Part shown: positions 1 to 64,000 of the stretch, in pieces
Position numbering within the stretch: the stretch's first letter is position 1
Layout of the letters: the number at the start of each line of letters is the position of its first letter
Source of the DNA: Candidatus Poribacteria bacterium
GTDB lineage: Bacteria; Poribacteria; WGA-4E; WGA-3G
Assembly: GCA_963663765.2 (NCBI GenBank)
Contig: CAXXUA010000003.1
Location: 512,001 to 576,000 of the forward strand
DNA: 64,000 bases
Direction: 5' to 3'
Notes under the pieces: generated by a model
The model's input: the letters and a program-made list of their open reading frames with translations, nothing else
Databases searched by the model: none
What the model was told of the DNA's origin: nothing
Translations under genes and position numbers: made by a program

Positions 1-160
1 CATATCTCTTTTCTTTAAATGTTCTTAGTGCTTCAGTGACTTGTTCTTGAATCTTTTCAGGAAATGTAGATACATCCCAAGAGGAGACTTCCCCAAAGAC
101 TGGGACAGTGGTAATTAATAGCAAAACAAAAAGCACTTTTCGCAGTTGTGTCAAAACCAT
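1..160 (-). CDS. Secreted hypothetical protein, N-terminal part (runs off window start)
   Basis: ATG at 160, 4 nt after the upstream stop. Open frame MVLTQLRKVLFVLLLITTVPVFG-EVSSW... with a signal-peptide pattern. Confidence 0.6.
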   Translation of the reverse strand, partial: MVLTQLRKVLFVLLLITTVPVFGEVSSWDVSTFPEKIQEQVTEALRTFKEKRY

Positions 161-164
161 GAGA

Positions 165-1172
165 TTATTTTTTCAGTTCAATTGTGATCTGTGAGACTCG
201 TTTCAAGGCATCGTCAAGTATATACCATGGTTCCTCCGACTTTTTTTGGGTTAACCATTCCTTAAACGCTGTTTCTGCCTTGTTTTGACGAATCATATTT
301 GCGATTTCGTTTTTTACTTCCGAATACTGTTTTTGACGTTCCGGCGTTTTTTTGATAAGTTCGACTATCAGAAAACCCTCTGGAACAGGAATAGGTCCCT
401 TATGCTCAGAAGGTTTTAGTTGTTCAACAATTGCACCTAACGGAGAATCTATCTCCAGTGTCTGTGAATTAAACTTGATATAATCTTGAGATTTTGAACT
501 TTGTTGAACTTCCTCTATAGTTTCGCCTTGTTGTAAACCCGAATTGATTTGTTCTGCAAGTTGTTTAGCATTTTGTTTTTCATGTTCTGAACTGTCCTCT
601 TTAATGGTTATCAATATGGATTTAAATGTAACCGTAGCAGGTGCGATAAACTGTGGTTTATTTTGCTCAAAGTATTTTGGTGCTAAATCATCAATTTCTT
701 TACTACTAACTTTATTGACAAACTGCCGTCTATAATATTCATCATAAATCAAGCCTTCATATACCCATTTCTGTAAAGTTTCTATTTCTAAGTCCAGTTT
801 TATAAAAGAGTTTCGGAATGCTTCGTCAGAAGGATATGTTGCACGTAAAGCTGCAATCCGTTCTGTGACCTGTTTTCTTAGGTTAACAGCTGTAATTCCT
901 ATATTTTCAGCCGCATGTAATACAAAATTGCGATTGATAATTCGCTCTAAATACTCTCGTTTTTCTTTCTCAGTCGGTTCACTGGAAAGTAGTTTATCTG
1001 TAATAGTTTTGATACGAAATTCGTCTGTCAATTCGCTTTGCGTAATTGCTTTTCCATTGACAACAGCAATCACTGAGTCTATAAGGGTTTGAGCGAATAC
1101 ATTCCCTACAAAAAGGAGAAGTAAAATGACAAAGTGCTGACTAAAGTATGGAAGTTGTTTTTGTATCCTCAT
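165..1172 (-). CDS. SurA/PrsA-like periplasmic chaperone (SurA N-terminal domain plus degenerate parvulin domain)
   Basis: Signal peptide; IDSVIAVVNGKAITQSEL SurA-N motif; C-terminal GPIPVPEGFLIVEL...YSEVKNEI rotamase-like segment. Confidence 0.75.
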   Translation of the reverse strand: MRIQKQLPYFSQHFVILLLLFVGNVFAQTLIDSVIAVVNGKAITQSELTDEFRIKTITDKLLSSEPTEKEKREYLERIINRNFVLHAAENIGITAVNLRKQVTERIAALRATYPSDEAFRNSFIKLDLEIETLQKWVYEGLIYDEYYRRQFVNKVSSKEIDDLAPKYFEQNKPQFIAPATVTFKSILITIKEDSSEHEKQNAKQLAEQINSGLQQGETIEEVQQSSKSQDYIKFNSQTLEIDSPLGAIVEQLKPSEHKGPIPVPEGFLIVELIKKTPERQKQYSEVKNEIANMIRQNKAETAFKEWLTQKKSEEPWYILDDALKRVSQITIELKK

Positions 1173-1369
1173 GATTTGATAATAGCGTATTTTAGCGTTT
1201 AATTCAAGGTGTTTTTTATAGATGTAGGTGTGTACAGTAGGAGGATAAAGTTATTCAAAGACAGACTCGTGGATTATGTAGATTTCGCCAGATTAAGAAA
1301 TCAGATAACACCATACCAATACTTTACACACACATTTTCAGAGGGATTCAATTACCGATATTTTCCCAC

Positions 1370-1610
1370 GGTAGACGTGCTTTGTATGCGCGCCACCGAT
1401 GGTAGGCGGGCTTTGTAAGCGCGCCACCGATGGTAGGCGGACTTTGTAAGCGCGCCACCGATGGTAGGCGGGCTTTGTAAGCGCGCCACCGATGGTAGGC
1501 GGGCTTTGTAAGCGCGCCACCGATGGTAGGCGGGCTTTGTAAGCGCGCCACCGATGGTAGGCGGGCTTTGTAAGCGCGCCACCGATGGTAGGCGGGCTTT
1601 GTAAGCGCGC
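1370..1610. repeat. Tandem array of 8 x 31-bp GTAG REP-like units (GGTAGGCGGGCTTTGTAAGCGCGCCACCGAT)
   Basis: Units start at 1370, 1401, ... 1587; near-identical, no spacers. Confidence 0.9.
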
Positions 1611-1858
1611 ATTCTTCTTTAGGCATTCCCCGCCTACCAGGGTGGGTTAGAAGGAATTACCAAATTTATTTATTAATCTTCATTTAGCTTGTGCAGATAT
1701 GGACACAAACTGAAAGTTTGTGCTACAAGATATAAGCTATTTATCAACATTTTTCTGATTATAGATGGTGTTTCTGGGTGTAAGTTTTTTAAGTAGCAAC
1801 TTGGACTATTATAGAATGTGCACTTAACCGACAATAGAATGCCTCTGGTTATCAGCAT

Positions 1859-2729
1859 GGTTGTGTAAAGTTTTTTCACAAACATCCCACTCTCCATTGT
1901 AGACGGTCGCGACCAGGAGGTCGCTCCTACCACCAAGATGTAGGGAACTCAAACAACGGAAAACAGAAAATCCGTGAAAGGTATCAACTATCCCGGGTGT
2001 GTAAAGTTTTTGCATAAACATCCCACTCTCCATTGTAGACGGTCGCGACCAGGAGGTTGCTCCTACCACTGTAGACGGTCGCGACCGGGAGGTTGCTCCT
2101 ACCATTGTAGACGGTCGCGACCAGGAGGTCGCTCCTACCATTGTAAACGGTCGCGACCAGGAGGTCGCTCCTACCACTGTAGACGGTCGCGACCAGGAGG
2201 TCGCTCCTACCACCAAGATGTAGGGTACTCATACAACGGAAAACAGAAAATCCGTGAAAGGTATCAAATATCCCTTGGGTGTGTAAAGTTTTTGCATAAA
2301 CATCCCACTCTCCATTGTAGACGGTCGCGACCAGGAGGTCGCTCCTACCACTGTAGACGGTCGCGACCATGAGGTCGCTCCTACCACTGTAGACGGTCGC
2401 GACCAAGAGGTCGCTCCTACCACTGTAGACGGTCGCGAGCAGGAGGTCGCTCCTACCACCAAGATGTAGGGTACTCATACAACGGAAAACAGAAAATCCG
2501 TGAAAGGTATCAAATATCCCTTGGGTGTGTAAAGTTTTTGCATAAACATCCCACTCTCCATTGTAGAAGGTCGCGACCAGGAGGTCGCTCCTACCACTGT
2601 AGACGGTCGCGAGCAGGAGGTCGCTCCTACCACTGTAGACGGTCGCGAGCAGGAGGTTGCTCCTACCACCAAGATGTAGGGTACTCATACAACGGAAAAC
2701 AGAAAATCCGTGAAAGGTATCAAATATCC
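1859..2729. repeat. Higher-order tandem array: 4 blocks, each a GGGTGTGTAAAG head + n x 36-bp REP unit + tail (n = 1, 5, 4, 3)
   Basis: Blocks start at 1859, 1995, 2277, 2523; unit TGTAGACGGTCGCGACCAGGAGGTCGCTCCTACCAC. Confidence 0.9.
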
Positions 2730-2736
2730 ATAAGCA

Positions 2737-3096
2737 CAGTGTTATTTAGTTTTAGGAGTTTTCTGTTATTGAGATATACTGAAAGTTAATACCCAAATGA
2801 GGTTTCCTAACTGCACCTTATACATCAATTTTAGATTATTGAAACATGAACATCGCTCTTTAGTCCCGTAGGGACGATATGTTTATAGAAAACGAATACC
2901 CTCCCCAGCTCTTTAGTCCCGTAGGGACGATATGTTTATTCTTCTATGCCGTTCCTATGGAACTCAAGAGAGTTAGATAACATTTTTCTATAAACATATC
3001 GTCCCTACGGGACTAAAAACACGGACAAGATGGCAACACATAAATTTAACGTCATAGCAAAAATTCATCAAAAATACCTAAAACTGAATAACCCTG
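2737..3096. mobile_element. MITE family T1 (TIR CAGGGTTATTCAGTTTT) carrying GTAGGGACG/CGTCCCTAC hairpins
   Basis: Degenerate left TIR, intact right TIR; 9-bp flanks CCATAAGCA / CCATCAGCA. Confidence 0.75.
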
Positions 3097-3114
3097 CCAT
3101 CAGCATCATTTTGA

Positions 3115-3143
3115 TTGACATTTCCACTCTGTTGATGTAATAT
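3115..3143 (+). promoter_or_regulatory. sigma70-type promoter of the aminotransferase gene
   Basis: TTGACA-17 bp-TAATAT, about 65 nt upstream of ATG 3210. Confidence 0.55.
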
Positions 3144-3209
3144 AGGAATTAAAAATCTTTCACATATCTAAATATCGTCATGAACAGCAGCATTAAATAG
3201 AGGACAACA

Positions 3210-4562
3210 ATGCCAACAATTTTGGAACGGTATCAGAAAACCTTCGCAAAAGATAGAGAATTGGCACAAGCAGCAAACCAACTTTTCCCAGACGGTGTAA
3301 CCCACGATAGCCGTTATATGTCCCCGTTTCCGATTTATGTTACACGTGCTGATGGCTCGAGAAAATGGGGATTGGAAGATAAGACTTTCATTGACTATTG
3401 GGCAGGACACGGTGCATTGTTGCTTGGACATAATCCACCTGAGATCGTAGAAGCAGTGACAGCACAGATGCATCGCGGTACACATTACGGTGCATGTCAT
3501 CCGCTTGAATTGGAATGGGGTAATCTCATAAAACAACTTATTCCATCAGCGGTGCGCGTCAGATTTGTTAGTTCTGGTACTGAAGCAACGTTGATGGCGA
3601 TTCGTTTAGCACGTACATACACAGGCAAGAATAAGGTGTTAAAGTTTGCAGGCCATTTTCACGGTTGGCACGATAGCCTTATCTTTGGCGCATATCCACC
3701 TTTTGATATGTCTGTACCTGGTATACCACAAGAGGTACGCGATACAACTATCCTCTGTCCACCGAACGACATTGACTCTGTTGAAAAATATTTGAAAACG
3801 GACAAGGACATAGCTTGCGTAATACTTGAACCAACAGGTGCGTCTTTCGGTATTGTTCCCACAAATGGTATGTTTTTACAGCAACTTCGTGAACTCACAC
3901 AAAGGCACGGTGTTCTCCTCATATACGACGAAGTAATTACTGGATTTAGAGTTGCACCTGGCGGTGCACAAGCACATTATAATGTAACGCCTGATTTGAC
4001 AACACTTGCAAAAATCGTAGCAGGTGGACTTCCGGGAGGGGCGCTTGTTGGGAAAAAAGAAATCCTTGAGTTAATTTCAATGGATGCAGAAGAAGAAGGA
4101 CTGAAAATGCATCACCCGGGCACATTTAATGCAAATCCATTAACTGCATCCGCAGGTATCGCGATGCTTAACATTGTTAAAACAGGTAAACCACACAAAC
4201 AAGCAAATCGAATTGCACAAAAACTACGAATTGAACTGAATAACGTCATTGATTCCTACAGATTAGATTGGGTAATTTACGGTGAATTTTCAGGTATAAG
4301 ACTTCTTATCGGACACGGTGAGAAAGGTATGCGAGCTGTCGATTTTGACCCATACTCTTGGGATTACAGAAAACTCAAAGGTGGTAACGATGAAGTATTG
4401 TTGAGACATCTCCGATGTGGTTTGTTACTCAACGGTGTTGATCTCGCTACTAATGGTGGTATGACAACTGCGGCACACACAGAAGCGGATATATCAGAGA
4501 CTGTGCATGCGTTTGAGCAGACGATAGAATGGATGAAAGCAGATGGGTTAATTCTGAAATAA
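3210..4562 (+). CDS. Class III PLP aminotransferase (glutamate-1-semialdehyde aminomutase-like)
   Basis: Motifs SGTEAT, FAGHFHG, LLIYDEVITGFR, PDLTTLAKIVAGGLP, GTFNANP. Confidence 0.9.
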   Translation: MPTILERYQKTFAKDRELAQAANQLFPDGVTHDSRYMSPFPIYVTRADGSRKWGLEDKTFIDYWAGHGALLLGHNPPEIVEAVTAQMHRGTHYGACHPLELEWGNLIKQLIPSAVRVRFVSSGTEATLMAIRLARTYTGKNKVLKFAGHFHGWHDSLIFGAYPPFDMSVPGIPQEVRDTTILCPPNDIDSVEKYLKTDKDIACVILEPTGASFGIVPTNGMFLQQLRELTQRHGVLLIYDEVITGFRVAPGGAQAHYNVTPDLTTLAKIVAGGLPGGALVGKKEILELISMDAEEEGLKMHHPGTFNANPLTASAGIAMLNIVKTGKPHKQANRIAQKLRIELNNVIDSYRLDWVIYGEFSGIRLLIGHGEKGMRAVDFDPYSWDYRKLKGGNDEVLLRHLRCGLLLNGVDLATNGGMTTAAHTEADISETVHAFEQTIEWMKADGLILK

Positions 4563-4583
4563 AAATAGGTTGACTAATAGTGT

Positions 4584-5825
4584 ATGGATTACTACATCAG
4601 TCCATTCGGAAACGATTCAGACTCGGGTGTAGACCAAAAGCATCCGTGGTGTAGTATTGACAAACTGAATGCTACACTATTATCAGCAGGTGACTCAGTA
4701 TGGTTTCAAGCCAATCAGACTTACATAGGAAACCTGACTCTAACTGAAACAGAGAACTACACTTCGGACGAACAGATTACATTCGGGTCGTATGGTGATG
4801 GTAAGGCAACAATTGTAGCAAATACTGGACCAGGTTTTTTTGTTAAAAACAGAAGTGGTATCCGGATAGTTGACCTTAGCTTCTTAGGTGCAGGAACAGA
4901 GCAGAACAACAGTTCTGGTATCTGGTTTCTAAATACATTACCAGAAAATAAAAAACTATCTCATATTGATATAGATAACGTTGAGGTTAGCGGGTTTAGA
5001 CATGCAGGGATTTGTATTGCCGCGCAACCAATTGATCATGGTTGGTGTGGGTTCAGTGATGTGAAAATCACGAACACCAAGTCGTATGACAATGGTGATG
5101 CAGGAATAAGCTGTTTCGGATCATGGAATCCAAAAGTAATAGGATATTCACATGCAAACATCCATGTCAGTAATTGTCGCGTATACAATAACTACGGTAT
5201 TGTGGGTAAAGGAAGTCATTCTGGGAACGGTATAGTTCTTTCACAAGTTGACGGTGCAACGATTGAATATTGCGAAGCTTATGAAAACGGAAAGTTAAAT
5301 AATTACGAGGGTGGTGGTCCCGTGGGTATATGGACGTGGGACTCAAACCGTGTCCTTATTCAATTCAATGAATCGCATCACAACCGTACAGGTAGTAGCA
5401 AAGATGGTGGAGGATTTGATCTGGATGGAGGTGCGCGGAATTCTATTGTGCAGTATAACCACTCACACGACAATGAAGGTGCGGGTTACCTGTTAGCACA
5501 ATTTGAAGATGCAAAAGAGTTTCATAATAATGTATTACGTTATAATCTCAGTGAAAATGATGGACGAAAGAACAGTTACGGTGGTGTTCATCTCTGGTCT
5601 ACGGGTGCAAACGGTGGTATCAGGAACACAACTATCTATTGTAACACAATCTTAACATCTAAGTCTACCACTGGAGATCCTGCTGCAGTTGACTGTATAA
5701 GCAATGGAATCCACAATATACGTTTTTACAATAATACCTTTCGAACTGACGGTATTGAAGTTGTGATCCGTGGAGAAGATAATCCAGAAGTAACCTTTGT
5801 AAGCAACATTCACTTAACTGAGTAA
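4584..5825 (+). CDS. Right-handed parallel beta-helix protein (putative polysaccharide-active enzyme)
   Basis: YYISPFGNDSDSG...PW start; repeated Asn/Gly ladders; DGGGFDLD motif. Confidence 0.8.
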   Translation: MDYYISPFGNDSDSGVDQKHPWCSIDKLNATLLSAGDSVWFQANQTYIGNLTLTETENYTSDEQITFGSYGDGKATIVANTGPGFFVKNRSGIRIVDLSFLGAGTEQNNSSGIWFLNTLPENKKLSHIDIDNVEVSGFRHAGICIAAQPIDHGWCGFSDVKITNTKSYDNGDAGISCFGSWNPKVIGYSHANIHVSNCRVYNNYGIVGKGSHSGNGIVLSQVDGATIEYCEAYENGKLNNYEGGGPVGIWTWDSNRVLIQFNESHHNRTGSSKDGGGFDLDGGARNSIVQYNHSHDNEGAGYLLAQFEDAKEFHNNVLRYNLSENDGRKNSYGGVHLWSTGANGGIRNTTIYCNTILTSKSTTGDPAAVDCISNGIHNIRFYNNTFRTDGIEVVIRGEDNPEVTFVSNIHLTE

Positions 5826-5879
5826 TTTGAACATTTTTTTCACTTTGAAAAAGAAGGATTCTTGATAGAAGGAGCAAAA

Positions 5880-7484
5880 ATGAGGCGTTTTGGAACTCAA
5901 GGACGCGTGTATCCAGACCGACACTATGTTGTCCCACGCACCGAAGAAATTGCTGATTTCAACATCCGTGTAAAAGAGGGACGGTATATCGTTCTCTTTG
6001 CACCACGCCAGACAGGAAAAACAACCTTTTTCCGAATGGCAATTGATAGCCTTATCACAGAAGATCCGACCTATTTCCCTATTCAGTTAGATTTCCAAGC
6101 GATGGTCAATGGTTCATCTCCTGTTTTTTATGACAGACTCTCTCAAATAATTCTCAGGAATATTGAGTTTGTCTTGCAAAAATTTGAAATGAATCCAAGC
6201 GAAGACTTGATACAATTCTTGGAAAATACACACTTAAGCGATCATTTCTCAATGTTAGCATTCTTTGAAAAGTTAGAAATACTACTTGACAGTAGGAAGG
6301 TCGTGTTACTTATTGATGAATTTGATGGCATTCCCCAAGATGTTGTGAGTGGTTTTTTGTATACCCTCCGCCAAATTTATCTTTCCGATGAACTTCAATG
6401 TCCACACAGTGTTGGGATTGTCGGTGTTAAAAGTATCAGTCAACTCAACTATGACCGATCTGTTTCACCGTTCAATATTCAAGACGAGTTCCAATTACCA
6501 AACTTTACTTTACAACAAGTGCAAGACCTATTACAGCAATATACAGAGGAGGTCGGTCAAGAATTCGCACCAGATGTCATCCAGACTCTCCACACACAAA
6601 CAGGCGGTCAACCATTCTTGGTTAATCGCATTGCACAAATTCTCACTGAAGAGTTTAACATATCTAAGACTGAGACAGTCAAAATGTCACATTTTGCTGT
6701 AGCACACGCATTATTACTTGATGAACGCAATACTAATATTGAACATCTACTTACTAATATCCGTAGAAATCGGCGATTTGAAACAATCCTCATGCAAATT
6801 GCATCTTATGAAAAGGGTTTACCTTTCAATCTTAATGATGATATTATCAACGAGTTAGCGATGTATGGTGTCATTGCCAGAAGTTCTGATGGCATGTGCG
6901 AAATAGTAAATCCGATATATCAGCATCACATTCTACGTGCATTCAAACCTTTGTTAAATGGATTGGAATCGCAATATCTCCCTGAAGATACCGGTGAAGA
7001 CTTTATTGATTATCTTACATCTATCGGATTAATTGATATGGTGACTTTACTTGATAATTTCCGTGATTTTATTAGTCGTGTAGGATTCCGTATCTTACAA
7101 GTTCCTGATACGCCACAGGAATTTGTTGGACAACATCTGCTTTATGCTTACCTTGATCAGTTCATTCGTAGCATTGGAGGTAGTATGTACCTTGAGGTGC
7201 AAACAGGACGCGGTAGAATGGATCTTCTCCTCATTCACAATCAGCGAAAATACATCGTTGAAACTAAAATTTGGGAAGGAAACAGCCGTTTTGCAAATGG
7301 TAAAAAACAACTTGCTGCTTATGCGAAATTGGAAGGTACAAAACAAGCTTATTATGTAGTATTTGATCATCGCCAGAAGTCAGAACCGTTGATAGAAACT
7401 GATAATTTAGACGGTGTGACGATAAGAAGTTATGTCATTCCTGTTATGCAAACACGACCTACATCAGAACAGATTGAGAACTAA
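5880..7484 (+). CDS. AAA-like P-loop ATPase with C-terminal PD-(D/E)XK-like domain
   Basis: APRQTGKTT Walker A, LLIDEFD Walker B, GRMDLLL...IVETK; RBS AAGGAG before ATG 5880. Confidence 0.8.
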   Translation: MRRFGTQGRVYPDRHYVVPRTEEIADFNIRVKEGRYIVLFAPRQTGKTTFFRMAIDSLITEDPTYFPIQLDFQAMVNGSSPVFYDRLSQIILRNIEFVLQKFEMNPSEDLIQFLENTHLSDHFSMLAFFEKLEILLDSRKVVLLIDEFDGIPQDVVSGFLYTLRQIYLSDELQCPHSVGIVGVKSISQLNYDRSVSPFNIQDEFQLPNFTLQQVQDLLQQYTEEVGQEFAPDVIQTLHTQTGGQPFLVNRIAQILTEEFNISKTETVKMSHFAVAHALLLDERNTNIEHLLTNIRRNRRFETILMQIASYEKGLPFNLNDDIINELAMYGVIARSSDGMCEIVNPIYQHHILRAFKPLLNGLESQYLPEDTGEDFIDYLTSIGLIDMVTLLDNFRDFISRVGFRILQVPDTPQEFVGQHLLYAYLDQFIRSIGGSMYLEVQTGRGRMDLLLIHNQRKYIVETKIWEGNSRFANGKKQLAAYAKLEGTKQAYYVVFDHRQKSEPLIETDNLDGVTIRSYVIPVMQTRPTSEQIEN

Positions 7485-7544
7485 GATAGAATGTACCTAC
7501 AATCTTGAAACTATGATAACGAATTCTGAAAGGATCAGATTTAA

Positions 7545-8528
7545 ATGAAAACAATTACATATCGTGATGCGCTCAAAGAGGCACTGATAGAGGAGATGGA
7601 GCGTGACGAGACCGTATTTCTTATGGGAGAAGATATAGCAGAATACGGCGGTGCGTACAAGGTCACGGATGGACTTTATAAGCAGTTTGGAAAAGAACGT
7701 ATCCGCAACACCCCGATTTCTGAAGCGGCCATCATCGGCACAGCACTCGGTGCTGCAGTCACAGGAATGCGTCCAGTTGCAGAACTGATGTATATTGATT
7801 TTACGGCAGTCGGTATGGACCAAATTGTTAACCAAGTCGCAAAAATACGATATATGGTAGGTGGACAGTTAGATGTACCACTTGTCATACGTACACAAGG
7901 TGGTGCAGGACGTTCATCCGCTGCACAGCACGCACAAAGCCTTGAAGCTTGGTTTGTGCATATTCCAGGACTACTCGTTGTGATGCCAGCTACTCCTTAT
8001 GATGCCAAAGGATTGCTAAAAACAGCTATCCGAAACGACAACCCAATAATGTTTATTGAACATAAATTGCTTTATACCGAAGAAGGTGAGATTCCTGATG
8101 AGGAGTACACGATCCCATTGGGTGAAGCAGATATTAAACGTGAAGGTCAAGACATAACAATTTTAGCCACATCCCGCATGGTTTTGAAAGCAATTGCTGC
8201 TGCAGATGAACTCGCTGAAGAAGGTATTTCAGCAGAGATCATTGATCCAAGAACTTTGATGCCACTTGACAAAGAGACCATTATTGACTCTGTCAAGAAA
8301 ACAAATCGCTTGTTAGTCGCACATGAAGCTGTGGGTAGAGCAGGATTCGGTGCTGAGATTGCAGCGCTTGTAGTACGCGAAGCATTTGATTATCTTGATG
8401 CACCCATTGAACGTGTTACCGCTGCACCTGTCCCTGTTCCTTTTGCACCTGTGATGGAAAACTTTGTAATACCAGATACTCCACAAATTGTTGAAGCCGC
8501 CAGAAAGTTAGTCAGATACGAAATATAA
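7545..8528 (+). CDS. 2-oxoacid/acetoin dehydrogenase E1 beta subunit
   Basis: Motifs GEDIAEYGG, RNTPISEAA, AQHAQSLEAW, PYDAKGLL, EHKLLY. Confidence 0.92.
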   Translation: MKTITYRDALKEALIEEMERDETVFLMGEDIAEYGGAYKVTDGLYKQFGKERIRNTPISEAAIIGTALGAAVTGMRPVAELMYIDFTAVGMDQIVNQVAKIRYMVGGQLDVPLVIRTQGGAGRSSAAQHAQSLEAWFVHIPGLLVVMPATPYDAKGLLKTAIRNDNPIMFIEHKLLYTEEGEIPDEEYTIPLGEADIKREGQDITILATSRMVLKAIAAADELAEEGISAEIIDPRTLMPLDKETIIDSVKKTNRLLVAHEAVGRAGFGAEIAALVVREAFDYLDAPIERVTAAPVPVPFAPVMENFVIPDTPQIVEAARKLVRYEI

Positions 8529-8561
8529 TAAACGCAATGAAAACAAAAAGGAGAAAATGAT

Positions 8562-9509
8562 ATGGAACTTAACCCATACATCCACCTTGTTACACCTAAA
8601 CGAATTTTACTGATTTTACTTGGTATCGCAGTCTTAGTAAGCTTAGCAACAAGTTTTTATACTGTTGAAGCTGACGAAATCGCTGTTGTCCTCATGTTCG
8701 GTAAAATTGTACGACAAACCGAACCCGGACTGCATTTCAAGTTACCTTATGGAATAGAAAACGCTATTAGTGTACCAGTCCAAAAAGTATTCAAAGAAGA
8801 ATTTGGATTTAGAACACTCAAAGCTGCAGTACGCACACAATATGATACACGAGATTATTCAGAAGAATCCTTGCTATTGTCAGGTGATCTCAGCATCGCT
8901 GACGTTGAATGGGTCATACAATACAAAATAAAGGAACCCCAAAAGTATCTGTTTTCCGTAAGAAACCCAGAACGTACTTTGCGTGACATATCAGAATCTG
9001 TCATGAGTTGGGTCATCGGTGACCACACTGTTACAGAAGTATTGACCATTGGACGTATAGAAATTGCAGGAAAGGTTGAACAACATCTACAGACACTACT
9101 GGATTTATATGAAACAGGTTTGGATGTAACTACAGTGACCTTACAGGATGTGAATCCACCTGAAAAGGTGAAATCTGCATTTAACGCAGTTAACGAAGCA
9201 AAGCAGGAAAAAGAACGTCTTATTAACGAAGCCTGGAGAGATTACAACCAATCTGTCCCAAAATCCAAAGGTTTAGCACAACAACAAATTTCAGAAGCCG
9301 AAGGTTATGCACTGAAGCGAGTGAACCAAGCTCAAGGTGATGCTGATAAATTCAATGCGATCCGCTCAGAATACCAAAAGGCAAAAGAAGTAACACGACA
9401 ACGACTCTATCTGGAAGCAATGCAGGAAGTCTTACCAAAGCTTAAGGAAATCTATATCATCGATGAAAAAGCCAATACACCAATACCAATCTTGCAGCTT
9501 AAAGAATAA
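8562..9509 (+). CDS. hflK: FtsH modulator HflK
   Basis: TM segment + SPFH domain (PGLHFKLP, LQDVNPP, VTRQRLYLE); directly followed by hflC. Confidence 0.9.
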   Translation: MELNPYIHLVTPKRILLILLGIAVLVSLATSFYTVEADEIAVVLMFGKIVRQTEPGLHFKLPYGIENAISVPVQKVFKEEFGFRTLKAAVRTQYDTRDYSEESLLLSGDLSIADVEWVIQYKIKEPQKYLFSVRNPERTLRDISESVMSWVIGDHTVTEVLTIGRIEIAGKVEQHLQTLLDLYETGLDVTTVTLQDVNPPEKVKSAFNAVNEAKQEKERLINEAWRDYNQSVPKSKGLAQQQISEAEGYALKRVNQAQGDADKFNAIRSEYQKAKEVTRQRLYLEAMQEVLPKLKEIYIIDEKANTPIPILQLKE

Positions 9510-9538
9510 ATAACAACAACTACAAAAGGAGTTACATT

Positions 9539-10492
9539 ATGAAATTCAAGATACTGATACCATTGATTATCGTAGCTATTATAGTGATTATATTTGCTTC
9601 AGGTGCATTCTATATTGTAATAGAAGGTGAACAAGTTGTCATTACTGAATTTGGACGTCCCGTAGGCGAACCCATTGTAGATGCAGGTTTAAAGATTAAG
9701 ACTCCATTTATTCAACAAGTACATCGCTTTGAGAAACGTATCATGGAGTGGGATGGTTCCCCAAATCAGATACCAACCAAAGATAAGAGATTCATCTGGC
9801 TTGATACGACTGCACGATGGCGGATAAAAGATACTCTCGTTTTCTATCAAGCAATCGGAACAGAAGTACTAGCACAATCACGACTTGATGATATTATTGA
9901 TTCCGCTGCGCGGGATTTAATTACTGCACATAAGTTAATTGAAGTTGTGCGAAATTCAAACAGAGTGTTAGAACTTGATGCAGAAATGCTTGGTGAAGAG
10001 GAAGGTCAAACCAAAGAACAGTTAGAAGAAATACAGATTGGTAGAGAAGAAATTACACAGAAGATCCTTGAAAAAGCACGAGTAGCCGTACCGCGATTCG
10101 GCATTGAACTTGTTGATGTACGCATTAAACGAATCAACTATGTAGACGAAGTACGACAGAAAGTTTTTGACCAAATGATTTCCGAACGTCAACGAATCTC
10201 TGAGAAATACAAGTCGGAAGGAGAGGGTGAAGCCGCAAACATCAGCGGACAAAAACAGAAAGAACTGGAACGTATACAATCTGAAGCATATAAGAAAGCG
10301 GAACAGATTAAAGGGGATGCTGATGCACAAGCCATCCAGATATATGCAGACGCACACGGAAAGGACCCTGAATTTTTCGCTTTCATTCAAACTTTAGAAA
10401 CTTATCGCAAATCAACAAACGAAAGTACGAAACTGATTTTGACAACGGACAGTGAAATCTATAAGTATCTTAAAAATAGTCAAGAAAAATAG
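9539..10492 (+). CDS. hflC: FtsH modulator HflC
   Basis: Motifs GLKIKTPFIQ, DVRIKRIN, MISERQR, DPEFFAF. Confidence 0.92.
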   Translation: MKFKILIPLIIVAIIVIIFASGAFYIVIEGEQVVITEFGRPVGEPIVDAGLKIKTPFIQQVHRFEKRIMEWDGSPNQIPTKDKRFIWLDTTARWRIKDTLVFYQAIGTEVLAQSRLDDIIDSAARDLITAHKLIEVVRNSNRVLELDAEMLGEEEGQTKEQLEEIQIGREEITQKILEKARVAVPRFGIELVDVRIKRINYVDEVRQKVFDQMISERQRISEKYKSEGEGEAANISGQKQKELERIQSEAYKKAEQIKGDADAQAIQIYADAHGKDPEFFAFIQTLETYRKSTNESTKLILTTDSEIYKYLKNSQEK

Positions 10493-10517
10493 CGTTAATT
10501 GCCGTTGGATAGGATTT

Positions 10518-10654
10518 TATAGTGGATTTTAGAATTATTCTTACACTTTCAGGTGTAGGAGGGAACTCCGATTCCCGACTATCAAGGCGTTCAGTTGTGA
10601 TTCGGAGATCGCTTCTACAGAAAACGTGTAAACTTAATTGTATATTTCACTATA
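10518..10654. mobile_element. MITE family T6 (TATAGTG...CACTATA; TA target, IS630-like) with inverted GTAG REP doublet
   Basis: Terminal inverted repeats; second copy in opposite orientation at 28537-28706. Confidence 0.7.
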
Positions 10655-10811
10655 ATTGAGGGTGTTCGTTAATAACGTAGATTAAAATCAGAACTTAACT
10701 TGTGATTATTTTGGCTTAAGATTTAGTCATTTTTGTGGTATAGTAATATGTGAGTGGAAATACTAAGATTCACCGTTTGGTTGCCACCTTAAAAAGTGAA
10801 TATCTGAATAA

Positions 10812-11393
10812 ATGGCAAAAGAAGAGAGTGGAAACGCGAGAGAAATCATAAAGAAGTGGATGCCTATAGGAATATGGATTGTAGCAGTAATGATTGTTCC
10901 ATATTGGCTATGGATAGACGAAAAGAAATCTTTACAATCCACACTGATAAATATTAGTGCTTTAGTTCCGCTCTTCCTACTATTATCAACACTTTTCATA
11001 GAATTGGGAGGATTTGTAATGTCTGGGATTATGATGGCGGAAAGGCTCTGGCAAGAAAGAAAAGAAAGAATCCAGAAAGAGAAAATAGCTGCAGCTATGT
11101 CACCAATTGCATGGCGAGTCGCAACGCGCTTTATGGATGAGTATGAAACTGAGCTTGGAGACAAATCAGATTCCGATTTGTTAGAAATGGTAAAGGCGTT
11201 TGGTGCTGACAAAGCTCTTGATATTGCAGCTGAAGAAGCTCGCAAAGATATTTTGGAATTTGTCAACAGTATTAATCATGATAGACGCGCTAACCGAATA
11301 GCCGTTAAAATTTCTGATCTGATGGTAAATGATGATTTCGCAAATTATGTTATTTCTTTGGTAAAAGAAAACCAAGATATGCATATTGAGTGA
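10812..11393 (+). CDS. Hypothetical protein with two N-terminal TM helices and a helical cytoplasmic tail
   Basis: 193-aa ORF with two hydrophobic segments followed by a charged helix. Confidence 0.6.
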   Translation: MAKEESGNAREIIKKWMPIGIWIVAVMIVPYWLWIDEKKSLQSTLINISALVPLFLLLSTLFIELGGFVMSGIMMAERLWQERKERIQKEKIAAAMSPIAWRVATRFMDEYETELGDKSDSDLLEMVKAFGADKALDIAAEEARKDILEFVNSINHDRRANRIAVKISDLMVNDDFANYVISLVKENQDMHIE

Positions 11394-11463
11394 AAACGCT
11401 GGATATGTATTCCTTCGCGGTGAAATCAATCCTGTTTACTAAAACTGGAAGAGGTAAATTACA

Positions 11464-12942
11464 ATGAAATGCAGCATGATAAAATACCTACTTCTTATAT
11501 TCGCTGGCATTCTCGCGCTAATGCCAAACACATACGCAGCAGATACGCCAACTGTCCCCGCATTTCCCGGCGCAGAAGGATATGGCGCAATCACTATCGG
11601 CGGTAGAGGTGGAAAAGTGATCCTTGTGACAAATCTGACCGACTCCGGTCCAGGCAGCTTGCGAGAAGCTGTAGAAACTGAAGGACCACGGATAGTCGTA
11701 TTCACAGTTTCAGGTACTATCACCCTTGAAAGCACATTGAGAATCTCAAATCCCTATATTACCATCGCCGGACAGACAGCCCCGGGAGATGGTATCTGCC
11801 TTAGGAGATATCCCCTCTCAATAAATGCCAGCGATGTAATTATCAGGTATATACGTGTCAGATTGGGAGATGAAACAGGTAATGATTCAGATGCCATATC
11901 AAGCAGGTATCACAAAAACATTATCCTTGACCATGTATCGGCAAGCTGGAGTATTGATGAGACAGTATCTATCTACTATTGCGAAAATGTAACCATTCAA
12001 TGGTGTCTCATCTCCGAAAGTCTGTACAATGCTGGACACGCAAAAGGAGCACATGGGTATGGCGGAATATGGGGTTCAAACCATAGCACATACCATCATA
12101 ACTTGTTAGCACACCATAGCAGTCGTAATCCACGTTTTGCTTCAGGTTGTGGCAATAACGATTTTAGAAATAATGTGATATACAACTGGGGTTACAACAG
12201 TGTCTACGGTGGCGAAAAACAACACACAGACGATGAGAAATATAACTTTACCGTTGTCAACATGGTAGCAAACTATTTTAAGCCGGGTCCCGCAACCCGT
12301 CCGGGTGAGGTGACACACCGAATTGTAAACCCATCAACAAGCGGCTCGGACAGCGGGTTTGGTAAGTGGTATGTGGAAAAAAACTTTGTATATGGTAACC
12401 ACAGAGTTACTGTCAAAAACTGGTTCGCTGGGGTGCATCCAGCGGGTAGTAGTCCTTATGGTCCACATGCACTAAGAATTCATAGCCCCTTTGACGCTAT
12501 ACCTATTAACCAACAAACTGCTGAAGAAGCATACCATGCTGTTCTTGAACGTGTCGGTGCTTCATTACCTAAACGGGATTCAATTGACTCACGAATTGTT
12601 GACGAAACCCGTAACGGTTATGCAACCTATGAAGGAAAAACATACAAAGAAAAAGCACGCATACCCGATAAATCTAAAAAATGTGGTATAATTGACTCAC
12701 AGGAAGATGTTGGTGGTTGGCCCGAACTCAAGAGTCTACCTGCTCCTTCGGATGGTGATAACGATGGAATGCCAGATGAATGGGAAATCCGATATGGGTT
12801 AGATTCTAGTGATGCTTCTGATACTGCTAAGGATAAAGACAACGACGGATACACCAACATAGAAGAATACCTAAACGGCACTGATCCAACAGATTTTGTG
12901 GACTATACCAAACCTGAGAATAACGTAAACACGTTAAAGTAA
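11464..12942 (+). CDS. Secreted pectate lyase-like protein (PL1-type)
   Basis: AFPGAEGYG...GGRGG...VTNLTDSGPGSLREA, WSIDE, SRNPRF; C-terminal DNDGMPDEWE and DGYTNIEEYLN. Confidence 0.88.
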   Translation: MKCSMIKYLLLIFAGILALMPNTYAADTPTVPAFPGAEGYGAITIGGRGGKVILVTNLTDSGPGSLREAVETEGPRIVVFTVSGTITLESTLRISNPYITIAGQTAPGDGICLRRYPLSINASDVIIRYIRVRLGDETGNDSDAISSRYHKNIILDHVSASWSIDETVSIYYCENVTIQWCLISESLYNAGHAKGAHGYGGIWGSNHSTYHHNLLAHHSSRNPRFASGCGNNDFRNNVIYNWGYNSVYGGEKQHTDDEKYNFTVVNMVANYFKPGPATRPGEVTHRIVNPSTSGSDSGFGKWYVEKNFVYGNHRVTVKNWFAGVHPAGSSPYGPHALRIHSPFDAIPINQQTAEEAYHAVLERVGASLPKRDSIDSRIVDETRNGYATYEGKTYKEKARIPDKSKKCGIIDSQEDVGGWPELKSLPAPSDGDNDGMPDEWEIRYGLDSSDASDTAKDKDNDGYTNIEEYLNGTDPTDFVDYTKPENNVNTLK

Positions 12943-12948
12943 TCTTTT

Positions 12949-13572
12949 CTAAAACTTCCACTGCAACAACGTCACTCGATTATGCCAAACAAGCACTCCC
13001 ATCGTAGTACCGATTGCTGCACCTGCTAATACATCAGAAGTATAATGCCGACCCAGATAGATACGAGAAAAACCTACTAATCCTGCACCAAGATACAATG
13101 GAATCCGCCACTTCGGATACCGATAACCTAAAATAGTAGCCGCACTAAACGCAATAGTCGCGTGTCCTGATGGCAGAGACGGATTCCCAAGTGTTTCATC
13201 AAGTGGTCGCTTCCTGCGTATCAACTGCTTTAGACCATACGTCATTGCTCCAGCCCCAATATATGCCGAAGACAGCAACCGTCCTGTCTCCTGATGATCC
13301 TCATCCCCGTACGCCATAAGCAAAATAGACAATCCCATAATTGAACGATAATGTCCAGCTTCAGAGATACCATCCATTATCGTCCACATAGGTTCGTTAG
13401 ACGGAGGTGTATCGTAGAAACGGTCAAAGAGTTGCTGATCCCATTGCGCTAAGACATTCTCAGCATTTGCATCTAATCCAAATACAAACCCATAGAATAA
13501 CAGTAAAAATAACTGAAAATGCTTCAATTCTGATTTTCCTTTATGTTGGTTTGCTTGATTCAGTTCTACCAA
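12949..13572 (-). CDS. PAP2-family phosphatase
   Basis: KxxxxRxRP, PSGH and SRIYLGRHYxSDV motifs. Confidence 0.9.
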   Translation of the reverse strand: MVELNQANQHKGKSELKHFQLFLLLFYGFVFGLDANAENVLAQWDQQLFDRFYDTPPSNEPMWTIMDGISEAGHYRSIMGLSILLMAYGDEDHQETGRLLSSAYIGAGAMTYGLKQLIRRKRPLDETLGNPSLPSGHATIAFSAATILGYRYPKWRIPLYLGAGLVGFSRIYLGRHYTSDVLAGAAIGTTMGVLVWHNRVTLLQWKF

Positions 13573-15014
13573 GGTGCTTGACGTTCAGGTAGTGGATCCA
13601 CTGTCCATGCCATCCGATGGATAAGCCTTTCCTGCATTTCCAGTTTCACATCTTTGTAATCCGAGTGATCCCAAAGGTTGTGTGTCTCTTTCGGATCTTC
13701 TGTTAAATCGTAAAGTTCACCACCACCAGTACCATGTGCTACAACTAACTTATACCTTTCATTTCTAACCATTGTCGCATTCGCTGCGGGTTCATGGTGC
13801 CATAGCATCGCATTGTAATATTCACAATATACATCTTCACGATGCGAATCCAAACTCTTTTCACCTGTTAGCAGTGGCAGAAGACTCTGCCCCTGCATAC
13901 CAGGACAACGATCTACACCGCATGCTTCCAATAGTGTGGGTGCCAAATCCACGAGTTCTACGAGAGCATCTGAACGCGCGCCAGTGTTCAACATTCCCGG
14001 TGTTGAGATAATCAACGGAACGCGTATAGCAGGTTCATAAAAATAAGGTCCCTTCAGATAAATGCCGTGATCACCAAGCATCTCTCCGTGGTCTGATGTA
14101 AAGATAACAATTGTGTTTTCACGTTGTCCTGTTTCCTCCAAAAAGTTGAGTAATCTTCCAATCTGTGTGTCAATAACATCAATCATTGCCCAATATGCTG
14201 CTGTCACCCAACGGTGGTCTGATTCGTTCATCTCTTGGAAACGGAATCCAGACCCACCACCATACGCACCATTGTGATCAATCTGTTGCCAAATCGGTTT
14301 GTTTGCAAGTTCTCCATCAACAAAATTCGGTAACGGAATATCGTCTAACTTCTCGCGGTATCGTTCTAACGCATCCATTGGTGGATCAAACGCATGGTGT
14401 GGGTCAAACATATTCATCGAAAAAAGCCACGGTTGCTTAAATCGTGACGCATTGTCAATAAACGACATCGCGCGTTCAACACTCCACGTCGTTTGGCTAT
14501 GTTCCTCCGATGGTATCACTCGCACATGTTTTGAATCACCGAAAGGTCTACTATCTCGACGTAACCATTTATCCGAAAGCCATTGAATATAATCGTGTGT
14601 AGGCCAAGCATCAGCGGGATCGTGTGACCAGAAAAACTGATCATAACCATCGTCAATTCGTTGCTCAGTACCTTTACATACGCGTGGATTGCACGGTGCA
14701 AGGTGCAGTTTCCCTGCTAATCCACATACATAACCAGCATCTTGCAGGAGTTTCGTAACAAGCACTTCGTCCGATGGAATCATCTGACCATTTTGCCGAC
14801 AACGTGTCGTACGCGGGTAACGTCCAGTGAGGAAACTTGCTCGACTCGGTGTACAAACAGGACTTTGCGAGTAAACATGTTCAAATAGAACACCTTCCTG
14901 AGCAAGATTGTCTAAATTTGGGGTTTGAACAAAAGGGTTTCCGTAGCATCCAAGGGTGTCATATCTTTGTTGGTCGCTACATATCCAAAGTATATTGGGA
15001 GGTTTTTCAGGCAT
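13566..15014 (-). CDS. Formylglycine-dependent sulfatase
   Basis: Motifs PNILWICSDQQR, CTPSRASFLTG, GKLHL, TSDHGE. Confidence 0.93.
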   Translation of the reverse strand: MPEKPPNILWICSDQQRYDTLGCYGNPFVQTPNLDNLAQEGVLFEHVYSQSPVCTPSRASFLTGRYPRTTRCRQNGQMIPSDEVLVTKLLQDAGYVCGLAGKLHLAPCNPRVCKGTEQRIDDGYDQFFWSHDPADAWPTHDYIQWLSDKWLRRDSRPFGDSKHVRVIPSEEHSQTTWSVERAMSFIDNASRFKQPWLFSMNMFDPHHAFDPPMDALERYREKLDDIPLPNFVDGELANKPIWQQIDHNGAYGGGSGFRFQEMNESDHRWVTAAYWAMIDVIDTQIGRLLNFLEETGQRENTIVIFTSDHGEMLGDHGIYLKGPYFYEPAIRVPLIISTPGMLNTGARSDALVELVDLAPTLLEACGVDRCPGMQGQSLLPLLTGEKSLDSHREDVYCEYYNAMLWHHEPAANATMVRNERYKLVVAHGTGGGELYDLTEDPKETHNLWDHSDYKDVKLEMQERLIHRMAWTVDPLPERQAPW

Positions 15015-15110
15015 AGTTCTCTGTACTCTTGTTCTGATTTTTCTGCATTATAGATGTATCTGCATTATAGACGTATGTTAAAAAGAAGTCAACCAATGAT
15101 ATTTGATTGC

Positions 15111-15499
15111 TAGGGTTATTCAGTTTTCAATTTATTGAGTAAATTCTATCACAGTCGTTAATCCCTGAGTTAGCTTATACTTGTGGAGTTAACTCATTCT
15201 TTGTCTGAACCAGGATTTAATGAAGATTAAAAAAATAATTAGGTAATTTTATCTAACCTACCCTGGTAGTCGTGCTTTGTAAGCGCGCTGGTACATCAAG
15301 TCCCAAGAGCGCGCTTACAAAGCACGACTACCGTATGAGAAATATTTATTACCCAATTAATAAATTAATAAATTAATCTTCATCAAATCCTTGTTCAGAC
15401 AATAAATATGAATACCACAAAAATACCTATACATATTTCACTAATCTTAACCCAAAGTTAACTGGTATAACGATAGATTCTTAAAACTGAATAACCCTG
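15111..15499. mobile_element. MITE family T1 with nested TCTGAAC...GTTCAGAC element and REP doublet
   Basis: TIRs; 9-bp flanks TTTGATTGC / TTTGATGGC; related copy at 48143-48509. Confidence 0.8.
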
Positions 15500-15774
15500 T
15501 TTGATGGCAGTGGTTAATTATGGATTATTATGGTATTAATTACACACTTGCACAGGAAGAAGTGACCACTTGGTCGCAACCGTCCCCTGAGTGGTAGGAG
15601 CGACCCGGGCAAAGCCAAAAGGCATTCATTCCGTTGAGTTCTTGAGTTCTTGATTTGGTGCTTTGTAAACGCGCTGGTATGTCAAAACCCAAAGGGTATC
15701 TATTGATTATCTATTGGAAATTCCAATAAACAGACATTCAAAAAACTACAAAAACTACAAGAATTCATATATAA

Positions 15775-15894
15775 TAGGACTTACGCAATTTTCATAAATA
15801 ATCAAGAAATATGGCAAGAATGATGTAATTTTAGTATTTTTTCGGTTTCCAGCGCGCTTACAAAGCACGCCTACCATTTAATGCGTAAGTCCTG
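15775..15894. mobile_element. MITE family T3 (TIR CAGGACTTACGCA) with one REP
   Basis: TIRs; 5-bp TSD TATAA. Confidence 0.8.
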
Positions 15895-16053
15895 TATAAT
15901 ATATACAAAAGAAAAGCACAAAAAAATACTTTGCAAAACCAACAACATCGGTAGGTTCGGTTACCTAACCAACCATCGGAGTTGTAGCAACTTGAGTTAT
16001 ACAGTACATCCGTTATCATAAAAATAGTACACCCGTTATCATAAAAAGGTAAT

Positions 16054-17262
16054 ATGATCATGAATGTTCAGAACTATACTTTCACTGTTTTCCTAAGTCT
16101 GGTTGTATCAGTAGTTTGTCTCGTCGGTTGTGAAAATATTCCAACTGAAGTTATCACCACTTCACCCTCCCATAAAGTTGCTGTTGCAGCTATCACGGCA
16201 ATTGATGAGAGTAATCTGACAGGAACTGCCACATTCACCGAAACTGTAAATGGCATTCACACCGTAATTGAGATTCAGAATGCTGTACCCGGTCTGCATG
16301 CAACACACCTACATATCGGAAGCTGTACTGACATAGGACCGCACTGGCACCCTATGAATGTTCCCGCAGGTACCGTCGGGACACCGGTCGCCGAAGCAAC
16401 GTCTGATACTCCACCTATCGGCATCGGAGAAATCGGAAACATACCTGTTGACGATGATGGAACAGGAGTTTTAGAATTTACAACACAACTATGGTCAATC
16501 GGTACCGATACCAACACTGATATACTCGGAAAATTGATACTCATACACGAAACAGGTGATACCTTCCGTACTAACCCTCACATACATCATACTACGATAC
16601 CAAACATTGATGTAAACACAGCTGCACATTCCCACATGGGACAAATACAGACAGGTTCGGAGAAATCACAACCCACCAATGCTTGTACATTGGCAGTACT
16701 TGGACAGCAAATTGATTTAGAGGTAGACCACCATCTTCGCGGTGAAGAGACGAGTGCACACAGTCATGATCTGTTGGAACTGCTGCTACAATGTTTTTTA
16801 AGTCCCACACAACTGTTAGATCCTGCAATTTTTTCTGTGATTCCAATTACAGGTTCGCAAGAACATCAAGACTTTCTAAACATTGAACCCAAAAGTTTGG
16901 CTGCATATCACGAATTCCTTATCTCTATAGGAATACCTGTTGATCCAAATTTCTTTACAAATCAATATACAAAATCCTTCCCTACTGACAAGCCTGAGGC
17001 GTATGAAAAACAGATGCAAGATAGATTAACGCATCTCTACATTACATCACAGATAAACTTTGACGGTAATGTAGACGCAGCGGGTTATAACCTACTCCTT
17101 ACCATGTTTTTGGATGATCGCACTACGGCTTGGGTATTAGGTCATTTTCAAGGAGATGATACAGCATTTGGTGAGTGGATTGTTAATGTGCTTGAGAACA
17201 CGCAGGTGAGACCCGGCGGTGGTTCTCGTATTGGTTGTGGTGAGATTAGTCTATTAGAATAA
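16054..17262 (+). CDS. Cu/Zn-SOD-fold lipoprotein with a large internal insertion
   Basis: Lipobox LVGC; PGLHATHLH, GPHWHP, GEIGNI, LILIHE, then GGGSRIGCGEI at the C-terminus. Confidence 0.75.
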   Translation: MIMNVQNYTFTVFLSLVVSVVCLVGCENIPTEVITTSPSHKVAVAAITAIDESNLTGTATFTETVNGIHTVIEIQNAVPGLHATHLHIGSCTDIGPHWHPMNVPAGTVGTPVAEATSDTPPIGIGEIGNIPVDDDGTGVLEFTTQLWSIGTDTNTDILGKLILIHETGDTFRTNPHIHHTTIPNIDVNTAAHSHMGQIQTGSEKSQPTNACTLAVLGQQIDLEVDHHLRGEETSAHSHDLLELLLQCFLSPTQLLDPAIFSVIPITGSQEHQDFLNIEPKSLAAYHEFLISIGIPVDPNFFTNQYTKSFPTDKPEAYEKQMQDRLTHLYITSQINFDGNVDAAGYNLLLTMFLDDRTTAWVLGHFQGDDTAFGEWIVNVLENTQVRPGGGSRIGCGEISLLE

Positions 17263-17519
17263 ACCCGTTATGTGATGTCTTTACAACAACTGATAGACAC
17301 CGATATATCTCTCAGCAACATCCAGGATATCTGGAAGTTGCCGAGAGTTTTACATGCGCGTTCAAAGTTTTGTAGTGTCTCATATATAATTCTCTCATTT
17401 AGATATTCCACTTTTATTGCTTTTGAAGGTCTCTCTTCGGTAGGAGCGACCTACCGGTAATGATTTTCTCAGGTAACAACAAAAATATCTGAAACTAATT
17501 TAACCTTGTCTAATTCAAT

Positions 17520-18270
17520 GGGTGTGTAAAGTTTTTGCACAATCATTCCACTCTCCATTGTAGACGGTCGCGACCAGGAGGTCGCTCCTACCACCAAGAT
17601 GTATGGGAACTCAAACTATGCCGTTCCTACGGAACTAAAGAGAGGGGATGTGATATCGTCTTTCTATAAACATTGCGTCCCTACGGGACTAAAGACACGG
17701 ACAAGATGGCAACACATAAAATTAACGTCATAGCAAAAAATCATCAAGAATACCTAAAACAAATTAACCTTGTCTAATTGGGTGTGTAAAGTTTTTGCAC
17801 AAACATCCCACTCTCCATTGTAGACGGTCGCGACCAGGAGGTCGCTCCTACCACCAAGATGTATGGGAACTCAAACTATGTCGTTCCTACGGAAATAAAG
17901 AGAGGGGATGTGATAACGTCTTTCTATAAACATTGCGTCCCTACGGGACTAAAGATACGGACAAGATGGCAACACATAAAATTAACGTCATAGCAAAAAA
18001 TCATCAAGAATAATTAAAACAAATTAACCTTGACTAATTGGGTGTGTAAAGTTTTTGCACAAACATCCCACTCTCCATTGTAGACGGTCGCGACCAGGAG
18101 GTCGCTCCTACCACCAAGTTTTTGCACAAACATCCCACTCTCCATTGTAGACGGTCGCGACCAGGAGGTCGCTCCTACCACCAAGATGTATGGGAACTCA
18201 AACTATGCCGTTCCTACGGGACTAAAGAGAACAAAAGTTAGAACCTCTGTGCAAAAACTTTACACACCCC
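17520..18270. mobile_element. MITE family T2 (TIR GGGTGTGTAAAGTTTTTGCAC) with internal ~260-bp tandem amplification
   Basis: Heads at 17520, 17780, 18040; inverted end at 18249-18270; flanks TAATTCAA on both sides. Confidence 0.8.
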
Positions 18271-18376
18271 TAATTCAAAATATGCTTGCACGAAATTAGC
18301 ACTACCGTGTATAATAATAATAAAACCATAAACAACAATGCATTATTTCATAAACTTACAAGGGTAACATCTCATT

Positions 18377-20701
18377 ATGTTTGAAAAACTCATGAAGTAC
18401 CCGATTGATGTGTTTCGGGAAGGAGACTTCTCGTTCGGATTACCAATCCCGGGACTTCTCGTATTTGTCCTCATGGTCTCCCTCGTCGCAGCAACCATTT
18501 GGGCTTACAAAACAACAAAAGGAAGATCAGGACGAGTATTACGTGGATTTCTCATCGTACTTCGCACAATTGTCCTCTGTGTCCTCGCCTTCTGTTTACT
18601 CAAACCGTTCCTCACAATATACCAAAACAACCCCGATGATTCTTACCTATTAGTGATGGTAGATAAATCCAAGAGTATGCAGATTACAGACTCTGAAGAT
18701 GGAGAATCCAGACTGAATCGAACAAATAAACTGCTTTTCGGTGAAAACAGCGAGGATGGCGATGCTCTCCTGAACAAATTGGATGCTAACAAATTCAAGG
18801 TCAGACTATTTGAGTTTGACTCCGAAGCAAAACGCATACCTAATGAGACTATACCAAACGCTGATGGAGAAAACACAAATATCCCTAAAGTTGTGAATGA
18901 CGCATTGGATGACTTGCAGGGTATACCTCTCTCCGGTATAGTACTTCTCACTGATGGTGTGGACCGCAGCGGCACAGACATACAAAAACTTGTCATGCAA
19001 GCCAGAGAAAGAAAAGCACCTATACATACTGTCGGCATCGGTGCAGAAACAGGTGTACCAGACATAGAATTGGTTAAGGTAGATGTTCCACGAACCGCAG
19101 AAGAAGATTTTCCAGTTGAAATTACAGCAACTGTCAGACGCACTGGAGACGCAGAAAAGTATGCTACTCTACAACTCATCTCGGATGGTCGCATCATTGA
19201 AACCATACCCGTTACATTTGATAATGACACTGTAAGAGTCCCGCTCAAATTTATACCACGTCAACCCGGTACTAAAAAATATGAAGTACAAGTTCTACCC
19301 GAAGCAGCTGAAGCAATTCCACAAAACAACAACAAAACCTTCATCCTGAAAGTTAACCCCACCCAGCGCGTAAAAGTGCTTTTTGTAAGCAGACCCAGTG
19401 CAGAATTCAAACATATCAAACGCGCATTGATAGATGATCCAAACATCATCCTTACCGATAGATATAAAACAAGCGAACAAAGTTTTGGTGGTACACAAAC
19501 TGCCGCAACACAGGAATTCAGTTTTTATCCAGATACCAAGGATATTCTCTTTGATTTCGACGCTATCATTATTGGAAACATACCCGCATCCGAATTCACA
19601 CACACACAACTTGAAAACACAGTGGAATTCGTCAGGACACGCGGTGGGGGATTCTTGATGTTAGGTGGAACATATTCTATAGGAAATTCAAATACAGCAG
19701 GTTCATATCTAAACACACCGATCGCCGATTTACTTCCAGTCGAATTGGAAATAGGTGAACCAACCAAACCGGTCTCAAGATACCTAACACCTTCCCAGAT
19801 TCCTCCTCCAAATTCGTTCAAACTAACACTAACAACTGAAGGAAAATCTGAACCTTTAATGAAACTCGCTGATAGTCCTACCGAAAACCAAAGACGTTGG
19901 GATGAAATGCCGGAAGTTTTCAGCTACAGCAAAGTAAAACGCGCAAAAGCAGGTGCAACCGTCCTCGCAGAACACCCCACTGATACCAATGAATTTGGTA
20001 AACGCATCCTCATCGCTACACACAATTTTAACGCGGGACGAGTTATGGCATTCACCCCACACAATTCCTCCCGATGGAAAACAAGCCTAAATAGCGACAT
20101 CGACTCACACTATCGGTTCTGGCGACAGACTGCAAAATGGTTGACTACTGCACCGAAATCCGCTATAAGACTTGACATCGCTAAAACAGAATATACTTTG
20201 AAGGAACCCGTTACAATTGAGGTAACCGCAACTGACGAAAACTTTGAACCAACAAATGACGCAAAGTTGAGAGCAATCGTCGTAGATGAAAAAGGTACAC
20301 GCAAGGAACTCCTACTTGAACAGGTGTTAGGGAAAGATGGAAATTACACAGCTCGACTTGTCCCAGGACAATTTGGTGAATATACCGTCACTGCAACCGG
20401 AACACTCAACGGTAAAGACCTCGGTAAACAACAAGCAATCTTTGAGGTTAAGTCCTCTAATGCAGAGTTCAGCGATGCATCCCTTAACGTCACTCTACTA
20501 ACAAACCTCGCGAATATGAGCGGTGGTAAATACTACCCCATCGAACAAGCTAACCAGTTGGTGAACCAAATCGCGCTCGTTGAAAGTGCAACATCAGAAA
20601 TTACCGATGTTGACATCTGGGACCTACCTCTGATTTTTGCACTAATCATGATGTTCCTCTGTCTTGAATGGTTCATCAGAAAACGTGCAGGACTGGTGTA
20701 A
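18377..20701 (+). CDS. Membrane-anchored vWA + Ig-like + GATase1-like domain protein (MoxR-associated type)
   Basis: DKSKSM MIDAS motif, LLTDG, GGGFLMLGG, C-terminal TM followed by EWFIRKRAGL. Confidence 0.8.
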   Translation: MFEKLMKYPIDVFREGDFSFGLPIPGLLVFVLMVSLVAATIWAYKTTKGRSGRVLRGFLIVLRTIVLCVLAFCLLKPFLTIYQNNPDDSYLLVMVDKSKSMQITDSEDGESRLNRTNKLLFGENSEDGDALLNKLDANKFKVRLFEFDSEAKRIPNETIPNADGENTNIPKVVNDALDDLQGIPLSGIVLLTDGVDRSGTDIQKLVMQARERKAPIHTVGIGAETGVPDIELVKVDVPRTAEEDFPVEITATVRRTGDAEKYATLQLISDGRIIETIPVTFDNDTVRVPLKFIPRQPGTKKYEVQVLPEAAEAIPQNNNKTFILKVNPTQRVKVLFVSRPSAEFKHIKRALIDDPNIILTDRYKTSEQSFGGTQTAATQEFSFYPDTKDILFDFDAIIIGNIPASEFTHTQLENTVEFVRTRGGGFLMLGGTYSIGNSNTAGSYLNTPIADLLPVELEIGEPTKPVSRYLTPSQIPPPNSFKLTLTTEGKSEPLMKLADSPTENQRRWDEMPEVFSYSKVKRAKAGATVLAEHPTDTNEFGKRILIATHNFNAGRVMAFTPHNSSRWKTSLNSDIDSHYRFWRQTAKWLTTAPKSAIRLDIAKTEYTLKEPVTIEVTATDENFEPTNDAKLRAIVVDEKGTRKELLLEQVLGKDGNYTARLVPGQFGEYTVTATGTLNGKDLGKQQAIFEVKSSNAEFSDASLNVTLLTNLANMSGGKYYPIEQANQLVNQIALVESATSEITDVDIWDLPLIFALIMMFLCLEWFIRKRAGLV

Positions 20702-20856
20702 TCATCATACATGCGGAGGATGATTATGTTTGGGTATTGAGAAAGAAAATGCCCAAAATTATTGAAAAGGTAACACTGAAGCTGTGGGGTTTGTAGAAAA
20801 CACCAACCGTTTTTTTATTAGATTTTGCTACTGGTATGGCAACTTAGACTAAGTTA

Positions 20857-21612
20857 TACCATTTTCATGTGATAATGTCTCATTAGCAGCGGAAATCTGG
20901 TAGGAGTGACCTCACGGTCGCGACCGGCAAATCAACGGTATGAATGCCTTTTGGCATTCCCCGGTTCGCTCCTACCGAAGAGAGTAACCCCCTGCCAGTA
21001 AACAGTAGAATTCCTTAATCAATACCTTCGCCATTTTTGAGTGCTTCAGTTGAATGAGTATAATGTGTTGATCTACCATTGCTCTGTGATATTGTTAGGA
21101 TTACATAAATAAAAATAACTTCAGGTTTTCGTTGAAGTATTTTTATTTATCATAGCGTCTAATTTGACGATAGAATCTGACAGAATAATTTATATGCACA
21201 ATCTGGAAGAATGTGCTACAACTACACGCACAATCTGACAGAATGTCTATTATTGGCGAAGGTATTGCTTAATGAGACAAGATTTATTTGAGTTGGTATA
21301 ATACCATTTTCATATGATAATGTCTCATTAGCAGCGGAAATCTGGTAGGAGCGACCTCACGGTCGCGACCGGGAGGTCGCTCCTACCGAAGAGAGTAACC
21401 CCCTGCCAGTAAACAGTAGAATTCCTTAATGAGACAAGATTTATTTGAGTTGGTATTATAACATTTTCATGTGATAATGTCTCATTAGCAGCGGAAATCT
21501 GGTAGGAGTGACCTCACGGTCGCGACCGGGAGGTCGCTCCTACCAAAGAGAGTAACCCCCTGCCAGTAAACAGTAGAATTCCTTAATGAGACAAGATTTA
21601 TTTGAATTGGTA
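20857..21612. mobile_element. Three tandem copies of MITE family T4 (TACC...GGTA ends, TWA target) with REP doublets
   Basis: Units of ~155 bp joined by TAA/TTA; outer flanks TTA/TTA; single copy inverted at 26476-26629. Confidence 0.8.
21020..21267. mobile_element. 248-bp MITE (TIR CAATACCTTCGCCA) nested in the first T4 copy
   Basis: Perfect 14-bp TIR; 6-bp TSD CTTAAT; the neighbouring T4 copies show the empty site. Confidence 0.88.
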
Positions 21613-21623
21613 TTAGGAGAATT

Positions 21624-22982
21624 ATGCAAAATTCATATAAGAACGTCATGTTTGTCATTGCAGATGACTGGAGTCGTCTTGCAAGATGCTACGGAAATGA
21701 AGTCATCAGGACACCCCGAATAGATGAATTCGCTGAACGCGGAGTCGTTTTTGATTACGGTTTCTGCACAAGTCCATCCTGTGCAGTCAGCCGTGCATGT
21801 ATCCTCACCGGACAACATAGCCACACCCACGGACAATACGGACACTGCCACGGCATACACGGATTCCGCACACACGAACACATGCAATCAGTTCCAAAGA
21901 TACTAAAAACACATGGATTCACCACCGCGTGTATCGGTAAAAAACACGTTGAACCCTTTAACGTATACCCATTTGAATACGAACCCCAAGTTAACCCACG
22001 TAGTCCTGTAGCAGTCGCAGAAAAAATTGACGAATTCCTATCACAAAACACCGACAAACCTTTCTATCTACACATCGGCTGCACCTATCCACACAGAGCA
22101 GGAAAAGGTTTTGGGAATGAAAGAGAGCATGATGGAATCCAACCAGGTTCCTACACACCTGAAGAAATAATTGTCCCAAATTTCCTACCCGATGTCCCAG
22201 CAGTACGTGAAGACCTTGCGGACTATTACGAAAGTGTCTCAAGATGGGATGCTGTAGTCGGTGCAGCTTTAGATGCACTTGAGGCTTCTGGACGTGCAGA
22301 AAATACACTCGTCTTTGTCACAACCGACCATGCAATGCCTTTCCCCGGAGCAAAAGCATCCAGTTTTGACAGCGGACACCACTGTCCACTGCTCATTGCA
22401 AGTCCAACACAACAACGGCACGGACTGCGGAATCAGGCACTCGTCAATTGGGTTGATTTTGCTCCAACGATGTTAGACTGGTGCGGTGTTTCTCATCCTG
22501 ATGGACAAGATGCATTCCCCGGTAGATCATTACTCCCCATATTGGAAGACGATAGCCCTCACCCAGACAACAGACAATGGGAGGAAACATACTTCTCACA
22601 CTGCTTCCATGAAGTTACAAACTACTACCCATATCGTGTCCTACGTGGACGCAAATACAAATATGTTCGCAATTTGGCATATCAGTTGGAAACCCCGCTA
22701 CCAAGCGACCTATTCCGTTCCATTTCATGGACTGCTGTTCGCAACGACAACATACAGATGTTAGGAGATAGACCACGCGAAGATTTTGTACATCAAAGCC
22801 GAGAAGCACTCTTTGACATGCAAAACGACCCAGCAGAATCAAAAAACCTAATTCATGCACCAGAATTACAGGACATTGCAAACGAAATGCGACGAAAAGT
22901 CATGGAATTCAGACGTGAAACAAAAGACCCTTGGCTTGAGCAATCTTTTCAGGAAGGCGAAACACAACCTTTTTTCTCATAA
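21624..22982 (+). CDS. Sulfatase, N-sulfoglucosamine sulfohydrolase (sulfamidase)-like
   Basis: Motifs IADD, SCAVSRACILTG, GKKHV, FHEVTNYYPYR. Confidence 0.88.
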   Translation: MQNSYKNVMFVIADDWSRLARCYGNEVIRTPRIDEFAERGVVFDYGFCTSPSCAVSRACILTGQHSHTHGQYGHCHGIHGFRTHEHMQSVPKILKTHGFTTACIGKKHVEPFNVYPFEYEPQVNPRSPVAVAEKIDEFLSQNTDKPFYLHIGCTYPHRAGKGFGNEREHDGIQPGSYTPEEIIVPNFLPDVPAVREDLADYYESVSRWDAVVGAALDALEASGRAENTLVFVTTDHAMPFPGAKASSFDSGHHCPLLIASPTQQRHGLRNQALVNWVDFAPTMLDWCGVSHPDGQDAFPGRSLLPILEDDSPHPDNRQWEETYFSHCFHEVTNYYPYRVLRGRKYKYVRNLAYQLETPLPSDLFRSISWTAVRNDNIQMLGDRPREDFVHQSREALFDMQNDPAESKNLIHAPELQDIANEMRRKVMEFRRETKDPWLEQSFQEGETQPFFS

Positions 22983-23061
22983 GCACCACCCCCATCTTAA
23001 CTGAAAGAGAAAAGTTGAACTGTGTTGAAAATGAAATTCCACCACAAATGGAGATTATACA

Positions 23062-25278
23062 ATGTTAAAACTCCTTTATTCTATACGAAAAACTATAGGT
23101 GTGCTGATAGGTGTAATTCTCATTGTTATCGGTGGAACATATTATCTCAATCACCTTGAAAACGAAAAAACGCTTGAAGAAGAACGTAACATACGTCTTG
23201 ACTATAAGCAGTGGCATTTACCTGAAGGTGCAAAAGCACGTATTGGCTCGGGAACTATCAGTTCATTGAAGTATTCTCCAGATGGCAATTTGTTAGCCGT
23301 TGTGAGTGATATCGGTGTCTGGATTCTTGATGCGCGTACAGCAGAACCACAGCATCTGCTTGCAGCTCATACCGGTGTTATCAATAGTATCTCATTTAGT
23401 GTTGATGGTAACACCCTCGCCGTAGGAACTGAAAATGGGGAAGCGCAGATCTGGGACATTTCTACCGGTGCACACCAGAAAACCTTTACAAAATGGGAAT
23501 ATTATACTGGTGTTGAAAATGCATTTTTGATGCCCGATGGCCGCACATTGGCAGTCATTTATTTATCTATGTTTGACTTGTGGGATATAGCAACTGGGCA
23601 GCGCAAGAATACACTATCTCCTATTGAAAATGGAAAGACTGACGAAAACAGTATACCAAAAATGTATATGAGTTTAGGGGGATACAACAACGCATTCAGC
23701 GCAGATGGTAAAATAGTCGCAAGTTTCAGCAGCGGTGACAGCTTTAGTTTCTGGGATATTGCGACACGAAAAGAGGTCAAAACATTTAAGGCTGAAACTA
23801 CACGGCGGCATGAGTTGGTATCCTATAGTTCAGATTTGCGAACACTGGCAATTGCAAGTGAGAGTACTAGCTTTAAAGGGCAAAGGCAAACACGAATTTG
23901 GAGTATCAATCTTTGGGATGTCAATTCTGGAACGCAGAAGAAAACAATTAAAACAGACAATCTTTTTCCTATTCCGTTTATAGTTTTCAGTTCAGATGGA
24001 AACTATATTGCCAGTTACGATGATGGTGACATTCGTATATGGGATGTCAACACAGGCAAAGCAAAGAAAAAACTTAAAGGAGATAATATTGCTGTTAAAA
24101 CAGTTGCTTTTAGTCCAGATAACCAAACACTCGTCACTGCCAGTTGGGACGATACGTTACGTTTTTGGGATGTTATCACCGGCAAAGAAAGGAAATCAGT
24201 AACAGGATATGGGGGTTACTTTCCGAAAGTGTCGCTAAGTGCTGATGCACAGACACTTATGGGTTTGGCTGTTGGCAGCAGCACTATTCGTATATGGGAT
24301 GCAAACACAGGTCAGCACGAAAAGAACTTCATAGGAAATAAGATAAGTGCTTTGTACACTGTTTTAAGCCCAAATGGAAAAAGGCTTGCGAGTCATTCAA
24401 TTTTCCAAGAGACTATCCATTTTTGGGATGTTATCACCGGTAAACCCATTAAAATTAAGGGACCAAGGCGACACCTCTCTGGTATAGCATTTAGTCGCGA
24501 TAGTCAGACGTTCGCGAGTTGGGGATCGGCGAGCAAACGAAAAAATGTTATTCATCTTCATGACGTTGATACGGGAGACATACAGCGAACCTTGAAGTTA
24601 ACTTACGAAGATAGGTTTCGTATTCCAGCAGAGTTATATTTTGACAAGAAAATGTTGGCTGGTATTGGAAGATTCGATCCGGATCTTTTCGTATGGAATA
24701 CGGTTTCAGGAGATTACAAAATCACAAACGTAGGAGACACAGATGTTCATGTGGCACGGTTTAGTCCGGATGGACGCGTGCTTGCAATTGTATCTGGTAG
24801 ATTCAATGAACAGTCAAAGAGTATCGTGCTTCGGGATGTAGAGACAGGAGAGCATATCCGCACCCTCGTTGGACATACGGATAAGATTGACAGCCTTGCT
24901 TTCAGTCCTGACAGTCGGACGCTCGCAAGTGGAAGTGGAAGTAGAATGAGAGAGAAAACAATCCTTTTATGGGATATAGAAACAGGCAACAGCAAAGACT
25001 TTACGGATCCAAGTTGGTTCGAAAACTTCCGAATATATACTGGAGTTGTCTCAAGCTTCGCTTTCAGTCCTGACGGTAAGACTCTCGCGAGTGGAATGAA
25101 GTTGGGTGAAATTTACCTATGGGAAACTGCCACTGGTGCAAAAAAGAAAACCCTCCGTGGACATAGTCTAAGGGTATCACACATTTTCTTTAGTGCGGAT
25201 GGTCAAACGCTCATCAGCGCAAGCGATGATGGAACCATACTAATATGGGACCTTACACCCACAAAACTGATAAAGTAA
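23062..25278 (+). CDS. WD40-repeat beta-propeller protein with N-terminal TM anchor
   Basis: Many FSPDG...LWD repeats; LPEGAKARIGSG cap. Confidence 0.9.
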   Translation: MLKLLYSIRKTIGVLIGVILIVIGGTYYLNHLENEKTLEEERNIRLDYKQWHLPEGAKARIGSGTISSLKYSPDGNLLAVVSDIGVWILDARTAEPQHLLAAHTGVINSISFSVDGNTLAVGTENGEAQIWDISTGAHQKTFTKWEYYTGVENAFLMPDGRTLAVIYLSMFDLWDIATGQRKNTLSPIENGKTDENSIPKMYMSLGGYNNAFSADGKIVASFSSGDSFSFWDIATRKEVKTFKAETTRRHELVSYSSDLRTLAIASESTSFKGQRQTRIWSINLWDVNSGTQKKTIKTDNLFPIPFIVFSSDGNYIASYDDGDIRIWDVNTGKAKKKLKGDNIAVKTVAFSPDNQTLVTASWDDTLRFWDVITGKERKSVTGYGGYFPKVSLSADAQTLMGLAVGSSTIRIWDANTGQHEKNFIGNKISALYTVLSPNGKRLASHSIFQETIHFWDVITGKPIKIKGPRRHLSGIAFSRDSQTFASWGSASKRKNVIHLHDVDTGDIQRTLKLTYEDRFRIPAELYFDKKMLAGIGRFDPDLFVWNTVSGDYKITNVGDTDVHVARFSPDGRVLAIVSGRFNEQSKSIVLRDVETGEHIRTLVGHTDKIDSLAFSPDSRTLASGSGSRMREKTILLWDIETGNSKDFTDPSWFENFRIYTGVVSSFAFSPDGKTLASGMKLGEIYLWETATGAKKKTLRGHSLRVSHIFFSADGQTLISASDDGTILIWDLTPTKLIK

Positions 25279-25344
25279 GAAATACGTGTAGTAATGACAA
25301 TAAGTTCTGAATGCTGATTGCAAACCACTGATAAGAATTAGAAT

Positions 25345-26337
25345 ATGCAAAACTACGATATAGAGGCAATGAATGCCCGAATCCAAGACGAAAGCACTCT
25401 TATACAGGACATTCTCAACGAAGCATCAAAAATCATCGTTGGACAACGTACACTCCTTGAACGTTTAGTCATCGGATTGCTCTGTAACGGACATATCCTA
25501 TTAGAAGGTGTCCCGGGACTCGCAAAGACTACCGCTATCGCTGCACTCGCAACAACAATTCATGCCGCTTTTCAACGTCTCCAATTCACTCCCGACCTGC
25601 TCCCAGCAGACCTACTCGGAACGCTAATTTATGACCAAAAGAAGGGTGATTTCTATACAAGAAAGGGACCTATTTTTGCAAATGTTATCCTCGCAGACGA
25701 AATAAACCGTGCACCGGCGAAAGTACAGAGTGCTTTGTTAGAAGCAATGCAGGAACGGCAAGTCACGATAGGCGACACAACATACCCGCTTGATGACCCT
25801 TTCATCGTTTTAGCAACACAAAACCCTATTGAACATGAAGGCACATACCCACTCCCCGAAGCACAAGTAGACAGATTCATGCTAAAGGTCAAGGTCAACT
25901 ATCCTTCACATTCAGAAGAATTGCAGATACTACGTAGAATGACGACTGAAAAAATACAGAACATTCAACAAGTGATTACATGTGAAGATATAATCCGTTT
26001 CCGTGAACTCACCCGCAACATCTATATGGCTGAAGAATTGGAAACATACATCGTAGATCTCATCTGTGCAACGCGCTCGCCAGAAGCATACCAATTAGAC
26101 GAGTTAACCCCGCTAATTGAATACGGCGCATCACCCCGCGCAACGATCTTCCTCGCACTCGCTGCAAGAGCACAAGCATTCTTATCAAAACGCGGATATG
26201 TTACACCAGAAGATATATATGAGGTGGGAATGGATGTGTTAAGACATCGGGTTATCATCAGTTACGAAGCTGAAGCTGAGGGACTTGATTCAGAAAACAT
26301 CATCACTCAAATCTTCTCAAAAATTGAAGTGCCATAG
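25345..26337 (+). CDS. moxR: MoxR-family AAA+ ATPase
   Basis: GVPGLAKT, QFTPDLLPAD, DEINRAPAKVQSALLEAM, EGTYPLPEAQVDRF. Confidence 0.92.
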   Translation: MQNYDIEAMNARIQDESTLIQDILNEASKIIVGQRTLLERLVIGLLCNGHILLEGVPGLAKTTAIAALATTIHAAFQRLQFTPDLLPADLLGTLIYDQKKGDFYTRKGPIFANVILADEINRAPAKVQSALLEAMQERQVTIGDTTYPLDDPFIVLATQNPIEHEGTYPLPEAQVDRFMLKVKVNYPSHSEELQILRRMTTEKIQNIQQVITCEDIIRFRELTRNIYMAEELETYIVDLICATRSPEAYQLDELTPLIEYGASPRATIFLALAARAQAFLSKRGYVTPEDIYEVGMDVLRHRVIISYEAEAEGLDSENIITQIFSKIEVP

Positions 26338-26475
26338 TTGGGATATAAAGTAAAACAAGAAAACTCTGCATTTAGAGTATATCAAATTCCTCCACGGTTA
26401 GTCCAGCATGTCTCAAAATTGACCTCAGTGTTCCAACTTTGATTTCACGATTTTTCGGAACCATTACAGCTCTAA

Positions 26476-26629
26476 TTCCAAATCAAATAAATCTTGTCTC
26501 ATTAAGGAATTCTACTGTTTACTGGCAGGGGGTTACTCTCTTCGGTAGGAGCGACCCCCCGGTCGCGACCGGGAGGTCGCTCCTACCAGATTTCCGCTGC
26601 TAATGAGACATTATCACATGAAAATGGTA
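26476..26629. mobile_element. MITE family T4, single copy
   Basis: Reverse complement of the 21302-21455 unit. Confidence 0.8.
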
Positions 26630-26692
26630 TTAGATACCTCAAATGTGCGAAGTTTTGGCATGACAGTTGGAAGAGGAGTTCATTAGAAGGCG

Positions 26693-28180
26693 TCACTCCA
26701 TCTGCGGTTTTTCAAAACTTATTTTCAGCCCTTGATCGCGGAGCGTCTTTTGGATTACTGCTGCGGTTTTCTCAATTGAATCCATCTGAGCCACCGTGGT
26801 GTGAAACTGTTTGACGAAATCTGCCTGTTGGGGGGGCGTGAGTGCGTTGAGACGTTCGACCGTAGGTTTGACGAAAGTTTTCTTGTTCAGGGTAAGTCTG
26901 TTGTCGTTTTCAAGTTCAAAGAGGAGACGAACAAGCCCGGTGTGGTCTTTTATTTCACATTTGTGTTCTGTGCATTCGCGATATTTTTTCGGTAGCGTAC
27001 ACAATGGGTTATCACAGGTGAGTATTGTGCTGTGCCGGGGCTCACATGGGAAGAATGGTTTATAGCATCCCCCCATGTCCATCCCATTGCCACAGAATAC
27101 GTTTTTGCCCGCGCATGTGGGGTCTCCACATTTTGGGCAGGTATCAATCTCCGCAAGAGAACTTTTCAGTTTGAAGTCTTTTATAAAAAATGTTGTTGAT
27201 GTATCTGCAAGGGTGTCCCCCCATTCCGCTGCGGTGATGTCTCTCATAGCGGATACCATCTGTTTAGGATTTTGATTGATGCCTAAACCCAAATTTGGAT
27301 TTTTCTCTATTTTTAGGTATGTGAGAATTGCTGGAATAATCGGATACTGTTGGAGGAACGTCTCGGGATAACGCGTGTGAAAATCTACGAGTGTCGGAAA
27401 TGAAGAACATATTTCTTTTAGTATCTTTCGGGTTTCTATTTTGAGGCTTTGTAACAGACGGCGGGTCTCTACTGAAACGACGTCACAGAATTCTTGAAGA
27501 TTAGACCGTTTTCGGGGATAGACGGTGCATGTTTTTTCGCCGGGGGTCCGGACGTGTTCCAAACATAAAGCATGTTTCTCTCCACAAACTTTACAGGTGT
27601 TTTCCCCGCTATAATGATTGATGTATCCCTTATCACAGTGAGAGATAACCTGATGGCACCTTGAACATATCACTTGAAATTTTGGCGTGCATTTTTTATC
27701 TCCGCATTTGGGGCAGGCTTCAATATCGCTTTCTGTAAAATGGAGTCCGAGTTGGTCTATTAAAGCCGAGGCCAAGGCTTGTTGTGAAACACTTGTCCCA
27801 TTTTGTAACGCACCGGATCGGGGAATGATGTTATTTCCGTTAACGCGTTGCGGAATAAAATCGAATGCGATCTCTGTGATATACCGGAGTAGGTCCTTCT
27901 GTTCGTTTTCTGGCAGGTTTGCAATCGGTTTTAGAAGTTTGAGAAACGGTGTAACATCATCCAATCGTGCAATTTTCCTGACGGTCAAGATAATGGGTAT
28001 ACTTGGATAATGATCAAGCAGTTCTAAAGGGGTTTTTACTCCAAAATCGGCGAGGGTCGGATAGGGGTCTGTCCCTTTCTCAAGCTTTTCCTTGTATTGA
28101 TTTTCAAGGGTTCTGATAGGGTCAATCTGTATCTGCATCTCAAGGTTCATTTTAGGAATCCTCCTTTTGTTATTTGACAA
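26693..28180 (-). CDS. Cys/His-rich hypothetical protein with an internal domain duplication
   Basis: Long ORF (start 28180, or ATG 28150); two PTLxDF...YPxIPxILT + CPKCGD modules. Confidence 0.7.
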   Translation of the reverse strand: MSNNKRRIPKMNLEMQIQIDPIRTLENQYKEKLEKGTDPYPTLADFGVKTPLELLDHYPSIPIILTVRKIARLDDVTPFLKLLKPIANLPENEQKDLLRYITEIAFDFIPQRVNGNNIIPRSGALQNGTSVSQQALASALIDQLGLHFTESDIEACPKCGDKKCTPKFQVICSRCHQVISHCDKGYINHYSGENTCKVCGEKHALCLEHVRTPGEKTCTVYPRKRSNLQEFCDVVSVETRRLLQSLKIETRKILKEICSSFPTLVDFHTRYPETFLQQYPIIPAILTYLKIEKNPNLGLGINQNPKQMVSAMRDITAAEWGDTLADTSTTFFIKDFKLKSSLAEIDTCPKCGDPTCAGKNVFCGNGMDMGGCYKPFFPCEPRHSTILTCDNPLCTLPKKYRECTEHKCEIKDHTGLVRLLFELENDNRLTLNKKTFVKPTVERLNALTPPQQADFVKQFHTTVAQMDSIEKTAAVIQKTLRDQGLKISFEKPQME

Positions 28181-28184
28181 GGGC

Positions 28185-28430
28185 TCAGAGGTTGAGTTTA
28201 TCCAAAAGTTCTGCGGTCAGCTCGTTGGCAGCTTCATCTCCTTGGTTTTTAGAAATATGTTCGTCTATCTCTACGATGTATGTCAGTTGCAGCTCTATCG
28301 GGAGTTCTGAAAGCAGTTGGATAGCTCGTTCTTTAAACTCGCCCCGCATCTGGTCAAGCCGTTCATTGAGTGCGTCAAGTGCAGCTTGGGTTGGGTAGCG
28401 ATTGTGAAGTTCTTCATGGGAAATAGACAT
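28185..28430 (-). CDS. Small acidic helical hypothetical protein
   Basis: 81-aa ORF ending 4 nt before the Cys-rich gene. Confidence 0.55.
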   Translation of the reverse strand: MSISHEELHNRYPTQAALDALNERLDQMRGEFKERAIQLLSELPIELQLTYIVEIDEHISKNQGDEAANELTAELLDKLNL

Positions 28431-28536
28431 AACTTCTTGAACTTCCGGATACTTTTCAAAATAGAGTTCTATTGCCTCTTTCAGGTTTTCTACCGCCTCG
28501 TCTTCACTCTTACCCTGACTAGCAACATCTATCTCT

Positions 28537-28706
28537 TATAGTGAAATATACAAGTAAGTTTACACTTGTTCTGTAGGCGGGGAATGCCAATAGGCATTCA
28601 TACCGTTGATTTCGATCTCCGAATCGCGACTGAACGCCTTGATAGTCGGGAATCGGAGTTCCCTCCTACACCTGAAAGTGTAAAAATAATTCTAAAATCT
28701 ACTATA
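28537..28706. mobile_element. MITE family T6 with a micro-element inserted at 28578-28613
   Basis: Inverted homolog of 10518-10654, about 33 bp longer. Confidence 0.75.
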
Positions 28707-28838
28707 ACATTGAGCAACAAACATATCTCCTTCTTGCGAAATATTTGCAGTAAAAGTCTGTGATTTCATTATTCGTCTCCTTCAATATAACGTGGTATGA
28801 TATATCTAAATTGTAGCATCAAATGAGGAATGTTTCAA

Positions 28839-30077
28839 CTACTCATCAGTCTGTCCAGCAAGAGCAGCCGCACGCGCACCCACACCAAGTACACCCAGAA
28901 AACCCTCCGAATCCGAATGGTCAAAATCACCAATATCCTCCATTGATGACGTCTCTTCAGAGTAAAGGGAATGCGGAACACCCGTCGCAGCATGAAATGC
29001 AACATTACCTTTATATAGCGCAACCGTAATCGTCCCACTTGCCAAACGTGTGAACTGCTCAACCGATGCCAACATTGATTGCGTAGCAGAATCAAACCAG
29101 TAACCTTGATAGATCTGTTCAGCGACAGCAGACGCAATACCATCATAGAGTTTACGCGCCCGTCTATCCAAAATCAGTTGAAGGAGATACTCATAGCATT
29201 TACCCAACAACTCCATCCCAGGAGATTCATAGACACCCCGGCTCTTTATTCCAACAAATCGGTTTTCAACAGTATGTATGCCGATACCAACAGCGTTCCG
29301 TCCACCAATTCGGTTTGCTTCCATCAAACCCATCAGAGGTGTGCAAGGACTACCGTTTACTTCCACAGGCACTCCGCGCGCGAATGTCACAGTGAAGTGC
29401 TCTATATCATCAGGTGCATCTTTCGGATGCACTCCCATCCCCGGCGTAATGAATCCCGCAGGTGTTTTCAGTGATTCCAATCTACCTGCTTCATGCGTTA
29501 ATCCCAGCAAATTCGCATCCGTAGAATAAGGTTTTTCATGCGTCGCAGTAACTGGCAGACCGTGTTCTTGGCAGAAATCAATCATCTCCTTTCTACCACC
29601 GAACTGCTTGAGAAATGCCTCATCCCGCCAAGGCGCGTAAACTGAGAAATTTGGATTTAGCATATTGGTCGCAAGTTGAAACCGCACCTGATCATTTCCA
29701 CGACCCGTTGCACCGTGCGTCAAAATAGAGATGCCGCGACTTTCCATTTCAGGAAGTAACGCTTTCACCGTAACAAACCGAGCAATCCCTGTCGTGTTCC
29801 AATATCCGCCTTCATACATCGCCTTACACTGGATAACGCGAAGCCCCTCTTCAGCAAGTGCTTCCTTTGCATCAATGATGACCGCTTCCTGAGCACCACA
29901 TGCCAACATCCGTTCACGAATCTCGTCCACATCTCTCTCGTCAGGTTGTCCAAGATCCGCAGTAAAACATACGACATCAACACCTTTATCCACTAACCAT
30001 TTGGTAATTGTGCAGCTATCAAGTCCACCAGAGACCGCAGCTCCAACAGTTTTTCCAATTAATTTTTCTATTTTCAT
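28839..30077 (-). CDS. argG: Argininosuccinate synthase
   Basis: SGGLDS, HGATGRGNDQVRF, YSTDANLLG, ENRFVGIKSRGVYESPG. Confidence 0.93.
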   Translation of the reverse strand: MKIEKLIGKTVGAAVSGGLDSCTITKWLVDKGVDVVCFTADLGQPDERDVDEIRERMLACGAQEAVIIDAKEALAEEGLRVIQCKAMYEGGYWNTTGIARFVTVKALLPEMESRGISILTHGATGRGNDQVRFQLATNMLNPNFSVYAPWRDEAFLKQFGGRKEMIDFCQEHGLPVTATHEKPYSTDANLLGLTHEAGRLESLKTPAGFITPGMGVHPKDAPDDIEHFTVTFARGVPVEVNGSPCTPLMGLMEANRIGGRNAVGIGIHTVENRFVGIKSRGVYESPGMELLGKCYEYLLQLILDRRARKLYDGIASAVAEQIYQGYWFDSATQSMLASVEQFTRLASGTITVALYKGNVAFHAATGVPHSLYSEETSSMEDIGDFDHSDSEGFLGVLGVGARAAALAGQTDE

Positions 30078-30130
30078 AATCCAAATTATACCACTATTCC
30101 AACCAAAACGCAATTGCTAACAATTGTGTG

Positions 30131-30810
30131 GGGTGTGTAAACTTTTTTTCACAAGCATCCCACTCTCGATTGTAGGGCGAAATCAAGAAATCATGAAATC
30201 AACGGTATGAATGCCTTTTGGCATTCCCCGGGTATGAATGCCATTTAGGCATTCCCCGGGTCTCTATACCCCGCCGCAACTGATTAAATGAGAGATTGCG
30301 GACACAGAAGTCCTAATGAGTTTTGACGTTCAAGTTGTGTATTCGTAGGGGCGTGGTTTCCACACATGATCTACGCAAACTCAAAAACCAACCGGGTTGG
30401 GGAACCCAACCCCTACGAATTCAACTACCGATTTTGATTGCCAAACTTCATTAGGTGTCAATATAAAGAAATATTGTTAATATTAACCATATTCTTCAGT
30501 CGCGTAGGGACGATATGTTTATCCTTTTATGTCGTTCCTACGGAACTAAAGAGAGGGGATGTGATAACGTTTTTGCTATAAACATTGCGTCCCTACGGGA
30601 CTAAAGAGAACAAAAGTTTGTACCTCTGTGCAAAAACTTTACACACCATAGGCGTCAATTTAAGAAAAAGGTGTTGGCATTTTCTCTTGTGGGAGGGGTT
30701 TTCAACCCCGATTTTATGTTCATTTTCTCTCAAATCGGGGTTGAAAACCTCTCCTACAAGTGGTCAAAACCCTTAAATTGACGCCTATGGTGCAAAAACT
30801 TTACACACCC
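30131..30810. mobile_element. Nested MITE cluster: T2 ends, micro-elements (30179-30260), T5 (30317-30450) and T7 (30647-30789, TIR CATAGGCGTCAATTTAAG)
   Basis: Each component recurs elsewhere in the window. Confidence 0.75.
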
Positions 30811-30826
30811 ATCCGAAACAAAATAT

Positions 30827-30855
30827 TTGACACATACAGAAATATATGATAAACT
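30827..30855 (+). promoter_or_regulatory. sigma70-type promoter of gspG
   Basis: TTGACA-17 bp-TAAACT with an extended -10 TG. Confidence 0.55.
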
Positions 30856-30897
30856 TTTGAAGATATTGACACTATTGTAAAGCGCGGAGAAGCATAC

Positions 30898-31350
30898 GTG
30901 ACACTACAACATCCTAAACAAGACGGATTAACACTCATACAGATACTGATCGGTATTGCCATTCTGGGTGTGATCGGTGCTGTCCTTTTAGCACCTCGTC
31001 TACTTGGACAAGCAGGTAGAACACTACAAACACGAGCAAACGAGGATATTGAAACACTCGGTATCGCACTGGATAGATATGCAAATGACTGCGGAGATTA
31101 TCCCTCAACCGAACAAGGACTAAAGGCTCTTTGGGAGAAACCGCAAACACCACCAATTCCTATAGAATGGTTAGGCCCCTATATTCAAATTCCAATCACA
31201 ACTGATCCATGGGGAAACCCTTATGTCTATATACGTCCCGGCATCCATGACCGATACGGATACGACCTGCTCTCTTTCGGTAGTGACGGCTTAGAAGGGG
31301 GAACAGGGGACGGTGAAGACATCGCAAGTTGGATACGTCGTGATGAATAA
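30898..31350 (+). CDS. gspG: Type II secretion major pseudopilin GspG-like
   Basis: GLTLIQIL prepilin-like start (E5 replaced by Q), YPSTEQGLKAL, DPWGNPYVY, SFGSDG. Confidence 0.85.
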   Translation: MTLQHPKQDGLTLIQILIGIAILGVIGAVLLAPRLLGQAGRTLQTRANEDIETLGIALDRYANDCGDYPSTEQGLKALWEKPQTPPIPIEWLGPYIQIPITTDPWGNPYVYIRPGIHDRYGYDLLSFGSDGLEGGTGDGEDIASWIRRDE

Positions 31351-31427
31351 CAATCCATAATTAACAACAATCATATACCAATAGATGATAAAAAAAGATA
31401 CATACTAAAATATTAGGTATCAAAATT

Positions 31428-32432
31428 ATGAAAATTACCCAAATTGAAGTCATCAAGGTAAAAGTTCCCTACCATGAAGGTATTTATGAGTTAATGTCGC
31501 GTTGAAATCTATACCAAATTGACCACGTATATAAGGTGCATACAGATACAGGAATAATCGGTATCGGTGACGGTTCATTTCAATCAGACGAAACAATAAA
31601 ACGATACATCGGAAGGAATCCATTTGAATATATGAGCGGTTGGGCACCAACGCCTTTACAACAAGCATTTTATGACATTATGGGGAAAACTCTCGGTGTA
31701 CCTGTCCATCAACTCTTAGGGGAAAAGATTCATGATAAAACATCTTTCGGATATTGGTCTATTGACATGACACCAGACGAATGGGCTGCTGAAGCAAAAC
31801 ACGCTTATGCTCTCGGTTATCGTCTACACAAAATAAAAGCACGACCATGGTTTGAAGTTGCCGAACAGGTAGAAGCAATCACCGAAGTTGTACCCGACGA
31901 TTACCAACTACGTGTGGATGCAAACGACTCTTTTGAAACCGCAGCACGCACTATTGAAGTCGCACGACAACTACGCGACTATAATATAGAGTCGTTTGAA
32001 ACACCAATCCCACAATCACATATTGATGGATACAAGGAGATAAAACAACAAATAGACATCCCAATAACCATTCATTTCGGAAACCCAGATCCAGTTAAAG
32101 CAATCCGAGCAAAGATGAACGATTCATTCATTATCGCATATCCCGACTCACGCGCTGCCAATGCAAAACGGGAAGCAATAATCTCTGATTCAGCACATCT
32201 ACCTGTCTGGATACAGATAGTCGGGCTCGGTATCACAACATGTTATGTCATGCATCTCGCAGCAGTCATGCGTAATGCGACGATGCCATCAATTACACTA
32301 AACGCATTGCGCGCCTTTGACATCGTTACACCCTCAACGATACCTCTTGAAAACGGATACGCAACCATACCCGACAAACCGGGTTTAGGCGTTGAACTGG
32401 ACGAAGACACGTTAGACAACTGCCGATTTTGA
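31428..32432 (+). CDS. Mandelate racemase/muconate lactonizing enzyme family protein with in-frame TGA at 31503-31505
   Basis: MKITQIEVI start in frame with KVHTDTGIIGIGD, KIK, RVDAN, FETP and KPGLGVELDED. Confidence 0.8.
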
Positions 32433-32443
32433 TAAGTATGTAT

Positions 32444-33220
32444 ATGAAAAAAATAACTTTATTTTTATCCCTAACAATTCTTATCCAATGCACTATTATT
32501 ACCGCACATGCCGGAAAACTGGGATTAGTCAGCGCATGGCTTTTTGAAGAAAGAAACGGAACAGTAGCTAAAGATGTCGTCGGCAAGAATGATGGGGAAA
32601 TAATAGGAAAATTAAGCTGGTTTACTTACGGAAAATTTGGAAGATGTCTGAGATTCTTAGGTAACGCTGATAGTTACCTACGCATTCCTCACAATGATGT
32701 ATTCAACGCAGACCCCTACACATTCGTCGCTTGGGTCAAGTTAAAACCTGAATCATGGCAATATATCATCTGGAGAAACGGAGATGTGTGGCCCGAGCCC
32801 AAAGAAAATCGCCACATAGATATATGGATACACGCCGATGGATTTCCAGTTTTCATGTGGACCGCTGGTAACAATAGTGGTCAAATTGATGGAAAAACCA
32901 TTATCACTGATGATAAATGGCATCATATCGCTAAAGTCTATGATGGAAATAGTATAAAAATGTTCATTGATGGAATACTGGATACTGAAATGTCAAGTCA
33001 AGGCACACTGGATACAAATGAATCACCCATCTGGTTAGGTGCCAACCCTAACAACATCGCTGCAACCGGACTCTTCGACGAAGTCGGTTTCTTTACAAAT
33101 GTACTTACAAAGAATGAAATTAACGATGTCATGTCTATTGGATTAGCAGATTACGCCACTGTGGAAGCAACAGGAAAAGTTACAACAACTTGGGGCACAT
33201 TAAAAGGAGAAACAAAATGA
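32444..33220 (+). CDS. Secreted LamG/concanavalin A-like domain protein
   Basis: Signal peptide; WLFEE, DDKWHHIA, FIDG; tail GKVTTTWGTLK. Confidence 0.85.
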   Translation: MKKITLFLSLTILIQCTIITAHAGKLGLVSAWLFEERNGTVAKDVVGKNDGEIIGKLSWFTYGKFGRCLRFLGNADSYLRIPHNDVFNADPYTFVAWVKLKPESWQYIIWRNGDVWPEPKENRHIDIWIHADGFPVFMWTAGNNSGQIDGKTIITDDKWHHIAKVYDGNSIKMFIDGILDTEMSSQGTLDTNESPIWLGANPNNIAATGLFDEVGFFTNVLTKNEINDVMSIGLADYATVEATGKVTTTWGTLKGETK

Positions 33221-33984
33221 AAACAACTATAATTAGTTTGACAATACTTGTCATCATCGCAACTTCTTATGCACACGCAGTAAAACTTGGATTAGCAAGC
33301 GCATGGTTATTTGAAGAAAATGGTGGAAATGTTGTCAAAGACATTGTCAGTGGTCACGATGGTGATATCAACGGGTCTTTGACATGGGTCAATGACGGTA
33401 AATTCGGCAAAGCTTTGGACTTCCCTGGACAGGGTGATAGTTATGTCCGTATACCTCATAACGATGTATTCAACGCTGACCCTTACACTTTTGTCGCATG
33501 GGTCAAGTTACAAGAAGCCTCATGGCAGTATGTTGTCTGGCGGAATGGTGATGTTTGGCCCGAACCAAAAAACGTACGCCATCTCGATATCTGGATTCAT
33601 GAAAATGACTTTCCAGTCTTTATGTGGCACGCCAACGGTGTAGAAGGACGAATTGAAGGTAGTACGATCGTTGCTGATGGTGATTGGCATCACATCGCCA
33701 AAGTTTATGATGGGCAAAATGTGCAAATGTTTATTGATGGAAAATTAGAAGGTGAAAGTCCGAGTGGTGGAACACTTGACACTAGTGAATCACCAATTTG
33801 GATCGGGGCACGTCCCGGTCCCGTCGCCGCAACTGGTCTCTTTGACGAAGTCGGTTTTTTTACACAAGCACTAACTCATGATGAAATCAACGACGTAATG
33901 TCTATCGGATTAGCAGAATACGCCGCTGTAGAAGCAACAGGAAAAGCAACAACAACTTGGGGATTACTAAAGTCTAAAAAGTAA
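33217..33984 (+). CDS. Secreted LamG domain protein (tandem paralog)
   Basis: ATGA overlap and RBS AAGGAG; strongly similar to the upstream gene. Confidence 0.87.
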   Translation: MKTTIISLTILVIIATSYAHAVKLGLASAWLFEENGGNVVKDIVSGHDGDINGSLTWVNDGKFGKALDFPGQGDSYVRIPHNDVFNADPYTFVAWVKLQEASWQYVVWRNGDVWPEPKNVRHLDIWIHENDFPVFMWHANGVEGRIEGSTIVADGDWHHIAKVYDGQNVQMFIDGKLEGESPSGGTLDTSESPIWIGARPGPVAATGLFDEVGFFTQALTHDEINDVMSIGLAEYAAVEATGKATTTWGLLKSKK

Positions 33985-34032
33985 TAGTCGCACGCACTAC
34001 GCGTGCATAAACAGAAATGGAGAATACGTTCT

Positions 34033-35451
34033 ATGCAAATGCATGTTGGTGGAAAATGGATTGACAAGTCAAATAAAATTGATGTCTTAAGTCCTTTTGA
34101 CGGTTCAGTTGTTGACACCGTTCCAAAAGGAGACGCAAGCGACGTTGAAACCGCTATTCAGACCGCAGAACGCGGCGCAAAGATCATGGCAGACCTAACT
34201 GGTTATGAACGTTATGAAATCTTACGAAAAGTCGCTGATTTGATGGTGGAAAAAGCAGGTGAATTGGCAGAAGTTATCACCCGTGAAGAAGGAAAAATAA
34301 TAGCCGAGGCAACCGGCGAAGCAACACGCGCTTCAGAAATCATCGCACTCTCTGCTGAGGAAGCAAAACGTCTAACAGGTGAAACAATCCCACTTGAAGG
34401 GGCACCTGGCGTAAAAAACAAACTTGGGTTCACTGTACGCGTACCTTGCGGTATCGTTGCTGGAATTAGTCCTTTCAACTTTCCACTACACCTTGTATGC
34501 CACAAAGCAGGTCCAGCAATTGCCGGTGGAAACGCTATCATCATCAAACCCGCAACGGATACACCCCTCTCTGCACTAAAATTAGTTGAACTCTTCTTAG
34601 AAGCAGGCACACCACCAGAAGCAATTCAGTGTGTTACAGGTCCAGGTGGTGAAATCGGTGATACACTCTGTGCAGACCGGCGCGTCAGAAAAATCACTTT
34701 CACTGGCAGCCGGGATGTCGGAGAACACATCTGTAAAGTTGCAGGATTAAAACGGGTCACTATGGAACTCGGCTCCAACTCGCCCCTCATCGTTATGCCC
34801 GATGCGGACCCAGAGAAGGTCGCACGTGCTGCAGCCGCATCAGGTTATTCCAACGCTGGACAAGTCTGTATCTCAACGCAACGTGTCATCGCTCACGAAA
34901 AAATATATGCGGATTTCTTGGATGCGTTCAAAGCAGAAGTTTCACAAATAGGCATCGGTAACCCACTGGAAGACGGAGTCCGTATGGGACCGATGATTAG
35001 AGAAGGAGACGCAACACGTGTCACCGAATGGATTAACGAAGCAGTATCAGATGGTGCAGAACTCCTCATGGGAGGCGAAAAACATGACCAGTTTGTCACA
35101 CCTGCAATCCTCGCAAACGTCAAACCTGAGATGAAAATCTCTTGTGATGAAATCTTCGGGCCCGCTGTCGGTGTGACGCGTGTCAACGACATTGACGAAG
35201 CAATTGCACTCGCAAACGACACGAACTACGGCTTAAGTGCAGCCATCTTCACACAAAACATTGATTGGGCAATGCGGTTTGTCCGTGAAGTTGATTCTGG
35301 TAACCTCATGGTCAACTGGGGTACACAGTGGCGCGCAGACCTTATGCCTTATGGTGGTGTGAAAGAAAGCGGGATGGGAAAAGAAGGTCCAAAATACGCC
35401 ATTGAAGAAATGACTGAACTCAAAATGGCTGTCTTCCACTTGGATAATTAG
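34033..35451 (+). CDS. Aldehyde dehydrogenase family protein
   Basis: PFNFP, FTGS, MELGSN, GQVCIS, EIFGP, PYGGVKESG. Confidence 0.93.
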   Translation: MQMHVGGKWIDKSNKIDVLSPFDGSVVDTVPKGDASDVETAIQTAERGAKIMADLTGYERYEILRKVADLMVEKAGELAEVITREEGKIIAEATGEATRASEIIALSAEEAKRLTGETIPLEGAPGVKNKLGFTVRVPCGIVAGISPFNFPLHLVCHKAGPAIAGGNAIIIKPATDTPLSALKLVELFLEAGTPPEAIQCVTGPGGEIGDTLCADRRVRKITFTGSRDVGEHICKVAGLKRVTMELGSNSPLIVMPDADPEKVARAAAASGYSNAGQVCISTQRVIAHEKIYADFLDAFKAEVSQIGIGNPLEDGVRMGPMIREGDATRVTEWINEAVSDGAELLMGGEKHDQFVTPAILANVKPEMKISCDEIFGPAVGVTRVNDIDEAIALANDTNYGLSAAIFTQNIDWAMRFVREVDSGNLMVNWGTQWRADLMPYGGVKESGMGKEGPKYAIEEMTELKMAVFHLDN

Positions 35452-35473
35452 TAATGAGATATTTTGAATTTAA

Positions 35474-35506
35474 CACATTAGGTGCTTGATTCCAGCACCT
35501 AATGTG
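35474..35506 (+). terminator. Perfect 13-bp hairpin after the ALDH gene (possible terminator)
   Basis: CACATTAGGTGCT-7 nt-AGCACCTAATGTG; no clear U-tract. Confidence 0.45.
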
Positions 35507-35552
35507 ATAGGAAAACAGATTCTCCTTACAAGGTCTAATACCCAAATAACGT

Positions 35553-35921
35553 CAGGACTTACGCAGTTTTCATGATCCAATCAAGAATTAAGACGAAAAC
35601 GATGTAATTTTCAGCATTTTTTTGGTTTCCGGCGCGCTTACAAAGCACGTCTACCATTGGGGGCGCGCATACAAAGCACCAAATCAACGGTATGAATGCC
35701 ATTTAGGCATTCCCCGCCTACCATTGGGGGCGCGCTTACAAAGCACCAAATCAACGGTATGAATGCCATTTAGGCATTCCCCGCCTACCATTGGGGGCGC
35801 GCTTACAAAGCACGCCTACCATTGGGGCGCGCTTACAAAGCATCAAATCAAGAAATCAAGAAATCAACGGTATGAATGCCATTTTGGCATTCCCCGCCTA
35901 CCGTTTAATGCGTAAGTCCTG
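35553..35921. mobile_element. MITE family T3 with amplified REP units, three of them carrying the micro-element
   Basis: Perfect TIRs; 5-bp TSD AACGT. Confidence 0.88.
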
Positions 35922-35961
35922 AACGTAATCCGTTTTGGTAGGTGAGGTATCCTAACCGTAA

Positions 35962-36138
35962 TAAAAGTGTCAATTTAAGAAAAAAGTGTTGGTGTTTCTA
36001 TTGTGGGAGGGGTTTTCAACCCCGATTTGAGAGGAAAAGCGCATAAAATCCAAATCAACGTCAGAAGCGCGTTTGGCTTCTGTCGGGGTTGAAAACCCCT
36101 CCCACAATACGTCAAAATACTTAAATTGACGCTTATGG
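35962..36138. mobile_element. MITE family T7 (GTCAATTTAAG ends) with GTGGGAGGGGTTTTCAACCCC doublet
   Basis: Homologous to 30647-30789. Confidence 0.65.
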
Positions 36139-36250
36139 TGTGGTTACCTAACCGCATTTGTCTTCAACAGAACAAGGTAAATCCTGTTAATATGATATGA
36201 TAGGATAGGATCACTTCAAATTAGTTTTGTTCTATCGTTCGGGATCTTTT

Positions 36251-36400
36251 TCAGTCTTGGTCTTTCTCACGATTACCGATTAACTTATCCAAATGATCGC
36301 TAATCTCACCAATCGTCTTATATATTCGGTCTAACGCTAATGTAATACCGAGCAATCCCATTGAAAGCACTACAATTCCAATACCAACTACAATTTCCAT
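36251..36400 (-). CDS. 49-aa single-TM small protein (absent from the ORF track)
   Basis: MEIVVGIGIVVLSMGLLGITLALDRIYK...; AAGGAG upstream. Confidence 0.5.
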   Translation of the reverse strand: MEIVVGIGIVVLSMGLLGITLALDRIYKTIGEISDHLDKLIGNREKDQD

Positions 36401-36435
36401 TTCAACACATTACTCCTTACTGATGAAAACTCTCA

Positions 36436-36648
36436 CAGGACTTACGCAGTTTTCATGATTTAATGAAGAATTATGACAAAAATGGTGTAATTTTCAGCAT
36501 TTGTTCGGTTTCCAGCGCGCTTACAAAGCGCGCCTACCGTTAGGTGCGTAATACCGAATTAACGTGAGTCGTCTTGCTAAGTGTGCGGTTAGGAAACCGC
36601 ACCTACCGTTGGAAAAAGATAAATTACGTTAATTTGGTATAAGTCCTG
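36436..36648. mobile_element. MITE family T3 with an 88-bp element (36552-36639) inserted in its right TIR
   Basis: 5-bp TSD TCTCA; inner element has TACC/GGTA ends and a TAA duplication. Confidence 0.85.
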
Positions 36649-36662
36649 TCTCAAATTGATGT

Positions 36663-37469
36663 TTACCACTGCACTTGACAGAATTCCTCGTAATCAATTA
36701 GTTCCGTTATCGTCCGATTCTCACCACACATTGCACAATCATCTTGTTGACGGAGTTTCAGTCGTTTGAAGTCCATTGACAAAGCGTTAAAAAGAAGGAG
36801 GGTACCAATCAAAGATTCACCAATGTCAAGCAGGATTTTTATTGCTTCAACAGCTTGAATTGTACCGATGATACCGGGTAACACACCGAACACACCAGCC
36901 TCTTGACAGTTTGGCACCATGCCTGGTGGTGGCGGTTCAGAAAATATGCAGCGATAACACGGCCCCTTCCCAGGATAAAGCACGGTGACTTGTCCCTCAA
37001 ACTGAGAAATGCTACCATGCACAATCGGCTTACCAAGCATCACGCACGCATCGTTCAGCAGATAACGTGTAGGAAAATTGTCACATCCATCCACAATCAG
37101 ATCGTACTGTTCCAGCAACGTAAAAGCATTCTCAGAACTGATACGATCATTGTGCGGGATAACCTTTACATCCGGATTCATCTCAGCAATCGTTGCTGCT
37201 GCAGACTTCGTTTTTGGTATACCGATATCACTTGTACCATGCAGTATCTGACGTTGTAGATTGCTGAGGTCAACCACATCGTCATCCACAATACCGAGTG
37301 TGCCAACTCCCGCGGCAGCAAGGTAAACACCGATAGGCGAACCGAGACCTCCTGCACCAATTAGCAACACTTTGGACTCAAGCAGCTTCGTCTGCCCCAT
37401 GCCACCGACTTCATCAAGAATAATATGGCGACTATATCGCTCAATCTGTTCGTTGGTAAAATTATACAT
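36663..37469 (-). CDS. moeB: MoeB/ThiF-family adenylyltransferase (no rhodanese domain)
   Basis: ERYSRHI, GAGGLG, SNLQRQ, DGCDNF, CYRC, CAMCG. Confidence 0.88.
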   Translation of the reverse strand: MYNFTNEQIERYSRHIILDEVGGMGQTKLLESKVLLIGAGGLGSPIGVYLAAAGVGTLGIVDDDVVDLSNLQRQILHGTSDIGIPKTKSAAATIAEMNPDVKVIPHNDRISSENAFTLLEQYDLIVDGCDNFPTRYLLNDACVMLGKPIVHGSISQFEGQVTVLYPGKGPCYRCIFSEPPPPGMVPNCQEAGVFGVLPGIIGTIQAVEAIKILLDIGESLIGTLLLFNALSMDFKRLKLRQQDDCAMCGENRTITELIDYEEFCQVQW

Positions 37470-37470
37470 A

Positions 37471-38049
37471 CTATCCTCTAAGATTGGAGAGAAGTTCTGA
37501 AATCGGCTTTTCGGAATTCGCAGAGATTCGCACAGCAAAACGTTCACGCGCATCCTCTGAAGTGCGTTCTATCTTGAAACCATCATTACCATACATCTGT
37601 TGTAACATAGGTTCAAGGTCTGCCTGAATGGCTGCTGCAGTATCCGCAGTATTTGGAGCAAGGTTGCGATTGTTTATCATAAATAAAATGTCAGAAACAT
37701 TGAATTGGATAGCGTTTTCCAATTCCGCCGATGCTTCAAGAAGCTCACATTTTGATAGCACTTCCGTGAATGCTTGACGAATCTTCTCGGCATTTTCACC
37801 ATCCACTTCATGTTTCCGGTTGTAAAGAAATCCCGGTTCATGAAATGCGTTGTCAATGCTATAATTCGCTTGCTTCAAAATCAATAACACACCCGGACCA
37901 GCATCCACATGCGAATAGTCCGCATAGTTCAAATAATCATCAGAATCTGCCTCCTCCATCCAGCGGTTGAAGACTTTGATGAAGTTCGTATAGTTGACCG
38001 TACTATCTTCGGTCACAAAAACCTTAATATTTATCTGCTGTAAATCCAT
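37471..38049 (-). CDS. Hypothetical protein, closely linked to moeB
   Basis: 192-aa ORF with ADYSHVDAGPGVLLI motif; stop 1 nt before the moeB ATG. Confidence 0.75.
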   Translation of the reverse strand: MDLQQINIKVFVTEDSTVNYTNFIKVFNRWMEEADSDDYLNYADYSHVDAGPGVLLILKQANYSIDNAFHEPGFLYNRKHEVDGENAEKIRQAFTEVLSKCELLEASAELENAIQFNVSDILFMINNRNLAPNTADTAAAIQADLEPMLQQMYGNDGFKIERTSEDARERFAVRISANSEKPISELLSNLRG

Positions 38050-38121
38050 TCGATGAAACGTTCCTTTCGTGAAAAGACTGTTAGATAGAGGAGCCTACCT
38101 GGGGTAAAAAATAAGAATCAA

Positions 38122-38367
38122 TCATGCAAGCGATAATTCACTAACGTTTTGTCCATCAACACTTACAACGGTAACATCCTCCGCATCTATCCAAAAAACC
38201 TTACCCGCACTATCGCATACACAAACCATAGCATATTGTCCTTCGTCTACTTCAGCCATCAAATTCCCTAAAAAGAAATGGGGTTTTTTGGACTGAAATG
38301 CACCGAATCCTGTACCGAGTAAGCAATAAGTTTTGCTTGTCGTGTCATGTCTTACAATCGTTGCCAT
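38122..38367 (-). CDS. Small hypothetical protein
   Basis: RBS AAGGA; 81 aa. Confidence 0.7.
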   Translation of the reverse strand: MATIVRHDTTSKTYCLLGTGFGAFQSKKPHFFLGNLMAEVDEGQYAMVCVCDSAGKVFWIDAEDVTVVSVDGQNVSELSLA

Positions 38368-38400
38368 ATATATTCCTTTAAGTATTATTTTCTAAGGTAT

Positions 38401-38700
38401 TTAACTTGGAACCCATATCTTTTTCGCTTGTACTACTTCAGCATCGGACGGTAACTTAATGGGTACTTCCGATTTACAATAGAAGTGCAGCCCCTTGTAG
38501 TTCGTAAGGTACTGATGGTTTTTTGTAAAAACACCACCCAATGCTGTCACAACAAGTGGTGCTTCACTCTTTGACATAATTTTCATAAACTCCTCTGGTT
38601 CAAGCCGAATGATTGCTCCAGAGGCTTTGATAGCCTGTACAATCGCTGCGGCAGCAGCCGTTGAACCACCCGCAGCAACACCTGCTTCTGCACCTGTCAT
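38401..38700 (-). CDS. Small hypothetical protein
   Basis: Likely ATG at 38700; Ala-rich N-terminus followed by AIKASGAII...YLTNYKGLHFY. Confidence 0.7.
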   Translation of the reverse strand: MTGAEAGVAAGGSTAAAAAIVQAIKASGAIIRLEPEEFMKIMSKSEAPLVVTALGGVFTKNHQYLTNYKGLHFYCKSEVPIKLPSDAEVVQAKKIWVPS

Positions 38701-38842
38701 GAGTATACACCCCACTGTTATGCTATAAGTTATTACATAGGCAAAAACAACATCACACTCTGATTCTTTATTATAATGCAAGTTGATAGTTAAGTCAATT
38801 CTTATTTCTCATCACTTCCCTATTCAATACATCTTAAAATAT

Positions 38843-38961
38843 CAGGGTTATTCAGTTTTAGGTAATTTAGCTGTTTCGTGAGAAAATCGCGGCCGGGAGG
38901 TCGCTCCTACCGGGTGGTTATTTTTTTAAAATTCAATTATTAGGAAAACTGAATAACCTTG
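38843..38961. mobile_element. MITE family T1, short 119-bp form with one REP
   Basis: TIRs; perfect 9-bp TSD TTAAAATAT. Confidence 0.9.
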
Positions 38962-39031
38962 TTAAAATATTGATAAAAAACACATATTTTGCTAAATTAA
39001 ACCATCACACATTTTCAAAAAGGAGCAATGT

Positions 39032-40072
39032 ATGTTAAATTGGGGAGTTATAGGAGCAGGTGGCATCGCTTACGTATTCTGTAACGGAATGCGTTTTACC
39101 GACACAGGTCAAATCTGCGCAATGGCAAGCCGCACAAAAAATAAGGCAGACAGATTCGTCAATGACTTTGAAATTCCACGCCAATACAGTACCTACGAAG
39201 AACTCTTAGCAGACGACGAAATTGACGCAGTTTATATCGCTACAATACACCCACTCCACGCGGAGTTGGCAATCAAAGCTGCCAAAGCAAAGAAACATAT
39301 TCTGGTAGAAAAACCGATCAGTATGAGTCACACCGAAGCAACAGCAATGGTTGACGCTGCCCGTGAAAATGACGTATTTCTGATGGAGGCATTTATGTAC
39401 CGTTGCCACCCGCAAATACAGCGCATGGTGGAACTCATACAAGATGGAGAAATCGGGGAAGTCCGCTATATCCGATCTACATTCGGATTTCAATCTAACT
39501 TCAATCCACAAAGCCGTCTTTTCAATCGTGAAATGGGAGGTGGTGGTATCCTGGACATCGGATGTTATACTGCATCAATGGCACGAAAAGTCGCTGGGGC
39601 AGCCGCAGGTGAGTTGTTCTTAAATCCGATCTCGGTCAAAGCAAATGGAAAAGTAGGGCCCACAGGGGTTGACCATATCACAACCGCGACACTCAAATTT
39701 GAGAACGATATTATCGCTGAAATAGCAACTGCAGTGGAGTGTAACCTCGGCAGCAGCACTACCATCATCGGTTCTGGTGGAACGATAACGATCCCAAATC
39801 CATGGCTACCATCATCACCATGCCGCGGCGCACGTAAACCTTTGCCACCAGATACAACTATTCCACCAAGTCAAATAGTCCTAAACTCCTATCAACGTAG
39901 AGAAACAACCGAGATCACCATTGAAGCAGACAGAGACCTCTTTACCTACGAAGCAGACATGGTCGCGAACCATATCTCACAACGACAAGCACCGGCAATG
40001 TCATGGGACGACACACTCGGAAATATGCTACTATTAGACAAATGGCGTGACGAAATCGGTGTTGCGTATTGA
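39032..40072 (+). CDS. Gfo/Idh/MocA-family oxidoreductase
   Basis: WGVIGAGGIA, HILVEKP, GGGILDIGCY. Confidence 0.92.
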   Translation: MLNWGVIGAGGIAYVFCNGMRFTDTGQICAMASRTKNKADRFVNDFEIPRQYSTYEELLADDEIDAVYIATIHPLHAELAIKAAKAKKHILVEKPISMSHTEATAMVDAARENDVFLMEAFMYRCHPQIQRMVELIQDGEIGEVRYIRSTFGFQSNFNPQSRLFNREMGGGGILDIGCYTASMARKVAGAAAGELFLNPISVKANGKVGPTGVDHITTATLKFENDIIAEIATAVECNLGSSTTIIGSGGTITIPNPWLPSSPCRGARKPLPPDTTIPPSQIVLNSYQRRETTEITIEADRDLFTYEADMVANHISQRQAPAMSWDDTLGNMLLLDKWRDEIGVAY

Positions 40073-40117
40073 CATCGATAACAGTAAACCAAATCACAAC
40101 AAAACCGGAAAAATACT

Positions 40118-40891
40118 ATGCTACCAATATGTTACGACCCTTATGTAGGTACATTAGGAAGATTTTCACGTGCAGAAATCTTTGACCTCGTCGCTGATGC
40201 AGGATACGAAGGCATTAACATTCCTGTCAATACAGCTTTTCTCGGTAAACTTTCAACCGCAGAAATAAAGGACGCAGTGAAACTCGCTCAGAAGCACAAC
40301 CTCATCGCTCCCACAATAGGTTTTGGAAACCATATCTTGACAACACCTACGCAAAAAGATGCAGCACTAAAGCATTTTGCAACCGTGCTTGAAGTGGCAC
40401 GTCAGTTTAACGCAGAGATTATCGGTGTTTGGGTGAATCCATCACAAGGTGTGTCGCGTCAAGACTCTTTGGAAACACTTGCAGAGAACTTGTCTCAAAT
40501 GCTCCCACCATGTCAGGAACACAACATCAAAATTGCTCTTGAATTCCAAAAGGGATGTCCTCTTGATAACTATAGAGAAGCTGTTACATTTATTTCAGAT
40601 ACCGACTTACCTGTTTATTTGACATGCGACACCTACCATCTATTCAACGACGGTGCAGATCCGCATGCTGCAGCATTCACTATGCAGGAGTGTTTGGGAG
40701 ATGTTCATATATCAGGAAGCAATCGTAGTGAACCATGGAGCGGAATATTTGACTTTGAGACCTTCGCAAAAGGTTTGAAGGAGATCAACTATACAGGACC
40801 CTTGGTCATCCAGTATAAAATGGAAGATGTTGCAAGCATAAAACGTAGTTGTGAATTCACACAGCAGTTTCGCGAGATGATGCAATCATAA
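40118..40891 (+). CDS. Sugar phosphate isomerase/epimerase (xylose isomerase-like TIM barrel)
   Basis: AGYEGI, IALE, DTYH, VHIS, INYTGPL. Confidence 0.82.
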   Translation: MLPICYDPYVGTLGRFSRAEIFDLVADAGYEGINIPVNTAFLGKLSTAEIKDAVKLAQKHNLIAPTIGFGNHILTTPTQKDAALKHFATVLEVARQFNAEIIGVWVNPSQGVSRQDSLETLAENLSQMLPPCQEHNIKIALEFQKGCPLDNYREAVTFISDTDLPVYLTCDTYHLFNDGADPHAAAFTMQECLGDVHISGSNRSEPWSGIFDFETFAKGLKEINYTGPLVIQYKMEDVASIKRSCEFTQQFREMMQS

Positions 40892-40921
40892 ATCGTAAGA
40901 TTTTCTCGGTTCCTTCAATTG

Positions 40922-42337
40922 TTAATTCAATAGGCGTTCAACTTCTGTTGCAATTTCGGGATCTATTTCTTTAAGAAGTTGAGTACCTTTAACTCCAGGA
41001 TGCCGTGTTGTGATCTCATAAGCGCGAACAATACGTTCAGGTTCAAACAATAAGTCTTTACCTTTAAGATGAGCATCTATCTCTCTTACGAGAAAATTGT
41101 TTCTGTCAAAAAAGTATCCTTTTTTTGCGATACCATTGATCCAATCCCGGAATTGATAAAACTCCTGGATTTCTCTTTTCTGCTCTGCATTAGCAGCCAA
41201 AAAAGTTCGAACTCTACGATTGCCTTTACCGTTTGGATTGGGTAATGTACGAATCTCTGATTTCCAGAAATCTCCGCTTTCAATAGCATACATATTATCG
41301 CTATCAATATAAACAGATAATATACAAATTCGAGGAGGAGGAAATCTTCTTTTTCTTTTTTCTTCACGATTCCGAAGTGTTACACTCTTTTTGTAGCAAA
41401 ACCATGCAGTTTTGAGATCACCGAGTTTTTCATAAGCTATACCTAAGCTGACGAGTCCAATTGAAGCATCAAGTCGATTCGCTTTATTGAGGTATACAAT
41501 CGCATCTTCCGGTGATTTTTCAAGCAGACGGTATCCTAACGCACTAAGCGTATTCGGATGATTGGGGTGCTTCGTGAGAATTTGGTGGTATCGATCAATG
41601 ACTTTAGTCTCATCTTTTTCATCACGCACCAAATATAATAATGCATCAGGGTTGTCCGGATCTTTAGCAAGGAGTTGGTCAACATAAGCTTTTACTATTT
41701 TCATGTATCTGGTTTCTGACAAAGATACAGATACTGTGTTGAGGTATTTAAATGCACGGCGAGACTCCAGTTTTTCTAAAATATCCGGGTGATAGATGTA
41801 TTGCGATTCAAGGAAGTCAACAGCATAATCAAGGTCTATCTTTCCCCGAGAATACATATTCATTATATATATAGAATGTCTTTCTGGATCTGATGATGAC
41901 AAATATGCATGAATATCCAGATTAACTTGTAGGGTTGGTTCTATTGCCTTAACATCCAATGGTAAAGATGGAAGATTAAAATCGTTGACATAGGATTGTT
42001 GTGAATGCTCTTGTGAGATTAGACGTCTTGGATCTATTGCATTAACATCCATTGGTAAAGATGACGGCTGTGCCCCGTTGACATAAGATTGTTGTGAATG
42101 CTCAGTAGGAATGACCTGTTGACGTACGTTCTGTTTGACCAACATAGGTCGTCTATTAAGTGTTTTATTAGTCTGTTGTTCTTCATGTAAGGAAGAATCA
42201 GTTTCTACTTGTTGACTTATACTTGGAATTGTCACAACATTTTTAGGTTCTGTCATCTTTTTCCAAAGCGCAATGACACCAATTACCAGAACACAGATGC
42301 AAATTATACTCATAAGTACTTTGAGAATATTTGACAT
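40922..42337 (-). CDS. Membrane-anchored TPR-like protein
   Basis: N-terminal TM; PDNPDALL, LSALGY and LGIAYEKLGD...A...Y TPR motifs. Confidence 0.7.
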   Translation of the reverse strand: MSNILKVLMSIICICVLVIGVIALWKKMTEPKNVVTIPSISQQVETDSSLHEEQQTNKTLNRRPMLVKQNVRQQVIPTEHSQQSYVNGAQPSSLPMDVNAIDPRRLISQEHSQQSYVNDFNLPSLPLDVKAIEPTLQVNLDIHAYLSSSDPERHSIYIMNMYSRGKIDLDYAVDFLESQYIYHPDILEKLESRRAFKYLNTVSVSLSETRYMKIVKAYVDQLLAKDPDNPDALLYLVRDEKDETKVIDRYHQILTKHPNHPNTLSALGYRLLEKSPEDAIVYLNKANRLDASIGLVSLGIAYEKLGDLKTAWFCYKKSVTLRNREEKRKRRFPPPRICILSVYIDSDNMYAIESGDFWKSEIRTLPNPNGKGNRRVRTFLAANAEQKREIQEFYQFRDWINGIAKKGYFFDRNNFLVREIDAHLKGKDLLFEPERIVRAYEITTRHPGVKGTQLLKEIDPEIATEVERLLN

Positions 42338-42383
42338 AGTACACCTACTGCAACTTGATGATGGTACCTTTATAAATTGTAAG

Positions 42384-42610
42384 CAGGACTTACGCAGTTT
42401 TCATGATCCAATCAAGAATTAAGACGATGTAATTTTCAGCATTTTTTAGGTTTCCGGCGCGCTTACAAAGCACGCCTACCGTTGGGTGCGTAAGTCCTGT
42501 CAGGACTTACGCAGTTTTCATGATCCAATCAAGAATTAAGACGAAAACGATGTAATTTTCAGCATTTTTTAGGTTTCCGGCGCGCTTACAAAGCACGCCT
42601 ACCGTTGGGA
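42384..42610. mobile_element. Two tandem T3 MITEs; the second is truncated and abuts tnpB
   Basis: CAGGACTTACGCA at 42384 and 42501; right TIR present only at 42487-42499. Confidence 0.8.
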
Positions 42611-43621
42611 TTGACTGCAGTGATACATTCTTTCTGAAAGTGTAAGGTCTTTCTTTTTGTGTCCACAACCGGAACAGGTTTTACTACTTGCAAAGAACAT
42701 ATCTGCTTCTTTGACAGGTATACCGCGCACTTCCGCTTTTGTCTTGAGTTTTAGCAGGAAACCGCCTAATGCTGAATCTGACAATACTTTTGCGAGGTTT
42801 CTGTTCTTCAGCATATTAGTAACCTTGAGTGTCTCAATACCGATCGCAGCGGCACGGTTGACAATCTCTGTAGTTGCTTTGTGATGTGCATCGTTTCGGA
42901 TACAAGCGATACGATAGTGGATACGTTGTAACTCGTGCTTCTGCTTGAACCAGTTTTTAGACTTGAAAACACACCGGCTCAACTTGCGTTGTTCTCCCTT
43001 TAGCTTCCGCTCATAACGTTTTAGCGGTCGGGGATTATCATATTTCGTGCCATTACTCAAGGTGGCAAGTGTGTTGATGCCTACATCTACACCAATCATA
43101 GGGTGCGTTGAATTATCAACTGCTTCGGTGTCCTCGGTTTCTACGGTGATAGATACAAACCAACGATGTGTTGTCCTTGAGATCGTCACTTTCATAATCT
43201 TACCCACAAAACGCAATGATTCAAACATTCTAATCCAACCAATCTTAGGAAGTTTGATACGCTTGCCTTCAACTTCTACAGATTGATTATTTGTGGTGAA
43301 TGCGTCCTTTTTACCACGCTTCTTGAACTTCGGAAACTTCGCACGTTTACCAACCCAATTCGCAAGCGCAGCCGATAAGTTGCCAAATATGCTTTTGTTG
43401 GCTACAACCTGATCCATATCTTTTGTCCAAGCATGTTCTTTCTTAGCAACATTAAACCGCTTGTTTAACTTAGCAGCTGATAAGAACTCATCTTATGACA
43501 ATGCAGACTTGAAATCTGCTAATGCATGATTATATGCAAATCTCGCATAGCCACACTGTTGTGCAAACCATTTTCGCTGATTGTTATTTGGATTCAATGC
43601 AATCTTATGTGTTTTTAGCAT
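42611..43621 (-). pseudogene. tnpB: IS200/IS605-family TnpB, inactivated
   Basis: MLKTHKIAL start, in-frame TAA at 43493-43495, FPKFKKR, GVDVGI, IETLKV, SSKTCSGCG; last zinc-finger Cys and RuvC-III are lost. Confidence 0.88.
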
Positions 43622-43785
43622 GATGATATTCCAGTCCTATGAAGATGTCAGTTCCCTATACTAAAGGTGTGTAGGTGTTAGTAGCACCTACACTGAACTG
43701 GTATAATGAGTATATCATGTTTTAAACCAAAAATCAAGTTTTTTCTTGACACAAGCACTTAGCACGACTACATCCCACTACCTAA

Positions 43786-43919
43786 TGAGTTTTGACGTTC
43801 AAGTTGTGTATTCGTAGGGGTGTGGTTTCCACACATGATCTACGCAAACTCAAAAACCAAACGGGTTGGGGAACCCAACCCCTACGAATTCAACTACCGA
43901 TTTTGATTGTCAAACTTCA
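43786..43919. mobile_element. MITE family T5 inserted in the loop of a probable IS200/IS605 left-end hairpin
   Basis: TSD TAA; the empty site rebuilds CCCACTACC-TAA-GGTAGGGG. Confidence 0.8.
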
Positions 43920-43982
43920 TAAGGTAGGGGTTTCGTCGTGATTCTTGATAAACATATTGCTCCTATATGGCAATAGTACCTT

Positions 43983-44582
43983 AACGACTTGTGCCAGTTA
44001 ACTAAATGTTTATACTAAATTCATATATTGGGTTTGGTATATAAACATTTCGTCCCTAATGAAGTTTGACGTTCAAGTTGTGTATTCGTAGGGGCGTGGT
44101 TTCCACACATGTATCTACGCAAACCCAGAAACCAAACGGGTTGGGGAACCCAACCCCTACGAATTCAACTACCGATTTTGATTGTCAAACTTCATAAGGA
44201 CTGAAGATCATTCAAAGGGAGAAGAAGTATGGTTAAATCCTCTTATCTATGTGAAGTAATTTTTAATAATAGTTATTTAGCACAAGTCGCTACTTTCAGG
44301 CAATTGGTAATTTTTTCTGTACACGAATCTTGTCTATGACTGGGTTTTTCCGAAGATAAAGTTACCAATTTTACCAATTAGTAACTTAACGTAAATTGAG
44401 CAATATCCTGATTTGTGCCAGTTAACTAAATTTTTATATTAAATTCACTTATGTTGGGTATGATATATAAACATTTCGTCCCTACAGGACTGAAGATCGT
44501 TTCAACCTATGAGGGACATGTTCAAAACGTTATGCTTATGTGAAACAATGGTTTACATAAAGTCATTTAGCACAACTCGTTA
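43983..44582. mobile_element. Two related elements (ACTTGTGC...GCACAAGT ends); the first carries a T5 insertion at 44060-44194
   Basis: Duplicated TTGTGCCAGTTAACTAAAT heads; T5 has TAA TSD, with an empty-type site at ~44478-44492. Confidence 0.6.
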
Positions 44583-44584
44583 CC

Positions 44585-45553
44585 TTACGTCAAATGTATC
44601 GGGTTACCTGTAGCCAAAGACTCATTTGCAGCGATGGACAAAATAGCCGTGTTCACAGCATCAGCATAAGGAGAACGAATCGTACTCCCATCACCAGAAC
44701 GCACCGCTTCAATAAACGTACGATCCATCTCAATCGTGCAGTTATTTTCGTTCTTCCAAGTCTCTTGACCATCACCAGTGGAAAGCACAACAGCTCGACG
44801 CAAATGATATTCTATTGATCCATCCTGACAGAAAATGTCTAACCCAGAACGTCGCAGTCCCTTAGTCGTAAAGCACGCAGAGAACATAATACCAAACACG
44901 CCGCTGTCAAATTGCAGCGAGACAGCAGATGCCTCCTCAATATCATAATCCATATCAGGAATCAGGTCATATCTTGCAACTGCATAGACACTTTTGACTT
45001 CCCCAAACAGATAACGTGCCATATCAAATTCGTGAGTCGTCTGTTCCATCAGTTGACCACCAGATTTTGCCTTCTCCCGCCACCATCCACCGGGCATACC
45101 CCCCATCCAATAACCCATAAAAAACCCAACACGTCGGGAGGCAAGCAATTCTTGTGCTTTGTCAATGATGTCAAGATAACGTTCCTGATATCCGCAGGCA
45201 GTGATGATGCCTTTATCTTCAATTTCTGCAGCAATCTCCTTTGCGTCATCAGCATCCATGTGAACAGGTTTTTCTACGAACATCGGTAAACCAGCAGCTA
45301 CAACAGCCTTTTCTGGTGCACCATGTGCAAACGGTGGAATTGAGATATAAACAGCATCCAATTCCTCTTTGGCGATCATATCATTATAGTCCGAGTATGC
45401 TTTACCACCGTATTGTTCAACGGCACGTTCCGCTTTTTCAATGACTATATCACAAAAGCCGACAAACTTGCTACCACCGATTTGCGTTAATTCACGTAGG
45501 TGACGATTCATGTTCCCACCTGTCCCGATGAAACCTAATCTTACGTCCGACAT
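44585..45553 (-). CDS. Gfo/Idh/MocA-family oxidoreductase
   Basis: LGFIGTGG, FVEKP, SGGQLMEQTTHEFD. Confidence 0.9.
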   Translation of the reverse strand: MSDVRLGFIGTGGNMNRHLRELTQIGGSKFVGFCDIVIEKAERAVEQYGGKAYSDYNDMIAKEELDAVYISIPPFAHGAPEKAVVAAGLPMFVEKPVHMDADDAKEIAAEIEDKGIITACGYQERYLDIIDKAQELLASRRVGFFMGYWMGGMPGGWWREKAKSGGQLMEQTTHEFDMARYLFGEVKSVYAVARYDLIPDMDYDIEEASAVSLQFDSGVFGIMFSACFTTKGLRRSGLDIFCQDGSIEYHLRRAVVLSTGDGQETWKNENNCTIEMDRTFIEAVRSGDGSTIRSPYADAVNTAILSIAANESLATGNPIHLT

Positions 45554-45568
45554 ATATTCTCCTTTGAC

Positions 45569-46327
45569 ATCCCTCCCTGCTAAAGCATGGAGGGATTCCT
45601 AATTCTTATATTGGAAACAAACTCGGTTGTATCCAAACACTTTTCCTGGTTCCGTGTCTCATACCTCCACTTGAGGTCTTACTTGCACATCACAAGCGTT
45701 TTGTGTCTCGGTATGCCCTACCTCGACATTTCTTAAGTTTATTGCAGCGTTGACACCTCTATCTATTGAGATACCACATTCGCTACAATGATACGTTCTT
45801 TCTGAAAGGTCTAAGTCTTTCTTTTTCTGTCCACAACTGCTACACGTTTTGCTTCTTGCATAAAACTGGTCTGCTTCTTTCGGTTTTATCCCGCGTGCTT
45901 CCGCTTTGTTTATTAGCATAGTCAGAAACCCACCTAACGCACTGTCAGAAAACGCCTTTGCAAAGTTTTCTATTTTCTTTAGCATGTTGGTTACCTGTAG
46001 TGTTTCTATGCCGATAGCAGAAGCGTTATTGACAATATCTGTTGATACTTTATGGTGTGCATCAAATCGATTGCAGACTATCTAATAGTGTATCCTTGCA
46101 ACTTTCCATTTTTGCTTTATCCAATTTTTAGATTTAAACTCCTTACGGCTCAACTTACGATGTTCTCGTTTGAGTATTCGCTCGTGGCGTTTCAAGGGTC
46201 TGGAATTATCGTATTTCTTACCATCACTCAGGGTTACCAATGTGTTGATACCAACATCTATATCAATTAATAAGGTGCGTTGCGTTATCAACTGCTTCGG
46301 TGACCTTCCTCTGTGTCTACGGTGATG
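45569..46327 (-). pseudogene. tnpB: 3' remnant of a second IS200/IS605 tnpB with right-end hairpin
   Basis: Fragments IDVGINTL, SKTCSSCG, CSECG-IDRGVNAAINL with stops and frameshifts; hairpin ATCCCTCC-TGCTAAAGCA-GGAGGGAT at ~45570-45597. Confidence 0.85.
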
Positions 46328-46936
46328 ATGTTTGTGTAGGATTCAATTCCCACAGCAGCACCGTCCCGTCCGAACTCCCACTTGCGATTGTATTGCCATC
46401 CGGAGTAAAAGAGATGCATTCGACCGAACCCGTATGCCCTGTGAGAGTTCTGAGATGCTTTCCTGTTTTTGCGTCCCACAAGCGGATGGTCTCGTCCGAA
46501 CTCCCACTTGCGATTGTGTTGTTGCCAACCGGACTAAAAGAAACGCTGTAAACCGAACCCGTATGTCCTGTGAGAGTTCTGAGATGCTTCCTGTTTTTGC
46601 GTCCCATAAGCGGATAGTCTCATCCGAACTGCCACTTGCGATTGTGTTGTTGTCATCCGGACTAAACGAGACGCTGGAGACCGGACTCGTATGCCCGGTG
46701 AGGAGATTAAGTTCTTCACCTGTCTGAGCATCGTAAATCCATATACCGATACTACTCGCTACTGCCAACTTGGTGCCATCGGGTGAATACATAATTTCAT
46801 AGATCCGACCTTTGCCGAGTCGGACTTTTGCTCCATCCGGTAGACTCAATTTTGTATAGTCTTGGGCAAAACTGTTCGGTGCTACCGCAAAGATTACAAA
46901 CAGAACGGTTAAAATCAAAAGTAAGATGTTTTTCAT
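46317..46936 (-). pseudogene. Short secreted WD40 protein, frameshifted near 46588
   Basis: Signal peptide + LPDGAKVRLGKG; one repeat reads GATGCTTCC where its sister reads GATGCTTTCC; the frame continues in ORF 46317-46607. Confidence 0.8.
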
Positions 46937-47090
46937 TATAAAATCGCTCTCTTGATACACTTATTTCTGTTTTTTCCTAATGTTTTCCAATCTCAAATAA
47001 AAAATGAAAATAATTAATTCCCCGCGTCATACTAAAAAACAGATAGGACGACACAGGGGAACATATCATTCAAATCCGTTTACTTCAACA

Positions 47091-48050
47091 TTACCATTCA
47101 AACACGGTACCCAGTAATCGCATCGGTTCATCACGTAGCCAACGGTATATCTGAGGTGCTTCAGTAACATTGACTCGGTGCCGAATTAGCGGTGTGATCC
47201 TTACTGACTCTTGACGAACAAATCGACAAAGATTTTCAAGATCATCGCGAGTAAAATGGCTACAATGTAAAATACTGATCTCCTTGAATTGCCCGACATT
47301 GAAGGTATAGTTCACATCAAACCTACCAGCAACCAATAGCAAACGTCCACGGGTTTTGCATGCTTGAATCATCGGTGAAATCATATCTGTAGCACCGGCA
47401 AAATCCATCACCGCATCAAAACTGCCATCAGCAATAAGTTTTCTCCACCCATCACCACTTGTATTGAGAACCAATTCAGCGATACCAAGTTCACGAACTT
47501 GTTCCAAACGGGACTCATCAATATCACACACGGATACGCGTGCTCCCATTGCATACATAATCTGCGCAGCAAACATGCCGATACATCCTTGTCCAACGAT
47601 AAGCACGCGTTCTCCAATACGCGGATCAACACGTCGACAACAGTGCATTGCTACACCCGATATACCGAATAACGCTGCCGCCGCAGGATCAATATCCTCA
47701 GGCAATTTCAACAATAACCCGTTTTCTGCAATACTGAACCGTTCAACATGATCCACACTTGCATAAATGAGATCTCCAATCTCAAGTTGTGTGACATCTG
47801 GTCCAGTTTCAATTACACGTCCAACGTTCTGATAACCACCGCCACAGGGCAAACTCTCGTCTGCGGGAGCATAGTTCCCACTGATCAACTGGTTGCGTTC
47901 CGTGCCGTTTGTTAGTCCCGTGAAAACTGCTTCACATAATACCTCGTTACCCACAGGCGACGCAGGTTCTTTCCAGTCAAAAACCACAGTTTTCTCACGG
48001 CGTTTATCCGGCAATAGTTTGATGACAATTGCTCTCACAGGTTTAATCAA
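47091..48050 (-). CDS. MDR-superfamily (zinc-ADH-like) dehydrogenase
   Basis: GTE, GYQNVGRVIETG, VGQGCIG, DAVMDFAG. Confidence 0.85.
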   Translation of the reverse strand: MIKPVRAIVIKLLPDKRREKTVVFDWKEPASPVGNEVLCEAVFTGLTNGTERNQLISGNYAPADESLPCGGGYQNVGRVIETGPDVTQLEIGDLIYASVDHVERFSIAENGLLLKLPEDIDPAAAALFGISGVAMHCCRRVDPRIGERVLIVGQGCIGMFAAQIMYAMGARVSVCDIDESRLEQVRELGIAELVLNTSGDGWRKLIADGSFDAVMDFAGATDMISPMIQACKTRGRLLLVAGRFDVNYTFNVGQFKEISILHCSHFTRDDLENLCRFVRQESVRITPLIRHRVNVTEAPQIYRWLRDEPMRLLGTVFEW

Positions 48051-48142
48051 TCCTACAGAATAATGCTAAACAAACAAGATAATTCTACCACACATTGTTA
48101 ACTTACCTTATTCATACTAAATTGTCAAGTGTGTTGATCTTT

Positions 48143-48509
48143 CAGGGTGTGTAAAGTTTTCAATTTATTGAGTAAAATTTTATCACAGTCGCTTGTCCTT
48201 GAGTTAGCTTATTTTTGGGAGTTAACTCATTCTTTGTCTGAACCAGGATTTTCAGGATTACCAGATTTTCAGGATTTACCTCGTCAAGGGTTTTTGATAT
48301 GTGTTTATGCCCTCTTTTGGAATAGGATCTGATGAGAAATATCTTGATAATCTACTAATCCCGGTGAATGCCATAAGGCATTCATACCGTTGATTTGAAA
48401 ATCCTAGTTCAGACCAAAATCAAGAATACCATAAAAATCCTATATAATTGCTAATCTTAACCCAAAGTTAACTGGCATTACGATATATTCTTAAGACTGA
48501 ATAACCCTG
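48143..48509. mobile_element. T1-related MITE with a T2-like left end; contains a micro-element at 48361-48397
   Basis: Body homologous to 15111-15499; left end CAGGGTGTGTAAAGTTTT. Confidence 0.7.
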
Positions 48510-49460
48510 CCTTTTTAGCGTTTGCTATCTCCCTTTATATTTCCGTGCTACAATAACCTTTTATCAGGGTTATTCAGTTTTAGGGATTTTAGCTGTTTCC
48601 TGAGAAAATCGCGACCGGGAGGTCGCTCCTACCGCGTGGTTATTTTTTTGAAAAATTCAAACATTAGGTAAACTGAATAAAACTGCCTTTTTAGCGTTTA
48701 CTATCTCCCTTTATATTTCCGTGCTACAAAAACCTTTTATCAGGGTTATTCAGTTTTAGGGATTTTAGCTGTTTCCTGAGAAAATCGCGACCGGGAGGTC
48801 GCTCCTACCGCGTGGTTATTTTTTTGAAAAATTCAAACATTAGGTAAACTGAATAAAACTGCCTTTTTAGCGTTTACTATCTCCCTTTATATTTCCGTGC
48901 TACAAAAACCTTTTATCAGGGTTATTCAGTTTTAGGGATTTTAGCTGTTTCCTGAGAAAATCGCGACCGGGAGGTCGCTCCTACCGCGTGGTTATTTTTT
49001 TGAAAAATTCAAACATTAGGTAAACTGAATAAAACTGCCTTTTTAGCGTTTACTATCTCCCTTTATATTTCCGTGCTACAAAAACCTTTTATCAGGGTTA
49101 TTCAGTTTTAGGGATTTTAGCTGTTTCCTGAGAAAATCGCGACCGGGAGGTCGCTCCTACCGCGTGGTTATTTTTTTGAAAAATTCAAACATTAGGTAAA
49201 CTGAATAAAACTGCCTTTTCAGCGTTTACTATCTCCCTTTATATTTCCGTGCTACAAAAACCTTTTATCAGAGTTACTCAGTTTTAGGTATTTTAGCTTT
49301 TTTCTGAGAAAATCGCGACCGGCAAATCAAGAAATCAACGGTATGAATGCGCGTATGGCATTCACCGGGTATGAATGCCTGTTGGCATTCCCCGGGTCGC
49401 TCCTACCGCGTGGTTAATTTCTTTGAAAAATTCAAACATTAGGAAAACTGAATAACCCTG
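48510..49460. repeat. 5 x 176-bp tandem repeat (short T1 MITE + ~55-bp flank)
   Basis: MITE starts at 48565, 48741, 48917, 49093, 49269; the last copy is diverged and has nested micro-elements. Confidence 0.9.
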
Positions 49461-49476
49461 ACCTTTTTAACTCCTA

Positions 49477-49505
49477 TTGACATTGTTTATTTTTACAAGT
49501 ATACT
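49477..49505 (+). promoter_or_regulatory. Near-consensus sigma70 promoter with no sense gene downstream
   Basis: TTGACA-17 bp-TATACT. Confidence 0.45.
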
Positions 49506-49580
49506 ATCGTCAGATAAACGGACTTATACAATGCTATTTACGGTGTTTGGACATTTCATTTAGCAAATTGGAAAGACCGC

Positions 49581-51926
49581 TTACTGCAATATTTTCCAAT
49601 CCGCCCACGAAGTGGTGAGTTTTCCTTTTGCCGACACAAGCCCTCTCAACCGAACCTTTGCTAACTGCTCTCGAACCCCAGCATGCGATACGTCCTCTAT
49701 TCGATAATAGTAGACTGTATTCGGTTTAGCCGTGGTATCTGTCAATGTATACTCATTTTGTTCACCTGTGGTGCCAGCACCTTGGACCATTGTCGGATTG
49801 ACGACTTTGAATTCACCATCCTTTGTTTCACTGCGGTAGATATAAAAACCTGCGTTGTCTACCTCTGATTCAGTTGTCCAGTTGAGGATAACACCTGCAT
49901 CGGTGTGTTCTGCTCGGAACAGAGATAAGGTGACGGGTAATATACCTCCAAGCGTATAACTCGGATTACCCACATCTGTCGGATCACCAAAATAGGTAGA
50001 CTTACCGAGTTTGACATCTACAGCGCGCTGCCAACTTGATGCTTCCCTGCCAACAAGCGGTCTCCGAGTTTCATGATGATAAAGCCGGAGCATAGAAATT
50101 CGCGCACCGTTCTCCGTTATCCCAGAGGGTAATTCCCATATAGGTGTATCCTGTGTTTCGCTATCACCATCAAGGTTGCCAACTGTATCAACTACAGTGC
50201 CAGTCGGTGTTGTCAGCTGCAGAAACAAACCATCCGGACTTAGAACGTTATTGCTTCCGAACTTAATAATATCCGCAAGATGGTGCTCAAAAAGATTGTA
50301 AACGCGTCTATCAGGAATGTTTTCTGCGTTCTGCGCTGTCCCCGTCACCCAAAGTGCCGTTTGCTTAGGCAAGATAACCAAATCTTTTAGTGTGAGAACT
50401 GCATGCCGATTCTGTTTACCGTGCCGTGACTCAATTGTCACTTCCCATCCGGTGAGATCAACCGCCTCTATAGGGGAGTTGTTGTATAGTTCTATCCACT
50501 GGGGCACCGTTCGGTTGCCGATTTTGTTGGTGAACATCATCTCGCTGAAACTTATCTGTCCGGTGTATTTTTGTCGGACTAACGGATTATTTGGGTAACC
50601 GGGTGTGCCGAGGCTTGTGTCTTTCGGTGCTGTCGGTTGATACCCGATCCCTGCTTGATACCTACTTTCACGCCACGCCTCTACATCATATCCGACATAC
50701 GATATTGTTGCGCGTTGCCATGCAGTTCCTTGTGTTAGCGGTTGGTCTGCTGTTAACTTGTCAAGGAAATACGTTCCTGCCACATCCTCAATTGCTTCCT
50801 GTGTGCCGTTTCTATCCAACGCACTTCGCAATATCAGCATATATGGCTTATTAGTTAATTGGAGTTTATTCGTCACTAAATAATCGTGCTGCGCACCGTT
50901 TCTAATATCTGGCGTTCTGATATTCTGTCCGCGCAGCAGTGTTGTTTCTCTCGGATCAGTATTGGTTATCAGCAAGATGCCACCAACGGGTAGGGTGTAG
51001 TCAGGAAACGAGACGACAACAACTTCCGGGTTCACCGTTTTATCTTCACGAGTAAGCATGCTAATCTCCCACTCCTTGAGAGAAATGTCCGTATTTCCGA
51101 TGTTCCTGAGCTCTATCCAGTCATTTCTGTCATCAGCAGCGTTGCGTACCTCATTGAAAAACACCCGTGTCAACGCAACTTGTGATTCGTGCGGCACTGA
51201 AGTTTCAAGGTCAACCGATATGCCCGCGGCAATTAGTTCATGGATTTGAAAAATATCTGTAATCGGGTTATCTGTAATATATAATTCCTCTAAATTGGTT
51301 AATGAGTAAAGCGAATGTATACTTTCTACTTTGTTAGAACTAATGTTTAATATCTCCAGTTGTAGTAAGGCATTGAGTGGGGTTACGGTACTAATCTGAT
51401 TATCTGCAAGGTATAATTCTACTAATTGCGTTAACCCACGTAACGGCACAAGATTGCTTAGCTGGTTAGAATTAAGAAACAACTCCTCTAATTGTGTCAA
51501 ACCTGAAAGTGGTTTTAGGTCACTGATGATATTGTCATTAAGCCATAATATAGATAAATTCGCTAACGTTGAAAGTGGGGTGATGTCCTTAATCTTGTTC
51601 GAGCCGAGTGATAGTAGTTCAAGTTGGGTCAAGTCTGCTAACACACTAATGTCACTAATTTGATTTGACTTTAGATTTAGGATTTCCAAATTCGTTGCGT
51701 GTTCCAATCCTGTTAAATCGGTAATTTCTGAATTGCTACCATTCAGTGCTGTCATCTGCAGCATCAATTGTTGTGTGATAGGTACGTTTTGAGACAACCT
51801 AAAATGTTCCCGTATAGCTGATGCTAAATTCGGGTCGGGTATGTACACCTCTTGTGCATAAGTAATTCGGTTCAATCCGATAATAACAATTAGAACACAA
51901 CATATCGTATAAATTCGTTTTATCAT
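49581..51926 (-). CDS. Secreted internalin-type LRR protein with two lamin-tail-like domains and an Ig-like C-terminal region
   Basis: IPDPNL cap, 22-aa LRRs, DWIELRN and QWIELYN, LPVTLSLF...WTTESEVDNAGF; RBS AGGAGG. Confidence 0.85.
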   Translation of the reverse strand: MIKRIYTICCVLIVIIGLNRITYAQEVYIPDPNLASAIREHFRLSQNVPITQQLMLQMTALNGSNSEITDLTGLEHATNLEILNLKSNQISDISVLADLTQLELLSLGSNKIKDITPLSTLANLSILWLNDNIISDLKPLSGLTQLEELFLNSNQLSNLVPLRGLTQLVELYLADNQISTVTPLNALLQLEILNISSNKVESIHSLYSLTNLEELYITDNPITDIFQIHELIAAGISVDLETSVPHESQVALTRVFFNEVRNAADDRNDWIELRNIGNTDISLKEWEISMLTREDKTVNPEVVVVSFPDYTLPVGGILLITNTDPRETTLLRGQNIRTPDIRNGAQHDYLVTNKLQLTNKPYMLILRSALDRNGTQEAIEDVAGTYFLDKLTADQPLTQGTAWQRATISYVGYDVEAWRESRYQAGIGYQPTAPKDTSLGTPGYPNNPLVRQKYTGQISFSEMMFTNKIGNRTVPQWIELYNNSPIEAVDLTGWEVTIESRHGKQNRHAVLTLKDLVILPKQTALWVTGTAQNAENIPDRRVYNLFEHHLADIIKFGSNNVLSPDGLFLQLTTPTGTVVDTVGNLDGDSETQDTPIWELPSGITENGARISMLRLYHHETRRPLVGREASSWQRAVDVKLGKSTYFGDPTDVGNPSYTLGGILPVTLSLFRAEHTDAGVILNWTTESEVDNAGFYIYRSETKDGEFKVVNPTMVQGAGTTGEQNEYTLTDTTAKPNTVYYYRIEDVSHAGVREQLAKVRLRGLVSAKGKLTTSWADWKILQ

Positions 51927-51954
51927 ATCTTTCCTCCTTTTAGACAATCCATTT

Positions 51955-54900
51955 CTACTTCCTTATCAACATCTTTCGTATTTTCGTATAATTACCCGCC
52001 TTGAATTTGACAAAATAGAGACCTCCCGCCACCTTCTCACCGAGATTGTTTTTACCATCCCAATATGCCGCGCGGCTCTGACTATAATAGACTCCTGCAT
52101 CACGATGCCCCAACGTTATCTGTCTAACCACAACACCCCTCACATCATAGAACGTCAGTGTAACATCCGCGGATTTTGCTAACTGGTAAGGTATCCACGT
52201 CTCCGGGTTGAACGGGTTGGGATAGTTGGGTAGGAGTGCAGTTTTGGCAGGATTTGCTTGTGCTGACGGGGCAGCACTAATATCAACGTCTATGCTGATA
52301 GTTTGTGTTGTTTTTGCTTGAAGTCTGCGAAGTGGAGCTAAATCCGAAATCGGATTGCCACCAATACCCAGCCCGGTAAGAGCTGTTAAATCTTCAAGAG
52401 GTGTGACGTTGCTGATGGAATTGCTAACCAGATTGAGATATGTCAGCGAAGTCAACCCAGAAAGTGCAGATATATCACTGATGGAATTGTTATACAGATA
52501 GAGCTCCGTCAGCGAAGCCAACCCAGAAACCGCTGATATATCGCTGATGGAATTGTCAGACAACCCCAACCTTATCAGTGAAGTCAACCCTGATACCACT
52601 GATATATCACTGATGGAATTATCAGGCAGATGGAGCCCTGTCAGCGAGGTCAACCCAGAAAGTGCAGATATATCACTGATGGAATTGCTATTCAGAAAGA
52701 GATATGTCAGCGAAGTCAACCCAGAAAGTGCAGATATATCACTGATAGAATTGAAATGTAGTTCAAGACCTGTCAACGAAGTCAACCCAGAAAGTGCAGA
52801 TATATCGCTGATGGAATTGTGATCCAGCCTAGATATTGTAAGCGAAGTCAACCCAGAAAGTGCAGATATATCGCTGATGGAATTGTTATACAGAAAGAGA
52901 TATGTCAGCGAAGTTAACCCTGAAATCGCGGATATATCACTGATGGAATTGCTACCCAGATTGAGCGATGTCAACGAAGTCAACTCCGAAACCGCAGATA
53001 TATCACTGATGGAATTGTCATACAGATAGAGCGTTGTTAGACTCGTTGCATGTTCCAATCCTGATATATTGCTTATATTAGACTCAATGGCAGATAGACT
53101 TGTTAATCTTTTCATCGTTTCTTGTGTAAGTGCATCACCTTCCTGTAGTCCGAGTGCGGTGCGCACCTTTGCACGTAAGTTCGCATCCGGCATCCACTCC
53201 TCTTCAGACAGGTCAGTTGATGTACCATTGTTGGGATCTTGTGTAATATCAATATCTATGCTGATGGTATGTGTTGTTTTTGCCTGCAGCCTGCGGAGTG
53301 GAGCGTAATCTGTAATCGGATTGCCTGAAAGATATAATTCTGTGAGTGCTGTTAAATTTTCAATAGGTGATACATCGCTGATGGAATTGCCATTCAGATA
53401 GAGCAAGGTTAACGAAGTCAATCCTGAAACCGCAGATATATCGCTGATGGAATTGTTCTACAGCCCGAGCGTTGTCAACGAAGTCAAGCCTGAAACCGCA
53501 GATATATCGCTGATGGAATTGCCAGCCAGACTGAGCCAGGTTAACGAAGTCAATCCTGAAACAGCTGATAAATCGCTGATGGAATTGTGGCCCAACCCGA
53601 GCGTTGTCAACGAAGTCAACCCTGAAACAGCTGATATATCACTGATGGAATTGAAAAGCAGATCGAGGAATGTCAACGAAGTCAATCCAGAAACAGCTGA
53701 TATATCGCTGATGGAATTGCCAACCAGACTGAGCGAGGTTAACGAAGTCAACCCTGAAACAGCTGATATATCGCTGATTTGATTCTCCGAGAGATCTAAG
53801 GATTGTAGTTGTGTTGCATATTCTAATCCGGTGATGTCGGTTATCTCTGAACCTATAGCAGATAGCCTCGTCAATCCTTGCAGTGTTTCTTGTGTAAGTG
53901 CATCACCTTCCTGCAGTCCGAGTGCGGTGCGCACCTTTACACGTAAATTCGCATCTGGCATCCACTCCTCTTCAGACAGGTCATCAGTTGATGTATCATT
54001 GTTGGGATCTTGTGTAATATCAATATCTATGCTGATAGTTTGTGTTGTTTTTGCTTGAAGTCTGCGGAGTGGAGCTAAATCTGTAATCGGATTGCCTGAA
54101 AGATATAATTCTGTGAGTGCTGTTAAATTTTCAATAGGTGATACATCGCTGATGGAATTGTGGACCAGACTGAGCGTTGTCAACGAAGTCAACCCTGAGA
54201 CCACGGATATATCGCTGATGGAATTGTTACCCAGCCCGAGCGTTGTCAACGAAGTCAACCCTTCAACGGGTGTGATGTCGCTGATTTGGTTCAAATCAAG
54301 ATTTAATGACCGTAAATTCGTTGCATGTTCCAATCCGGTAAGATCACTTATTTGACTTCTAGGAGCACTTAACGATGTCAATCCTTGCAGTGTTTCTTGT
54401 GTAAGTGCATTATGTTCCTGTAGTCCGAGTGCGGTGCGCACCGTCGCACGTAAATTCACATCCGGCATCCACGTTTCCTCAGAAACAGCAGCAGTATTAA
54501 CAGTTACTGTAATAGTTTGTGTAGCCGTCAACTCACCATCATCTGCTTCAACGGTAATAGTTGCGTTTCCCTCACTCACAGGTGTAATTGTCACCGTGGA
54601 TTCAGAAGCTTGTGCGGTTGCAACACTTGTATTACTGGAGTTTAACGTAAAGATAAGGGTATCATTGTTCGCATCTGTGAAGTAACCAGAAACGTCAAGA
54701 GACGTTGGAGTTCCGACATTCAACGTCTGTGCAGCAATCGTCCCTTGAGCACGAGGTGCCACATTTACTGTATCTATGATTAGGTCGGATCCACGAACAT
54801 TGATTATGATAATGTTAGAACAGTTATTGTCTGTATGTTCTTCATCCGTTACACTGTCTACGCACGCATAGTAATAGTATATACCGGACTGATTCGGTGC

Positions 54901-57900
54901 ACGGACACTATGAATTTCTTCATCCGAGTTACCTTTTCTTATACGTCGGACAGAATCTGTGCCAATTTGTTGATCATCCGGTGAAATTGCTGCATCTGCA
55001 GAAAGATAGTAACGGACCGTCGTAGAATTTGACGCATCTGCTGTTCCTTGATTTCGGACAGTGGCTTCTAAATTGATAGATGCATTTGAATCAACGAGAC
55101 TCTTGTTTGATGAAAGCGTGATAACCAAATCAGGCGATTCAGAAATGGTAACGGGAATTGGGTTAACCGTAACAGAGAAGGTCTGTGTAGCCGTCAACTC
55201 GCCATCGCTTGCCGTTATTGTAATCGTCGCGCTGCCTTCTGCAATAGGACGGATCGTTAAAATTGAACCTGACACCCCTGCTGCCTCTGCAACGACTATG
55301 CTGGTATCAGAGGAAATTGCTGTGTAGGTAAGTGAAGTATTGTTTGGATCAGAGAAATACGTTGATACGTCCAGTCTAATATGGGTATCCGTTACAGAGA
55401 GGGTCTGACTCGATATTGTGCCGACAGTTGTTGGTGCCCGGTTTTGAACAGTAATTGTAATAGCATAAGAACAGTTATCACCTGTATCGCTTTCATCTGT
55501 GATACTCTCCACACATCCGCCGTAATAGTAGGTACCAGATTCCATAGGTGCTGTCAGATTGATTTGCTGTGTTACCCTTCCACCGACATTAAGTGAACTG
55601 ACGTTAGCACTTCCAATTTCCGTATCATTCATGGATATATTTGAGTTAGGTGAGCGATACCATCGGAACGTTGTAGCAGATGAGTTCGCTGTGCCATTGT
55701 TACGTACAGTGGCATTCAGCGTAAAACTTTCACCTGGTCCTAAGGTCGCAGCACTTGTCGTCGGGGTCTCGACGACTAAATTTGGTAATGCAGGTTCATC
55801 CGGATCCGGGGCTTGCACAGTGATTGCAACTGCTGCGGAGCAATTGTTGTTTGAATTACTCTCATTGTCCACATCTGATACACATGCCCCATAATAGTAG
55901 ACACCCGGCTCGGTCGGTGCAGTTAGACTAATTGATTCCCTGCCAGTTTCATCTGCATCCAATCTTGTCACAGAGTCATCGCCAACCCGTCTGTCACTTG
56001 GTGATATACGTGCATCTGATGAACGGTAATAATCCAGATCAGCAGAAGATGTCGGCTCACCTAATCCTTGATTACGAACAGTAGCTCTCAGCGTAAAACT
56101 TTCACCAGGGTCAAGAGTCGTCTTACTTACCGAAATGGACTCAACGATATAGTCGGGGTATCCTGTTACCTGAACCTGCTCCTCGCCGGCAAGGTTGTTA
56201 GTAAGCATAGAGACCGTGAGATCGTCTTGGTAATCTGTATCATGAACATTAGATGGCAAAAATGCGCCATAATAGTAGCGATCAGGGATATTGAGTGCAT
56301 TCACTCTGAGTGTTAACGTAGTGCTTTCGCGTTGTCGTAAGGAAGGCACGCTTAGTTTCCCCGCACTTCGTAAATCCCGTTCTTCGCTTAATTCCTCAAG
56401 GTCATCGTTACGACTGCCCGAATGATAGTAAAAATAAATATCTGTCGCAGCGGACTCACCGGGACCGTTGTTTCGAATATCTACTTCCAACTCTATTTCT
56501 TCACCTATGCCAACTTGACTTTCATTGAGATCAAAATCGCGAATTTCCAAGTCTGGCGGGCGGCGGAATAGTAACTGATCACCACCAAAGGCTTCTACAC
56601 TCCAAGCTTCTATATCCACTTGATCCCATTCTATTTTCCACCAAGTATAACCGTTGTTTTCCTCCGGTCCATCTGTGATAATTCCTGTCCCACCATTCCA
56701 TAATTCTCTTATCACGTTATTGCCAATCCATGGGTTTGATCTTAAGTTAAGACCGTCGCCTGTCAATGGTACATTTTGAATGATAACAGAAACGCCTTCT
56801 CTAAGTCCTTCAGCGCGAGGATTACTACCGTTGGGAACAGAAAAGATTTGATCATTATTAGGTGGATGGACAGTACTAGTTTGTCTCACTACCACATAGA
56901 TAGTTTGTGTAGCAGTTAAGTTCGTGACCGTATCGCGTGCTAAGACTATTACTGTCGCAGTTCCTGCTTCCACGGGTCTAATCGTGACTCGCGAACCAGA
57001 AACAGATGCTGTTGCGATATTGCTGGGATTTGTACTTACTTCATATTTTAGGCTGTTTGAAGATGAAAAATATTGTGCAACGTTTACTGTTGTACCAGAA
57101 CCGTCGTCTGACAATGATTGAAAAGGAATCGCACCTTGTGGCACTGGAGCCTGAACCGTTGATGTTTGTGCGATTGGAAAAGTCGTTTGATTTGATGTGA
57201 AATTCAGATCAACTTCCTGCTCGGAAACAATAGGGGTTATTGGGAGTTCGCCAATCACCTTTTCATAATTCCATATAGGTATCCCTAAAGGATTGAACTC
57301 AAGCGTGACATCACTGGTTGCAGCAAGATCAAGCTTATACGTGAATTTTTCATTGTAGCTGCTATTTACCGTGTAAGAGTTCTGTGACATATCTAATCCA
57401 GGCGCTTTAATAGTTTGATTTTCGCGTGTTATCTTTACACCATTCACGGTGATGGATTCACCAGAAAGGGTAGCAGTGCTTAAAAAACCAAGATTGGCAC
57501 TAATTGCAGCGTTGCCTATCCCCTTTTCAACTATGGTTGCAGCAGGTTTTGATAATGAAGGTGGTATTGCAGTTAGTGCAGTAACAATCAGTTGGGTTAC
57601 CTCAACAGCAGTAAGTTCTGCCTGCACAAGTTTACGAATCCCGCCTCTTACGACAACATCATCATCCAGAAGAAGGGTACTAAATGGTTCAGACTCATCC
57701 CAAGTTTGATAAGGATTAACTGTAAGGGAACCGATGGGAATTAATTCGCTAAGTAATTGGGAAAGATCTAAGCCCCCAGGTTCAAAAACTGTCACTTCAT
57801 CTTTTACGAGTAATGGGAAATCAACCAATTGGTTGATTGCGAATACGGCAACCAAAAGAGTTGGCTCAAGAGTTAAATAAGGCACACTTTCTATTACAAA

Positions 57901-58251
57901 CGCGATTTTTACAACACCTTTAAGGGTCAGTCCACCTTTACTTTGAAGATTACCGTCTTTGCCACGAAGCTGAATTGTCCCATTCTCTTGGTCAAAGGTC
58001 ATAGTTCCCGTGACATCTGCCTCTATCTGCTCAGGCGTTAAGTCAAAAGTAAATACAATTTGAAAGTGGTTGTCAGGATCAACATTATTAGGAAATGCAT
58101 ACTCCTTTTGGATACCATCGCTAAAAGGAGTATACTCAGCATTGTAGTTTACAATTTTGGAAACTTGTTGTGAATAGCAAACTGAGTAGCACATTAATAT
58201 TAAAAGTGGGATAACTATGCTGCACGTTATTTTTTTATGTTTCGATGTCAT
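51955..58251 (-). CDS. Giant secreted protein (~2100 aa): Ig-like, SH3-like and CARDB-like repeats, three LRR blocks and an FlgD/T9SS-like C-terminal domain; interrupted by in-frame TAG at 53458-53460
   Basis: ORFs 53458-58251 and 51955-53421 are in the same frame and LRR periodicity continues across the TAG; C-terminal LLPNYPNPFNPETWIPYQLA. Confidence 0.85.
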
Positions 58252-58272
58252 TTATGTCCTCCGTTACTTGCG

Positions 58273-58977
58273 TTACCTGGATTGTTTCTTGGTTTCTTTT
58301 TTCTTGAAGATTTCAGGAGGGATAACTGTATTGATCTTGTAATCCGTTATGCGATTGATAAGCACTTGTTTTGTCAAGGGAAAGAAACTCCGAGTTTCTA
58401 CAGGCAAACCACGTTTTCTTCCCGCTCCTATATATTTAAACTGTGTAACGGCTATTTCAAGAGAAGCCATAGAAATAGAGAATTGCACGACACGCCAATC
58501 TCTCTGTGAAACCCATAACTTTGCTAACTCCCCTGGACGTTCAGCCGATGAGATTTCTAACACATAACATTTTTTCCCTAATATAGACTCTCTGTCCTTA
58601 AGTTCTATATCTAAGTCTTTCAGGGTCCCAAGCGCACTCAATAACTCTATCCTAAATATCCCGTATTTTGTTAGTCCGATCTCTTTAACTACATGCTCAT
58701 CCGGCTTCCAAAAAAATAAATTAAAGGATATTATCGGTTCTCGCGCTTCAAAGGTACTCTCTGAAGCATACATTGAATCTGTCTCGTAGGTTTGAACAAC
58801 TGCCGTATAATTTTCAATATCTTCATAAACTTCTAAGGCGTTTTCCATCACTTCCTGTGCGGTGATGGCTGAAACGTTGCTGGGGGTTATGCCTACAAAA
58901 AGAAACAGGCTTAATATAAAAAAAATGTTTTGGGTGTGTTCTTTACTAACTTTTGATAAAAAACAACAATATAGCAT
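58273..58977 (-). CDS. LolA-like outer-membrane lipoprotein-sorting fold protein
   Basis: Signal/TM, ITAQEVME...YEDIENY, KCYVLEI...KLWVSQ pattern; RBS AAGGAG. Confidence 0.6.
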   Translation of the reverse strand: MLYCCFLSKVSKEHTQNIFFILSLFLFVGITPSNVSAITAQEVMENALEVYEDIENYTAVVQTYETDSMYASESTFEAREPIISFNLFFWKPDEHVVKEIGLTKYGIFRIELLSALGTLKDLDIELKDRESILGKKCYVLEISSAERPGELAKLWVSQRDWRVVQFSISMASLEIAVTQFKYIGAGRKRGLPVETRSFFPLTKQVLINRITDYKINTVIPPEIFKKKETKKQSR

Positions 58978-59368
58978 AAATATTCTCCTTAGTGTTTGAT
59001 AAATCAAAAAATACATGTCCGTTTATGATGTCACGTTGTTCTACCATTGCGTTGTTCCCGATACGGTTCGGTAGGGACCACCTCAAGCAAGGTGGATCGT
59101 ATTCCCTCCAACAACGCTGCGGAAAGTGTATAATAGACCTTATCTCATAAAACTTATGTAGGGATATGTCCCTGTGCCTCGCCATCTCTCACAATGAAAC
59201 TTTAGTTATAATAACCTAAGTTGCGACCTAATCAATTTGAAGGTTCAATCTCACAAATACCGTATTAAGACAGTTTAATTTTATTATATATACATTATTA
59301 TATTGTCTTTATATGTATATTTATACATAAATTCAACATATTTGTCAAATTATTTCGTAAAATATTGT

Positions 59369-59489
59369 CAGGGTTATTCAGTTATAGGTATTTTGACTGT
59401 TTCCTGAGAAAATCGCGACTGGGAGGTTGCTTTTACCGCGGGGTTATTTTTTTGAAAAATCCAAATATTAGGAAAACTGAATAATCCTG
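59369..59489. mobile_element. MITE family T1, short form
   Basis: TIRs; 9-bp flanks AAATATTGT / AAATATTCT. Confidence 0.82.
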
Positions 59490-59538
59490 AAATATTCTGA
59501 ATTAAACTTGACATATTTATCCATTAGTATTATTATCT

Positions 59539-59660
59539 CAGGACTTACGCATTATTCTTGATTAAATCAAGAATAATGATGAAAATGATATAATTATCAG
59601 TATTTTTCTGGTTTTCCGGCGCGCTTACAAAGCACGCCTATCGTTGTGTGCGTAAGTCCT
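59539..59660. mobile_element. MITE family T3
   Basis: TIRs present; flanks do not match, suggesting an adjacent deletion. Confidence 0.8.
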
Positions 59661-60047
59661 TCTACAGTCAAACGTGACATTCGTCAGTTGAAACAGGAAG
59701 GATATTTCGTTATGACGCGCGGGACGAAACACGATATGGGCCCCGGCACTTCTCATAAGACACAGATCATGGATCTGTATTTCAAAGGCTAAACCTTCAC
59801 CGAAATCGAGCAAAAAACAAACCACAGCGAACGGGCTGTCTACCGCTACTTGAGAGATTTCACACAAGTTGCCACGCTCCATCATCAAGGCTTCCCTAAT
59901 GCACAGATACGCCTGATTTCTCATCTCTCTGACCGGTTGATACGCGAGTATCTTTCGCTGTCCAAGGAATATCAACACACCGATCGCATGACCCAACTCC
60001 TTCACCCAGAACCATAGGACACAAAAAAGGGGGATCTCTCATGAGTA
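59661..60047 (+). pseudogene. 3' remnant of a DUF1670-like gene
   Basis: STVKRDIRQL..TRGTKHDMGPGTSHK..DLYFKG*..TNHSERAVYRY; stops at 59790 and 60015. Confidence 0.7.
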
Positions 60048-60925
60048 AACCACTAACACGCACGCAAATCAACGAGAAAATATTCAGACGCATCAACGAT
60101 AAATCCCTACGACAGTTGCTTATCCATCGCTTTCTCAATGACTACGGGTATGACAAAGGCGAAGTCACTGCCACCGCCATTGTTGATGATATTCTCAAGA
60201 CCGTTGAGGACTATTTCGTAATTACCCTCCCCTTGGGGAAACTCGCCACCGGCGATCAACTCACAGATGAGCGTTTCCTGAGTTATGGACAACTCGTTTG
60301 GATGGCCATCCCTATTGATGAACATCCAGAAAGAGGGAAGTCCATCGTCAAAACTCGGATGAAACCCATCATCTTGACCTATCTCGCTACCGAGGATATT
60401 GAATCTTTTCGAAACGGATTTACCTCCCGACAACTGTAAATCAATCGCTTAGTCCGCTGGTGTCATCAAGCCTATGACCAAGGTGCTTTATTGACACAAC
60501 TCGATTTAGCCGTCTTGCTGAACGTCTGCGATGCTGTTGTCTGTGATTATGTCAATGAATGGCAAAAAACCACTGGTGACATCTTGCCCACTCGCGGCAA
60601 CATCCATGATTTATCAGGTGCTATTACCCACAAGAAAGAGATCATCACCCTCTATCTTCAAGGACATCTCACCCCCAGAATTGCCGCAAAGACCAAACAC
60701 TCTAAAGAGGCAGTTGACCGATACATTCGCGATTATGAGAGCGTCAAAGTCGTTCGCAACGCAACTGCAGATATTGATACAATCTCACAGATTACACGAC
60801 TTTCTAAACGCGTTATCACTCAATATCTTGACCTTATTCCACAGCACCAACTTCAAACTATGGATGCAAACCTTGCCAATTCATCTGCAAACGATGCAAC
60901 AACACGCCAAGGAGAAGAACAATGA
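60041..60925 (+). pseudogene. DUF1670-like gene with in-frame TAA at 60437-60439
   Basis: GQLVWMAI, QAYDQGALLTQLDLAVLL, LPTRGNIHD, THKKEII, HSKEAVDRYI. Confidence 0.75.
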
Positions 60926-60994
60926 TACTAAACCTCCTGTTCCACCAGACGAACATTATTCAGAAAAACCGAGGCAGTTTCCTTGAACATAGGA

Positions 60995-61023
60995 TTGACA
61001 ACTGCTACTTGTTTTGCTATACT
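60995..61023 (+). promoter_or_regulatory. Near-consensus sigma70 promoter facing the 3' end of the LRR/cadherin gene
   Basis: TTGACA-17 bp-TATACT with an extended -10 TG. Confidence 0.45.
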
Positions 61024-61154
61024 CTAAGAATGTTTACCGTTAATCGCATCATTTCTCAAAGAGAATGATAGTTATTCCAACTTAACCCACTCATCAACGA
61101 TGGTTGCGAAGCTAATAAACATCAGCATTCCAGCTATCCTATGGTCATTTGATA

Positions 61155-64000
61155 CTATTTTAAAATAACCATTTTACGCAGGAAAGACACACTGTCTGCC
61201 TGCAGTTGATAAACATAGATACCGTTTGCCACTCGTTCACCGAGATTGTTCCGACCATCCCAATGCGCAGCACTGCTTCGGGTTTTGTAGTATCCTGCCC
61301 GCTGATGCCCCAAGTCCAGTCGACGCACAATAACGCCACGAGCATCGTAAATCGTAATCTGCACGTTGCTGGCATTTGCCAACTGATACGGTATCCACGT
61401 CTCAGGATTGAACGGATTGGGAAAGTTTGACAGCAAGGCGGTATTATCAGGAATTTCAGGTGATGTTTGAACGGATGGCGCAGCATTGGCTACATCGGTG
61501 ACATTGATTGTAACGGTGATGATATCAAGACCGTTTTTCCCATCATCAACAGATACTGTTACCGTATAGGATGTCTTTATTTCATAATCAAGTGTAGCCT
61601 TCGTTTGTAGCTGCCCGCTTGTGCTAACAATATCAAACGAAGCAGCATCCGTGCCGCTGAGTGAATATGTAAGTGTATCACTGGTATCTGAATCCGTTGC
61701 AGCCACTGGTGTGCCGATGCTTTGACCGGCTTCTGTATTTTCTGCAACGGATCGGGTGGTGCTGTCTCCGTCAGGAAACACAGGCGGGTTGTTATTAATG
61801 TCAATATTAATGTCAATATTAGGATTATTTTCCTTGAGTCTGCGGAGCGGACCGTAATCTGAAATCGGGTTTCCGATGATATATAATGTATTCAGTGAAG
61901 TCAAACCTTCAAGTTCAGAGACATCACTGATTTGGTTACTGCTGAGAGATAATTTTTTCAGTTTTGTGTTATTATCAAACACACCAGTGGGTAATGAGGT
62001 CAGAGCATTACTGCCTATCCAAAGATCTTTCAGTTTTGTGTTATTGTCAAACACACCAGTAGGTAACGAAGTCAGATCATTGCTGCCCAGCGCAAGTTCT
62101 CTTAGATTTGTGTTATTATCAAACACATTAGCAGGCAACGAAGTCAGCGCGTTGCTGCCCAGCACAAGCCATTCCAGTTTTGTGTTATTGTCAAACACAT
62201 TAGTGGGTAACGAAGTCAGCTCGTTGCGGCTTAGCCAAAGATCTTTCAGTTCAGTGTTATTGTCAAACACATTAGCGGGCAAAGAGGTCAGATCGTTGTT
62301 GTTCAGCGTAAGCCATTCCAGTTTTGTATTGTTGTTAAACACATTAGCGGGTAATGCGGTCAGATCGTTATTGTTCAGAGCTAGGTCTGTCAGATTTATG
62401 TTATTGTCAAACACATTAGCGGGTAATGCGGTCAGATCGTTATTGTCCAGAGATAGGTATGTCAGATTTGTGTTATTGTCAAACACATTAGCGGGTAACG
62501 AAGTCAGATCGTTATGATACAGGTAGAGATCTGTTAGTTTTGTGTTATTGTCAAACACATTAGCGGACAATGCGGTCAGATCGTTATCAGACAGGTAGAG
62601 GTCTGTCAGTTTTGTATTATTGTCAAACACATTAGCGGGTAAAGAGGTCAGACCGTTATGATACAGGTAGAGTTCTGTCAGTTTTGTGTTATTGTCAAAC
62701 ACACCAGCGGGTAACGAGGTCAGACCGTTAAAATGCAGCAATAGAGTTTTCAGTTTTGTATTATTGTCAAAGACACCAGCGGGTAACGAGGTCAGATCGT
62801 TTTTATACAGACTGATCCCTGTGAGTTTCGTGAGTTTGCCGAATACATCAGATCGCAACGAATTCAGTCCACTCCCACCAAACGAAAGGTATGTCAGTTT
62901 TGTGTTATTGTCAAACACTCCAGCGGGTAACGTTGTAAAATAGCATCCACCCAGTTCAATGGATCTCAGTTCAGTGTTTTCGTCAAAGACACCAGCGGGT
63001 AAAGATTTTAGACCGGTGTAGTAAAGACTAAGAGTTCTTAGCGCGGTCATACCGGAGAAATCACCTACTTTCAATGTGTTCATTTTTTTGTTATAAAGAT
63101 TCAGATCATCAATCTGCTGAAGATGTTCTGATGTCACATCTTCAGCAGAATCCACACCTGCTGCCTTCACGATTGCATTCCGCACATGTGATGTGCGTTC
63201 ACTGATTGGGACAATTATAGTTTCTGTCACGTCAGTGACATTGATAGTGACCGTGATTTCATCCTCGCCACTATTGCCATCAGAGACAGAAATGGTTACC
63301 GTATAAGAGGTTTTTGTTTCATAATCAAGTGCAGCATTCGTCTGTAGCTGCCCGCTCGTGTTGACGATGCTAAACGATGTCGCATCCGTACCACTGAGAG
63401 TATATGTAAGCGTATCGTTATCCGCATCGGTTGCAGCAACAGGGTCTCCGATGTTCTGCTCAGATTCCGTATTTTCCACAACTGACCGGGTTGTGCTATC
63501 GCCATCGGTGAATTCAGGGGTACGGTTTTCGTCCACATCAGTGACACTAATAGTGACCGTGATACTATCTCTACCACCATTCCCATCAGACACTGTGATT
63601 GTCAAGGAATAAGATGTCTTGGTTTCATAATTTATGGCTGATCTTGTTAGCAGCTGCCCGTTTGTAGTGTTAATGCTAAATGAGGCAGCATCCGTCCCAC
63701 TGAAACTATAAGTAAGATCATCGTCATCTGCATCGGTTGCCCCAATCGCACTCCCGATATTCACGCCGGATCCCGTATTCTCCGCAACAGAGCGGGTTAT
63801 GCTATCGCCATCTGTAAACACAGGTGCGCGGTTCTCGTCCACATCCGCCACATTGATTGTAATATCAATTTCGTCTGTGAGTGTTCCATCAGACACAGTG
63901 ATTGTGACAGAATAGGAGTCTTTTGTTTCGTAATCCAGAGCGGCTTTCGTTCGCAAATGTCCTGAGCTGCTATCAATGCCAAACGAGGCAGCATCCGTTC
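61155..64000 (-). CDS. Cadherin-repeat + 24-aa LRR protein with FlgD/T9SS-like C-terminal domain (5' end probably beyond the window)
   Basis: LDYETK/NRAPVF cadherin repeats; LTSLPAGVFDNNTKL repeats; LLSNFPNPFNPETWIPYQLA. Confidence 0.88.
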   Translation of the reverse strand, partial: TDAASFGIDSSSGHLRTKAALDYETKDSYSVTITVSDGTLTDEIDITINVADVDENRAPVFTDGDSITRSVAENTGSGVNIGSAIGATDADDDDLTYSFSGTDAASFSINTTNGQLLTRSAINYETKTSYSLTITVSDGNGGRDSITVTISVTDVDENRTPEFTDGDSTTRSVVENTESEQNIGDPVAATDADNDTLTYTLSGTDATSFSIVNTSGQLQTNAALDYETKTSYTVTISVSDGNSGEDEITVTINVTDVTETIIVPISERTSHVRNAIVKAAGVDSAEDVTSEHLQQIDDLNLYNKKMNTLKVGDFSGMTALRTLSLYYTGLKSLPAGVFDENTELRSIELGGCYFTTLPAGVFDNNTKLTYLSFGGSGLNSLRSDVFGKLTKLTGISLYKNDLTSLPAGVFDNNTKLKTLLLHFNGLTSLPAGVFDNNTKLTELYLYHNGLTSLPANVFDNNTKLTDLYLSDNDLTALSANVFDNNTKLTDLYLYHNDLTSLPANVFDNNTNLTYLSLDNNDLTALPANVFDNNINLTDLALNNNDLTALPANVFNNNTKLEWLTLNNNDLTSLPANVFDNNTELKDLWLSRNELTSLPTNVFDNNTKLEWLVLGSNALTSLPANVFDNNTNLRELALGSNDLTSLPTGVFDNNTKLKDLWIGSNALTSLPTGVFDNNTKLKKLSLSSNQISDVSELEGLTSLNTLYIIGNPISDYGPLRRLKENNPNIDINIDINNNPPVFPDGDSTTRSVAENTEAGQSIGTPVAATDSDTSDTLTYSLSGTDAASFDIVSTSGQLQTKATLDYEIKTSYTVTVSVDDGKNGLDIITVTINVTDVANAAPSVQTSPEIPDNTALLSNFPNPFNPETWIPYQLANASNVQITIYDARGVIVRRLDLGHQRAGYYKTRSSAAHWDGRNNLGERVANGIYVYQLQADSVSFLRKMVILK

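Follow-up and report, generated by a model that had tools for sequence, protein, structure and literature searches.

A hairpin micro-repeat of Poribacteria nested in unrelated palindromic repeats and its possible spread by homology-guided copying

The SDR elements of Nostoc were reportedly described by Elhai et al. in 2008, in Genome Res 18:1484, and are said to nest in one another and in mini-transposons, some of them sharing a hairpin with compensatory changes. Passages of later papers characterize the SDRs of Nostoc punctiforme and its relatives as very small dispersed modules that are possibly mobile (PMC4390886, PMC3116915, PMC2884548), with SDR5 inserted precisely between nucleotides 3 and 4 of HIP1 (PMC4390886), and the same passages still treat the origin and insertion of cyanobacterial SDRs as open in 2011 and 2015 (PMC3116915, PMC4390886). 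The repeat unit reported here, from the MAG of a sponge symbiont of Candidatus Poribacteria, seems to be closest in kind to these elements as the citing literature characterizes them, because it is only 35 to 36 nt long, highly repeated (524 arrays), dispersed and extragenic, and is inserted precisely in other short repeats and palindromes, with nesting, at no fewer than 11 host sites that exist both filled and empty. It differs from the SDRs in its phylum and sequence, being composed of an octamer leader and a footed hairpin, and in its hosts, which are REP-type hairpins, a MITE, and long palindromes. What is new beside the SDRs is the evidence on the mode of spread, namely site-matched variants, co-transfer of flanking bases, and no link to Y1, reverse transcriptase, or IS110 enzymes. 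A limited search of the Poribacteria literature on palindromic repeats gave, among the titles listed, works on CRISPR or general genomics and no such element.

REP and REPIN elements, which passages of the relevant papers describe as paired with RAYT transposases (PMC3116915, PMC3733652), the REPs carrying a GTAG tag (PMC3733652), are the other obvious comparison. The present unit resembles them as a short extragenic footed hairpin with high copy number and no coding capacity. Its foot tetramer is, however, GTAT and not GTAG, with the exact GGTAT foot in 452 of 708 relaxed units, and neither a GTAG nor a CGTC tag is carried. Inverted doublets are not formed, since among 111 pairs of close neighbors (within 200 nt) 106 are oriented alike and only 5 oppositely. 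Moreover, the unit does not flank RAYT genes, is abundant in genomes without detectable RAYT, and lives inside REPs rather than beside them. Pneumococcal BOX elements are likewise modular, with one module of variable copy number, but they are not known to occur as nested inserts in other repeats.

The unit begins with the leader (N)AAATCAA(G/C), present one to six times, and continues with the hairpin GGTAT-GAATGCC-loop-GGCATTC-CCC, present one to seven times, and each of the two modules is therefore repeatable. The hairpin comprises the GGTAT foot, a 7-bp stem (GAATGCC/GGCATTC), a loop of 4 to 5 nt, and the CCC tail; a single unit folds into this 7-bp hairpin at -6.9 kcal/mol (z -3.75). Terminal inverted repeats are absent from the unit. 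The arrays have the same 3′ end (..CCC G) but differ at the 5′ side, where the first base and the number of leader octamers change from one array to another. Searching for the exact core, GGTATGAATGCC-N3-7-GGCATTC, in the window, i.e., the whole 64-kb stretch of DNA analyzed here, yielded nine cores where a previous reading of the sequence alone had located the unit, compared with none in 100 dinucleotide shuffles, and a grammar scan delimited nine arrays, four of which it starts one nucleotide inside the coordinates given below (at 20929, 35681, 35748, and 35845). In the entire genome, 412 exact cores, 708 relaxed hairpin units, and 524 arrays were found, and the pattern used for the survey of the genus counted 368 copies. 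The conserved stems and variable loops that had been noticed in the window, including all the loops listed, were seen again. In other genomes, stem substitutions fall into 7 distinct compensatory arm pairs (25 units) versus 7 one-arm changes; the stem is maintained through compensatory changes, and its structure is under constraint. Variation is limited to the loop and the apical stem, where it is compensated, and the leader, foot, and basal stem are near-identical across two genera.

Three of the arrays in the window occupy one copy of the host MITE on the plus strand (35553–35921), whose ends, CAGGACTTACGC ... GCGTAAGTCCTG, were read from the sequence; the family is 122 nt long, and this copy has been enlarged to 369 nt through internal duplication of REP1 together with the three arrays. 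The first array (35680–35715, plus strand) consists of C, the leader AAATCAAC, one hairpin with the loop ATTTA, and CCC, and lies in the 3′ arm of a REP1 hairpin as ACAAAGCAC-array-GCCTACC. An identical array (35747–35782, plus strand) lies in the next REP1 copy of the tandem, and the third (35844–35895, plus strand), with three leader octamers and one hairpin whose loop is ATTTT, in the REP1 hairpin at the right end of the MITE. Within the same cluster, the REP1 site is empty at 35640–35654 (ACAAAGCACGTCTAC, plus strand) and at 35805–35819 (ACAAAGCACGCCTAC, plus strand), the latter flanked by filled copies and with the REP1 fold computed; they belong to the seven occurrences of the empty site ACAAAGCRCGYCTRC in the window. 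REP2 hairpins hold an array of one leader and one hairpin (loop TTTT) in their loop at 20928–20962 (plus strand), arranged as GCGACCGG-array-GGTTCGCTCCTACC, and another of two leaders and two hairpins, the first with a GCGTATG-type loop and the second with TGTT, at 49324–49393 (plus strand), and the empty REP2 site GCGACCRGGAGGTCGC occurs 17 times. On the minus strand, an array with the loop TATT (28579–28612) interrupts a REP3-type repeat as GGAGATCG-array-GCCTACAG, and the paralogous site at about 10604–10620 (plus strand) is empty (GGAGATCGCTTCTACAG). The empty sites reported earlier for this window were found again. A longer array of three leader octamers, one of them degenerate, and two tandem hairpins with the loops TTTT and ATTTA (30180–30257, plus strand) sits in the 5′ arm of a long palindromic repeat, TTGTAGGGCG-array-GGGTCTCT, and one with the loop TTAT (48363–48396, minus strand) in the repeat GGATTTTC-array-GGGATT. 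A degenerate array at 15607–15656 (minus strand) has a chimeric junction, with REP1 as its left flank and REP2 as its right flank, and at about 1609–1631 (plus strand) a 3′ hairpin remnant (..TTTAGGCATTCCCC) adjoins GCCTACC.

Genome-wide, at least 11 distinct host hairpin sites are present both filled and empty, which speaks against the view that all copies trace to one or two ancestral host repeats. Of 422 arrays with host junctions, 356 belong to 27 junction classes that are also found empty, and for these the idea that every copy lies inside another repeat is borne out; the other 66 arrays, in 59 junction classes, have no empty counterpart by the criteria used. Insertions occur in the loops as well as in the stems of the host hairpins. 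No flanking direct repeat of 4 nt or longer exists in 412 of the 422 arrays, and the remaining 10 compare with about 5 in re-paired controls, which agrees with the earlier statement that target duplication is lacking; the host MITE, in comparison, shows a target duplication of 5 bp in 108 of its 186 copies and of 5 nt or more in 123. The lack of both terminal inverted repeats and target duplications distinguishes the unit from DDE-type MITEs. The junctions lose 0 to 3 nt of the target, and the 1- to 3-nt edits previously described as occasional are real and systematic. The left flanks differ (..GCAC, ..GCGC, ..GATC, ..CCGG, ..TTTC, and ..CTAAA), and no conserved tetra- or pentanucleotide exists 5′ of the insertions. 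Only 18 of the 524 arrays (3.4%) are located within open frames of 200 aa or longer, one of them being a false motif match in a real gene, compared with 2231 of 3000 random sites (74.4%). The unit is separable from its hosts, extragenic, free of target duplication, and present in many unrelated hairpin repeats.

Nesting extends in both directions. Further hairpins nest inside the arrays, and the arrays also nest in a related hairpin family. In 66 units, the leader and the 5′ arm are present with no nearby 3′ arm, having been broken up by other small repeats; a nested CATGG.. hairpin was detected in 69 units by its own pattern, and an ATGAAGATTAAT.. element interrupts others. An autonomous, ORF-bearing version was not found among the 66 interrupted units. 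In one related species (G021), a 240-aa ORF with no Pfam match lies between two array-bearing palindromic repeats.

Among related MAGs, the element was detected in 38 of the 39 other species of this genus and in 55 of 65 of the sister genus; four further genera of the family, with 7 genomes, are element-free, and 78 of 80 motif loci in a wider contig scan were labeled Poribacteria among the matches listed. In other Poribacteria, the same element occupies different hairpin hosts, and empty sites were found for 3 of the 7 hosts tested. REP1 has no exact copies in 17 of the 39 other genomes of the genus, including G024, G001, G016, and G023, and these four carry 87 to 192 copies of the element; together with the filled and empty sites, its presence where REP1 is lacking supports a separable micro-element nested in unrelated hairpin repeats. 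Species of one genus differ in copy number from 0 to 368, with 158 in G024 (one contig), 112 in G010, 87 in G001, 3 in G009, and 0 in G003. In the trio G021, G050, and G053, about 95% identical at one compared locus, the numbers are 69, 94, and 5, respectively, and two intergenic loci hold wholly different repeat cargo in each genome; G021 also shows a species-specific burst of one variant, GAACGCC/GGCGTTC. Between species with 86–96% identity at a compared locus, entire repeat clusters differ, and G016 and G045, the nearest species at the compared loci (87–94% identical in genes), are without the array-holding repeat clusters of the window; among the compared species, no clean 36-nt filled/empty pair was isolated at an orthologous unique locus. 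Logan contigs from four runs (X1, X2, X6, and X7), compared with positions 28451–48450 of the window, end at repeat clusters, and no array was bridged.

Two side observations concern genome assembly and comparison: short-read assemblies of Poribacteria are fragmented by the arrays wherever a cluster lies, and the arrays inflate intergenic turnover between species with about 95% identity at a compared locus. Fork-based models of spread would predict a replication-strand bias; GC skew, computed in 50-kb bins, was too weak and noisy on all large contigs for replichores to be called.

The mode of spread was studied most closely in the host MITE, where the backbone tests covered 175 of the 186 parsed copies, a set from which diverged copies are missing because parsing needed conserved anchors. 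The filled/empty state is uncoupled from the MITE backbone: copies filled at site a are not mutual nearest neighbors (0.182 versus 0.188 shuffled, a value reached in 507 of 1000 shuffles), those filled at site b are weakly clustered (0.443 versus 0.296 shuffled; 38 of 1000 shuffles), backbone SNP pairs have a mean r2 of 0.12–0.17 at all distances, and r2 between insertion state and SNPs is mostly below 0.06. Sites a and b are filled independently, with 10 doubly filled copies where the margins predict 10.1. Loop variants are matched to host sites (purity 0.709 versus 0.362 shuffled, with a maximum of 0.395 in 2000 shuffles), and at site a the loop is TTTT in 36 of 38 arrays. At the same site, 88% of filled copies but 1% of empty ones have C 3 nt downstream, and position +12 differs as well (65% of filled versus 22% of empty copies). 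Deletion from a filled ancestor does not fit because the empty copies carry the ancestral T. The REP3 host behaves otherwise: its 18 arrays in the genome, 17 with the loop TATT and 1 with CTTT, cluster by their flanks (0.556 versus 0.118; 0 of 500 shuffles). These REP3-host copies simply hitch-hike, and part of the copy number is passive spread; many arrays share long identical flanks. Base pairing between loop and target as a guide for insertion was also considered and dropped because the loops contain only A and T, while the target flanks are G+C rich.

The explanation we favor, with confidence that is evenly balanced, is that of a nested, SDR-like micro-repeat family that spreads through homology-guided short-patch copying, with rare jumps and some hitch-hiking. 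In a first tier, a filled copy would be transferred repeatedly into already dispersed empty copies of the same host family over a short homologous patch, perhaps by ectopic gene conversion or by template switching at forks stalled by hairpins; this tier is suggested by the facts that each site keeps its own variant of the element and that a few flanking bases of the donor travel along. In a second tier, the element might land, rarely, in a new hairpin by an illegitimate event involving microhomology at a C/G^G step, losing 0 to 3 nt of the target and founding a new lineage. Some lineages may afterward have multiplied passively as the host repeat itself spread. The sequence-only reading is partly supported, namely as to a nested element without target duplication at independent sites, to which a fraction of hitch-hiking copies has to be added.

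The data from one genome alone fit gene conversion and independent insertion by a site- and variant-specific enzyme alike. That leader, foot, and basal stem are so strongly conserved in two genera suggests a putative trans-acting factor that may read the structure, and such exact conservation is unexpected under general recombination alone, so a dedicated enzyme has to be considered. A novel nuclease or recombinase could read these three parts and insert the unit at C/G^G steps in folded hairpins, the site-matched variants then arising from local or lineage effects. The dozens of unrelated hairpin hosts across genomes and the species-specific bursts of single variants, such as GAACGCC/GGCGTTC in G021, would agree with such an enzyme. 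No candidate gene was found, however, no ORF-bearing element appeared among the 66 interrupted units, and both the matching of variants to sites and the co-transfer of flanks would need an extra assumption. We regard a dedicated enzyme as possible but unlikely.

The sequence-only reading had instead assigned mobilization to an HUH enzyme of the Y1 type, RAYT or the TnpA of IS200/IS605, that would cut and paste the GGTAT-footed hairpin in trans as a non-autonomous single strand. IS200/IS605 elements insert without target duplication, have hairpin DNA that is recognized, and possess two distinct end hairpins and a 5′ target word. The unit shares the hairpin basis and the lack of target duplication, its targets are hairpins, and its GTAT foot resembles the GTAG foot of REPs. 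The genome has six Y1 loci, four for IS605-type TnpA (one cut short) and two RAYT-like genes, one of which is a frameshifted fragment at a contig end, and the RAYT-like genes adjoin REP3 and REP1 arrays, not arrays of the unit. None of the six loci is flanked by the unit, and the ends of the IS605-type copies are unrelated to it. In MAGs with 92–97% completeness, six-frame HMM and protein searches detected neither Y1_Tnp (E ≤ 1e-5) nor a match to a RAYT protein query in the element-rich G024, G001, and G010 (158, 87, and 112 copies), and Y1_Tnp had 3 matches in G003 (0 copies) and 20 in G009 (3 copies); copies in the MAGs without Y1 could be relics of past activity. In addition, the unit has a single hairpin type, no fixed 5′ target word, and junctions that lose 0 to 3 nt rather than being exact, and its arrays do not form inverted doublets (5 opposite pairs among 111 close ones). 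Site-matched variants and flank co-transfer speak for copying guided by homology rather than for a transposase supplied from one shared pool of donors. A Y1 mover seems rather improbable. Neither a Y1/RAYT gene nor a reverse transcriptase gene flanked by the motif, the evidence by which that proposal was to be checked, was found, with the six Y1 loci unflanked and no RVT_1 match (E ≤ 1e-5) in this genome, which has 368 copies, or in G024, G001, G017, and G023. With regard to IS110 enzymes, which make REP-targeting insertions, the DEDD transposase domain (PF01548) was found in none of 40 genomes of the genus, while control genomes did match. The data do not point to a Y1/RAYT enzyme, a reverse transcriptase, or an IS110 enzyme as the mover.

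Less probable still is that the unit serves the host as a structured site, either protein-binding or an RNA hairpin signal, that is kept by selection and spread by recombination. Its conservation, compensatory changes, and extragenic location would fit such a role, as would a leader that differs by one base from the IHF consensus of E. coli. Copy numbers nevertheless span 0 to 368 within the genus, species with about 95% identity at one compared locus can have 5 or 69, and the absence of copies in G003 suggests that loss is tolerated. The copies lie inside other repeats and not at fixed places relative to genes, and no Rfam family matched at the gathering score anywhere in the window. Hitch-hiking as the sole process, in which a few single entries without mobility of their own would have been multiplied by the mobility of the hosts, seems very improbable. 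The clustering of the REP3-host copies, the common long identical flanks, and the loop variants that follow host class speak for it, but it is contradicted for the MITE host, where the state is uncoupled from the backbone and sites a and b are independent, and also by the number of host sites in this genome, the other hosts in other species, and the presence of the element where REP1 is absent. Retro-insertion of a small hairpin RNA, reverse-transcribed into nicked hairpins with a precise 3′ and a variable 5′ junction, would account for the constant 3′ end and for the 5′ variation in first base and octamer number but is hardly credible when RVT_1 is not matched in this genome or in G024, G001, G017, and G023.

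Returning to homology-guided copying, a bolder form of it, which we put forward only tentatively and think unlikely as it stands, is that the unit is a self-propagating DNA module without a transposase of any known kind, spread by biased patch copying. Homing of group I introns and inteins copies a filled site into the empty homologous site with co-conversion of the flanks. The likeness to the present unit is a functional analogy only and lies in filled-to-empty copying with co-conversion of markers in the adjacent flanks; at about 36 nt, the unit has no endonuclease gene, and its donors and recipients are dispersed repeats, not alleles. Empty hairpins might break or stall replication and then be repaired from a filled copy elsewhere. 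Because the insert splits the stem of the host, filled sites would escape the next round, and host repair by itself would then suffice to power a homing drive; new hairpin hosts would be seeded in the same way, with the help of microhomology.

The site-matched variants and the co-transferred flanking base are testable signatures of homology-guided copying, and they argue against the default assumption of an HUH enzyme for hairpin elements without target duplication. The 104 species genomes of the two genera form a dataset able to separate hitch-hiking, recurrent site-specific gain, and jumps to new hosts. Mobile DNA shorter than about 50 nt is barely understood, and a second, unrelated lineage, one of uncultivated sponge symbionts, now shows SDR-like behavior. 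If the self-propagating module is real, the hairpin repeats of Poribacteria would serve a hyperparasite as habitat and engine at once, and the SDR class would gain a mechanism.

When read in context, the window contains nine arrays of the element and one 3' remnant, and the exact core, GGTATGAATGCC-N3-7-GGCATTC, occurs nine times where the sequence-only reading had placed it, against no occurrence in 100 shuffles. Each array begins with a variable base (C in most), continues with the octamer AAATCAA(G/C), present once to several times, and ends with at least one hairpin unit, GGTAT-GAATGCC-loop-GGCATTC-CCC, tandem units being joined by G. The 36-nt unit folds on both strands into a 7-bp hairpin (-6.9 and -7.0 kcal/mol; z, -3.75 and -3.51). 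Throughout this genome, which comprises 6.35 Mb in 15 contigs (C1 to C15) with a G+C content of 0.39-0.44 per contig, 412 exact cores, 708 relaxed hairpin units (two mismatches per arm tolerated) and 524 arrays were found. The most frequent arrays consist of one leader octamer and one hairpin (267), two and one (89), or two and two (66); the maxima are six leaders and seven hairpins, and at C6:362483-362758 the complete unit forms eight tandem repeats. The element's own hairpin also serves as a target: in 69 units (e.g. at C3:7998 and C4:34111) a further small hairpin, CATGG..GCCATACGC.., sits within the stem-loop, with three nesting levels in a few, and a remnant lies at window positions 1609-1631.

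Empty host sites exist within the window itself, and at least 11 distinct sites are occupied in this genome, which bears out the earlier proposal that several host hairpins are targeted. With ^ marking the insertion point, these include ACAAAGCAC^GCCTACCGTT (134 filled, 219 empty), CAAATGCGC^GTATGGCATT (62, 72), TTCCAGCGC^GCTTACAAAG (38, 140), ACAAAGCAC^GCCTGCAGG (25, 301), CGCGACCGG^GAGGTCGCTCC (23, 413), TCGGAGATC^GCTCCTACAGAA (18, 122) and TTGTAGGGC^GGGGTCTCTGT (14, 23), together with TCGTAGGTC^GGGTAGAGCG, three sites of the GGATT type, a relative of the host listed second here, and a second site in the other REP2 hairpin. By folding, the insertion point is in the stem of REP1; it is in the loop of REP2 and of a related hairpin family with the same leader. 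This sister family, which shares the AAATCAAC leader and has another foot and loop (..GCC[GA]AATGCGC-GTATGGCATT..), amounts to 140 copies by its 5' pattern (e.g. C15:471843 and C6:316074) and ranks among the hosts that the element occupies most often. REP1 units with a 32-nt period form a long tandem array at C2:50450-51302. The earlier statement that every copy lies inside another repeat can be upheld for most arrays: by the criteria applied, 356 of 422 (27 of 86 junction classes) have empty counterparts in the genome. Avoidance of genes is evident, as only 18 of the 524 arrays are inside an open frame of at least 200 aa compared with 2231 of 3000 random sites, and among those 18 are one false motif hit and frames that read across tandem repeats rich in G+C.

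From AAATCAA through CATTC-CCC the inserted piece does not vary, and the next base is nearly always G. Insertion without target duplication was likewise confirmed: among the 422 arrays bordered by host DNA left and right, 412 lack a direct repeat of at least 4 nt in their flanks, and a similar small residue of such repeats was seen in re-paired flanks. Insertion is clean in three hosts, namely REP1, the loop of the related hairpin, and a long palindrome, and in the remaining hosts target bases are absent or altered, in agreement with the junction edits of 1-3 nt noticed earlier. The empty REP2 loop reads GGGA and loses its A on insertion, the empty REP3 site GCTCCTAC becomes G[..]GCCTAC, and GCTTAC at site a of the 122-nt MITE becomes GCCTAC. 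The same 1-3 nt rule applies to the three hosts in other Poribacteria genomes for which empty counterparts were found (ACCCCCTAAA-TC-CCCCTTATC, GGAGTTC-CCT-CCTACA and GGAAACCGC-A-CCTACC). Chimeric arrays also exist, one at window positions 15607-15656 with a left flank of REP1 and a right flank of REP2, and others in four MITE copies that join the left side of site a to the right side of site b; arrays therefore recombine among themselves too.

The MITE, a copy of which is found at window positions 35553-35921, is the host in which gain could be followed most closely. It has 12-nt inverted ends (CAGGACTTACGC...GCGTAAGTCCTG) and a REP1-like hairpin close to one end, and 108 of the 186 parsed copies show a 5-bp target duplication (at least 5 nt in 123). 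Another palindromic repeat (GGGGTTTTCAACCCCGA.. / ..TCGGGGTTGAAAACCCC) adjoins this MITE cluster at window positions 36040-36100 and 35975-36100, and the surrounding segment of ~170 nt is also found at other places in the genome. About half of the parsed MITE copies bear at least one array, at site a (CCAGCGC^GCTTACAA), site b (AAAGCAC^GCCTACC) or both: 99 have neither site filled, 48 have b alone filled, 25 a alone and 14 both. Backbones were compared for 175 copies, 11 being excluded because their inserts were not arrays of the element type. The 34 copies filled at site a are no closer to one another in backbone than chance (0.182 versus 0.188), and the 52 filled at site b are slightly closer (0.443 versus 0.296; 38 of 1000 shuffles). 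Pairs of backbone SNPs have a mean r2 of 0.12-0.17 whatever their distance, so the MITE subfamilies are intact; r2 between insertion state and SNPs is mostly below 0.06, and the two sites are mutually independent (10 doubly filled copies, 10.1 expected from the margins). MITE copies that had dispersed beforehand therefore acquired arrays on many occasions. When site a is filled, C stands at the third position downstream of the insert in 88% of copies (28-30 of 34 by eye count), versus 1% of empties (1 of 141); the base at +12 differs as well (65% versus 22%), as does one at -5 (15% versus 42%), and markers farther off differ little. Because the empties and the same repeat of other species carry T at that third base, the pattern is not explained by filled ancestors having lost their arrays.

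The variant that an array carries depends on its host site. The last loop is mostly ATTTA at the first REP1 site (87 of 134 arrays), ATTAA in the loop of the related hairpin (47 of 62), TTTT at MITE site a (36 of 38), TATT in REP3 (17 of 18) and of GCGTATG type in the second REP1 form (18 of 25), with an overall purity of 0.709 versus 0.362 for shuffled labels (maximum 0.395 in 2000). Filled REP3 copies are mutual nearest neighbors by their flanks (0.556 versus 0.118; 0 of 500 shuffles), which amounts to plain amplification of a filled larger repeat, and the element is partly just a passenger.

We give about an even chance to a two-tier, homology-guided mode of spread. An empty copy of a site would receive a short patch from a filled copy of that site, the host repeat providing the homology, either by ectopic gene conversion or by template switching at hairpin-stalled forks. 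The patch would comprise the insert and some adjacent flank bases, and its outer edge would be ragged. Such copying is the simplest reading of the flank and variant data of site a. Rarely, an illegitimate version of the same event at a C/G^G step would carry the element into a hairpin of another kind, and such jumps would account for the small target losses. None of the loci compared with related genomes yielded an orthologous filled/empty pair in unique DNA. The genomes of three species, G021, G053 and G050 (L171-L175), are ~95% identical at one compared locus, yet the repeat cargo of corresponding intergenic regions is altogether different among them; they contain 69, 5 and 94 copies of the element, a more than tenfold difference. 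A 1.37-kb segment of G021 (L166:15887-17253, contig C1), which is altered with extra sequence in G050 and replaced by 11 nt in G053, encodes a 240-aa ORF that has no Pfam match and also exists elsewhere in G053. The segment lies between two direct copies of a palindromic repeat that bears arrays, and it may be a mobile cassette. GC skew of this genome in 50-kb bins is weak, with irregular sign changes on every large contig, and replichores are not visible.

A transposase that used all donors would be expected to deliver ATTTA, an abundant variant, to site a as frequently as TTTT, which is not so. Movement by an unknown dedicated enzyme seems unlikely, although a very specific one would leave the same traces as conversion. 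Less probable still is mobilization by an HUH Y1 enzyme (IS200/IS605 TnpA or RAYT), which the sequence-only reading had favored and which gained nothing from the enzyme searches. Six Y1_Tnp matches exist in this genome, and none of these loci adjoins a unit. Four are near-identical IS605-type TnpA genes (C5:688634, C3:287718, C5:550867 and C5:353059; one cut short) with ends unrelated to the element, the other three being followed by a second long ORF, probably TnpB. The other two, a RAYT-like gene of 159 aa between REP3-type hairpin arrays (L101, C4:621661-621987) and a frameshifted RAYT-like fragment that follows tandem REP1 units at the end of a contig (L102, C10:25146-25277), appear to form, with these repeats, the cognate REP-RAYT pairs of two families of host repeats. 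Among 40 genus genomes, Y1_Tnp (E<=1e-5) was not found in G024 (a single contig), G001, G010, G046 and G042, which hold 158, 87, 112, 19 and 37 copies of the element, respectively, and a RAYT protein query found nothing in the first three. The reverse mismatch is seen in G003 (0 copies, 3 matches) and G009 (3 copies, 20 matches). The IS110 family is known to insert into REPs, and an IS110-type transposase was found in 0 of the 40 genomes. These negatives come from six-frame searches of MAGs that are 92-97% complete, and copies made in the past might persist after loss of the enzyme.

That the element is a site serving its host is very improbable. Pure hitch-hiking, in which all copies were multiplied by the mobility of their hosts, would fit the loop variants and the clustered REP3 copies, but it is hard to believe given the chance-level backbones at MITE site a, the abundance of the element where exact REP1 is missing and its different hairpin hosts in other genomes. 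Exact-form REP1 has 909 copies in this genome, at most 82 in every other genome of the genus and none in 17 of those 39, including G024, G001, G016 and G023, in which leader-plus-hairpin searches, used for all distribution counts by genome, detected 158, 87, 192 and 170 copies of the element. In other genomes the unit is located in quite different hairpins, with AAATCAAC or GAATCAAC as the leader; the element cannot be equated with its hosts. Retro-insertion is the least credible explanation, and a search for a reverse-transcriptase gene gave no match in this genome or in G024, G001, G017 and G023.

The copy number ranges across the genus from 0 (G003) to 368 (this genome), and the element is present in 38 of 39 genomes of other species of the genus, 55 of 65 of the sister genus, 0 of 7 of four other genera of the family, and 1 of 65 of other families of the phylum, as a single copy. 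Among the at least 80 matches of the exact motif listed in species genomes, 78 are in Candidatus or uncultured Poribacteria records, one is in an "uncultured bacterium" record and one, with a longer loop, is in an Alphaproteobacteria MAG, which we take to be chance; the window therefore comes from a sponge-symbiont lineage and not from a cyanobacterium. Single variants have burst in single species, such as the compensated stem GAACGCC/GGCGTTC in G021. Units of other genomes include 25 with a fully compensated apical stem (seven different) versus seven with one-arm-only changes, and two compensated forms occur in 45 units of this genome. Leader, foot and basal stem are almost invariant, and therefore something likely reads the structure, as DNA or as RNA; this conservation would imply a factor acting in trans.

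The element fails the membership tests for an IS200/IS605 derivative and, lacking target duplication, for a DDE-type MITE, and it matches no Rfam RNA family. It differs from REPs and REPINs in having the wrong foot, no inverted doublets and no link to a RAYT. The nearest described relative in kind, as far as the descriptions in citing papers go, is the SDR class of Nostoc, whose members are described there as tandem repeats of ~20 bp in varying number that are possibly mobile (PMC2884548), with SDR5 inserted precisely between the third and fourth bases of the HIP1 octamer (PMC4390886) and an origin that was still open in 2011 (PMC3116915). The titles listed for one library query on palindromic repeats of Poribacteria concern CRISPR or general genomics.

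Follow-up and report, generated by a model that had tools for sequence, protein, structure and literature searches.

Internalin-like repeats with a diversified binding face in a giant surface protein of Candidatus Poribacteria

The 64,000-nucleotide window analysed here, from contig CAXXUA010000003.1 of a Candidatus Poribacteria genome, contains 18 near-copies of one leucine-rich repeat (LRR) unit that have very probably diverged at four binding-face residues by ordinary mutation and positive selection, without a dedicated DNA-diversifying machine. By this explanation, all units would be descended from one founder unit, the arrays would have been enlarged by duplication of units and modules via unequal recombination, and diversifying selection would then have altered the concave binding face of new copies, which would have remained fairly stable afterwards, with no dedicated mutator involved. 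The putative ligand would most likely belong to the sponge host, a phage, or another partner outside the cell.

Gene and protein architecture

This region encodes the LRR part of a very large surface protein, whose gene is a single 2098-codon frame (Table 1) and whose LRR modules are all of the internalin type. Two ORFs share this frame, which an internal TAG divides into 1597 aa and 488 aa. The N-terminus is signal-peptide-like, and four CARDB domains and one Big_2 domain (Pfam and NCBIfam profiles) lie in the same frame as the three LRR modules and the C-terminal sorting domain. Each module opens with a helical cap, followed by 22-residue units of the form LxxLxLxxNxIxDIxxLxxL. Eighteen of these, the NSIS(D/N) units of 66 bp each, stand in register in the one frame, and the Pfam profiles LRR_4 (E = 1.6e-57) and LRR_8 (E = 5e-36) identify them as tandem 22-residue LRRs.

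Table 1. Features of the surface-protein gene, in window coordinates
Feature	Position	Strand	Composition
Giant surface-protein frame	58251..51955	-	2098 sense and stop positions, then final stop (ORF list)
LRR module 1	54013..54480	-	Internalin-like N-cap, one NQISD unit, two NSISD units (54255-54124), C-cap unit
LRR module 2	53242..53973	-	N-cap, one NQISD unit, six NSISD units (53748-53353, TAG included), C-cap unit
In-frame TAG	53458..53460	-	x7 codon of unit 53484-53419, module 2
LRR module 3	52276..53205	-	N-cap, ten NSISD units (53046-52387), C-cap unit; frame residues 1683-1992
C-terminal sorting domain	51958..52236	-	FlgD Ig-like / T9SS type A sorting-domain type

Like the present protein, Listeria internalin A (PDB 2OMV, 2OMZ, 1O6S) carries units of this form after a homologous helical cap, and phmmer aligns it to query residues 77-364 (E = 9e-96; module 3). 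Specifically, residues 77-100 of the query align with residues 13-36 of internalin A in the cap, which precedes each of the three modules; the assignment of module 1 likewise includes alignment to internalin A. The NCBIfam internalin_A profile gives E = 1e-58, although its 199 bits lie far below the cut-off of 1600, short of a full-length class 1 internalin. The window protein is an LRR-domain relative, not an internalin orthologue.

The sorting domain scores above the cut-offs of FlgD_ig (32.6 bits vs 27; Pfam) and TIGR04183 (27.9 bits vs 23; NCBIfam), the latter being the profile for T9SS type A C-terminal domains, and below that of Por_Secre_tail (25.2 bits vs 27; Pfam). Of the T9SS machinery, PorP_SprF has a single match in the genome, at 19.4 bits and below its cut-off of 22.3, and the control genomes are likewise without a match. 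Most related loci among the matches listed, in scans of both genome and metagenome contigs, align to the sorting domain alone. The related loci that match best in public genomes come from Candidatus Poribacteria MAGs; the window sequence itself occurs in sponge metagenome runs, one of which carries that label.

Codon pattern of the repeat units

Within each unit, the four variable codons are x3, x5, x7, and x8 of the beta-strand. These positions presumably correspond to the concave, ligand-binding beta-sheet of internalins, a placement based on the internalin A alignment and on LRR structure in general. The third base at x7 is T in 15 of the 18 units, C in 2, and G in 1, while at x8 it is C in 17 and T in 1; x3 ends in G, and x5 in T, in 12 of 18 units each. 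On recount, the tallies of the original prediction at x7 and x8 were exact, and its NNG/NNT trend at the xLx codons was also recovered. The T-versus-C contrast between x7 and x8 (Fisher p = 6e-7) reflects neither chance nor codon usage. Since the genome-wide C share of NNY codons is only 35% (1481 long ORFs), C in 17/18 units at x8 is unlikely (binomial p = 1e-7); T in 15/17 at x7, set against genome usage, is not significant (p = 0.07).

That these codons are randomised and vary freely, as had been proposed, proved to be an overstatement. Only 6 of the 16 possible dinucleotides are used at x8, with purine-purine in 13/18 window units and in 131 of the 173 units of the wider family, and K, E, Q, R, M, and W are encoded by none of the 36 x7 and x8 codons of the window gene. 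The inference of a specially fixed third base fails as well. Framework codons retain their modal third base in 7 to 18 of the 18 units, and in at least 16 units at 10 of the 18 codons, so the conservation seen at x7 and x8 is typical. By the counting method, synonymous divergence (pS) is 0.401 in the framework, no lower than the 0.347 at the variable codons, whose third bases thus behave like the remaining synonymous sites of the unit; the description of the framework DNA as almost invariant was likewise an overstatement.

The one x7 codon ending in neither T nor C is the in-frame TAG itself, a nonsense change in this strain; the original prediction had counted the x7 codons correctly and did not flag this exception as a stop. 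Contigs from three public sequencing runs (X2-X4) carry no other letter at the TAG, and a contig from a fourth (X1) has G for A at 53460 on the plus strand, which changes the codon to CAG. The broken gene is probably a recent pseudogene or truncated allele in this strain.

Paralog and genus-wide family

The window gene, on contig C3 of the assembly, has a paralog of 23-24 units on contig C13, with third bases at x3, x5, x7, and x8 of G in 18, T in 21, T in 21, and C in 18 of 23 units, respectively. The 18 window units, the units of the paralog, and related units from 11 further genomes of the genus share one 66-bp pattern, xxG CTC xxT CTG xxT xxC AAT, and the codon pattern occurs at 16 loci from 12 genomes, several of which are single-contig assemblies. 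Overall, the repeat family is carried by 14 of 40 genus genomes. The genus search pattern, with Y fixed at the third bases, served for locus finding only; the third-base counts for the family (n = 173 units) come from a protein-level extraction without third-base constraint. The modal third base is kept in fractions of 0.71, 0.82, 0.87, and 0.84 of these units at the four variable codons vs 0.50-1.00 at framework codons.

In this genome, six further LRR gene groups show mixed third bases at the corresponding positions. Likewise, a 72-bp array within the window, which is another hypervariable LRR array, has mixed third bases and does not display the pattern. Its presence in the paralog and in units across the genus, together with its absence from the other LRR families of the genome, points to derivation from one founder unit. 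The framework also bears a concerted change: in one related genome, 12 of 13 units read ATA instead of the ATC seen here. A close ortholog of the window gene was not found; in metagenome contigs scanned with its 488-aa C-terminal ORF, the best full-length matches are 33-40% identical, and most others cover the sorting domain only.

Selection on the variable codons

By the counting method, pN is 0.639 at the variable codons and 0.104 in the framework, giving dN/dS of 3.1 at the former vs 0.20 at the latter. Codon models place omega at the variable codons at 3.3 (window gene), 4.5 (paralog), and 4.0 (the two combined), with omega = 1 rejected by likelihood-ratio tests (p = 5e-8, 1e-12, and 3e-19, respectively), and at 0.19-0.48 in the framework. 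The tests are approximate, since the trees are built from 66-nt units and ignore recombination among units, which violates the model, and omega is a rough estimate because a pN of 0.64 is near saturation. Within these limits, dN/dS is above 1 at the exposed positions and the framework is under purifying selection, as expected of diversifying selection; strong positive selection on recently duplicated repeats, the third of the causes originally put forward, is thereby supported. Among unit pairs with 1 or 2 of 58 framework differences, means of 3.2 and 4.1, respectively, of 8 variable sites differ, although much of this steep rise is expected if most units lie near a common consensus.

The rate of third positions relative to positions 1-2 was estimated as a likelihood profile over fixed values, with best values of 0.3-0.5 (window gene), 1.0 (paralog), and 0.5-0.75 (combined set). 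A rate of 0.1 costs 7.6 lnL in the paralog and 7.7 lnL in the combined set, such that 0.1 or less is rejected there; in the window gene alone it costs only 1.2 lnL and is not rejected. For the paralog and the combined set, amino-acid changes at the third positions of the variable codons are thus also accelerated.

Stability between species and samples

The units can be followed between species through the paralog, which has an ortholog in another species (G053), rather than through the window gene. Thirty-six of 48 variable codons are identical between the two, the rest comprising 9 non-synonymous and 3 synonymous differences, and the 192 framework codons show 21 non-synonymous and 10 synonymous differences. 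The number of modules differs between these orthologs, at 3 vs 6.

Between samples, pieces of 147-413 bases from runs X2-X4 (three runs, two studies) agree with the window at every letter over at least 8 units. X1, which may represent a paralog or a relative, has 22 differences inside units, 10 of them at variable-site positions; among the units on its contigs, some match the window exactly, and in two the variable codons are changed wholesale. All four runs were compared as assembled contigs, which hide rare variants. Run contigs break within the array and show alternative joints, with skips of 1114 and 1303 bases and steps back of 514; paralogs or relatives may be their source, and the module arrangement may differ. 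No ongoing hypermutation was seen in these contigs, those of three samples being identical, or in the ortholog units of the paralog, which are mostly stable.

Search for a dedicated diversifier

Diversity-generating retroelements (DGRs) vary AAY codons through adenine-specific change (PMC5006420, in its available text). Their hallmarks are a reverse transcriptase gene, close to the variable gene or at least elsewhere in the genome, a template region, typically a non-coding second copy with about 90% likeness to the variable region (VR), and variation restricted to template adenines, none of which was found here. The genome, at 97.8% completeness, has 0 matches to the reverse transcriptase profile RVT_1 (PF00078; 4 candidates scored); this search covers the 15-contig assembly, and an element on an unbinned replicon is possible. 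Across the genus, RVT_1 occurs in 6 of the 14 genomes with the repeat family, being absent from 8 of them, and in 12 of the 26 without it, such that no association with the family is evident. A blastn search of the genome with the 10-unit array returned only the C3 and C13 genes, in which all copies are coding, and one further match, of 70%, inside another LRR gene on contig C7, so that a template copy was not found. The 11 framework adenines, the synonymous A in ACA and in ATA among them, are retained on average in 0.90 of window units and 0.92 of family units, and the AAT adjoining the variable codons is intact in 18/18 units; this bears out the earlier remark that untouched framework adenines speak against a classical DGR. 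The cassette shuffling that had also been suggested finds no support, as both genes are intact in length, silent cassettes are absent, and the pieces from three samples are identical to the window.

Alternative explanations

A targeted diversifier, whether a DGR-like retroelement or an unknown and possibly duplication-coupled mutator, would rewrite positions 1-2 of the four codons and spare the third, and the NNT-NNC codons do resemble AAY-derived DGR codons (PMC5006420, in its available text); x8 keeps its C despite the preference of the genome for T, and a low third-position rate is compatible with the window gene taken alone. Such a device, which the original prediction had listed among its options, is nonetheless very unlikely. 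The genome, at 97.8% completeness, lacks RVT_1 and a template, framework adenines are kept, x8 is non-random in its purine-purine bias, amino-acid changes at third positions run faster in the paralog and combined set, orthologous units and the contigs of three samples are stable, and the other hypervariable LRR array of the window is without the pattern. A reverse-transcriptase-independent burst process, perhaps tied to duplication or repair, that rewrites the first two bases in new units which are then stably inherited, would explain near-identical frameworks with about half of the variable sites different, as well as the few third-position changes of the window gene and the stable orthologs; it is, at best, a long shot.

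It is also conceivable, though rather unlikely, that the units are ancient, that their binding-face residues have been kept by selection, and that gene conversion or unequal crossing-over has renewed a framework that only looks young. The ATA state common to nearly all units of one genome, the change in module number between orthologs, the stability of variable residues between species, and the mixture in X1 of identical units and units changed wholesale at the variable codons all accord with this idea. Against it, CTC and CTG are interspersed among the variable codons at a 3-bp spacing, and a conversion tract renewing CTC and CTG or the third bases would also overwrite positions 1-2; moreover, pS in the strand framework codons (0.48) is similar to that in the rest of the unit (0.38; no saturation correction). 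Old residues in a renewed framework differ from the preferred account of mutation and positive selection only in timing and involve no special machinery. Relaxed constraint alone, with neutral drift at four exposed positions, might be read from the modestly greater change at the orthologs' variable codons (9/48 vs 21/192 non-synonymous) with similar synonymous counts, but it is highly improbable given an among-unit dN/dS of about 3 to 4.5 and the rejection of omega = 1 at p 5e-8 to 3e-19, even as approximate values. Finally, the breaks and alternative joints of short contigs from public runs could suggest units collapsed or chimerically joined in a metagenome-assembled genome; such an artefact is scarcely credible beside the exactly matching pieces from three runs and two studies and the recurrence of the codon pattern at 16 loci, including those in single-contig assemblies.

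Comparison with known systems

Poribacteria are rich in eukaryote-like LRR proteins. Genomic papers on sponge symbionts mention LRR proteins alongside Poribacteria; a codon-level analysis of repeat-variable positions in Poribacteria was not found in the literature searched, which is not proof of absence. Relative to internalin A, the present protein differs in placing three modules in one 2098-codon frame with CARDB and Big_2 domains, in ending with a T9SS-type or FlgD-Ig C-terminal sorting domain rather than a Gram-positive wall anchor, and in having units far more alike in DNA; the bacterium that encodes it is a sponge dweller rather than a pathogen.

Another close likeness is seen in the surface LRR proteins of Flavobacterium psychrophilum, which, in the available text of Altae-Tran et al. 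2020 (PMC10392669), have an N-terminal secretion peptide and 2-14 internal LRRs about 22 residues long and hypervariable at several positions of one face, and which differ between strains in copy number and repeat content via recombination. The N-terminal secretion peptide, repeat length, and one-sided variability are common to both systems. That locus, however, is described there as a recombining one in which as many as 19 genes stand in tandem and gene fragments are numerous, whereas the present genome has no gene array, the modules being repeated inside single giant proteins encoded by two paralogs on different contigs. A third-base founder signature or dN/dS was not found in the available text of that account.

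DGR variable proteins likewise show NNY-type codon variation at ligand-contacting residues (PMC5006420, in its available text). Here, in contrast, there is no reverse transcriptase, template region, or adenine specificity; the fold is LRR and not the C-type lectin fold of that account, and it is the repeat units of one gene that vary, not VR against TR. The repeat-variable di-residues of TALEs, lamprey VLRs, and the LRRs of Dictyostelium purpureum also combine a near-identical scaffold with few specificity residues per unit and, in D. purpureum, the two hypervariable residues are mostly Y, D, H, N, and C (PMC10392669, in its available text), residues that NNY codons likewise encode. The present units differ from TALEs in giving no evidence for a one-unit-one-ligand-element code, and from VLRs in having no somatic assembly.

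Conclusions

Free first two bases and a fixed third base in repeats are expected from common descent together with dN/dS above 1. As such, calling a DGR signature needs a third base that is more conserved than neighbouring synonymous sites, in addition to a template and a reverse transcriptase. For Poribacteria, the analysis describes a family of giant, multi-module, internalin-like surface proteins with a sorting domain, whose binding face is under measurable diversifying selection in 14 of the 40 genomes of one genus. These LRR proteins are plausible mediators of sponge-symbiont recognition, or phage receptors, and the family is therefore a reasonable target for binding studies.

Architecture of the LRR gene

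Read through the TAG codon that is the sole separator of its two ORFs, the window gene forms a single frame of 2098 positions, with domains in the order hydrophobic, signal-peptide-like N-terminus, four CARDB, Big_2, three LRR modules, and C-terminal sorting domain. All three modules start with the cap EE[ET]WMPD... and end with ...ISID[IV]DI[TS], and Listeria internalin A matches them, cap included, at E = 9e-96. The sorting domain (LLPNYPNPFNPETWIPYQL...) exceeds the cut-offs of both FlgD_ig and TIGR04183 ('T9SS type A sorting domain'). It is widely shared among Poribacteria MAGs and metagenomes (loci L027-L185), and this accounts for a local depth spike in metagenome-run contigs mapped on the window; most related loci among the matches listed in the genome-contig and metagenome scans cover this domain alone, at 40-70% identity. 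The best-matching relatives among public genomes are Candidatus Poribacteria MAGs, and the window sequence is present in sponge-metagenome runs.

Surface LRR proteins of Flavobacterium psychrophilum, described in passages of PMC10392669, carry both a secretion peptide and a type 9 secretion signal, and their units, about 22 residues long, are hypervariable at several positions of one face; these LRRs are likened there to TALE di-residues, VLRs, and Dictyostelium LRRs. Judged against those passages, the window gene belongs to a kind of bacterial surface LRR protein already described. The sponge-symbiont literature mentions LRR proteins and Poribacteria together, and the literature searched yielded no analysis of such Poribacteria repeats at the codon level.

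Features of the window and the related gene on contig C13 of the same genome
Feature	Location	Strand	Details
Palindromic repeats	1370-2729, 17480-18185, 21264-21615, 30204-30261, 35651-35842, 42384-42609, 49340-49397		G+C-rich, 28-36 bp
Tandem repeat	48496-49322		176 bp, 4.7 copies, 98% identity; between a gene ending at 48050 and an LRR / lamin-tail-domain gene (49581-51947)
ORF	53421..51955	-	488 aa, same frame as 58251..53458
Sorting domain	51958-52236		Widely shared
Depth spike	52174-52260		Run contigs mapped on the window
ORF	58251..53458	-	1597 aa, same frame as 53421..51955
TAG codon	53458-53460	-	At a binding-face codon
Second LRR array	about 61960-62930	-	13 units, each 24 residues (72 bp) long
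Paralog	C13, 627348-637106		3253 aa; many cadherin-like repeats, six LRR modules, the same sorting domain as the window gene

The palindromic repeats are G+C-rich, 28-36 bp long, and of several families, some arranged head to tail and some lying inside repeats of 157-282 bp; they look like REP-type intergenic elements.

Third bases at the binding-face codons

The variable codons of the 18 NSIS[DN] units are numbers 5, 7, 9, and 10 of the 22-codon register, corresponding to x3, x5, x7, and x8 of LxxLxLxxN. The original prediction, that the first two bases of these codons are randomised around a fixed third base within a nearly invariant framework, is partly confirmed. Its counts were exact, with T in third position at x7 in 15 of 18 units (exceptions GTC, GGC, and TAG) and C at x8 in 17 (exception GAT), and its similar NNG/NNT trend at the other two codons also held (G at x3 and T at x5, each in 12/18). 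The T-versus-C contrast of the adjacent x7 and x8 codons is significant (Fisher p = 6e-7). Over 1481 long ORFs of this genome, 35% of NNY codons end in C, so that its prevalence at x8 opposes genome usage (binomial p = 1e-7), while T at x7 is consistent with it (p = 0.07); together with the x7/x8 contrast, this indicates that codon bias does not determine the third bases.

The notion of a specially fixed third base did not survive comparison with the 18 framework codons. Nei-Gojobori counts for every pair of units give a pS of 0.347 at the four variable codons versus 0.401 in the framework. Out of 18 units, 12, 12, 15, and 17 retain the modal third base at the former, versus 7 to 18 at the latter (at least 16 units at ten codons). 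The framework is therefore not invariant at silent sites, and third bases at the variable codons resemble any other silent site in a family of units that share a founder. Non-synonymous divergence is 0.639 versus 0.104, giving dN/dS of 3.1 at variable codons and 0.20 in the framework. "Randomised" was likewise too strong, since x8 in the window gene uses only 6 of 16 dinucleotides, mostly purine-purine ones (13/18 units, and 131/173 across the family) that are interconvertible by transitions.

Inheritance and stability of the pattern

The paralog on C13 matches the window gene in its third bases (G, T, T, and C in 18, 21, 21, and 18 of 23 units, respectively). A DNA pattern search located the repeat family in 14 of 40 genus genomes, and extraction without constraint on the variable codons, from 16 loci of 12 genomes, yielded 173 units whose framework identity is 75% or more. 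In these, the variable codons retain the modal third base at frequencies of 0.71, 0.82, 0.87, and 0.84, versus 0.50-1.00 in the framework. At the corresponding positions, third bases are mixed in six other, more diverged LRR gene groups of this genome. The second LRR array of the window, whose protein carries cadherin-like repeats and a similar sorting domain, served as a control: its framework is well conserved, and differences in its variable codons affect every codon position, third bases being mixed. Restriction of the pattern to one young family fits a founder effect, and would not be expected of a mechanism that targets LRR binding-face codons in general; the third-base pattern is inherited.

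Among relatives that carry the paralog's orthologue, the closest (G053; locus L015) shares about 91% DNA identity. Compared unit by unit, 36 of 48 variable codons are identical; the differences there number 9 non-synonymous and 3 synonymous, against 21 and 10, respectively, in 192 framework codons. The variable residues are thus inherited much like the rest of the unit, and diversification is not continuous. Module number changes between species, the G053 orthologue, which also contains a lengthy stretch in which E and T residues alternate, having three LRR modules versus six here.

Three public runs, drawn from two studies, supply assembled contig pieces (147-413 bases) with zero differences from the window over at least 8 units and the TAG; one of the three runs may be the assembly's source. 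A fourth run, from another study, contains a related sequence, which may be an allele, a relative, or a paralog. Among the differences listed, both module 1 units have none, unit 53484 has only CAG for TAG, and units 53748 and 52980 differ chiefly in variable codons; of the 22 within-unit differences listed, the framework accounts for 10 and the variable codons for 12, of which 10 fall in positions 1-2 and 2 in the third base. The CAG identifies the TAG, which severs the sorting domain from the N-terminal 1597 aa, as a C-to-T nonsense change, and the otherwise intact frame suggests that the window gene in this strain is a recent pseudogene or truncated allele.

Targeted mutation or selection

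According to portions of PMC5006420, what defines a DGR is a VR paired with a TR that lies close by and is about 90% alike, together with a reverse transcriptase and change that is specific to adenine. The proposed search for a DGR reverse transcriptase, run genome-wide, found no RVT_1 in this genome (97.8% complete); across the genus, RVT_1 occurs in 6 of 14 genomes with the repeat family versus 12 of 26 without. About half of the genus, this genome included, has no RVT_1 match, and four genomes (G015, G016, G050, and G055) have 12-17 apiece, many of which lie at the ends of contigs within ORFs about 1400 aa long. At the DNA level, no array copy was found outside the window gene and paralog except a 70% match in another LRR gene (on contig C7). 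Retention of the 11 framework adenines averages 0.90 across units, and the AAT directly 3' of the variable codons is intact in 18/18. With neither RVT_1 nor a template-like copy, and with framework adenines kept, the suggested DGR-like diversifier is not supported. The cassette-shuffling reading is likewise unsupported.

A codon model was fitted on maximum-likelihood trees of 18 window-gene units, 24 paralog units, and both together; these tests are approximate, with trees built from 66-nt units, equal codon frequencies, and recombination ignored. Omega at the variable codons was 3.3, 4.5, and 4.0, respectively, with omega = 1 rejected at p = 5e-8, 1e-12, and 3e-19. The relative rate of third-position replacements peaked at 0.3-0.5, 1.0, and 0.5-0.75; forcing it to 0.1 costs 1.2, 7.6, and 7.7 lnL units, and to 0.02 costs 3.3, 14.1, and 16.6, the window gene alone having little power. 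Third-position replacements are thus also accelerated, which is predicted by selection on amino-acid change but not by a mutator confined to the first two bases.

Unit pairs with identical frameworks differ at a mean of 0.14 of 8 variable sites, and those with one or two framework differences at 3.2 and 4.1, rising to a plateau of about 5.3. Much of this steepness is expected if most units lie near a shared consensus, yet the rise remains compatible with a burst of divergence shortly after duplication; mainly because of that burst, a small probability is retained for an episodic mechanism. Of the alternatives originally offered, positive selection on duplicated LRR repeats is the one supported, by the dN/dS counts and the approximate codon-model tests.
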